The notes under the pieces are model-generated. The model had not been told where the DNA came from. It was given only the letters and a program-made list of their open reading frames with translations, and did no database searches. A program made the position numbers and the translations under genes. DNA of 33,239 bases, from assembly GCA_031285625.1 (NCBI GenBank), contig JAITVV010000055.1, forward strand, positions 1-33,239. Direction: 5' to 3'. The stretch's first letter is position 1. Every line of letters starts with the position of its first letter. The stretch comes from Prevotella sp. GTDB lineage: Bacteria > Bacteroidota > Bacteroidia > Bacteroidales > Dysgonomonadaceae. This document shows, piece by piece, positions 1-33,239 of the stretch.

Positions 1-125
1 TATTGCTGACAGGTTGCTCCCCAGCAGTGCCTGTTTCCTCTTAACATCCTGACACAAAGATATAAAACTGAAATTAATTTAAAATAATCATCCAATTTAT
101 TTGGATTTTAACTGGAAAATACCTT

Positions 126-1334
126 ATGAAGAAAAATATTTTTCATCTCAAAACAAAGCAGTTAAAAGAAATTGCCCAAGCACTTCAAACTAAAGTTGAA
201 AACGGTCTTAATAAAGATAATACCGAAATACAATGTATTCCAACTTATATTAATCCCAAAACGTCAAGTATTAATGGAAAGGCTACAGTCCTTGATTTAG
301 GAGGAACTAATTACAGGGTAGCTGTTGTTGATTTTGTAGATGGAAATGCTTCGATTCATCCGGAAAATGGCTGGAAAAAAGATTTGTCTGTGATGAAGAC
401 TCCGGGATTTAGCGAAAAGGACCTATTCAAAGAACAGGCAGATCCAATAGGAGAGATCAAAAGGGAACAGGAAACGCCTATCGGTTATTGCTTTTCATAT
501 CCAGCTGAATCTATGCTTAATGGAGATGCAAAACTGCTTCGTTGGACAAAAGGTGTTGATATTAAAGAAATGGTAGGTCAACCGGTTGGCCAGCCTTTGG
601 TAGATTACCTGAATGAAAGAAACAGTGTAAAATTTACTGGTGTAAAAGTAATTAATGATACTGTAGCCAGCTTATTTGCTGGGTTAACTGATACAAGCTA
701 TGATGCATATATTGGTTTGATAGTTGGTACTGGTACTAATATGGCTACATTTATCAATGCAGATAAAATAAAGAAACTAAATCCTGATTATAAGTTAAGT
801 GGTCTTATTCCGGTAAACCTGGAGTCTGGTAACTTTAATCCTCCACATCTGACAGTTATCGATGATAAAGTGGATGCTTGTTCTGATGCAAAGGGGGCGC
901 AACGTTTTGAGAAAGCTGTATCAGGAATGTATCTTGGGGAGATACTAAAATCTGTATTCCCTTGTGATGAGTTTGAGCAACGTTTTGATGCACAGAAACT
1001 GACTAACATCATGAATTATCCTGATATTCATAAGAAAAGATATGTAGAAGTAGCCCGTTCGATCTATGAAAGGTCTGCGAAGCTTGTTGCTGCATCTCTT
1101 GCAGGATTGGTATTGGTACTGGTATCACAAGATCCATCAATTAAGAAGGTGAGATTGGTTGCCGAAGGTAGTCTTTTCTGGAGTGAATATAGAAAAGGGA
1201 AAAATTATAAAGATATGGTTACTGCTGAATTGCAAAAATTACTTTCTGAGTTTGGGCATAGTGATGTACATGTGCATGTGGCTCAGATGGAAAATGCGAA
1301 CCTTATTGGTTCTGCAATTGCTGCATTATCTTGA
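126..1334 (+). CDS. Hexokinase (Hexokinase_1/2 family)
   Basis: DLGGTNYR phosphate-1 motif, FSYPA, LLRWTKG, INDTVA, GLIVGTGTN, NLESGNF, FEKAVSGMYLGE. Confidence 0.93.
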   Translation: MKKNIFHLKTKQLKEIAQALQTKVENGLNKDNTEIQCIPTYINPKTSSINGKATVLDLGGTNYRVAVVDFVDGNASIHPENGWKKDLSVMKTPGFSEKDLFKEQADPIGEIKREQETPIGYCFSYPAESMLNGDAKLLRWTKGVDIKEMVGQPVGQPLVDYLNERNSVKFTGVKVINDTVASLFAGLTDTSYDAYIGLIVGTGTNMATFINADKIKKLNPDYKLSGLIPVNLESGNFNPPHLTVIDDKVDACSDAKGAQRFEKAVSGMYLGEILKSVFPCDEFEQRFDAQKLTNIMNYPDIHKKRYVEVARSIYERSAKLVAASLAGLVLVLVSQDPSIKKVRLVAEGSLFWSEYRKGKNYKDMVTAELQKLLSEFGHSDVHVHVAQMENANLIGSAIAALS

Positions 1335-1403
1335 TTAGAATTCAATTTGTTGTCCATAAATAAGTCTTTTGTGTCAACCTATTTTAGGACGAGACAAATA
1401 TTA

Positions 1404-1444
1404 AATAAAAAAGGAATCTGATTTATTCAGATTCCTTTTTTATT
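1404..1444. terminator. Bidirectional intrinsic terminator
   Basis: Perfect inverted repeat AATAAAAAAGGAATCTGA-N5-TCAGATTCCTTTTTTATT between convergent genes, A/T tracts on both sides. Confidence 0.88.
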
Positions 1445-1450
1445 GTATGA

Positions 1451-2593
1451 TTATTCCTTTTTTAATACAGAAGAGCTGGAGGATTCTATTTTTTCTTCAA
1501 GGATTTGGATAATCGCATTTTTTAGGTCATCATATTTAAAATCTTCTTTAAAGCCAATGCCGAAAGTTGAATGAGTGTCACCTTTAGTCATGCCTAGCAG
1601 ATATGTAATACCATCCTGTGCAATCGCTACAGGCGAATATTCTGTTTGTATCCTGTATTCTATCTCATTGTCTTTATTTACAATATAAAACAGATGTTTA
1701 TAAAATATGGAGTCTTTGGGGCCAGTTTCAAATCTCTCAAATACTTGCACCAGTTTATCATTCCAAGTAAACTGATCGAAGCAAAACATATCTTCCATAT
1801 TTTTATTCAGCAGTCCCTGTTTATGGGCTTCATATAATTTATCCTTATAGGGTTGGGCTTTTTCGTAATCTTTACGATGATAGTATATTTGTATAAGTTT
1901 TGCATATACATGATAGTCATTTGGAGCTAGTTGCAATATCTCTATAAATATTGGCTCGGCTTTATCATAATTTTATTTTAGTGATTCCAGCAGTCCTATA
2001 TTAAATAAAGTATTAATGTAATAATAGGAGTCATACGAGATATTTGATTTTGTAGTGTAAAAAGCTTGCAGAGCACTGTCATAGTCACCTATATCATAAT
2101 ATATCTGTCCTACCATATAAAATGGCCTTCCATCTGTTACATCATTTTGTTCAGTTGCCTTTTTGTAATATTCGATAGCCAGATCATATTTTTTAAGATT
2201 ATAATATGAATCACCTGTTCCCGTGTATGATTGTGACTTATCAGGATTGAGTTCTATTGCTTTTTTGAAGTGTACTATAGCTTCTTCATATTTTTGCATA
2301 TAATTTAATGTAGAGGCTTTTATGTGATACGGAGCAGGATCGTTTGGGTCTTTTTTTATCGAGAGGTCCATTATTTTCAAACAGTTTGTATCATCTCCGG
2401 TCATATAATATGCAAGGCCAATATAATACAATGATTTTGCAGAGTAATCTGTATAATCTTTAGTGTAATTTTCTAGTATTCTACTATATTGGTCACTTTC
2501 TGATAATAATTTTAGCTCTTCAGAAATATCAGTTTGTGCTGAAAGGGAAAAACTACAAAAAGATATAATGATAAGGGATATAAGCTTTTTCAT
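1451..2593 (-). pseudogene. Exported TPR-repeat protein interrupted by one in-frame TAA (1973-1975)
   Basis: ORFs 1973..2593 and 1451..1936 share a frame; read-through gives LLESLK*NYDKAEPIFIEILQLAPND, a continuous TPR helix pair; signal peptide MKKLISL...SLSAQ. Confidence 0.82.
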
Positions 2594-2713
2594 AGCAGTA
2601 TTTTTTGATTGTGGATATCCAAATGCAATGTAGTATAAGTTTCTAAATTGAACAAGAATTTTAGATGTTTCCTTTTTCTGATATTCAATGTCGTTAAAAT
2701 CACTTTTTATAAG

Positions 2714-2721
2714 TATTTTTG
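2714..2721 (+). promoter_or_regulatory. Bacteroidetes -7 promoter element for nad operon
   Basis: TATTTTTG matches TAnnTTTG, about 40 nt before the nadA ATG. Confidence 0.55.
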
Positions 2722-2763
2722 CTGTGAAATAGCTATTTGTAGTTTTATTTTACTTATATTTTT

Positions 2764-3768
2764 ATGACAATGTTAGAAAAAGCTGTTGCAGCACTATCAA
2801 CTAAAGGCTACCTGAATTTGGAAATACCTAAAGGGATAAATCTTATTGAAGAAATTAATAAGATGCGTAAGGAAAAGAATGCAATCATACTGGCGCATTA
2901 TTACCAAACAGGCGACATACAGGATATCGCCGACTTTTTAGGTGATAGTTTACAACTGGCCCGTGCTGCAGAAAAAACGAATGCTGACATGATCGTTTTT
3001 TGTGGAGTTCATTTTATGGCGGAAACAGCAAAGATACTTAATCCGACTAAGAAAGTCGTTTTACCGGATTTATTAGCAGGATGTTCATTGGCCGATTCTT
3101 GTTCTGGGGAAGGTCTTCGCGATATGAAGAAAAAATATCCCAATGCGATTGTAGTAAGTTATATTAATTGTGATTCAAGTGTAAAGGCTGAGAGCGATAT
3201 TATTGTAACGTCATCCAATGCCGAACATATAATCAATTCATTACCAAAAGAGCAGGAAATAATATTTGCACCGGATAGAAATCTGGGTAGGTATATCAAT
3301 CAGGTAACCGGACGTAATATGATACTTTGGGATGGAGCATGTATCGTACATGAGGCTTTTTCTTTAGAACGTATTGCACAACAGATGCTTGATCACCCTA
3401 AAGCTATGTTAATAGCACATCCGGAAGCACAAAAGCCTGTATTGCAGGTGGCGCATTATGTGGGTTCTACTGCTAATCTTCTGAATTATGTGGTAAATGA
3501 TGAAAATCAGGAATTTATAGTTGCTACAGAAGAAGGGATCTTACATGAAATGCGAAAACGTGCACCCAATAAAATATTAATTCCGGCATTGACTATAGAC
3601 GATACATGTAACTGTAGCGAATGTCATTTCATGAAACTAAACACAATGGAGAAGTTATATTTGTGTATGAAATATGAATTACCTGAAATCCTGATGGATG
3701 AAGATATCCGTGTAAAAGCTTTAAGACCCATCAATAAAATGTTGGAAATGTCGAAGGCAATAAAATAA
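2764..3768 (+). CDS. nadA: Quinolinate synthase
   Basis: LAHYYQ, GDSLQLA, FCGVHFMAE, AGCSLA, CIVH, HPE motifs; heads nadABC. Confidence 0.96.
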   Translation: MTMLEKAVAALSTKGYLNLEIPKGINLIEEINKMRKEKNAIILAHYYQTGDIQDIADFLGDSLQLARAAEKTNADMIVFCGVHFMAETAKILNPTKKVVLPDLLAGCSLADSCSGEGLRDMKKKYPNAIVVSYINCDSSVKAESDIIVTSSNAEHIINSLPKEQEIIFAPDRNLGRYINQVTGRNMILWDGACIVHEAFSLERIAQQMLDHPKAMLIAHPEAQKPVLQVAHYVGSTANLLNYVVNDENQEFIVATEEGILHEMRKRAPNKILIPALTIDDTCNCSECHFMKLNTMEKLYLCMKYELPEILMDEDIRVKALRPINKMLEMSKAIK

Positions 3769-3789
3769 AGACAATAGAAATAAAAACCA

Positions 3790-5373
3790 ATGATATATAC
3801 AGATGTTCTGGTAATAGGCTCAGGTATTTCGGGCTTATCATACGCTCTGAAAATTGCACAACAAAGGCCTGATACCAAAATCACGATAATTACAAAATCG
3901 GATGATGAAGAATCAAGTACTAAGTATGCACAAGGGGGGGTTGCTGTAGTTACAAACTTTGAAAAAGACAGTTTCGAAAAACATATTGAAGATACATTAC
4001 GCGCTGGTGATGGTATGTGTAAAAGAGAAACTGTGGAAATAGTAGTAAAGGAAGGCCCCGAGCGCATGCGCGAAATGGTAGAGTGGGGAGCAAATTTCGA
4101 TAAAGACGAATCTCAAAGTTATGATCTGGGACGTGAGGGCGGACATACAGAGAATAGAGTTGTCCATCATAAAGATATTACTGGTGCTGAAATTGAGCGA
4201 GCTCTTCTGATTGCCATCGAGCGACTGGATAATGTAGAGCTTCTGAACCATCATTATGTAATTGACCTCATTACAGAACACCATATTCCTAACGAATCCT
4301 TTGATAAATACAATCTTAACTGCTATGGGGCCTATGTGCTCGATATGAAGCAAAGCGTAATAAAGAAAATGTCTGCGAAAATTACGTTAATGGCTACTGG
4401 TGGTTGTGGACATGTATATAAAAATACAACCAATCCTACAATTGCCACAGGAGATGGTATTGGATTGGCACACCGTGCTAAGGCAAAGATAAGTAACATG
4501 CAGTTCATACAGTTTCACCCTACAGCTTTTTACAGTCCTATAACAGGGCAATTACCACTAATATCGGAGGCTGTGAGAGGATTTGGTGCAAAATTACGTA
4601 CAGCATCCGGAGAGTCATTTATGCATAAATATGATGATCGTGAAGAATTGGCTTCACGCGATATTGTAGCTCGTGCTATTGACAGCGAGATGAAGCTACG
4701 TGGAGATGACTATGTCTGTCTGGATTGCCGCCATTTAGACCAAAGTAAATTTATGGAGCATTTTCCCAATATATATAAACAATGTAAGGATGCCGGTCTG
4801 GATATGTTCAGGGACCTTATTCCGGTTGTTCCTGCCAGCCATTACCTGTGTGGAGGAATTGATGTTGATTTATTCGGACAAAGTACTATAAAAAATATGT
4901 TTGCTGTTGGAGAATGTTCCAATACAGGACTACATGGTGCAAACCGTTTAGCATCGAATTCTCTTCTTGAAGCTTTGGTTTTTGCTCATCGTGCGGCCAT
5001 GAAAACAATAGAACGATTGCATGATGATAATTTTAACTATGATCAATTACACAGAATTCCGGAATGGGATCAGGAAGGAATGAAAGTAAATGACGAAATG
5101 GTTTTACTCAATTACCTTCGCAAAGAGTTGCAGTCACTGATGAGTGATCTTGTAGGTATTGTTCGTAGTAATACCCGTCTAAGGATGGCCAAGCAGAAAG
5201 AAGAGGAAATATATAAATCGGTAAAAGAAATTTACAAATTCTCAATACTATCACCTCAATTGTCTGAGTTGAGAAATTTAGCGAGTGTAGCATATCTGAT
5301 AATAACCCAGAGTATGGAACAAAAAGAGAACAGAGGTACATTTTATAATAAAGATTTAGAAGCTAATGAATAG
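3790..5373 (+). CDS. nadB: L-aspartate oxidase
   Basis: GSGISG FAD motif, YAQGG, REGGH, QFHPT, SEAVRG, LASRD, HGANRLASNSLLE. Confidence 0.96.
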   Translation: MIYTDVLVIGSGISGLSYALKIAQQRPDTKITIITKSDDEESSTKYAQGGVAVVTNFEKDSFEKHIEDTLRAGDGMCKRETVEIVVKEGPERMREMVEWGANFDKDESQSYDLGREGGHTENRVVHHKDITGAEIERALLIAIERLDNVELLNHHYVIDLITEHHIPNESFDKYNLNCYGAYVLDMKQSVIKKMSAKITLMATGGCGHVYKNTTNPTIATGDGIGLAHRAKAKISNMQFIQFHPTAFYSPITGQLPLISEAVRGFGAKLRTASGESFMHKYDDREELASRDIVARAIDSEMKLRGDDYVCLDCRHLDQSKFMEHFPNIYKQCKDAGLDMFRDLIPVVPASHYLCGGIDVDLFGQSTIKNMFAVGECSNTGLHGANRLASNSLLEALVFAHRAAMKTIERLHDDNFNYDQLHRIPEWDQEGMKVNDEMVLLNYLRKELQSLMSDLVGIVRSNTRLRMAKQKEEEIYKSVKEIYKFSILSPQLSELRNLASVAYLIITQSMEQKENRGTFYNKDLEANE

Positions 5374-6226
5374 ACCAGTATATGTAACAGATGAACGCTT
5401 ATATCATTTTATAGGCGAAGCGATAAAAGAAGATATCGGTGATGGTGATCATTCCACATTAGCCAGTGTTCCGGCTGACCTGAAGCAAAGAGCCAGACTG
5501 ATCGTAAAACATGATTGTATTCTGGCTGGTGTAGAGCTTGCTCAGGAAATATTTCATTATTATGATAAAAGTCTTGAAATAGAAGTAATGAAGAATGATG
5601 GAGACCAGGTAAAGGTAGGAGATATAGCTTTTATTGTTTCGGGTGCTGCCCGTTCTATCTTAACTATGGAGAGGCTGGTACTTAACTGTATGCAACGTAT
5701 GAGCGGTATTGCCACATATACGCATCGGATGGTAGGATTATTAGCTGACACTAAAACCCGGATTCTTGATACCCGCAAAACAGCTCCTATGTTTCGTATG
5801 TGTGAAAAATGGGCAGTGCATATCGGAGGAGGGCAGAATCATCGGTTTGGTCTTTTCGATATGATTATGCTGAAAGATAATCACAATGATTATGCAGGCG
5901 GAATAACCAAGGCTGTTGAAGCAACTGTAAAATATCTGAAAGAGAATAATAAAGACTTAAAGATTGAGGTTGAAACCCGTAATCTGGATGAAGTAAAAGA
6001 AGCTTTAGCAACTAATGCAGTGGATATAATCATGCTGGATAATATGTCGCTATATGAAATGACAGCAGCAGTGGAACTTATTAATGGTGCTGCAAAAGTG
6101 GAGGCATCGGGAGGTATTGCAGAAGATATTGTTCATGAAATAGCTCAAACGGGTGTGGATTATATTTCTTCGGGAGCGATTATCTATTCGGCTCCGAATA
6201 TTGATCTTAGTCTGAAAGCTTTTTGA
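5366..6226 (+). CDS. nadC: Quinolinate phosphoribosyltransferase
   Basis: EDIGDGD, DTRKT, NHRFGL, KDNH, EVE, MLDN, EASGG; overlaps nadB stop. Confidence 0.96.
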   Translation: MNRPVYVTDERLYHFIGEAIKEDIGDGDHSTLASVPADLKQRARLIVKHDCILAGVELAQEIFHYYDKSLEIEVMKNDGDQVKVGDIAFIVSGAARSILTMERLVLNCMQRMSGIATYTHRMVGLLADTKTRILDTRKTAPMFRMCEKWAVHIGGGQNHRFGLFDMIMLKDNHNDYAGGITKAVEATVKYLKENNKDLKIEVETRNLDEVKEALATNAVDIIMLDNMSLYEMTAAVELINGAAKVEASGGIAEDIVHEIAQTGVDYISSGAIIYSAPNIDLSLKAF

Positions 6227-6262
6227 GTAGAATAATCATACAAACACTTTACGATTTACTTT

Positions 6263-7315
6263 ATGACTGCAAAAGAAATACTCTCCTTACGTTTATCTAA
6301 CCATCAATTGGCAGGAACGGAAATAAAGGAACCTCATAACTTGGTTTCCTGGATGGGAGCTATGCAGTCCCAGAGTTTCGAAATGGCTAAATGGGGTATT
6401 GGGTGCCGTATGCCTGATATTACTAATAAGATGCTTGATAAGGCTTTAGATAAAGGTGATATTCTTCGTCTTCACATATTGCGTCCGACCTGGCATTTTG
6501 TATCCAAAGATGATATTTATTGGATGCTCGATTTAAGCACTCCCAGAGTGAGGAAGGCAATCGCCTCTTCCGATAAGGAATTAGGATTGACGGAGAATTT
6601 TATCAGGAAAACGAATGCCATTATAGAAAAAGCGCTTGCTAAAGATAGTAATCTGACCCGTCAGGAACTACAAGATATAATCAACAATGCCGGCCTGAAG
6701 GCAGATAGCCGTACTATTACCCATATTATGTACCATGCCGAATTGGGTGGTATTGTATGCAATGGCATTGTCCGTGGAAAGAAACAAACTTATGCTTTAC
6801 TAGAAGAAAAGGTTCCTAAACCTAAGGAAATTTTTGATAAGGATGAAAGTTTATATAAACTGGCATATAAATATTTCCAAAGTCATGGACCAGCAACTCT
6901 TCAGGATTTTATTTGGTGGTCCGGCTTAACAGCAACTGAGTGCAGACGTGCAGTAGACCTTATTAAGGATGATTTTATTTTTGAAGTTATTGGTGAGCAA
7001 ATCTATATTTTTCATAGAGCATCAGTACCCATTAAGGAGGTCAACCTGATTAATTTATTACCTGCTTTCGATGAATTTATTGTAAGTTATAAAGATCGTA
7101 AAGAAACACTTCATATAGATCATCATAAAAAAATAATCACGAGTCCAGGTATCTTTCAACCTTCTATATCTAAAGATGGTAAAACGATAGGTTCGTGGAG
7201 GAAATTGCCCAAAAAAGAAATATCTATCAGTACCGAACATTTTTATCCATGTAGTAAATCAACAGAGAAATTAATTAATAAAGCTTCAGAAAGATTTAAG
7301 ATCTATCTGTCTTAA
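6263..7315 (+). CDS. HTH_42 / AlkZ-like DNA glycosylase
   Basis: AMQSQ (QxQ), HILRPTWH, GPATLQDFIWWSGL, LLPAFDEF motifs. Confidence 0.8.
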   Translation: MTAKEILSLRLSNHQLAGTEIKEPHNLVSWMGAMQSQSFEMAKWGIGCRMPDITNKMLDKALDKGDILRLHILRPTWHFVSKDDIYWMLDLSTPRVRKAIASSDKELGLTENFIRKTNAIIEKALAKDSNLTRQELQDIINNAGLKADSRTITHIMYHAELGGIVCNGIVRGKKQTYALLEEKVPKPKEIFDKDESLYKLAYKYFQSHGPATLQDFIWWSGLTATECRRAVDLIKDDFIFEVIGEQIYIFHRASVPIKEVNLINLLPAFDEFIVSYKDRKETLHIDHHKKIITSPGIFQPSISKDGKTIGSWRKLPKKEISISTEHFYPCSKSTEKLINKASERFKIYLS

Positions 7316-8253
7316 GTATACACTATATACACTACAACTAATACATATAGGATAAAGGTAATAAGAATAAAGAGGTTATTAATACCTATTAATAAGAAGG
7401 ACTTTAAGTTTGAAATCAAGCGACTTTCTTCAAAGAATACCCTGTTCCCTCTAAAAAAATAAAAGGTAATATACAAAATTGCAAATAGATACAGTAAAAC
7501 GTAGATACCTTCTGTAAAGTGCAACCAATCAAATATACAGCTTATCATATTCGTTATCGTAATAGTAAGCAATACTGTAGAGAAAAAATGTAATGTAAAA
7601 ACAGCGCTATCGAAATAATATTTCTTTTTTTTATTATGAAATAACCATAGCCAAAAAGCAAACAGTGGCATATAAAAAAACAGGACTTTGGGAATATTAT
7701 GGATAAAAAAATCAAAAGCTTCTTCTCCTTTTTTCTGATCTTTCATATTCTCAGATATTATCTGGAATGTCTTGTACAGTTTGCTATCCGGGTTGATTAT
7801 TCGTTTTCGTTTGGGTTTTGATTTTTCATCTGTTGATTCTTCTTTTACTTCGTCGCTTTGTCCTATATTTATTGACGGTATTTTGCTATTATCATAACTT
7901 ATCTTATCCTGCTTCTCTATTTTCTTTAGAGTGGGAGCCTCTGGAAGTATTACCGGTAGAAAAAAAGCTATAAAACTTATAAAAATATAAAGGGTAAAAG
8001 GATTTACATACGATTTCCTTTTACCCTTCATGTATTCTAAAGATAGTTTTCCTGGAGATAAAAATAAGTATTTTGTTGTTCTCCAAAAGGAACTATCATA
8101 ATGTATAAAATCAAAAGCGAAATGTGTGAATACATGATAGAATGATTGTCGGCTTTCGCTATTTTCCTGCCCACATTTTGGGCAATAATGGCGTTCAACA
8201 AAAGTACCACAATTCTGGCAAACTTTATTGCTTCTGATTTTATGTTTACTCAT
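7312..8253 (-). CDS. DUF3667-type membrane protein with N-terminal zinc ribbon
   Basis: CQNC...YCPKCGQ, LSPGKLSLEYMKGKRKSYVNP, several hydrophobic helices. Confidence 0.8.
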   Translation of the reverse strand: MSKHKIRSNKVCQNCGTFVERHYCPKCGQENSESRQSFYHVFTHFAFDFIHYDSSFWRTTKYLFLSPGKLSLEYMKGKRKSYVNPFTLYIFISFIAFFLPVILPEAPTLKKIEKQDKISYDNSKIPSINIGQSDEVKEESTDEKSKPKRKRIINPDSKLYKTFQIISENMKDQKKGEEAFDFFIHNIPKVLFFYMPLFAFWLWLFHNKKKKYYFDSAVFTLHFFSTVLLTITITNMISCIFDWLHFTEGIYVLLYLFAILYITFYFFRGNRVFFEESRLISNLKSFLLIGINNLFILITFILYVLVVVYIVYT

Positions 8254-8272
8254 AGTTTATTAGGGAGGCATA

Positions 8273-9034
8273 CTACTTATTCAGTCGGTAGGTTATACCT
8301 ATTGTACCATATATATTATGCAATTTAAATTTAATTGGATTCGACCCTGAATAGAAGTAAGGCATTAACCCCCATGCTACATTTCCATAAAAACCTAATC
8401 TGTTAGTTAAACGGAATTCACCACCTCCGAGCAATCCGAAGTCATAATCTCTGGTATCCTTACTAAAGTCGAAAGTTGCGCCATCTCCTGTAATTTCCTG
8501 CTTTTGACCGGTTGGCGTATCTATTCGAATATATCCGTCATTTACACTTCCGTCAAATGTTGATGATAATGTTTTTGCAGCGTATATACCTAGCTTTACC
8601 TGCCATTTTTCGTTGAAGCTATATGTACCATACACTGGTACAGTAAGATAAGTCATATCAACATTTGTTTTGTTTTTTCCTACAAAGTACCCTGTTAACT
8701 TATCACCACCTTCTGCAAGAGTTACACTCGTATACATATATTTTACATGGTCAGTTACTCTCATTCCTTTCCAGTCGAGTGTTAACCCTGTGCCAACCCC
8801 CCATTTATCAGTAAGATTGTAAATTACATTTATACCTATCTGTGGGTTGATTTTAGGATTATAGCTATTTATTTCTCTCACCTCTGCAGGGATTGGTATC
8901 GGAGCAGTTGCACCGAAGTTAAATCCAAGAAGAAAGCTTACATCCAATGTTTTCTTATCTATATTCTGTGCAGAAATATTCGAAATAAAGAAGAAAGCAA
9001 AAAATAGGGCAATTGTATTATATTTTAATTTCAT
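8273..9034 (-). CDS. Outer-membrane beta-barrel (PorT/porin-like)
   Basis: Signal peptide, alternating beta pattern, YLTVPV, terminal GITYRL; adjacent to PCMD lipoprotein. Confidence 0.75.
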   Translation of the reverse strand: MKLKYNTIALFFAFFFISNISAQNIDKKTLDVSFLLGFNFGATAPIPIPAEVREINSYNPKINPQIGINVIYNLTDKWGVGTGLTLDWKGMRVTDHVKYMYTSVTLAEGGDKLTGYFVGKNKTNVDMTYLTVPVYGTYSFNEKWQVKLGIYAAKTLSSTFDGSVNDGYIRIDTPTGQKQEITGDGATFDFSKDTRDYDFGLLGGGEFRLTNRLGFYGNVAWGLMPYFYSGSNPIKFKLHNIYGTIGITYRLNK

Positions 9035-9041
9035 AATTCTA

Positions 9042-10148
9042 TTATTTTATAGGGTCACATATTATTTCCAGATCATCTGCTATCAATGTGCTTCCTACAG
9101 CTCCCTGATATTCGTTTCCGTCTTTACTTGATGATAATACTATTGTGAGCCGGTAATCGTTTTTATTGAAATCCAATCCTTCATTATACTTGAACGGAAT
9201 AGAGAATTTCGTAAATCCATTTATTGCCGGGGTTTCTTGCACATCTTTAGAATTTAAGGCCCATCTGGCTGTAGCTACAACTCTGTCAGATGTCATAATC
9301 GTTTCTCCATCCAGAAACTCTTCATTGGCCGGAGCTCCTTTAGTTACTTTAAACAGAGTGGCATACATAGACATTGAATCTGTTCTGTTTGGGATTACTT
9401 CTCCACTAGTACCTGTAAATATTTCTCCGGTTTTGTATTTATAATACCCATTGAACATAATTGGTTTACCATTTTCGATTGTATGAGCTTGTCCTAATTT
9501 CAGCGATTTCAGAGGATTAGACATGTTGGCTGAGAAAGCTCCTCTAAACAGATTTCCGGCAAATATAGGATAATCTTTACCAAAAATAGTAGTTCCTTTC
9601 ATTGTCTGTAGTATAGCTCCGTATTCCCCATCAACACAATCTGTTGTCTTATCTGTTGGGTATTGATCTATGACCAGGGCACCAGTACCAACTAAGATTG
9701 CCAAACCTGAATTTGCATTACTCCATAACAGATCGCTTAGTACCGGATAAGGAGCTCTCTCAGATCCCATTGTAGTCCAATCTTCGAAAGTGTGTTTCAG
9801 ACTTATTTTTGATGTAACAGTAACTGTATATTCCTTAAAATATTTGCCATCTTCAGATATAACTGTATATTTGACGTACTTCCCATTCGAAAAGTCTTGT
9901 GCTACACCTGATGCCGGTTGTACTGTAGCTCCCGGACTCACTTCTATGATTGGTACTATACGTGAATAGTCTGCTTTTTCTGAAACTATTAACTGAACGG
10001 TATGCTCAGATATAGCACGTGTGATATATGTATCATCATCAACGGACATATCTGTTATATCTGCTTCCATGTTAGGCGCCTCATCTTTTATACAAGAAGA
10101 AATTGTAAGCGCTAAAATGGCAATAAGAAAAAATATTCTAAATTTCAT
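9042..10148 (-). CDS. PCMD-domain lipoprotein
   Basis: Lipobox LTISSC, Ig-like segment (VSPGATVQP, YTVISED), C-terminal WSNAN / AGNLF / GYYKY / GSTLIADD. Confidence 0.78.
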   Translation of the reverse strand: MKFRIFFLIAILALTISSCIKDEAPNMEADITDMSVDDDTYITRAISEHTVQLIVSEKADYSRIVPIIEVSPGATVQPASGVAQDFSNGKYVKYTVISEDGKYFKEYTVTVTSKISLKHTFEDWTTMGSERAPYPVLSDLLWSNANSGLAILVGTGALVIDQYPTDKTTDCVDGEYGAILQTMKGTTIFGKDYPIFAGNLFRGAFSANMSNPLKSLKLGQAHTIENGKPIMFNGYYKYKTGEIFTGTSGEVIPNRTDSMSMYATLFKVTKGAPANEEFLDGETIMTSDRVVATARWALNSKDVQETPAINGFTKFSIPFKYNEGLDFNKNDYRLTIVLSSSKDGNEYQGAVGSTLIADDLEIICDPIK

Positions 10149-10171
10149 AGGATTAATAAGATAAATTGCAA

Positions 10172-10179
10172 CAAAGGTA
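10172..10179 (-). promoter_or_regulatory. Bacteroidetes -7 promoter element
   Basis: Minus strand TACCTTTG, about 23 nt upstream of the PCMD ATG. Confidence 0.6.
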
Positions 10180-10304
10180 CATAATGATTTAGGGCAGAAG
10201 TTTACTAAATATGTAAATTAACAGAATTTAATATTTTGACTACTGCAATATCAGAATCCTATTTAACTCTCAAAAATAAGATTCATATTCAATGGAGATT
10301 AATT

Positions 10305-10529
10305 TTAATAATAAATCTCTGATGCGTTAAAATTCAGTTCTACATACAGATTGTCATTAATATTAGAGAACAGAATTTTGTTTTCTCTAGATAACCAACC
10401 CAAAGCAAGAAGTATTAACGAGTCTTTATAACTTGTTAATTCTCCGATTTCTCTTAACGATAATCTTCCTTTCTCTGATAGGCATCGCCAGATTGTTCCG
10501 GCATTTATACCAATATCTTTCTTCAACAT
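10305..10529 (-). CDS. Small winged-helix protein (DUF2582-like)
   Basis: IGINAGTIW...LALGWLSRENKI pattern. Confidence 0.78.
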   Translation of the reverse strand: MLKKDIGINAGTIWRCLSEKGRLSLREIGELTSYKDSLILLALGWLSRENKILFSNINDNLYVELNFNASEIYY

Positions 10530-10581
10530 AGTGTATCGGTTTTTATTAGGTTAAACAATAGATTGCATGTATTTACAACGT

Positions 10582-10788
10582 TTATTCATTCTCTTTATGT
10601 AGCAAAGTAGCAAAAAGACCACCAAGTATTGCCCCAAGGCAACAATTTACCCAACATTCTGCAGATAATGGATATGTTCCCCAATAGCAGGTAAAATAAT
10701 ACCAATTAAGAAAACCTGCTATTGCACCAATTATTATAGCAATTAAAACATTTCTGTTATTTGAAATAAAAACTATAATATCTTTCAT
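10582..10788 (-). CDS. Small membrane protein (DUF6132-like)
   Basis: Two TM helices (GAIAGF, GAILGGL) around a Cys-containing loop TCYWGTYPLS. Confidence 0.6.
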   Translation of the reverse strand: MKDIIVFISNNRNVLIAIIIGAIAGFLNWYYFTCYWGTYPLSAECWVNCCLGAILGGLFATLLHKENE

Positions 10789-10792
10789 CTTG

Positions 10793-11785
10793 TCAAATCA
10801 TTTGTGGATTCCAACCATAGTATCCATTTGAACCGGAGTCGGCTAATAATACAGGAGCTTCGACTTTTATCTTCGGATTTACAGCCTCGCGGATAGCCCT
10901 TGCAAACATATTATTAATTTTATGTCCGGGACAGTTGGCTACAACCTTTCCTTTAATGAACTTACCTACAAGAGCAAGATCCCCAATGATATCCAGTAAT
11001 TTATGTCTGGCTGGTTCGTTAGGGTAGAGTAGGGGCTTATTCATTATATAACCCAATTTTGAGGAATCTTTTCTCTTTACATGCATCATATCAGCAAGTT
11101 GGTCAAATTTTTCCTGTTCTATGGGTTTGTCATATATTACTATTGCGTTATCCAGATCGCCCCCTTTTACCAGATTATTGTTCAGTAGAGGTTCTATCTC
11201 TTTCACAAAAACAAATGTTCTGGCTGAAGCAAAGTCTCTTGTAAATTCGGATAAATTATTAAGAGTTGCATCCTGCCTTCTAAGAAAGGTTGAGTTGAAA
11301 GATATATGCGATTCTATACTGAAAGATTCATCCGGTATCAATACCATTGAAGATCCGGTTGTTTTGTCGATAACTTTTACTTTCTTACGCTTTATTGTAA
11401 TGTATTCTCTAACAGCATCTTGTTGTTGTGCTCCTACCTCTTTTATTTTACTCACATATAGGATAGAACTTCCATCCAGTATCGGAAATTCAGGACCGTT
11501 TACATCTATTAAGCAATTGTCTATCTCACATGCATATAATGCAGCCAAAGCATGTTCGACAGTACTTACATATACCCCATTAGCTGAGAGTACGGTTCCC
11601 CGCTGTGTTCCAGTTACATTTTCGGCTAAGGCGTCAATAATGGGTTGTCCGGATACATCTACTCTTCTGATTTTGTAACCATGATTTTCGGGAGCCGGAT
11701 TAAATTTTATAACAATGTCTAACCCTGTATGTAAGCCTTTACCCTCTAAGGTAAAACTGTTTTTTAAAGTTCGTTGATTAACCAT
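10793..11785 (-). CDS. lpxC: UDP-3-O-acyl-GlcNAc deacetylase, stand-alone (no FabZ domain)
   Basis: QRTL, GKGLHTG, TVEH, PILDGS, ARTF, GGDLDNA, HKLLD, GH motifs; ends at 330 aa. Confidence 0.9.
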   Translation of the reverse strand: MVNQRTLKNSFTLEGKGLHTGLDIVIKFNPAPENHGYKIRRVDVSGQPIIDALAENVTGTQRGTVLSANGVYVSTVEHALAALYACEIDNCLIDVNGPEFPILDGSSILYVSKIKEVGAQQQDAVREYITIKRKKVKVIDKTTGSSMVLIPDESFSIESHISFNSTFLRRQDATLNNLSEFTRDFASARTFVFVKEIEPLLNNNLVKGGDLDNAIVIYDKPIEQEKFDQLADMMHVKRKDSSKLGYIMNKPLLYPNEPARHKLLDIIGDLALVGKFIKGKVVANCPGHKINNMFARAIREAVNPKIKVEAPVLLADSGSNGYYGWNPQMI

Positions 11786-11809
11786 AATAATCTTTATTTA
11801 ATTTATATT

Positions 11810-12757
11810 TCAGGGAATTTTTATTAAGCAGGAACCTGTAGAATATCCACCTCCAAAAACAGAGAGACATATCAGGTTGCCTGTTGTAAATATCTCAATA
11901 TTCTGGGCAAAAACCAGTAACGCGCTGACAGAACCGGTATTTCCTAATTCCTCGATATTAGATAATATTTTATTTTCAGTGATATTCAACTGTTTTACTA
12001 CATTTTTTAATATTCTCATATTTGCTTGGTGACCAATGAAATAGGATAAATCATCCAGCGAATATCCATTTATTTCCACAATGTCTTTAGTCCCTTGGGC
12101 GATATAATTACATGCATACATGAATACATCTCTACCATAAGGCATTTTTATTCCTTCATCTTTCGGTTTCAAAGAAACAGCTTCGGGCCCCATGCCTATA
12201 TGTCCCAGGCCTTGTGTTGTAATATCCACTACTTGTGGATCTTTATCGGAATAAGACTTATTGGAGAAGAAATATGCTGTGGCTCCATCTCCCCACAAAT
12301 GGCCGGACATACAATCTGTATCGTCAGAATATGTAGAATTACGGTCTGCGCATATCAATAACGCTTTTTGTGCTAACTCTGAATGGAAAAATGAATATAT
12401 GATTTCCATTGCATTGATAGCAGAAGAACAGGCCGATGATATAAGAAAAACTTTTGCATTACTTATGTTATGCTCCCGTTGAATATAATGTCCTGTAGTA
12501 CCTACTGTATCTGAAGGAGAATATGATGCAAAAACAATTAAGTCAATATCTTGTATACTATATGGTAAATTGGCTAATGCATTTTTTACAGCTTCGTTAC
12601 ACATATAATCCATTGATTCGTTAGCAGATGCTCTCGAGCGGGTTAAAATTCCTGTCCGTTGAGCGATCCAATCGCTTGTCAATCCATTCACTTCCGTAAA
12701 ATAGTCATTTGTGATTCTTGTTTCGGGAATATAATATCCAATTGAATTAATAAACAT
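11810..12757 (-). CDS. FabH-like ketoacyl-ACP synthase III
   Basis: WIAQRTGI, SACSS (Cys), WGDGA, GHQAN (His), GNTGS (Asn), FGGG. Confidence 0.88.
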   Translation of the reverse strand: MFINSIGYYIPETRITNDYFTEVNGLTSDWIAQRTGILTRSRASANESMDYMCNEAVKNALANLPYSIQDIDLIVFASYSPSDTVGTTGHYIQREHNISNAKVFLISSACSSAINAMEIIYSFFHSELAQKALLICADRNSTYSDDTDCMSGHLWGDGATAYFFSNKSYSDKDPQVVDITTQGLGHIGMGPEAVSLKPKDEGIKMPYGRDVFMYACNYIAQGTKDIVEINGYSLDDLSYFIGHQANMRILKNVVKQLNITENKILSNIEELGNTGSVSALLVFAQNIEIFTTGNLICLSVFGGGYSTGSCLIKIP

Positions 12758-12780
12758 ACAGTGTGTTATTTTTACGGTTT

Positions 12781-13212
12781 TTATTTTGTTGCTCTTTTAT
12801 AAATAATTTCCAAGTTAGTGACCGGTACAACTCCCATAATCCGGTCTATTTCTTGTCCGTTTTTAAATAATAATGTACATGGGACGCCAGAAATATTATA
12901 CTTTTTATATATATCAGGATGCTCATTTACATTTACTCTGTAAAACTTTACATCGTCTCTCGATAGTTTGCTGATATTATGCATCATTTTGTTACATACT
13001 TCTGAATTTTCCTGATAAAATATAACAGAGATGATATCTGAAGATTCTATACCGGACATATCCTTCAATTCTTCAAAATGTATGTCTTCGCTCAGATTGT
13101 TAGAACTCCCGTTTACTGTAATAGGTCCCCATATATTGATTCCTAAAAACAATAAAGCCAATAAGAAGCAAAAATGCCATGTCTTGAATCGAAACTCTTT
13201 TAACTTTTTCAT
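12781..13212 (-). CDS. Membrane-anchored/exported thioredoxin-fold protein with SxxC site
   Basis: Hydrophobic N-terminus, FYQENSEVC at the WCxxC position, YNISGVP, FKNGQEIDRIMG. Confidence 0.78.
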   Translation of the reverse strand: MKKLKEFRFKTWHFCFLLALLFLGINIWGPITVNGSSNNLSEDIHFEELKDMSGIESSDIISVIFYQENSEVCNKMMHNISKLSRDDVKFYRVNVNEHPDIYKKYNISGVPCTLLFKNGQEIDRIMGVVPVTNLEIIYKRATK

Positions 13213-13214
13213 CT

Positions 13215-14114
13215 TTAAAAGAAATTATAGAAATCAGGTTTTATGCATATGCCTATTCTTACGTTCATGGCATACTTATCATAATCCAATAGACTCTCTC
13301 CATATCCTTGATAGTATCGGGCGAATAGATACTGATTAGATCTTTCAGACATTCTGAAGGCAGCCGTCAATGTAGTATTTACATTTCCCCATCCTTTTCT
13401 GGGATTGATATCTGCAGATAACCACCAACGGTGTTTGTCGCTTGTATAATTTACAGACACGAACCCTAAGCCTCTATAATCCAACAGGTCTTTATTATTC
13501 CCTCCGTCTACGTATGGAACCCAAACTTCTCCAGCAATATTAAATCTTGCATTGAAGTAATACTTCATGGATAGGCTCAAATAATTCCAACTTCGGGAGT
13601 CGTCTCCATCGCGTCCGTTTGATTCATGTTTTAATTGAACGAATGCCGCACCTACAACACGGTCCTTGTACAATATGTACTTACCTAATCCCAGTCCCGG
13701 ATTATAGTTTGTATCTTTAAACGGACTCGATTCGTCATAAATATTCCAGAACGATTTTTGAGTATATGTCAGATATGCAAATGTTTTGAATGGCAAAACA
13801 CTCTTTGTCAGTCTTTGTCTTATGCTTATCTGAAAGGATGCATCAGCAGTACTTCTGGTTATCTTTCTGTCAAGTGGAACTCCTGTAACAAAGTATGTGT
13901 CCCTGTATACGGCAAATGCTGGCATCCTATCTGCCATTTTTATAGCATCTCTTTCTGATATAACCAAATGTCTTGGTCTGAAGATACGCGGATCCTGCAT
14001 CGCACTGTCATATTGTTGACGGAGGCTATCATTATCTATATACATTAGATCAATCTGGGCAAATGCGGCTGATGATAGTACAGTAAATATTAAAAGTAAA
14101 TAGTTTCTCAACAT
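13215..14114 (-). CDS. pldA: Outer-membrane phospholipase A (OMPLA)
   Basis: FQIS, YTQKSFW, SSPFKDTNYNP, catalytic HESNG, SRSWN, GYGESLLDY. Confidence 0.9.
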   Translation of the reverse strand: MLRNYLLLIFTVLSSAAFAQIDLMYIDNDSLRQQYDSAMQDPRIFRPRHLVISERDAIKMADRMPAFAVYRDTYFVTGVPLDRKITRSTADASFQISIRQRLTKSVLPFKTFAYLTYTQKSFWNIYDESSPFKDTNYNPGLGLGKYILYKDRVVGAAFVQLKHESNGRDGDDSRSWNYLSLSMKYYFNARFNIAGEVWVPYVDGGNNKDLLDYRGLGFVSVNYTSDKHRWWLSADINPRKGWGNVNTTLTAAFRMSERSNQYLFARYYQGYGESLLDYDKYAMNVRIGICIKPDFYNFF

Positions 14115-14125
14115 ATTTTTTTCGA

Positions 14126-14428
14126 TTATCCAAAAATGAATTGGTTTATAAATTTGTCATCGTTCAGCTCATCTCTGCATTTTGTTTTAATGCCTATTTT
14201 ACTGAGAAGATTTTTTAAATCATTGTTTATAGAGTCTGTATAGATTATACTAACTCTTTTCAGTGCCATTAATAAAGAAAAATAGTTATTTTCTGTATTA
14301 TCCAGTTTCAGGCTTTCAACGCCTTTTACTTTATCGTTTTCGAGTTCAAAAATATTAACTGTGGTATTTCCTTGTATATCTCTACTTAGATTTCCTTTTT
14401 GTGTGAGTATTGCAATTATTTCCGCCAT
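14126..14428 (-). CDS. Hypothetical protein, possibly NifB/NifX-like fold
   Basis: 100 aa, tightly spaced in the cluster; beta/alpha pattern IIAIL...NIFELE...VSIIYT...LLSKIGIK; fold call is tentative. Confidence 0.55.
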   Translation of the reverse strand: MAEIIAILTQKGNLSRDIQGNTTVNIFELENDKVKGVESLKLDNTENNYFSLLMALKRVSIIYTDSINNDLKNLLSKIGIKTKCRDELNDDKFINQFIFG

Positions 14429-14473
14429 AATAGTTTTCGTGTTTTAAAAGTTAATACTCTAAATACCTAGTCA

Positions 14474-14489
14474 ATGAACAATCATTCAC
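14474..14489. promoter_or_regulatory. Second copy of putative TetR operator
   Basis: ATGAACAATCATTCAC, 14/16 identical to 15143-15158. Confidence 0.68.
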
Positions 14490-14507
14490 TTTTTTTGTTT
14501 AAAAAAG

Positions 14508-15122
14508 TTATGCTTTTATCAAACTATACAAATAATCCATCACTTCTTTTCTACGTTCCATGTCCTGAATTACATTTATAGCAAATGCTTCATCAGTACA
14601 ATTCTTTTCCGAAGATTCTTTTATACTTGTATTATTAAAGATGATTGCCATGATCTCTGTATCAATATCCTCTCTGACTTCTCCTATTTTTATACTGTTA
14701 TTGATTGCATTTTTCCAATTGCCGATCAATTTACTGTTTATAACTCTAAATCGATCAATAAAGTTGGGGTAATGCTTTGCTGCCTGTATCATCAGAGCTG
14801 TATAGTTCAGAAAAAATGTATGCGTTACTCCAGCCCGCGTGAAGGCATTGAGTATCAATTTTTGTCGTCTATACATTATTTCAATATACTCTGCGAGCGT
14901 CCTGTCTTTTTTTATATCCTGTAATATTTTATTAAATAATCTGAAAAAATATTCGTCTATGACAGCATTGAATAATTCTTCTTTATTTTTAAAATATCGA
15001 TACATGGCGCCGCGAGACATATTCAGCTCTTCTTGCAATACAGATATAGAGGCACTATCATAGCCTTTGTTCATAAAAACATCAAAGGCCCGCCTTAATA
15101 TATATTCTCTACTGTACTTCAT
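14508..15122 (-). CDS. TetR/AcrR family regulator
   Basis: N-terminal HTH AFDVFMNKGYDSASIS...SRGAMYRYFKNKEELF. Confidence 0.92.
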   Translation of the reverse strand: MKYSREYILRRAFDVFMNKGYDSASISVLQEELNMSRGAMYRYFKNKEELFNAVIDEYFFRLFNKILQDIKKDRTLAEYIEIMYRRQKLILNAFTRAGVTHTFFLNYTALMIQAAKHYPNFIDRFRVINSKLIGNWKNAINNSIKIGEVREDIDTEIMAIIFNNTSIKESSEKNCTDEAFAINVIQDMERRKEVMDYLYSLIKA

Positions 15123-15142
15123 ATGTTGCTTTATTTGTTAAC

Positions 15143-15158
15143 GTGAACAATCGTTCAC
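15143..15158. promoter_or_regulatory. Putative TetR operator palindrome
   Basis: GTGAAC-AATC-GTTCAC, 20 nt before the tetR ATG and next to a -7-like CACCTTTG (minus, 15163-15170). Confidence 0.72.
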
Positions 15159-15230
15159 AATGCAAAGGTGAATAAATTAATTAGAACGAAAGCAAAGAAT
15201 TATGTTAAAAAATAATTAAAAAATTTATAT

Positions 15231-15269
15231 AAATAAAGCATGTCAATTATAAGTTGACATGCTTTATTT
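15231..15269 (-). terminator. Intrinsic terminator after nrf/ccs operon
   Basis: AAATAAAGCATGTCAA-N7-TTGACATGCTTTATTT perfect 16-bp stem. Confidence 0.82.
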
Positions 15270-15290
15270 GTTTGTTATAATATAACCCTT

Positions 15291-16076
15291 TTAGTTGGAA
15301 TACACGTGTATACTATTTTGTGCCGCAGGCAGATAATTTACTCCAATCCAGGTGATCATTAATAATACGAATGCAATAGGAAGTGTCCATAAAGTGAATT
15401 TGGCATGGTAATTTTGCAAGCGCATATGTATGTATATCAGATAGGCGGCAGATGTGATAAATGCCCACGTTTCTTTAGGATCCCAAGACCAGTAATGCCC
15501 CCATGCTTCTTTTGCCCAGACGGCTCCCATTAACATACCAAGTATGAGAAAGCCAAAACCTATATAGACAATATTATCCATAAATTTGTATAGTTCTATA
15601 TCCGCCTTGTTTTTACCTAATTTATTAAGCTGCATAAAGGAGGCGATAGTAGCAGCACCAAGCATAGAGTAGGAGAGTATATAAACAGTTACATGTGGTA
15701 CAAACCAGTAGCTTTGCAGTGCAGGCATCAGGTTTGTAGAGTGTATCTCCGGCTTGAAAATGTTAATGCATACAAATACACAAGCAACTAATGCGGTGAA
15801 AGATAGCAGCCACTTATACTTCCAATGCTTGTATGTAAAGAAACCAATTGTAGCCAAAAAGAAAGAATACCAAAGGCGGGTTTCGCCAATCGTCCTGAGG
15901 GGAGGTCGTTCCTGCCCAATCCAGAGGCCAACGATAAATGCTCCGAATATAAGTATGCCACCTATCATCAGCAAATCAATAATGATAGTTTTTTTTACCT
16001 TATATATAAGTGCTCCGGCGGCTAACCAACATAATATAGCAGGTATTGCAAACCAAAGATATTCATTCCACGTCAT
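15291..16076 (-). CDS. ccsA: Cytochrome c biogenesis protein CcsA (system II heme lyase)
   Basis: WWD domain WAKEAWGHYWSWDPKETW, PALQSYWFVPHV, C-terminal SIHVY. Confidence 0.9.
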   Translation of the reverse strand: MTWNEYLWFAIPAILCWLAAGALIYKVKKTIIIDLLMIGGILIFGAFIVGLWIGQERPPLRTIGETRLWYSFFLATIGFFTYKHWKYKWLLSFTALVACVFVCINIFKPEIHSTNLMPALQSYWFVPHVTVYILSYSMLGAATIASFMQLNKLGKNKADIELYKFMDNIVYIGFGFLILGMLMGAVWAKEAWGHYWSWDPKETWAFITSAAYLIYIHMRLQNYHAKFTLWTLPIAFVLLMITWIGVNYLPAAQNSIHVYSN

Positions 16077-17325
16077 ACTCTTTTTTCCTTTTTTTGTTTC
16101 CTGACCATAATAAGCAGATAGATCCTAGGGCTAACATCGCTATACCAATATAAACAGGATATAACCAAGGATCATATACAAGTTCGAAACTACTATACAT
16201 CGAGGCTTTTCCTGCCTGATTATCATATCCATATTGGTAGATCATCCAATTATCCAGTTTTAGGGGTTTATTTACTTCCAACTGTGTTTGAGCTTCATGT
16301 CCATCTTGTGTGACAACAATAATGTCCGACATAAACCTTTTAGGCTCAGCTTGAGTCATTACAATACAGTATTGCGAGTCTATCGGCAGCGTCATATATA
16401 GTTGAGACATACTGCCTCCGCAAACCCATCCTTGGTGAATTTCCCCATTTTTCTTATTACTAATCTTTATCCTTGCTGCCGGAGAAGAACCTGGCATAGG
16501 CATGTGGTGATAAGTGCTATCACTATTTCTGATAGCCTCATGTATATACTCTTCTAATGATATATCCCAATCCCAAAGTTTACCTTCCGGCCGTTTTTCA
16601 TCTATCTGAAAATAATCTGGCTTGGATATTGGTTGCGCATCTCCAGTATTTCTATCTATAATGGCTAATTTAGGAGGATATTCCTCCATTACAAAATCGT
16701 TGAGCTGGATAGCAATGGGTAGTTCCAGTACATCTCCGTTATCATTATATACCCGCCATTCCACACCTCCTTCTTGTACATGCATCACATAGCGCTTCAT
16801 ATCAGATGTGCCGAGTCCGGCAGCAAATAGAAGAATCCACAGACCAATGTGATTGAAGTAAAAAGCGTAATAGCGAATATTAAAAGCGATGAGACGACGC
16901 ATAATGAGAGCACCCAATGATAATAATGTGAGAAAATACACCAAAATAAATGGCCATGAACTGGTTACTTGCTTAAATCCTAGCCGTGTAAGTATACTAT
17001 GATCATGCGGATCCAATTTCAGCATCTGAGGTGTCAATCCCATTACCAAGCCTAGCACAAGCAGCCCTCCGATAAGGGATACGGCAAATGGTACTCCTGA
17101 AAACCATTGATAAATAGGATTTTTCCGGGCAAATGAAAATAGTACGAGGAATACTATAATACAGCCTCCTATTATAAGATTGACCGGGGCTCCGAATAAT
17201 AGAAAATTAAACTTGCCTACAAGCCATTGTAATATGAATCCTATAATTATTGTGCCAAATATGATAGCTAGACTTTCTTTGTATCGCCAGGGAAATTGCC
17301 ACATCTGATGTTTTACATTATTCAT
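16063..17325 (-). CDS. Cytochrome c biogenesis protein ResB/CcsB
   Basis: TM helices, NHIGLW His, VNKPL, DPWLYPVYIG; overlaps ccsA start. Confidence 0.82.
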   Translation of the reverse strand: MNNVKHQMWQFPWRYKESLAIIFGTIIIGFILQWLVGKFNFLLFGAPVNLIIGGCIIVFLVLFSFARKNPIYQWFSGVPFAVSLIGGLLVLGLVMGLTPQMLKLDPHDHSILTRLGFKQVTSSWPFILVYFLTLLSLGALIMRRLIAFNIRYYAFYFNHIGLWILLFAAGLGTSDMKRYVMHVQEGGVEWRVYNDNGDVLELPIAIQLNDFVMEEYPPKLAIIDRNTGDAQPISKPDYFQIDEKRPEGKLWDWDISLEEYIHEAIRNSDSTYHHMPMPGSSPAARIKISNKKNGEIHQGWVCGGSMSQLYMTLPIDSQYCIVMTQAEPKRFMSDIIVVTQDGHEAQTQLEVNKPLKLDNWMIYQYGYDNQAGKASMYSSFELVYDPWLYPVYIGIAMLALGSICLLWSGNKKRKKEYDVE

Positions 17326-17339
17326 TTTATCTGATTAAA

Positions 17340-17377
17340 AAGAGTGTCCGAAAGATAATAATTCATTGGACACTCTT
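17340..17377 (-). terminator. Intra-operon stem-loop/terminator after nrfA
   Basis: AAGAGTGTCC...GGACACTCTT 10-bp stem ending in a U run on the minus strand. Confidence 0.62.
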
Positions 17378-17413
17378 AGCATTACTTTGTGTTATCTACT
17401 AATAGAAAAGTTA

Positions 17414-18913
17414 TTATAAACTAGCTACTATTCGTCCGTTTTCTTTGGCTTTCTTCAACCATTCAGGGACAACTGTTTTGATCCATTTGTCTTTATTATC
17501 CTGTAATGTTTTCATATCTAGTCCAATATATTCCTGTGCTTTGTCTTTAGAAGAAATATCCGGCATCTGAACATCTGTTACGCCATGTGCATATAATACT
17601 TTCTGTAATTCTATTTGCGCTTGCAGTGTTCTGTCTAAGCTATGGGCAAGTATTCTTTGAGTCTCAATAGGAGCATGGAAAGAAGCTCCATGTGATGCAA
17701 CTGAGAAATCCCAACGCCATTGTGCCTGACGGATAAGTTTAAGAGATGCATTCATTTCTTTTTCTGTAGCACCTTTATCCCAGGCTGTTTTTGCCATAAT
17801 ATGAGCTTTCGACAATTCTTTTTCTATACGGTCGCGAATCTCTAACGCTTTATCCTGACGCTCGTATACATAATTTCTCAGATTTTCTTCGCTGTCGCGA
17901 TGACAAACCTGGCATGTGTTAGCTATGTTTTTGAGTGGACTCATAATCTGATGGTTTGAGTACTTAATACCTCCTTCAGCTACATAAGGCATATGACAGT
18001 CTGCACATGATAATCCTCTCTGAGCATGTGTGCCCATCATGAATGTTTCATAGTCAGGATGCTGAGCTTTTAGCATTGGAGCTCTACTTAGTTTGTGAGT
18101 CCAGTCTGTAAATTCTATTTCGTCATAGTATTTTTCCATATCTTCCATAGTCATACCTTTATCCCAAGGGAATGTCAGATACTTACCATCACCTTTGAAG
18201 TAATATTCTACGTGGCACTGTGCACAAACTAATGTACGCATTTCCTGAGGAGTCGCATTTGCAATATCTTTACCCTGACGTTCGAATGCCTGAATCAATG
18301 CCGGTTGAGTGATAGTAAGGTTCATCGTTTTAGGATCGTGGCAGTTGGCACATCCAATCGGATTTACTATTTCGCTACCAAAAGCACCCCATTTAGTTTT
18401 GTAGAATTCTTCAATTCCTACTTCGTGCATCATGCGTGGTACATCCGGACTCTTACAAGCCCAGCATGTCGCTGGTTGTGGCCCGTCAGTGTCAGTTTCA
18501 GGACATCCTGTACGCAATGTATTTCTATTGTCTTCCAGAGCATGCATATGGCCTCTTGGTGCTTTATAATCCTGAGCAAATGCATATCCTGCCCATAGAA
18601 CAACCATCTCCGGACGGGAAGCAAGAACATCTTCTTCAACGTTCCCTAGATGTTTGCTTTTGAAATCCATATCGGCTGTCTTCTTCCATGTGTTATATTC
18701 TCTTGGATAGTTTTCACCCCAAAGTTCATTTCTAGGTTCCAGTCCTTCTATATCCCGTACCTTGTTATTGTAGATAGAGGCTATTTCAGCTCTACGCTCG
18801 GTAACAGATGCTGCAAGCAATCCTAATAAAAATACACAAATCATGACTGCGGCAAAAATACCCCATCCAATGATTGGCTTACGTTTTATAGCTTCTGATA
18901 ATTTCTTAAACAT
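17414..18913 (-). CDS. nrfA: Ammonia-forming cytochrome c552 nitrite reductase
   Basis: CWACK (CxxCK) plus CANCH, CAQCH, CADCH, CQVCH; KAQHPDYE. Confidence 0.97.
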   Translation of the reverse strand: MFKKLSEAIKRKPIIGWGIFAAVMICVFLLGLLAASVTERRAEIASIYNNKVRDIEGLEPRNELWGENYPREYNTWKKTADMDFKSKHLGNVEEDVLASRPEMVVLWAGYAFAQDYKAPRGHMHALEDNRNTLRTGCPETDTDGPQPATCWACKSPDVPRMMHEVGIEEFYKTKWGAFGSEIVNPIGCANCHDPKTMNLTITQPALIQAFERQGKDIANATPQEMRTLVCAQCHVEYYFKGDGKYLTFPWDKGMTMEDMEKYYDEIEFTDWTHKLSRAPMLKAQHPDYETFMMGTHAQRGLSCADCHMPYVAEGGIKYSNHQIMSPLKNIANTCQVCHRDSEENLRNYVYERQDKALEIRDRIEKELSKAHIMAKTAWDKGATEKEMNASLKLIRQAQWRWDFSVASHGASFHAPIETQRILAHSLDRTLQAQIELQKVLYAHGVTDVQMPDISSKDKAQEYIGLDMKTLQDNKDKWIKTVVPEWLKKAKENGRIVASL

Positions 18914-18934
18914 AATCTATCTTATTTTTAGTTG

Positions 18935-19513
18935 TTATTTTTTCATTTTTTCTTTCAGCCATTCCGGTACAGGGGAGGCTGGTAATGGTACTATGGCATT
19001 TGGAGATTCCGAGAGGCTACTCACCTTAGAGTGTGGAATCTGCGTATGACAATCCCAACATGCTTTGCCTTCACCTTTTTTTGTGTCTGCATATTGTATC
19101 ATACCTGTTTTTACAAATTCTGTATTCAACTGGGTATGACAACGTATACAGTTGTTCATAATCACCTCATAGCTCTCTTCACGTGGTCTGATCACCTGAG
19201 GTTCACCTTTTACTGTAAATACCGCAGCATGGTATAATCCGTCCTTAGCCTTGAATGCATATTTACTTACCACATTGTCCTGAGGCACATGGCAATCGTT
19301 ACAGGTGGTCCATTGTGCATGAGAACTATGATTCCATGTCTGATAATATGGAGTCATAATATGACAGTTGATACAGGCTGCCGGATCATCTGATAGATAT
19401 GAATGTGCCCTAGACATATACACAGTATATGCTCCAAGTCCGACGATTACTCCTCCTACAATAAAAATAGGGAGGATAAATTGCCTGGGTATATGACTTA
19501 GAAGTTTTTTCAT
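18935..19513 (-). CDS. nrfH: Cytochrome c nitrite reductase small subunit
   Basis: N-terminal TM; CINCH, CNDCH, CIRCH, CWDCH. Confidence 0.95.
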   Translation of the reverse strand: MKKLLSHIPRQFILPIFIVGGVIVGLGAYTVYMSRAHSYLSDDPAACINCHIMTPYYQTWNHSSHAQWTTCNDCHVPQDNVVSKYAFKAKDGLYHAAVFTVKGEPQVIRPREESYEVIMNNCIRCHTQLNTEFVKTGMIQYADTKKGEGKACWDCHTQIPHSKVSSLSESPNAIVPLPASPVPEWLKEKMKK

Positions 19514-19562
19514 TATGATTTGTTTTTCAGTTGATTGCTGGAATAAATATATAAATATTTTT

Positions 19563-20720
19563 TTAAAATCCTACTTGGAATTGAGCTATTACAACATTCG
19601 AATTATCTGCTCCCCACTTCCTTGAATAATCAGAAAGGGTATAGTTGAGTTGTATACGGCACATCGGTGCAAAGTAGTAGTTGAATCCTACTGTATAATC
19701 GATAACTTCACTGTTGAGATCTTTATTCTTATTGTAGTAATCTACTCTGGCCAAAGCATTTAATTTTTTAGGTACCAGATAATATTGTGCTATACCATAT
19801 ACGCCCTCTTTGCTGATTCCGCCATCGTTAGCTGTAATCCATTCTGCTCGGGCATTAAACCTGTCTGATTTATAGTCGGCGCTAACAACCCAACGGTTGC
19901 GTACATGATCTGCTGCATCTTCGTTACCTATTTGATAAGTGGCTTGTCCGAAGTAAGCTCCGCCACCTATGCGAAGGCCTTTTGCCGGTTGAATCATCAG
20001 TGTTCCGGCGAAGTCTTTAGTATTATTTTTTTCATTTGAGGTTACACCCATTCCTTGGAATACGCCGGCAGAATATTGTATAAGGCTATACCCCCCGGTC
20101 ATAGGAGCTAATTCTCCTGATATCTGAACTCCTGCATCACGTCCAAAATTATTTTTACCATTCTGCAGGTTTTGTACGTCGCTATCGTATCCGGCAAGAT
20201 TAGATATTGTTCTGGAATATGCAGCTGTTTCCAATGTTGCAGGAACATATAAGCTTTCCAGTGTAAATGGAACTTTAAACTGGCCTAGTTTTAAATTAAA
20301 TTCTCTGGCTGCTGTCCATTCTCCCCAGAATTCCTGTACAGACGGGTTTACTAGTTCTAATAAGAACCCATACCTGAAAGAATCATTGAATTTACCATTC
20401 ACGGAGAGGAATAAATTTTTAGCCCTGAAGTCGTGATTAACGCCACTGGCATTTTTTACATCAGAATACCTGTACCATACCTGACCGTTTCCTCCAAATT
20501 GCATATATGGAGTATTGAATGCATTTCTTACTTTTTCTACTGTTTGGCTTACCGAGGATTTTTGTTCTACCTTTTTAGAATCTTTTTTGATTTCGTCTGC
20601 CTCAGATTGTGTGAGTATATTTTTTTCTACAAGCTTTTTTAGAAGCTCACTGTCTGAATCCTGAGCATATGCGATGCTACAAGTAAAGCAAATCATTAAG
20701 GCTATTAGAATTCTTTTCAT
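19563..20720 (-). CDS. Outer-membrane porin (OprO/OprP-like)
   Basis: Signal MKRILIAL...AYAQ (ATG 20720), LVEKNILTQSEA helix, GQFKVPF, GRDAG, terminal QVGF. Confidence 0.75.
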   Translation of the reverse strand: MKRILIALMICFTCSIAYAQDSDSELLKKLVEKNILTQSEADEIKKDSKKVEQKSSVSQTVEKVRNAFNTPYMQFGGNGQVWYRYSDVKNASGVNHDFRAKNLFLSVNGKFNDSFRYGFLLELVNPSVQEFWGEWTAAREFNLKLGQFKVPFTLESLYVPATLETAAYSRTISNLAGYDSDVQNLQNGKNNFGRDAGVQISGELAPMTGGYSLIQYSAGVFQGMGVTSNEKNNTKDFAGTLMIQPAKGLRIGGGAYFGQATYQIGNEDAADHVRNRWVVSADYKSDRFNARAEWITANDGGISKEGVYGIAQYYLVPKKLNALARVDYYNKNKDLNSEVIDYTVGFNYYFAPMCRIQLNYTLSDYSRKWGADNSNVVIAQFQVGF

Positions 20721-20826
20721 AGTTTTAGTTTTTAGTTGTATGTCAAATATTTGCATTGTCAGGAAGACAATAAATATTTAATATTTTTTATCATAATACA
20801 AATAAATGATATATCGCATAAAAAAA

Positions 20827-20844
20827 GTGTAACATAAGTTACAC
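20827..20844. promoter_or_regulatory. Palindromic regulator site upstream of porin-nrf operon
   Basis: GTGTAAC-ATAA-GTTACAC perfect 7-4-7 palindrome. Confidence 0.6.
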
Positions 20845-20898
20845 CTTGCAAAATATTTTAATAAAAAACTAAGTCAAAATTGTTTACTGAATTGATTT

Positions 20899-21600
20899 TT
20901 AGAAAAAATGCTTATTCAGAAATTCCATAAATCTGGCTTTGTAGGATTCTGATATAGGAATGTATTCTTTTCCAAAAACAATACAATTCCGTTCTATTGT
21001 CTTGATCTTATCCAGATTAACAATAAAAGAACGATGTACTCTCATAAAGATTTTACCCGGAAGCTTCTCTTCAAGTGATTGCATACTCATAAGGGAACTG
21101 ATTGGTTCTTTCTGACTTTCGAGATGAAATCTTACATAATCTTTCTGATTTTCAATATAAAGAATATTATCAAAATCAACTTTCTCCATCCTATAGCCCG
21201 ATTTAATGAAGATACTGGTTGTGGATTGGCCTGTATCCGTTAGTTTGAACCATTCCAATGCTTTATTTGCAGCTTGTAGGAAATCTGTATAGTTTATAGG
21301 TTTTAACAAATAATCTAATGCGTTGAGGCGAAAACTTTCTATTGCATACTGGTCATATGCAGTAGTGAAGATAATGCGTGTATTGGATGAGACCATTTTA
21401 GAGAATTCCAGACCATTTATCTGGGGCATGTTTATATCAAGAAATAAGACATCGATATGGTTATCATTGATTGTATTTATAGCCGATAAAGCATTATCAA
21501 ATGTTCCAGCCAATTCAAGAAAAGGAGTTTTCTGTACATAAGACTTCAATAAGTCTATAGCTAACGGTTCGTCATCTATGATTATACATTTTAATGTCAT
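20899..21600 (-). CDS. LytTR family response regulator
   Basis: DDEPLA, FLDINMP, FTTAYD, YLLKP, FMRVHRSFIVN. Confidence 0.95.
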   Translation of the reverse strand: MTLKCIIIDDEPLAIDLLKSYVQKTPFLELAGTFDNALSAINTINDNHIDVLFLDINMPQINGLEFSKMVSSNTRIIFTTAYDQYAIESFRLNALDYLLKPINYTDFLQAANKALEWFKLTDTGQSTTSIFIKSGYRMEKVDFDNILYIENQKDYVRFHLESQKEPISSLMSMQSLEEKLPGKIFMRVHRSFIVNLDKIKTIERNCIVFGKEYIPISESYKARFMEFLNKHFF

Positions 21601-22673
21601 ACAGTTGCTTCGTTTTTATTAAAATCGATCCTAAGTAAAGTAAAAAAACTGTTTGTGCGTTTCTCTACTGTAAACTCATATTTATCCAGATATAATAATT
21701 CCAAGCGTTTAGATAGGTTTGCAAGACCTATCCCTGAATTACGTGCCTCCATATTTTCTTCTTTTTCAACCAGACTGTTTTCTACAGTGCATAACACACC
21801 TTTTCCGGGATCAACCAGTATAGTTATATCTATAAAGCTATTTTCACCATTATTTATACCATGTTTGAATGCATTTTCGATAAGTGTGATAAACATGAGG
21901 GATGCTATAAGATCTTTGCTCCCTGCATCATCTATAGTAATATTTATTTTGACAGAAGAGCTAAGGCGGAGCTTCATTAAGTCGATATAGTTTTTCGTAA
22001 ATTCGAGCTCTTTATCCATCGGGACAAACTTCTGATCATTATCATACATCACATAACGTAAAAGGTTGCTTAACCGATGTACTGCATTTTGCGCTCTATC
22101 CTGATCTATGGCTATTAGTGAATATATATTATTCAGTGTATTGAAAAGAAAGTGAGGGTTAAGCTGACTTCTTAAATTTCGCAGATCGGCTTCTAATTGT
22201 ACACTTTTTACCTTCTCGAAATTAATTGAATCCCTATACCATCGTATTGTCATTTTTATTGCAACACTGAGGCCAATAACAAAAATGATGGACATGTAAT
22301 CTATTAAAAACCGCATAAATGGAGGCCCTTTCGGATGTGGGCCATCCATTTTGAAACGTCTTTCGCGCATTTCCTGTATATTGGGGAGAATAGACATCAT
22401 CATTTCCGATATAACAGCTTGTAGAGCTACCAATCCGGCTATGAGAATTATATTTATAAGAATATAAAGTACTATTTTACGCGTAAATAAGAACTTCTCT
22501 ATCAAATAGAAATAATTAAAATAGAAAAGAATGGCAAATATAACTATGCGTATAAAATAATTATAAAAAGGTTTATTATCTAGTATACCTTCTCTTGACA
22601 TAAGATATGTGGGGACTATCAGTACAATAGCCCAAATAAGTATATGCGGAAATATTTTTATAAAGTTTTTCAT
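21597..22673 (-). CDS. LytS/YehU-type sensor histidine kinase
   Basis: TM helices, SQLNPHFLFNTLNN, ENAFKHG, GIGLAN. Confidence 0.94.
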   Translation of the reverse strand: MKNFIKIFPHILIWAIVLIVPTYLMSREGILDNKPFYNYFIRIVIFAILFYFNYFYLIEKFLFTRKIVLYILINIILIAGLVALQAVISEMMMSILPNIQEMRERRFKMDGPHPKGPPFMRFLIDYMSIIFVIGLSVAIKMTIRWYRDSINFEKVKSVQLEADLRNLRSQLNPHFLFNTLNNIYSLIAIDQDRAQNAVHRLSNLLRYVMYDNDQKFVPMDKELEFTKNYIDLMKLRLSSSVKINITIDDAGSKDLIASLMFITLIENAFKHGINNGENSFIDITILVDPGKGVLCTVENSLVEKEENMEARNSGIGLANLSKRLELLYLDKYEFTVEKRTNSFFTLLRIDFNKNEATV

Positions 22674-22674
22674 C

Positions 22675-23895
22675 TTATTCGTATCTGAGGGCCTCTATAG
22701 GGTCGAGGTTCGACGCCTTTTTAGCAGGGTACCATCCGAAAAATATACCTGTGGCCGTACATACAATAAAAGACAAAGCTATAGTATAAACTTGAATATC
22801 TATAGGCCAAGCCAAAATATTTTTTACAATATATGCACTGCTAATGCCTAAAATTACGCCAATAATACCTCCTGTAATACTCAGGATAATAGCTTCTATA
22901 AGGAATTGCATAAGTATATCCACGCCTTTGGCTCCGATAGACATGCGCAGGCCGATCTCGCGTGTACGTTCGGTAACTGATACATACATGATATTCATAA
23001 TCCCTATACCTCCAACAAATAAAGATATGCCAGCAATACATGCAAGAAGAATAGTCATCATATCCGTTGTGGAGCTCATCATCGATATCAACTCTTTTTG
23101 CGAACGAACATTAAAATCGTCTTCATCATTAGGCCCTATCTTATGACGTTGCCGAAGGATATTTTCTATGCTGGTTATAGCATCTTCGGTAGCATCTTCG
23201 CTTACTGCTGATGCTGATATCGATTGAATATAAGTTATTGCCAGTATACGCTTCTGCACTGTTGTATAAGGTGCTATTATCAGGTCATCCTGGTCCATTC
23301 CCATTGTGTTGTCACCCTTTGATTCCAGTACACCGATTACCTTAAACGGTATTTTGTTGAAACGAATAGTTTGCCCGATAGGGTCTTCTCCGTTTGTAAA
23401 GAGATTGTCTACCACTGTTTGTCCGATAACACATACTTTTGCTGAAGTTTTAACTTCTGCTTCTGTAAACATTTCTCCTTGCGCTATCGCATATTTTCGT
23501 ATTTCGAGATATGATGGATTAACTCCATATACGGAAGTGGGTGAATTATTTGCTCCAAATATGACTTGTCCCGATGATTGTACTTCAGGCGAAGCAACAG
23601 TTATATATTCAGCTTGTTCTATAATAGCTTCATAGTCCTCAAGCTTAAGTGTCTGCATGCTGGATGCACTTTGGCGCACACCTCCAAACTGACCTGTTCC
23701 GGGACGGATATTGATCATATTCGAACCCATAGTGGATATCTGGTCTTGGATGCTCTTTTTCGATCCCTGCCCGATAGCCAACATTGTAATAACAGCAGCA
23801 ACACCAATAATAATACCCAGCATGGTAAGAAATCCTCTGAATTTATTACCACTTAATGCCCGCAGTGCTATTTTGAATAAGTTTACTATATTCAT
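22675..23895 (-). CDS. MacB/FtsX-type ABC permease
   Basis: LTMLGIIIGV, GGIGIMNIM, ERTREIG, LDPIEALRYE. Confidence 0.93.
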   Translation of the reverse strand: MNIVNLFKIALRALSGNKFRGFLTMLGIIIGVAAVITMLAIGQGSKKSIQDQISTMGSNMINIRPGTGQFGGVRQSASSMQTLKLEDYEAIIEQAEYITVASPEVQSSGQVIFGANNSPTSVYGVNPSYLEIRKYAIAQGEMFTEAEVKTSAKVCVIGQTVVDNLFTNGEDPIGQTIRFNKIPFKVIGVLESKGDNTMGMDQDDLIIAPYTTVQKRILAITYIQSISASAVSEDATEDAITSIENILRQRHKIGPNDEDDFNVRSQKELISMMSSTTDMMTILLACIAGISLFVGGIGIMNIMYVSVTERTREIGLRMSIGAKGVDILMQFLIEAIILSITGGIIGVILGISSAYIVKNILAWPIDIQVYTIALSFIVCTATGIFFGWYPAKKASNLDPIEALRYE

Positions 23896-23897
23896 AA

Positions 23898-24638
23898 TTA
23901 TTCTTCCTTTGGTAATTTAGCCAAATAGTCTTTGGCCGACTGAATATTTGCATTTAGTGTATCTTCTTTGATCCGCCCGTCGCGAATAACGATATTGCGA
24001 CTGCTAAATGCTGATATCTCAGGATTGTGAGTGACGAAGATAATAGTGCGTCCTTCTTTATGAAGCCGTTGCATCAATGATAAGATTTCGAAAGATGTAC
24101 GTGTATCCAGATTACCGGTAGCTTCATCAGCCAGAATAATGACAGGCTCGTTTACTAAAGCCCTGGCAATAGCTACACGTTGCATCTGCCCGCCTGACAT
24201 TTGATTTGACTTATGATTCAACCTGTCACCCAAGCCAACGTCTTCCAGCGCTTTTATCGCTCTTTGATGCCGTTCTTTAGAAGAGACATCCGGATTGTAC
24301 ATCAATGGTAATTCTACATTCTCTACGGCTGTTGTTTTGGCTAATAGATTGTATGATTGAAAGATAAATCCTATTTTTCTATTGCGTAGAGTTGCCCTGT
24401 CATTCTTACCCATTTTCCTTACAGAGGTATTATCAAGATAATATTCTCCTTCGGTAGGGGTATCGAGACATCCCAGTATATTTAGTAATGTAGATTTTCC
24501 GGAACCGCTGGTACCCATAATGGTAACAAATTCTCCCTCGTGGATGCTGAAATCGACACCTCGTAGAGCATGAACAGTTTCATCACCAACTATATAATCG
24601 CGTTTCAGATTTTCTACCCTTATTATTTCCTTAACCAT
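23898..24638 (-). CDS. ABC ATP-binding protein (MacB/LolD type)
   Basis: [24 protein letters not shown]. Confidence 0.95.
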
Positions 24639-24745
24639 GAAATTCTTCTTTGATTCTTAGTCTTACAGGAAAATATATGATGTGCAGAGATATCCATAGA
24701 ACAAACTTATTAACCTATCAATATTTTCCTGAAGACATAAGATTT

Positions 24746-25966
24746 TTATTTCTTTTTGTTACCGCCCGGACGCTGTGGCATAAAAGGGCTTGATTCTCCG
24801 TTTGTTTTTTCTTCCGGCATAGCTCCGTTTGTTTTGGATGAAATACCTGTAACAACTTCTTCACCAATGTTAATACCATTTGTAACGGCTGTATTAATGC
24901 CATCTGTCATACCTACACTTATCAGCTTGGGAGAAATGGTATTGCCTGTTTTAATCCAGATAACCCTTTTGGTTTTATCTTTTACATCAGGATCTTTCGC
25001 AGGTGGTTCGGTTATGGTCAAATCTTTGATTCCTTTTAATATTTCGGGATCAGGATTGAATCTTAGAGCTTTTGACGGAACTAATAATACGTCTTTTTCT
25101 TCCATCGTGTATATATTTACACTGGCTGTAAGTCCGGGTTTAAGTTTCAGATCGGGGTTTGGCGCATCTATAACAACCTCATATGTTACAACATTCGATG
25201 TTGTTGTTGCTTCCAGGCGTACTTGTACAACTTTCCCATTGAACTGATCTTCAGGAAAAGCATCTACTGTAAATGATACACGCTGGCCCTCTTTTACGCC
25301 ACCTATATCAGCCTCATCTACGTTTGCAATCACACGCATTTTAGTCAAATCGTTTGCTATTGTAAACAGGGTAGGAGTACTGAATGATGCTGCAACGGTT
25401 TGTCCTTCTTCTACAGCTCTGGATACAACAACTCCGTCTATTGTAGAGGTAATGGTTGCATATCCCAGATTAGTCTGAGCTTTTAATACAGTAGCTTTAG
25501 ATGATGTAACAGCCAGTTGAGCCGTTTTATATGTAGATTCTGCATTTTCCCAGTCCACTTTACTAATGGCTTGTTTTTCCCAAAGCCCTTTTTGCCTGTC
25601 ATAATTTAGTTTTTGTAAATCGAGTTCTACTTGCCTTGTTTGTAAATTAGCATTTGCATTTTCCAGTTCAGAAGCAAGCAGCCTCTTGTCTAGTTCGGCA
25701 AGTATTTGTCCGGCTTTTACTTCCGAATTATAGTCGACATATATCTTGGATATAACTCCTGATACTTGTGTACCTACTTCAACGAGTGTAATAGGTTCTA
25801 TTGTTCCTGTAGCTGTTACAGCTGTAGACAAGTCACCTTTCTCTATTTTAGCCGTAGTAAGTGCTATGGTTGTACTTTTAGAGCCGGGTAGTAAGAAGTA
25901 TACAATGAGTGCTATGATAAGCATACTTGCTGTAATAATCAGATATCTCTTTAGTTTTTTATTCAT
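24746..25966 (-). CDS. MacA-like efflux periplasmic adaptor
   Basis: ATGTIEP, VGTQVSG, GQTVAAS, VDEADIG, LKPGLTA. Confidence 0.93.
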   Translation of the reverse strand: MNKKLKRYLIITASMLIIALIVYFLLPGSKSTTIALTTAKIEKGDLSTAVTATGTIEPITLVEVGTQVSGVISKIYVDYNSEVKAGQILAELDKRLLASELENANANLQTRQVELDLQKLNYDRQKGLWEKQAISKVDWENAESTYKTAQLAVTSSKATVLKAQTNLGYATITSTIDGVVVSRAVEEGQTVAASFSTPTLFTIANDLTKMRVIANVDEADIGGVKEGQRVSFTVDAFPEDQFNGKVVQVRLEATTTSNVVTYEVVIDAPNPDLKLKPGLTASVNIYTMEEKDVLLVPSKALRFNPDPEILKGIKDLTITEPPAKDPDVKDKTKRVIWIKTGNTISPKLISVGMTDGINTAVTNGINIGEEVVTGISSKTNGAMPEEKTNGESSPFMPQRPGGNKKK

Positions 25967-25977
25967 TTCTCTTTTTC

Positions 25978-27312
25978 TTATAGTGTGATTTCCTGCCCCT
26001 GATAAAAGTTTAATAATTTCAGGCTTAATAATGCTGTATATTTGGCTTGTAACAATGATTGCAATGCATTTGCGTAGTTGTTCTTTTCGGTGGTCAGCTC
26101 TACTGTGTTGCGCATACCTAGTGAATACTGTTCCTGTACCAGTTCGTAGCTCAGCTCAGCTGAATTAACCTGATCTTTTGCTGCCCTGTATTTACTTTGT
26201 CCTGATATTGCATCTTGATAAAGGTTTTCGATCGTCTTAAGCAGAGTTTTTTCTGTATCCATCAGGTTCAATTCGGCATTTTGTATTTCCAGATTTGCTT
26301 TCTTTACATTCGAACTGTTTTGTTTATTATCAAAGATTGGGATACTGACTGTTACTCCAATAGTCTGATTGAAATTCCGTCCTATTTGTGTGGCAAAGGA
26401 TGGTGAATTATTGAATATATTCCCCGTACCAATACTACCGCTAAGGGATACTGTCGGTAAATATCCGGCTTTAGCAGATGCTTTACTTAAGTTAGCTAAT
26501 TGAATGTTTACCTTGCTGTTTGCTACTTCCGGCATTATAACCAATGCCCTTTTATATACTTCATATTTTGAAGGAATAAAAAGGAGGACATCCTCATCAT
26601 TTATCTCAGGAAACTCAATATCTATCTCTTCATCATATTCCAGTTCCAGTAACTGTTTCAATTGAAGTTTATAAGTCTCAAATGAATTTTGCGCTTGTAC
26701 CAGATTATATTTATCAGCACTGTATTGGGCTTCTACCTGGGCATATTCACTACGGGTAATGCTTCCCGCATCCAAAAAATCCTTCGTTTGTTTTAACTGT
26801 GCTTCATCTGTAGCAACGATATTCTCATTATTCTTTATAGATTCTTTGCTGTACAATATCTGCAAATAGGCTTGGGTAATAGCTATTTCCATTTCATTCT
26901 GAATATTTTCCGTATTCAGATCCTGAGCTTCCTTCTGTAACTGAGCTTGTTTTATATCATTCCTATTTTTCCCTCCATTGTATAATGTCCAGTTTGCACT
27001 CAGAGTGTATTGCCCATTAAACAGGCCTTCGTAACGATAATCTCCGTTTCCGTCCGGTGATTGCGAATTAGTATACCGTTGCGATACACTTCCACTTAAA
27101 CTGGGGAATAGGGCAGCCTTAGATTGGGAGATATCCACACTATAGCTCTCGGCTGATATATTGGACTTTTTTACCTGAATATTCTCTTGTCGGGCATAGT
27201 TGATACATTCTCTCAGTGTCCATTTTTTCTGAGAGAAAGCAGTAACCGGCAAGAGTAATCCGGTTACTGCCATTACTAAACCTAACAAACTTTTAGTAAA
27301 ATAAATGCTCAT
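25978..27312 (-). CDS. TolC family outer-membrane channel
   Basis: WTLRECI, two OEP repeats (LFPSLS / YLPTVSL, SIPIFD). Confidence 0.92.
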   Translation of the reverse strand: MSIYFTKSLLGLVMAVTGLLLPVTAFSQKKWTLRECINYARQENIQVKKSNISAESYSVDISQSKAALFPSLSGSVSQRYTNSQSPDGNGDYRYEGLFNGQYTLSANWTLYNGGKNRNDIKQAQLQKEAQDLNTENIQNEMEIAITQAYLQILYSKESIKNNENIVATDEAQLKQTKDFLDAGSITRSEYAQVEAQYSADKYNLVQAQNSFETYKLQLKQLLELEYDEEIDIEFPEINDEDVLLFIPSKYEVYKRALVIMPEVANSKVNIQLANLSKASAKAGYLPTVSLSGSIGTGNIFNNSPSFATQIGRNFNQTIGVTVSIPIFDNKQNSSNVKKANLEIQNAELNLMDTEKTLLKTIENLYQDAISGQSKYRAAKDQVNSAELSYELVQEQYSLGMRNTVELTTEKNNYANALQSLLQAKYTALLSLKLLNFYQGQEITL

Positions 27313-27327
27313 ATTTTTATATCTTTT

Positions 27328-27900
27328 TCAAAACATATCATTGTCGGGCATATCAGGAGCCATATTCTCATTTGGTATTTGAGGTGGCTGTTGTCTGTTC
27401 GCTTTGTTTGGGCGTTCTCCCTGTCTGCCATGTCCTCTGAATTCTATATCTTTTTTCTTTTCAGAAAATATCTGATACTGTTCTTCGGATAATATCGAAC
27501 GATATTTCTTTTCGTATTTTTCTTCTTTTTTTCTGATCTTATCGTCTGTTTTTTCTGCTTTCTCCAAAAGCTTGGCTCTTTCTTTTCCTGCAATACCCGG
27601 ATTATCAGATTCCCTCTTATAGTCTTGTTTCTCTTTTATTAATTTCGAGATATCTTTTTGCTCTTCAGAGATTGCCTTGCTTAGTTTTTCCCGTTGCTCC
27701 AGGGTCAGATCCGGGATGTCGGGCATTCCCATAATCATGAAATCATCCTGATTCCCGCTACGTTGTTGCATCGGTGGTCTACCTTCGCCTCTGCCACCTC
27801 CCCTTGGAGGCCTGTTTCCACCCATTCCGCCACCCATAGGAGGTTGAGCGGCTATATTGCCAGTGATAAGGATGAATATTATAAATAATATTTTTTTCAT
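27328..27900 (-). CDS. Exported Spy/CpxP-like helical protein
   Basis: Signal MKKILFII...AAQ (ATG 27900), Gly/Pro/Arg-rich tails, LTLEQ and LSEEQ (LTxxQ-like) motifs. Confidence 0.6.
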   Translation of the reverse strand: MKKILFIIFILITGNIAAQPPMGGGMGGNRPPRGGGRGEGRPPMQQRSGNQDDFMIMGMPDIPDLTLEQREKLSKAISEEQKDISKLIKEKQDYKRESDNPGIAGKERAKLLEKAEKTDDKIRKKEEKYEKKYRSILSEEQYQIFSEKKKDIEFRGHGRQGERPNKANRQQPPQIPNENMAPDMPDNDMF

Positions 27901-27918
27901 ACATTTTTCTTTTTGTTC

Positions 27919-27926
27919 CAAAATTA
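27919..27926 (-). promoter_or_regulatory. Bacteroidetes -7 promoter element of efflux operon
   Basis: Minus strand TAATTTTG, 18 nt upstream of ATG 27900. Confidence 0.6.
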
Positions 27927-27954
27927 CAGGCAGATGTTTCGTTAAGCAATGATA

Positions 27955-28010
27955 ATCGACAGACAGGGGATTTCTATCGACGGATGGGTATTTTGCAACG
28001 AAAACAGGGC
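27955..28010 (-). promoter_or_regulatory. 21-bp-period direct repeats, candidate LytTR boxes
   Basis: ATCGACAGA (27955), ATCGACGGA (27976), AACGAAAAC (27997). Confidence 0.55.
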
Positions 28011-28171
28011 TTGTTTATTATGTGATATTGTTAATAATGTTACAAATCACTTAACCAAAAAGAGGTATTTTCTTTATTCAACCTTATCAGTTCTGTAGTT
28101 TCTCTGTAACAAAATTGTAAGTGATTTGCATTGTAGAAATTCAAATCAAAATGTGTAAGACAAACTATTCG

Positions 28172-30212
28172 ATGAATAAAAGAAATCATAATCTATTAAA
28201 AGCTTTATTGCTTGTGTTTATACTGTTTTCTGTAAATATAATTTATGCACAGACTATATTAAAAGGAAGCGTAAAGGATGCAAAAACACAGGAGGCACTT
28301 CCGGGTGTTACAGTTTCAGTAAAAAATAGTACAACCGGAACTATCAGCGATGCCGACGGGCATTATGAATTGGCCCTCAGCCCAGGTAAGTATACCATTA
28401 TTACATCCTACATTTCATATCAACCAATGGAGATTACCGATGTAGAAGTAAAAAGGGGAAGTTCATCGACATTGGATATTCCAATGACAGAAGCTTCTCA
28501 GAATCTGAATGATGTAATTATAGTAGCCCGAAAGAATATGGAGTCGGAGATGAATCTGATGGTTGAACGTCAGAGAGCTACTGTAGCTGTAGAAAATCTG
28601 GGTGCAAAGGAAATGTCGAGCAAAGGTTTATCAACAGTAGCAGACGGAATAAAAAAGATTACCGGAATCTCTATGGAAGGAAATACAAAAGTATTTGTAC
28701 GCGGATTAGGAGACAGATATAGTATGACATCACTCAATGGCTTCCCGATTGCCTCGCCAAATCCGGATAACAAGCTGATACCTTTAACACTCTTCCCTAC
28801 GTCGGTTGTTAAGAATGTAACTGTAAGTAAAGTGTATCAGCCATCCGTATTTGGTGATTATTCGGGAGCACACATCGATGTGGAAACAAAAGAGAATATT
28901 GGAAATGACTACATAACTATTGGTATATCTACCGGGGGCAAAACAAATACACTGTTTAAAGACTTTTATGCATCGGATAAGGGTGGAGTAGGTGTTCCCT
29001 TTTTAGGAATATCCAAAGGTATGAACCTTCCGGACAATATAAAGGATATGAAATCCGATGATTTTATCTCTTATTCCCGCTCAAACAACCCTTTCAAGAC
29101 GACTTTTGCTATTGAGAAAAATAAAGGAATGCCTGAACTGGGGTTGGAATTCGGTATTGGCCGCTCATGGAATGTTGGAGGTCAGAAGTTGAATGCCCTC
29201 TTTGCCATAAACTATAATAATGATTATACAATATATGATGATGCATATGTGTCGACGGTAAATGCTCAGGGAGAGGTTCGTAATATGTTCAATTATAATA
29301 AATACAGTTATGAAACCACAATGACCAGCCTGGGACAGGTCAGTTATACTCTGAGGAAGAATGACATTATTTCTTATAATATAATGTATGTAAATAATAC
29401 GGAAGATGATTATACCGAGCGTGACGGATTCGATTCGGAAGGTATAGACCTGAAAGGGAGTAATAGTGTTTATCACATATATACGCTGTTTAACAATCAA
29501 TTAACAGGTAAACATCAGTTTAATAAACTATTTGCAGACTGGCAGGTATCATATGGAAAAACAACCAGTGACGAGCCCGACAGGCGACAGGTCATGTATA
29601 CAAAAAACAGCGATGGTAAGTTATCCCTTTTCAAACTCAACCAGCAGGAAACGATGCGATTTTGGGGTGAGCTATATGAGGATGAGTGGAATGGAGATTT
29701 TAAACTGAAATATAATCTCGATGATAAAGAGACAAGCAATAATTTCATACGCTTAGGAGGATCTTTGAGAAATAAGTCAAGAGATTTCTATTCGAGTAAC
29801 TTTTACTATAATGTAAAGAATCTTGATGTACAGGTTGATAATATATATGATACCGATGAATATCTGAACTACGATAATATAGCAAATGGAACTATCACTG
29901 TAACCAAAAATTCGCTTCCTCGCGACAAATATTTTGCAGGGTCTGATATATATGCTGCATTTATCGATATGGAATATTTTCCGATAGAAAACGTGTTAGT
30001 TGCTGCAGGCGTGCGTTTCGAACATTCTTCGCAGTGGGTTCGCTACTGGACTGACGCCGCTGTAGAGAAGAAAACCACACTTGATGCCAATGATCTTTTC
30101 CCAGCCCTGAATCTAAGATATGGTTTAGACCAAAAACAAAATCTCAGACTGAGCCTCTCCCGTACAATAACACGCCCGTCTTTTATAGAAATGGCTCCGT
30201 TTGAATATAAAG
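28172..30212 (+). pseudogene. TonB-dependent receptor truncated by IS110 insertion
   Basis: Signal MNKRNH...IYAQ, CarboxypepD_reg-like domain, plug VRGLGDRY; barrel stops after RPSFIEMAPFEYK with no terminal aromatic strand; last 10 aa come from the IS. Confidence 0.85.
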
Positions 30213-30325
30213 TTCCTATGTTTAAAATCGGAAGCGATGGATAGATAGCAAAAATATAAGCTATAAGTTTTAGTTAATTTTGGTAATGGAGATTACTTAC
30301 TTATTAACTTGAAACAATATAGCTT

Positions 30326-30733
30326 ATGAAACAAAGGAAGGAATTAGATTTCAAAGGACAAAATATCTATGTGGGGATAGATGTTCATTTGAAGAGTTGG
30401 TCGGTAACAGTTTTGTCAGAGACCTCGGTAATGAAGAAGTTTAGTCAAAGTCCTGAGCCGGAAGCATTGTATAAGTTTTTAATAACGAATTACCCGGGAG
30501 CGGATTATCACTCGGTATATGAGGCTGGATTTTGCGGGTTCTGGATACATGAAAGACTGACAGGATTGGGGATTAACAATATCGTAGTGAATCCGGCTGA
30601 TGTGCCGACCAAGAGCAGTGAAAAGTTGCGAAAGACCGATTCCATAGACAGTGGTAAACTGGCGCGAAGCCTGCGGGCTAAAGAACTGAAAGGGATTTAT
30701 ACGCCGGACGGTATATCATTGGAAATGCGCTCT
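30326..30733 (+). pseudogene. Outer IS110 transposase, N-terminal RuvC/DEDD part
   Basis: GIDVH, YEAG, VNPAD, KTDSIDS; breaks at EMRS. Confidence 0.9.
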
Positions 30734-30823
30734 ACTATATAACTTAAATTGAGTATTCATTGTTTATTCTTTTGTAATATATTGTAATACAAGCTCTTTT
30801 ATGTATTGGCTTAAAAATTCAAA

Positions 30824-32191
30824 TTAAGTGATCTCAGTTTTAAGTCTTTTGAGCAGTTCTTCCAGATGGGCAATCTTCTTTCGCTGTACGATAGATTTAT
30901 ATTCGAGATTGTCCAATGGTTTGTACTGCTTACCGGAAGAGACCATTTCATAGTAGATGATGGCCAGTTTACGGGCTGATGCTACGATGGCGTACTTTTG
31001 TCCACCCTTTGCTTTCATTCGTCTGAAATAATCTCCGATCCACGATTTTGACCTGCACATGGTGTTGGCCGCAGTCCTGAAAGCTACTGCTGCTGCATTG
31101 GGTTTCTTTTTGAGCACTTGTGAGCTAATGAGCTAATGAGCTAATGAGCTTACCACCTGAAATTTTGTTGTTTGGGCAAAGGTTCAGCCAGGAAACGAAA
31201 TGGTTTCGCGAAGGCCATTTCGAGAGGTCGGTACCGGTTTCCGAGACTATTTCCAGCGCGGCGATCTCGCTTATTCCCGGAATGTCGATCACATCTACTC
31301 CAAGAATGGCATGGAGGTACTTTCTTATGTCCGCTTTAGGTTGCTTCCGTTTTTTTGCTTTTTTTTTACAGGGTCGACCGGTACGATTTCATGCAATGCC
31401 ATCTTCTTTTGGAAGGCATCCAAGACTCGTTCGATCTGCTGATCGTATAACTCTTTCTGGGATTGCAGGTGCAGATAGGTGTCGTAAGACTGCTTGAGTA
31501 CGAACAGGTATTCTTCTCGCCAGTTGGCCTGTAAGGATTTCCTGAGAGTGTCGCGATCTGCTTTGATTCTGTCTCCGACCAGCAGCAATAATTTCTCCGG
31601 ATCTCTTTCACCGTTTATGATAGCCGAAAGGATCGCCGATCCGGTCTTCCCGGTAATGTCGCTGATGACGGCATGCAGTTTGATGTTCATCAACTCCAGA
31701 GCTTTTTGCATACGCTGGATATAGCGTGTGGAGTCTTGGGTAATGGCCCTGCGTTGGCGCACCAGCGTCCGCAGGGTCTGGGTCGCATCATCGGGCAGGA
31801 AGGCTGAAGCGAGGAATCCGCAACTGTGCAATTGCTGTATCCACTGCGCATCGGACATGTCGGTCTTGCGGCCGGTCACGTTTTTGGTGTGTCGGGAATT
31901 AGCCAGACAGACGCGGAATCCCTGCTCGATGAGAACCGCATACAGATTCTTCCAATACACTCCGGTACACTCCATCGCGACCGAGTCCACATGACACCGC
32001 TTGAGCCATCGGGCAATGGATAATAAATCTTCGGTAAACGCCCCGAATTCCCGAACTGGCTGATTGTCTCGGTCCTGCGGAACAGCTACGGTGATGAGTA
32101 GATCGCCAATATCTATTCCCGCGGCATTCGGATTGACAACAGGGAAAGCCATGCTGTCCGTTTGGTTAGTCGGTTTTGTTTTATTAGCCAT
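30824..32191 (-). pseudogene. Inner IS110 transposase with two frame disruptions (about 450 aa when repaired)
   Basis: GIDIG, MECTG, KTDMSDA; shifted frame IPGISE...SWLNLCPNNKISGG; C-terminus AIVASARKLA. Confidence 0.88.
31121..31150. repeat. 8-bp tandem repeat (TGAGCTAA)x3.75
   Basis: TGAGCTAATGAGCTAATGAGCTAATGAGCT. Confidence 0.95.
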
Positions 32192-32199
32192 GACAAACT

Positions 32200-32360
32200 G
32201 TTTTAAGGGTAAATAAAAAACATCTTGCTGGCGGCATTGCCAAAGCATACTCTACTATACGAACTCGTGGTTCAATCTAAAACTCATCAATACCACCGGC
32301 CATGCTTTGACAAGGGCTCGGGCCCAGTGAGCGATAGACCTTGATACAAAATGTCCTCTA
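32200..32360 (-). ncRNA. Candidate bridge RNA of inner IS110 (ends approximate)
   Basis: Segments match own target (9/10) and donor junction (8/8) in the LTG-RTG-LDG-RDG order. Confidence 0.65.
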
Positions 32361-32412
32361 CAAGGTACAAAAGTTATTTTAGACAAAACATAAACGGGTT
32401 TATTAGGATGCT

Positions 32413-33081
32413 TTGATAAGATTGAAGAACTCGATAACGAAAGAGATGACCCGGCAGAAGAACCGCATTAAGTCACAGCTACGCTATCTGGGTATAGAGA
32501 TCCCTGTAGAGTATCTGGAGCCGTACTCTAACTGGTCAAAGCGTTTCATCGTTTGGTTGAAGCAGGTACAGACGCTTACATCTGTCGGCCGTCAGTCTCT
32601 TGACATTCAGATCAGGCATCTGGAGGAGTTACGCAGGCAGAAGCTGGATATGATGCGAGCTTTGCGGGAATTGGCTCGGACGGAACAGTTCCGCGAACCA
32701 CTACGGTTGATCATGACAGTTCCGGGTATTGGTCAGTCTACAGGGATGGTGTTTCTCTCTGAGATATGCGACATATCCCGTTTCAGGAACGCCGAGCAGT
32801 TAGCAGCATATATAGGCATGATACCGATGTGTCATTCAAGCGGAGAAAAAGATGGGATCGGAGATATTACCGTGCGCAGACACGCTGCCATGCGCTGTAA
32901 TCTGATTGAGGCTGCATGGGTGGCGATCCGGCAAGACCCTGCAATGAATCTGATCTATACGCAGAACTGTAAAAGGATGGCTCCAAGCAAAGCTATCGTA
33001 AAGGTGGCGCGTAAACTGGTCAATAGATTGTTTTTCGTGTTGAAACACAAAATAGAATATGTCAATGGGGTTGCCTCATAG
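32413..33081 (+). pseudogene. Outer IS110 transposase, C-terminal part
   Basis: TVPGIG, AYIGMIP, HSSG, LIEAAW, VARKL; in frame with 30326-30733. Confidence 0.9.
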
Positions 33082-33098
33082 AGAAAGCATCCTTCAGG

Positions 33099-33239
33099 TA
33101 AACAGATTTTCCGAGAGAGAATACTACATAAGGTTTGCGGCTTTGAAGTCCGCTTAAAAAAGTTTGCTCCTCTCGCCTTTGTAAACTAATACAGGAACTT
33201 GCGGCAGTAAATATCTGACCGCTGTGGAAAGTCTGTTTA
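33099..33239 (+). ncRNA. Candidate bridge/seek RNA in 3' non-coding end of outer IS110
   Basis: 14-bp closing stem enclosing three hairpins; AGGAACTT complementary to the left junction. Confidence 0.55.

Follow-up and report, generated by a model that had tools for sequence, protein, structure and literature searches.

In Escherichia coli, fatty acids derived from the outer-membrane phospholipase PldA (OMPLA) raise the levels of LpxC and of lipopolysaccharide (LPS), as described in two reports (PMC5874903, PMC13170283). This PldA-fatty acid/acyl-CoA-LpxC circuit (FtsH/LapB/YejM) answers a loss of lipid asymmetry, a single LpxC is stabilized against proteolysis, and pldA is unlinked. The locus described here is similar in that OMPLA activity may be tied to more LpxC and LPS, but it places second copies of LpxC and PldA together in one repressor-controlled unit, so that any PldA-LpxC coupling within it would be transcriptional. 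Signaling by PldA products belongs to the E. coli circuit and would be a conjecture for the module. RamA of Klebsiella activates lpxC along with efflux genes, and RamA/MarA-type stress regulons raise efflux and lpxC together (PMC4310594). AraC-family regulators likewise adjoin some of the accessory LpxC loci surveyed below; however, RamA is described there as acting from a distance on the sole housekeeping lpxC, whereas here a dedicated extra LpxC lies within or next to the locus of a pump or regulator.

The locus can also be compared with second copies of lipid A enzymes kept for particular conditions. LpxD1 and LpxD2 of Francisella are conditionally expressed paralogues of this kind. These, and LpxP relative to LpxL (LpxP is mentioned in PMC3087551), alter the acyl chain that is added, whereas the accessory LpxC (LpxC2) duplicates the flux-controlling step and its sequence gives no sign of altered specificity. 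The LpxC/FabZ fusion of Bacteroidetes is noted in the same paper (PMC3087551). Literature searches turned up no published description of such a module, in keeping with an earlier interpretation made from the DNA alone (the sequence-only reading), which had not recognized it as a described operon.

Gene content and paralogy of the unit

The window, that is, the whole 33,239-nt stretch of DNA analyzed (JAITVV010000055.1:1-33239), carries eight co-oriented minus-strand genes at positions 10305-15122, according to its open reading frame (ORF) listing (Table 1). Counted in gene order from tetR, the intergenic gaps are 79, 11, 2, 23, 24, 4, and 52 nt, and the ORF coordinates thus bear out the compact arrangement first proposed. 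The same eight genes occur in the same order in six of six related genome loci; hence, the set is not a chance assembly. A terminator-like hairpin between ccsA and tetR closes the nrf/ccs operon and bounds the module upstream. The sequence-only reading had called this a strong terminator; the 20-pair hairpin is present, but with only four G-C pairs it is notable for its length and would not ordinarily be called strong. Contigs from an RNA-seq library span all seven internal gene junctions, which indicates presence in an RNA library rather than one transcript, with DNA carry-over possible.

The module PldA, FabH-like protein, and LpxC are extra copies. As anticipated, the housekeeping copies lie in separate loci: lpxD-lpxC/fabZ-lpxA (NF009667, 711.8 bits), a canonical fabH (TIGR00747, 379.8 against a cut-off of 292.1; NF006829, 411.9), and another pldA on contig C16, the product of which is 47.5% identical to the module PldA.

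Table 1. Features of the accessory LpxC unit and its boundary in the window, in order of transcription
Feature	Position	Strand	Evidence
Palindromic, terminator-like hairpin	15229-15271	.	20-pair stem, 3-nt loop, T-runs on both strands
Candidate operator O1, TGTGAACGATTGTTCAC	15143-15159	-	Immediately preceded by a -7-like box containing TTTG; about 21-37 nt before the tetR start
TetR-family repressor, 204 aa	14508-15122	-	PF00440 TetR_N, 50.3 bits (cut-off 24)
Candidate operator O2, GTGAATGATTGTTCA	14475-14489	-	Inside the 79-nt spacer between tetR and the next gene
Cytoplasmic protein, possibly NifX/Nitro_FeMo-Co-like, 100 aa	14126-14428	-	Weak NCBIfam match, MrpORP C-terminal part, E 3.5e-4
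Second OMPLA/PldA, 299 aa	13215-14114	-	PF02253 PLA1, 140.4 bits (cut-off 27); HESNG intact
Thioredoxin-like protein with N-terminal hydrophobic anchor, 143 aa	12781-13212	-	PF00085, 36.9 bits
FabH-like KAS III, 315 aa	11810-12757	-	ACP_syn_III PF08545 and ACP_syn_III_C PF08541
Accessory LpxC (LpxC2) with no FabZ domain, 330 aa	10793-11785	-	PF03331, 266.4 bits (cut-off 27)
Two-helix membrane protein, degenerate DUF6132 relative, 68 aa	10582-10788	-	DUF6132 (PF19628), 21.3 bits, below the cut-off of 23.2
DUF2582 winged-helix (wHTH) protein, last gene of the unit, 74 aa	10305-10529	-	PF10771, 73.4 bits

LpxC2 passed the LpxC profile TIGR00325 (210.2 against a cut-off of 187.25), and its TVEH, HKLLD, and GH motifs align with the catalytic positions of Pseudomonas aeruginosa LpxC. 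The E-H of TVEH, H-K-x-x-D, a second D, and the catalytic H are all kept, residues that we take to be zinc ligands or catalytic. Translation and alignment to this enzyme and to solved FabH confirmed the claim that the catalytic motifs of OMPLA, KAS III, and LpxC are intact. Against the bifunctional LpxC/FabZ profile NF009667, LpxC2 scored 405.5 bits, below the cut-off of 465; the match covers profile positions 2-311 of 464, and the ORF stops without the FabZ half. It shares 60% identity with the LpxC portion of the fused LpxC/FabZ encoded in its own genome and retains the Bacteroidales-type insertion before the HKxxD motif, but differs in being unfused, accessory, and placed in a separate clade. 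A single branch (ultrafast bootstrap 100, SH-aLRT 99) separates all 26 unfused sequences from the rest, which supports one clade with a single origin. LpxC2 sequences are 55%-65% identical to housekeeping LpxC, with nearly all class-defining positions conserved; at a consensus of ≥85%, the only diagnostic differences between the 26 unfused and 19 fused sequences are N248M and P276F, both outside the catalytic positions checked. Judged by these residues, LpxC2 looks catalytically ordinary. A second LpxC copy was found in 32 of 101 genomes sampled within the family, versus 1 of 297 sampled outside it.

The remaining proteins are more divergent or smaller. The window PldA did not reach the E. coli-type equivalog NF008031 (87.4, cut-off 369). 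The thioredoxin-like protein matches its profile at the level of the fold, but lacks C-x-x-C: its active site aligns as S-E-V-C with the C-G-x-C or C-G-H-C of solved thioredoxin domains, and 17 of 18 homologues have SxxC (the remaining one has neither residue). E. coli CnoX (YbbN) is likewise an SxxC thioredoxin-fold protein. Replacement of the first active-site Cys by Ser implies no classical disulfide reductase activity; unlike CnoX, however, the module protein is small, membrane-anchored, paired with the degenerate DUF6132 relative, and has no TPR domain. That relative has the loop C-Y-W-G-T-Y-P versus G-C-S-S-G-T-C-P in the canonical copy on contig C80, which is itself below the profile cut-off (19 bits). 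For the 100-aa protein, an Atlas score of 0.86 with 199 shared features provides a Nitro_FeMo-Co lead, although the Pfam search gave no PF02579 match and no PDB sequence matched.

The Cys-His-Asn triad of the FabH-like protein (ACS, HQAN, GNT) aligns with solved FabH, but its scores are under the cut-offs of the two NCBIfam FabH profiles (TIGR00747, 174.2 versus 292.1; NF006829, 212.7 versus 249). Its divergence (29% identity to the genome's canonical FabH) would suit a pathway in which it makes an unusual acyl chain and LpxC2 deacetylates a non-lipid-A N-acetylglucosamine lipid, yielding a specialized glucosamine lipid, as the sequence-only reading had suggested. Gene placement is also compatible with this, since all 14 loci with the FabH-like gene have it upstream of, and in the same orientation as, LpxC2, and a Kdo-kinase-like gene shares the LpxC2 block in 9/9. 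Nonetheless, such a pathway is very improbable given the near-housekeeping sequence of LpxC2, the mosaic gene content described below (the FabH-like gene is missing from 24 of the 38 loci), and the absence of any acyltransferase, glycosyltransferase, or flippase as a module member in the 38 loci.

Variation, regulators, and efflux genes across loci

We compared 38 accessory LpxC loci from 35 genomes. Their constant part is the unfused LpxC, flanked in 26 by the SxxC thioredoxin-like and degenerate DUF6132-like genes, which co-occur in 26/26 loci having either. The conserved core is LpxC2 plus this pair, and not the trio of pldA, fabH, and lpxC. Variable additions comprise PldA (13 loci), FabH-like (14), Kdo-kinase-like (9), and patatin (1) genes, all of them envelope-lipid genes. 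The 100-aa gene occurs in 13 loci, always immediately after tetR, and the DUF2582 gene in 8, as well as in a reduced locus (L075). The expected conservation of the gene neighborhood was thus found in part: the eight-gene order recurs within the genus, but only there, and outside a handful of species the gene content becomes a mosaic, ranging from TetR-LpxC alone (L068) to TetR-PldA-wHTH without LpxC (L075). PldA is absent from 25 of the 38 LpxC2 loci and occurs without LpxC2 in L075; PldA-LpxC coupling is hence not obligatory.

This variability raises the question of whether the genes act jointly at all, or whether a hot spot has gathered envelope-gene paralogues behind tetR, each acting or decaying alone. 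Close relatives carry 3 to 8 genes at the same nrf/ccs-adjacent site, Dysgonomonas genomes have 1-5 PldA copies, and the LpxC2 of one genome (G024) is interrupted by an in-frame TAA. However, the tight gaps and intact reading frames, the single functional theme of the additions, the perfect co-occurrence of the thioredoxin-like/DUF6132-like pair, the recovery of the genes in RNA-library contigs, and the conserved predicted operators make independent fates improbable.

These operators flank tetR. TetR orthologues (59%-81% identity) head 16 of the 38 loci, and the window protein has the N-terminal helix-turn-helix; only this DNA-binding part matches characterized members, as the ligand domain gave no informative match and resembled no characterized lipid sensor. 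The lipid-sensing role given to TetR in the sequence-only reading would accordingly be conjectural. All 18 of 18 TetR-type loci, the minimal locus L068 among them, have the palindrome TGAAC-N4-GTTCA 24-38 nt ahead of tetR, and it recurs 16-77 nt past tetR in 16/18, as one or two copies in the same spacer. Within the 8-15 kb loci, these are almost the sole copies. Genome-wide, the pattern was no more common than its reversed control (6 versus 5 hits), so the case for the operators is one of position and conservation alone. Predicted palindromic operators at the promoter of tetR itself and at its target promoter support TetR control of the unit, giving comparative backing to the regulation first proposed.

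A dedicated regulator or co-oriented pump adjoins LpxC2 in 34 of the 38 loci: TetR is found at 16, AraC at 8, and a LytTR two-component pair at 1; 10 have an upstream, co-oriented multidrug-type RND pump, including one that also has AraC. Mobile elements carry two of the loci, L020 (RteC, HTH_17) and L058 (MobC_2, DUF3408), and an EamA exporter precedes LpxC2 in the latter. Moreover, LpxC2 branching does not track genus, with L020, from the genus of the window, pairing with L016 from another. The links to RND pumps, AraC/LytTR regulators, and mobile elements were absent from the sequence-only reading.

Such surroundings bring to mind resistance by target duplication, in which LpxC2 (and, where it occurs, the FabH-like protein) would act as backup or less sensitive versions of essential drug targets, induced together with exporters against an environmental inhibitor of LpxC or of fatty-acid initiation, or an LPS-directed antimicrobial generally. 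Resistance cassettes typically come with a dedicated regulator of the TetR or AraC type, the RND pumps are immediately followed by LpxC2, the LpxC2 tree is at odds with genus, and carriage on conjugative or mobilizable elements beside exporters (L020, L058) is no less expected of a resistance determinant than of a homeostasis device. We nonetheless consider this explanation unlikely, though less so than the two above. LpxC2 differs from the housekeeping enzyme by just two diagnostic substitutions; PldA, Kdo-kinase-like, and patatin proteins are no drug targets; and we know of no natural LpxC inhibitor. The window locus also has no directly adjacent pump, its closest efflux genes lying about 7.5 kb away (22675-27312).

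Proposed role in the outer membrane

We infer, with a probability of roughly 0.5, that the unit is a repressor-controlled module reinforcing the outer membrane, with the spare, FabZ-free LpxC2 as its effector. When no inducer is present, TetR would occupy the palindromes on either side of tetR and hold the unit low, and a membrane-active or lipid-derived signal would free it. In Bacteroidota, the housekeeping LpxC comes fused to FabZ in a one-to-one ratio. LpxC2 would add committed-step lipid A capacity uncoupled from FabZ, so that the shared 3-hydroxyacyl-ACP pool could move toward LPS; both the activity of LpxC2 and the direction of this lipid shift are proposals.

In the Dysgonomonas version, the second OMPLA might also clear stray phospholipid from the outer leaflet, and the divergent KAS III might provide or re-prime acyl chains. 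The SxxC thioredoxin-like and DUF6132-like proteins would form a degenerate pair, probably without redox activity, that accompanies LpxC2 and may tether or control it. Taken together, the Dysgonomonas operon, with a second PldA, a FabH-like protein, and an unfused LpxC under TetR, suggests an undescribed inducible route to more LPS under envelope stress in Bacteroidota.

Gene content of the tetR-headed module

The module comprises eight minus-strand open reading frames separated by gaps of 79, 11, 2, 23, 24, 4, and 52 nt (table below). The sequence-only reading, which described eight co-oriented genes with 2–79 nt gaps, intact OMPLA, KAS III, and LpxC motifs, and a strong terminator after the nrf operon, was correct in all particulars checked. 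Alignment to solved structures confirmed the catalytic positions of LpxC and the Cys-His-Asn triad of the FabH-like protein, and placed S-x-x-C at the active site of the thioredoxin-like protein in place of the expected C-x-x-C. The membrane topology of the thioredoxin-like and DUF6132-like proteins was read by eye from sequence, and a complex prediction for the two scored 0.14 (mark 0.32), a value that speaks neither for nor against an interaction. A family profile of the 100-aa protein returned only chance-level matches among PDB sequences (E 0.12 or worse). Kinship with the PG0541-family proteins encoded beside RND pumps was also considered, and comparison found the two unrelated.

Features of the window and of related loci
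Feature	Position	Strand	Evidence or content
PCMD-domain lipoprotein and OMP_b-brl_2 porin-like protein	8273–10148	−	Downstream of the module past a 156-nt gap
Module, tetR to DUF2582	10305–15122	−	Eight genes, listed next in order
TetR-family regulator			Pfam and NCBIfam
100-aa protein			No family; weak NifX-like leads
OMPLA-type phospholipase A1 (PldA)			140.4 bits; HESNG present
Thioredoxin-fold protein			N-terminal hydrophobic segment
KAS III (FabH-like)			Both FabH domains present
LpxC	10793–11785	−	266.4 bits; TIGR00325 passed (210.2, cut-off 187.25)
68-aa two-helix protein (DUF6132-like)			Slightly under DUF6132 cut-off
DUF2582 winged-helix protein
Second palindrome	14475–14489		Inside the 79-nt spacer 3' of tetR
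Hairpin ending the nrfHA-resB/ccsA operon upstream of tetR	15229–15271		20-pair palindrome, T-runs on both strands
Nitrite-ammonification unit, complete, directly upstream	15291–20756	−	O/P-type porin, nrfH (NapC/NirT family), nrfA (cytochrome c552), resB/ccsA
Exporter and regulator genes	20899–27312	−	Outer-membrane efflux protein, HlyD-type adaptor, ABC ATPase, MacB/FtsX permease, then His_kinase/LytTR two-component pair
Contigs of one RNA-seq library	10264–13661, 13678–14892, 14913–15255		Logan
L036 (window's own genome, contig C80)	489–1677		MarR regulator, lipoprotein thioredoxin (WCGPC), DUF6132-like protein (G-C-S-S-G-T-C-P), in a row
L020 (genome of the window's genus)	316–11646		Second LpxC locus
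L058 (another family)	3512–9310		Second LpxC locus
L065 (genome G024, contig C58)	40507–41466		Unfused LpxC with one in-frame TAA

Housekeeping copies normally sit in separate lpx and fab loci, and the genome has further copies of these enzymes on other contigs. A 461-aa LpxC/FabZ fusion, 60% identical to the window LpxC and flanked by lpxD and lpxA, is encoded on contig C16, which also carries another PldA (47.5% identical to that of the window). A canonical FabH on contig C5 scores 379.8 and 411.9 bits, above the NCBIfam cut-offs, which the window FabH-like protein misses (174.2 and 212.7 bits). A FabH-like subfamily is also reported from a Mediterranea MAG. PldA is multi-copy in the window's genus (1 to 5 matches per genome in the family sample); with the query used, it was not found in 41 of the 101 genomes sampled from the family Dysgonomonadaceae, and several genera gave no match in any member sampled. 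Compared with the thioredoxin/DUF6132-like pair on contig C80, whose DUF6132-like member (19 bits) likewise falls under the family cut-off, the window pair lacks one motif cysteine in each partner. Judged from these motifs, the window pair looks like a degenerate duplicate of the canonical one, and the redox-competent-looking C80 pair is likely the ancestor type of the degenerate pair flanking the accessory LpxC.

As for the surroundings, the nitrite-ammonification unit includes the cytochrome c assembly genes resB/ccsA, and a further genome of the genus (L075) shares its nrfA-resB-ccsA-tetR junction. The exporter genes, approximately 6–12 kb from the module, constitute a MacAB-TolC-like exporter with its own regulator. 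The PCMD/OMP_b-brl_2 pair is syntenic with the module in three relatives (L005, L059, and L061) and not in the others, and is not counted in the module.

The RNA-seq contigs, from a strain near-identical to the window (approximately 1% differences), bridge all seven internal junctions, and shorter pieces of the module occurred in another run from that study, as well as in a small metatranscriptome. Such contigs place the genes in RNA libraries and are not proof of one transcript, and DNA carry-over is possible. In one run (X4), the contigs stop at the outer positions 10264 and 15255, near the predicted ends of the unit, and a DNA-like run continues through; as this comes from one study only, the stops are not taken as transcript ends.

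TetR and its candidate operators

A perfect palindrome, TGTGAACGATTGTTCAC, lies in the 168-nt region upstream of tetR, directly behind a TTTG-containing box. The box is similar to the Bacteroidetes −7 element, whose consensus is TAnnTTTG. The palindrome occupies the same place, 24–38 nt before the tetR start codon, in all nine tetR-headed loci compared first and again in nine of nine further loci. One or two copies also occur in the spacer 3' of tetR (9/9 first and 7/9 further loci), and the copies on both sides of tetR are almost the only ones in loci of 8–15 kb. Genome-wide, the palindrome is no commoner than its reversed control (six matches vs five), so the argument for an operator rests on position and conservation. 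From this arrangement, the tetR promoter is most likely repressed by TetR itself, which for the downstream genes would act either on a further promoter or as a roadblock. With up to one mismatch allowed, the genome holds three sites besides the two in the window, two of them inside ORFs. A wider TetR regulon was considered on account of a site 36 nt upstream of an Omp85-family gene (contig C81); this site is absent from 9/9 orthologous upstream regions and was put down to chance.

An accessory LpxC clade and its neighbourhoods

A scan of one genome per species yielded six loci, all with the seven-gene order behind tetR seen in the window and five with DUF2582. These comprise five Dysgonomonas records and one titled Prevotella sp. 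10(H), assigned to the window's genus by the genome collection; its operon (L008, genome G090) is of the Dysgonomonas type, and the genus label of this record looks outdated. Conservation of gene order elsewhere, proposed for a neighbourhood search, thus held in 6/6 loci within the genus, but the make-up varies. L006–L010 have an added Kdo-kinase-like gene between the thioredoxin-like and FabH-like genes, absent from the window and L005. At the same site after the nrf/ccs genes, some members of the genus carry fewer genes (TetR-PldA-Trx-FabH-LpxC-DUF6132-wHTH, or TetR-PldA-wHTH only), and elsewhere the locus consists of TetR-small-FabH-LpxC (L069) or bare TetR-LpxC (L068).

The accessory LpxC is the constant element of the loci. 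Second LpxC copies occurred in 32 of the 101 genomes sampled from the family and, among 300 further genomes sampled across the order Bacteroidales, in only 1 of the 297 outside the family. Those listed for the family are open frames of approximately 305–380 aa, vs approximately 460 aa in the fused form. When 26 unfused sequences were placed in a tree with 20 fused ones, every unfused copy fell on one side of a branch (ultrafast bootstrap 100, SH-aLRT 99). Only two alignment positions distinguish the classes at ≥85% consensus (N248M and P276F); hence, ordinary LpxC chemistry is expected of the accessory enzyme on the basis of the alignment. The in-frame stop in the G024 copy could mark a pseudogene or reflect an error in sequencing, and the locus is without PldA, thioredoxin-like, and DUF6132-like genes.

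Neighbours of the accessory LpxC in 38 loci from 35 genomes (a sample in which related genomes are not independent; four loci duplicating named records left out)
Neighbour	Loci
Thioredoxin-like and DUF6132-like, always together	26/38 both, 12/38 neither
TetR	16/38
FabH-like	14/38
100-aa protein	13/38
PldA	13/38
RND pump, co-oriented, upstream	10/38
Kdo-kinase-like	9/38
DUF2582	8/38
AraC regulator	8/38
PG0541-family protein	7/38 (7 of the 10 RND loci)
Patatin-like lipase	1/38
LytTR two-component pair	1/38

In 25 of the 26 loci with the membrane pair, LpxC sits between its two genes, and a dedicated regulator or a co-oriented pump adjoins the accessory LpxC in 34/38 loci. The adjoining RND pumps score best as multidrug type. 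In seven loci of one genus (L021, L022, L026–L028, L073, and L074), LpxC follows such a pump and a 97-aa PG0541-family "transporter-associated" protein, P-II-like by Pfam; the LytTR pair of L072 lies directly upstream of LpxC. A Zn/Cd-type P-type ATPase is encoded approximately 3 kb from LpxC in L012 and L013, and a role in metal stress was dropped because the adjoining pumps score best as multidrug type, not as CusA/CzcA.

Two of the loci, L020 and L058, are on mobile elements. L020 runs from an RND pump and outer-membrane factor through thioredoxin-like, Kdo-kinase-like, FabH-like, LpxC, and DUF6132-like genes to a patatin-like lipase, beyond which lie RteC and two HTH_17 genes; the locus resembles the cargo that a CTnDOT-type conjugative transposon would carry. 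Outside the family, the order sample gave a second LpxC only at L058, whose neighbours are MobC_2, DUF3408, a divergent AraC gene, an EamA exporter, an MBL-fold hydrolase, and a rubrerythrin.

Proposed function and significance

Taken together, the accessory LpxC loci favour a stress-inducible function over a fixed pathway, because the enzyme of the flux-controlling lipid A step stands alone, freed from its FabZ partner, nearly every locus has a private regulator, the enzyme repeatedly stands behind multidrug pumps, and the add-ons come solely from envelope-lipid functions. The module would then serve as barrier reinforcement, in which extra LpxC would move the 3-hydroxyacyl-ACP branch point toward LPS. 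In the version found in the window, OMPLA would remove mislocalised phospholipid and KAS III would supply acyl chains. A resistance cassette acting through target dosage also fits these loci. The sequence-only reading had offered an unusual acyl-glucosamine lipid as a possible product; such a pathway is unlikely, given the mosaic composition of the loci and the absence of any transferase. A bolder proposal, to which we give little credence, casts the accessory LpxC as the payload of a mobile inducible cassette against compounds attacking LPS synthesis or the outer leaflet in Bacteroidales, with the SxxC thioredoxin-like/DUF6132-like pair as a new periplasm-side sensor that would tether or gate the cytoplasmic enzyme. 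In function, the pair would then correspond to the YejM/LapB control of LpxC in Proteobacteria, to which it is unrelated in sequence.

The logic of barrier reinforcement has parallels in known circuits. Stabilisation of E. coli LpxC by PldA-derived fatty acids has been described (PMC5874903 and PMC13170283), as has co-activation of efflux genes and lpxC by RamA in Klebsiella (PMC4310594). Unlike in these circuits, a gene set of its own would here hard-wire the logic. Openly accessible full-text papers gave no description of the operon, whether approached through a second or paralogous LpxC, through Bacteroidetes or Dysgonomonas, or through DUF6132, DUF2582, and PG0541; the sequence-only reading had likewise not recognised it as a described operon. 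The module is built from known families, and what appears to be new is the accessory LpxC clade, together with its operator-controlled operon and its companion membrane pair.

LpxC sets the flux into LPS and serves as a drug target, and in Bacteroidota it is fused to FabZ. To our knowledge, nearly everything understood about its control was learned in Proteobacteria, in which proteolysis adjusts a single enzyme, and its regulation in Bacteroidota is poorly known. Unfused LpxC genes that form a clade of their own, each with its own regulation, would represent a different solution to this control. Such genes recur in linkage with repressors, activators, multidrug pumps, an outer-membrane phospholipase, and mobile elements. 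The two small uncharacterised membrane proteins are candidate LpxC partners. The proposal is directly testable in culturable Dysgonomonas, such as D. gadei ATCC BAA-286 (L007), and predicts ready-made tolerance to LpxC- or LPS-directed compounds in some of the Bacteroidales associated with the gut or with insects.

Follow-up and report, generated by a model that had tools for sequence, protein, structure and literature searches.

A nested IS110-family element of the Bacteroidales: borders, a structured left-end RNA family and its candidate guide positions

The stretch of DNA analysed here, referred to as the window, comprises 33,239 nt of contig JAITVV010000055.1 from a Prevotella assembly of the order Bacteroidales. 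Close to its end, an IS110-family element on the minus strand (the inner element) is located within the transposase gene of a second IS110 element (the outer IS). The protein-coding features and borders are collated below, together with the source of each assignment:

30326..30742, plus strand, outer IS110 transposase, N-terminal part (ORF list, Pfam)
30732..30733, core dinucleotide at the right junction (outer-IS relatives and contig joints)
30734..32410, minus strand, inner IS110-family element, 1677 bp (uninterrupted outer-IS relatives and the joined contigs of runs X1 and X2)
30824..31117, minus strand, last piece of the inner transposase frame (ORF list)
31126..31149, minus strand, 8-nt unit three times in tandem, 16 extra bases breaking the C-terminal domain
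31325..32191, minus strand, inner transposase ORF1 with the DEDD domain, 288 aa (ORF list, Pfam, NCBIfam)
31359..31367, minus strand, A9 run at which the frame changes to −1
32411..32412, core dinucleotide at the left junction, AG on the element's strand, with two ambiguous bases at the joint
32413..33081, plus strand, outer IS110 transposase, C-terminal part (ORF list, Pfam)

The inner element splits the transposase gene of the outer IS without a target duplication, and each of its junctions carries one AG core (CT on the plus strand). Three relatives of the outer IS (L014, L016 and L017, from three further genomes in the window's taxonomic family) cross the site unbroken with a single CT, and the window's two outer-IS halves overlap by two bases when placed on them. 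In contigs of the termite-gut metagenome runs X1 and X2, position 30731 is joined to 32411, with two bases that fit either side. As the unbroken relatives and the X1 and X2 joints agree, the inner element was assigned to 30734–32410 with no duplication. These borders are exact, and the event is an insertion at a core dinucleotide; the AG core on the coding strand proposed in an earlier, sequence-only reading of this DNA was upheld at both junctions.

The outer IS is present in several copies, its first 113–118 bases terminating six other contigs of the assembly. The inner element gave one match in its own assembly (itself); a second copy was not found in the window's own genome, and no full-length DNA relative was found in 170 genomes of the family. 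The outer IS begins near 30209, within the 3′ end of a 707-aa ORF (28121–30244) that we take, from our own reading of the sequence, to encode a TonB-dependent receptor. Its leader is only about 117 nt long (30209–30326), and the contig stops inside the outer IS at 33239.

Two further loci carry ends of the inner element. In L013 (genome G007, same genus), a 142-bp miniature at 1408–1549 has both ends and the same core on each side: on the left, a 55-nt stretch of 93% identity takes in six flank bases plus the initial 49 bases of the left end, and on the right, 17 of 17 bases agree over the final 14 bases of the right end together with the core and a single flank base. The miniature holds neither the RNA gene nor a transposase. 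A 6.7-kb contig from run X1 terminates in the right end of the inner element (window 30729–30871, four differences in 143 nt) next to another flank that has the same three bases past the core as the window; a near-identical element occupies this second site in the X1 sample.

The inner gene lies on the minus strand in three pieces (32191–31325, then 31292–31125, then 31117–30824). PF01548 and PF02371 were found on these pieces with Pfam, against which the intact relative L154 was also run, so that a DEDD RuvC-like domain and Transposase_20 are both present. NCBIfam model NF033542 (cut-off 140 bits) scored 161 bits on ORF1 of the window and 220 bits on L154. The sequence-only reading had described an IS110-family bridge-RNA element with a larger enzyme of about 450 aa; the domains and scores confirm the family, and intact relatives, which encode 442–471 aa, bear out the size.

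Contigs from runs X2 and X3 lack 16 bases near 31121, where the window repeats the 8-nt unit three times. The insertion is not an assembly slip, because the X1 contig is identical to the window across 30842–32294. As the inserted bases break the C-terminal domain, the window copy cannot be mobilised by the enzyme that it encodes.

The frame change at the A9 run (31359–31367) is common to the relatives L151, L152 and L153, in which the −1 frame stays open after the run for 177–186 aa, compared with 87 aa in the window. In the wider set, both domains were found in 210 gene copies, and 24 of these have them in different frames (the window, L051–L056, L063–L066, L034, L036, L046 and L151–L153 among the split-frame copies named). 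A run of exactly nine A stands at the frame switch in 19 of the 24. Split-frame A9 copies are spread over four or more lineages, two of which are families of six copies in near-complete genomes; a −1 or +1 shift is needed for the full-length product. From its distribution in the sequences, frame switching at A9 looks like programmed slippage rather than decay; a literature search for work linking IS110 with slippage or frameshifting returned none.

Relatives at 40–50% protein identity were found in 68 of the 401 genomes of the order. One scan of genome contigs confirmed 593 relatives in Bacteroidota, Acidobacteriota, Chloroflexota, Proteobacteria and other groups, the best 80 of which were retained for analysis; a metagenome scan supplied a further 80, including close ones at 77–88%. 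The leaders of 13 elements align well, and the RNA family was modelled from these 13 relatives as a covariance model of 107 positions (R1). Matches to R1 were obtained in 21 and 27 stretches of the two sets searched, all of them just upstream of the gene and on the same strand, and the structured RNA family is found in 38 distinct loci besides the window. G+C-rich relatives gave no R1 match, R1 being narrow.

Three helices with compensatory changes were recovered in the aligned leaders with RNAalifold. In the two alignments used for pair counts (A5 and A6), 82–87% of cells pair, a figure that favours R1 since both were fitted to it, and none of 500 shuffles reaches the observed covariation score in either. 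Folding of the window leader as a single sequence was no better than that of shuffles (z −0.42), and a search of it against Rfam returned no family, only two chance-level matches (E 3.6 and 8.1). Covariation by itself thus points to a structured non-coding RNA with two internal loops in the non-coding end of the inner element. A box at 32368–32377, just upstream of the basal helix, is conserved in nearly all relatives and resembles the Bacteroidota −7 promoter motif. The predicted parts of the RNA, in 5′ to 3′ order, are:

32346..32356, minus strand, basal helix, 5′ strand, pairing with 32218–32228
32337..32340, minus strand, closing stem of the target-binding loop, 5′ strand, pairing with 32298–32301 (helix 1)
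32329..32333, minus strand, putative right-target guide, 5/5 pairs with the core G and the first four right-flank bases (30728–30732)
32314..32326, minus strand, hairpin of the target-binding loop (RNAalifold and covariation)
32305..32313, minus strand, putative left-target guide, same sense as left flank and core, 8/9 (9/10 with 32314)
32302..32304, minus strand, handshake-like extension, copying the element's first three bases (32408–32410)
32289..32297, minus strand, closing stem of the donor-binding loop, 5′ strand, pairing with 32230–32238
32274..32288, minus strand, donor loop 5′ strand, conserved motif containing the formerly proposed RTG (32279–32283)
32261..32273, minus strand, hairpin of the donor-binding loop (covariation; register in the window taken from the alignment)
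32252..32259, minus strand, putative left-donor guide, identical to right end and core (30732–30739)
32218..32228, minus strand, basal helix, 3′ strand, containing the formerly proposed RDG (32219–32224)

Helix 1 is paired in 100% and 98.7% of cells, with compensatory changes. The basal helix and the donor-loop closing stem were tested by folding the two strands of each element with one another and, for comparison, strands swapped between elements. Mean energies were −17.5 kcal/mol (own) versus −10.8 kcal/mol (swapped) for the basal helix in 35 elements, and −13.6 versus −8.3 kcal/mol for the donor-loop stem in 34 elements. A local stem at 32226–32247 had been proposed earlier; it can be formed, but the comparison of relatives favours other partners for its bases.

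All strings named as guides in the sequence-only reading are present on the minus strand where it had placed them. Its left-target guide (LTG, 32305–32314), which agrees with left flank and core (32420–32411) at 9 of 10 positions, occupies a fixed, covarying position in relatives. Of 20000 shuffles of the 219-nt leader, 179 contained, at any place, a 10-mer match with at most one mismatch. In the alignment this guide corresponds to nine columns on the 3′ side of the first loop that end in an invariant AG. For most relatives, the best guide match served to place the junctions, which makes the counts for the left-target and left-donor guides partly circular; independent borders were available for the window and the multicopy families only. 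Best upstream matches of the left guide gave an own mean of 7.62/9 versus 5.97 for guides from other elements, taken as those with at least three base differences. Every foreign guide fell short of the own guide in 14 of 29 elements, and the window's 8/9 was reached by none of 15 foreign guides.

For the right-target guide, the right junction was taken from the left-donor guide match. Bases on the 5′ side of this loop complement the right flank along an antiparallel covariation diagonal; the loop is the first of the two. Right-flank positions +1, +2 and +3 pair with 32330, 32331 and 32332 in 19, 18 and 19 of 26 elements, against 13.0, 10.2 and 8.7 expected; the corresponding z values (4.2, 3.9 and 4.8) are overstated, the relatives not being independent. 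The own mean is 3.54/5 versus 2.28 for swapped pairs, and the window scores 5/5 over 32333–32329, the last base pairing with the core G. The fit is poor in some elements (at most 2 of 5 in 6 of 26). Judged from the aligned sequences, segments of the loop covary with both target flanks.

The bases directly 3′ of the left-target guide copy the element's own left end. The first element base is the same as column 32304 in 25 of 26 elements (14 expected) and the second agrees in 16 of 26; all three agree in 13 of 26, with an own mean of 2.15 versus 1.24. These handshake-like bases (32302–32304) resemble the handshake guide of IS621, and would stand in the same place if the core were read as CT, on the other strand.

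The sequence-only reading had also suggested that the inner element may be programmed to hit another IS110. Several observations speak for such aiming. The site lies within a conserved coding stretch of the multicopy outer IS. Uninterrupted outer-IS relatives carry TCAAAGAAC; the window's outer IS has a G at the eighth place, and the window's right guide, which differs from that of most close relatives at this one base, has a C matching the G where they have U. The right junction on the X1 contig starts with the same three bases, and one relative (L159) is located in another IS110-like gene. ISEc21, an IS110-type element, offers a precedent as an RNA-guided IS inside the transposase gene of another IS; the difference, according to the available text (PMC11187229), is that IS3-family transposase genes are its consensus target.

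The aiming of the inner element at IS110 elements is nevertheless unsupported, because relatives whose left guides are the same or nearly identical have unrelated flanks. Only 1 of the 38 other loci (L159) had the outer transposase next to it, cut at a different codon. A tally of insertion sites had been suggested as a check and yielded a short shared motif next to the core, but nothing else in common between the flanks: in the 16 sites of the window's close group the left flanks terminate in nearly the same six bases (a partly circular count), and the right flank starts AAC in 7 of 14 sites and AGC in 3 of 14, the window among the three. The left guide is mismatched to the outer-IS site at one base, and the miniature of the same genus is placed between another gene and one that, from our reading of its sequence, is presumably ABC-F-like. 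In run X1, word depth is 359 for the uninterrupted outer contig versus 43.6 for the inner element; depth is not copy number, yet these values indicate that most outer-IS copies are unoccupied. Programmed landing in the outer IS is hence considered unlikely, and for the inner element the outer IS appears to be one of many near-cognate sites. As a separate observation, the L159 element (43–855) is 59% identical to the inner element. Next to it stands a truncated IS110-like gene, cut near residue 78, which shares 44% and 29% identity with the two halves of the outer protein.

In the donor loop, the left-donor guide (LDG, 32259–32252) proposed in the sequence-only reading is identical to right end and core (30739–30732) at 8 of 8 positions, a match reached by 130 of 20000 shuffles. 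It holds a fixed position in relatives, in eight columns after the second hairpin, and was found 8/8 at the expected distance in 10 of 12 testable seed elements. The proposed check of guide covariation across relatives came out positive for LTG and LDG and negative for the proposed RTG.

Less probable than aiming at the outer IS is that the remainder of the earlier map holds, namely the IS621 order LTG-RTG-LDG-RDG with RTG at 32279–32283 and RDG at 32219–32224. Both proposed pairings can be drawn, and the 6-nt RDG pairing is the only such place in the leader, but it arises in 26% of shuffles; the 5-nt RTG wobble pairing, with four such places in the leader and at least one in 80% of shuffles, carries no information. 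The RTG bases lie within the donor-loop 5′ strand motif, which is conserved across elements with different flanks and shows no covariation with the right flank; the right-flank pairing is at 32329–32333 instead. The RDG hexamer forms part of the basal helix, on its 3′ strand, and the two strands of this helix change in concert. L152, with the same left end as the window, has other bases at this place and has lost the pairing with the left end; relatives with a different left end keep the basal helix, their 3′ basal strand fitting their own 5′ strand. The right-flank complement precedes the left-flank copy in this clade, and the IS621 order is not found here.

A guide for the left end was not found in column scans against left-end positions 1–16 and 1–60. 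Contiguous pairing of at least 6 nt was sought in relatives, none being consistent, and when the donor-loop 5′ strand was compared by eye with the left end in reverse complement, no more than scattered partial matches turned up, again none consistent. Of the two donor ends, the guide search therefore recovered that for the right end. Position 32282, a variable base in the conserved motif of the donor-loop 5′ strand, shows same-sense agreement with left-end position ~+23 (32388), a variable base in a conserved subterminal motif, in 22 of 26 elements versus 14 expected.

Least probable of all is that the matches are chance or the remnant of a duplicated junction, with no guide RNA involved. In favour of this reading, the leader is A+T-rich and single matches occur in about 1% of shuffles; against it, both matches fall in columns where relatives with other flanks carry matches of their own, inside compensated helices.

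The reading preferred here, to which a probability of about 85% is given, is that the inner element is an IS110-family bridge-recombinase element with a guide RNA in its left end and that it entered its site by RNA guidance at the core. The left end would encode an RNA of about 140 nt (roughly 32356–32218), presumably transcribed and then bound by the enzyme, with the basal helix around two internal loops. In the target loop, the 5′ strand (32329–32333) would pair with the core G and the right flank; the 3′ strand (32305–32313), because it copies the left flank and the AG core, would pair with the bottom strand. The single mismatch of the left guide would set an RNA G against T on the bottom strand. 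As 32302–32304 copy the element's own first bases, they would fit pairing after strand exchange, and the 3′ strand of the donor loop (32252–32259), a copy of right end and core, would serve on the donor side. By recombination at the core, the element probably entered a near-cognate site in the outer IS with no duplication.

In the published IS110 scheme, the left guide runs in the sense of left flank plus core, and the right guide in antisense to core plus right flank; each IS621 loop consists of a stem, the left guide, a stem-loop, the right guide and then two handshake bases (PMC11208160, PMC11208158, available text). Within the same limits, IS621 (Durrant 2024, PMC11208160; Hiraizumi 2024, PMC11208158) resembles the inner element in its DEDD and Tnp domains, a left-end RNA located upstream of the gene, a hairpin-bearing internal loop for the target and another for the donor, a core inside the pairing, the lack of target duplication, and extra bases 3′ of a guide that fit the other DNA after exchange. 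It differs from the inner element in that the strand-specific guide order is reversed here relative to the gene, the two orders coinciding only under a reading of the core as CT, on the strand opposite the RNA. Also unlike the text descriptions of IS621, the 5′ guide of the inner element reaches the inner core base only, the 3′ guide has 9 nt plus 3, and the basal helix encloses both loops.

Relative to the strand of the gene, the guide order found here places the top-strand complement first. This is the order that the available text of Siddiquee et al. (2024, PMC11187229) gives for IS1111-type seekRNA, located downstream of the gene; for IS110-type RNA, upstream of the gene, the reverse order is given. 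The inner element thus shares the guide order of the IS1111 type, whereas its RNA is upstream of the transposase gene. IS1111-type enzymes are 330–350 aa long in the same source, compared with about 450–470 aa in the clade. An upstream RNA together with the IS1111 order is absent from the available text of the 2024 papers, the figures and supplements of which may show the arrangement, and the available text of a review (PMC13604230) has no passage on reversed guide order.

It is tentatively proposed, at somewhat less than even odds, that the clade may be a distinct, undescribed bridge-recombinase architecture. This would combine an RNA that lies upstream and is closed by a basal helix, the IS1111 order in both loops with AG as the coding-strand core, a long 3′ guide extended by three handshake bases, an enzyme of 450–470 aa and, in at least four lineages, a full-length enzyme obtained only by slippage on the A9 run. 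The clade enzyme also differs in length from that of IS621, which has about 326 aa.

Bridge recombinases are under development as programmable tools for DNA insertion and, to our knowledge, nearly all mechanistic work on them concerns IS621 and close kin. An IS110 element with readable guides is in itself an ordinary find. Guide positions are mapped here for a large, phylum-spanning clade, for which intact natural members can be named (for example, L154 and L161); its longer guides on both sides and different strand order provide testable material on guide geometry in relation to the enzyme. The nested insertion constitutes a natural before-and-after pair, with empty and filled sites in one sample.

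In L066 (genome G283), two copies of a related element stand head to tail, with a right end, a single core and the next left end in succession; as read from the sequence, this joint is the same as a circle would have.
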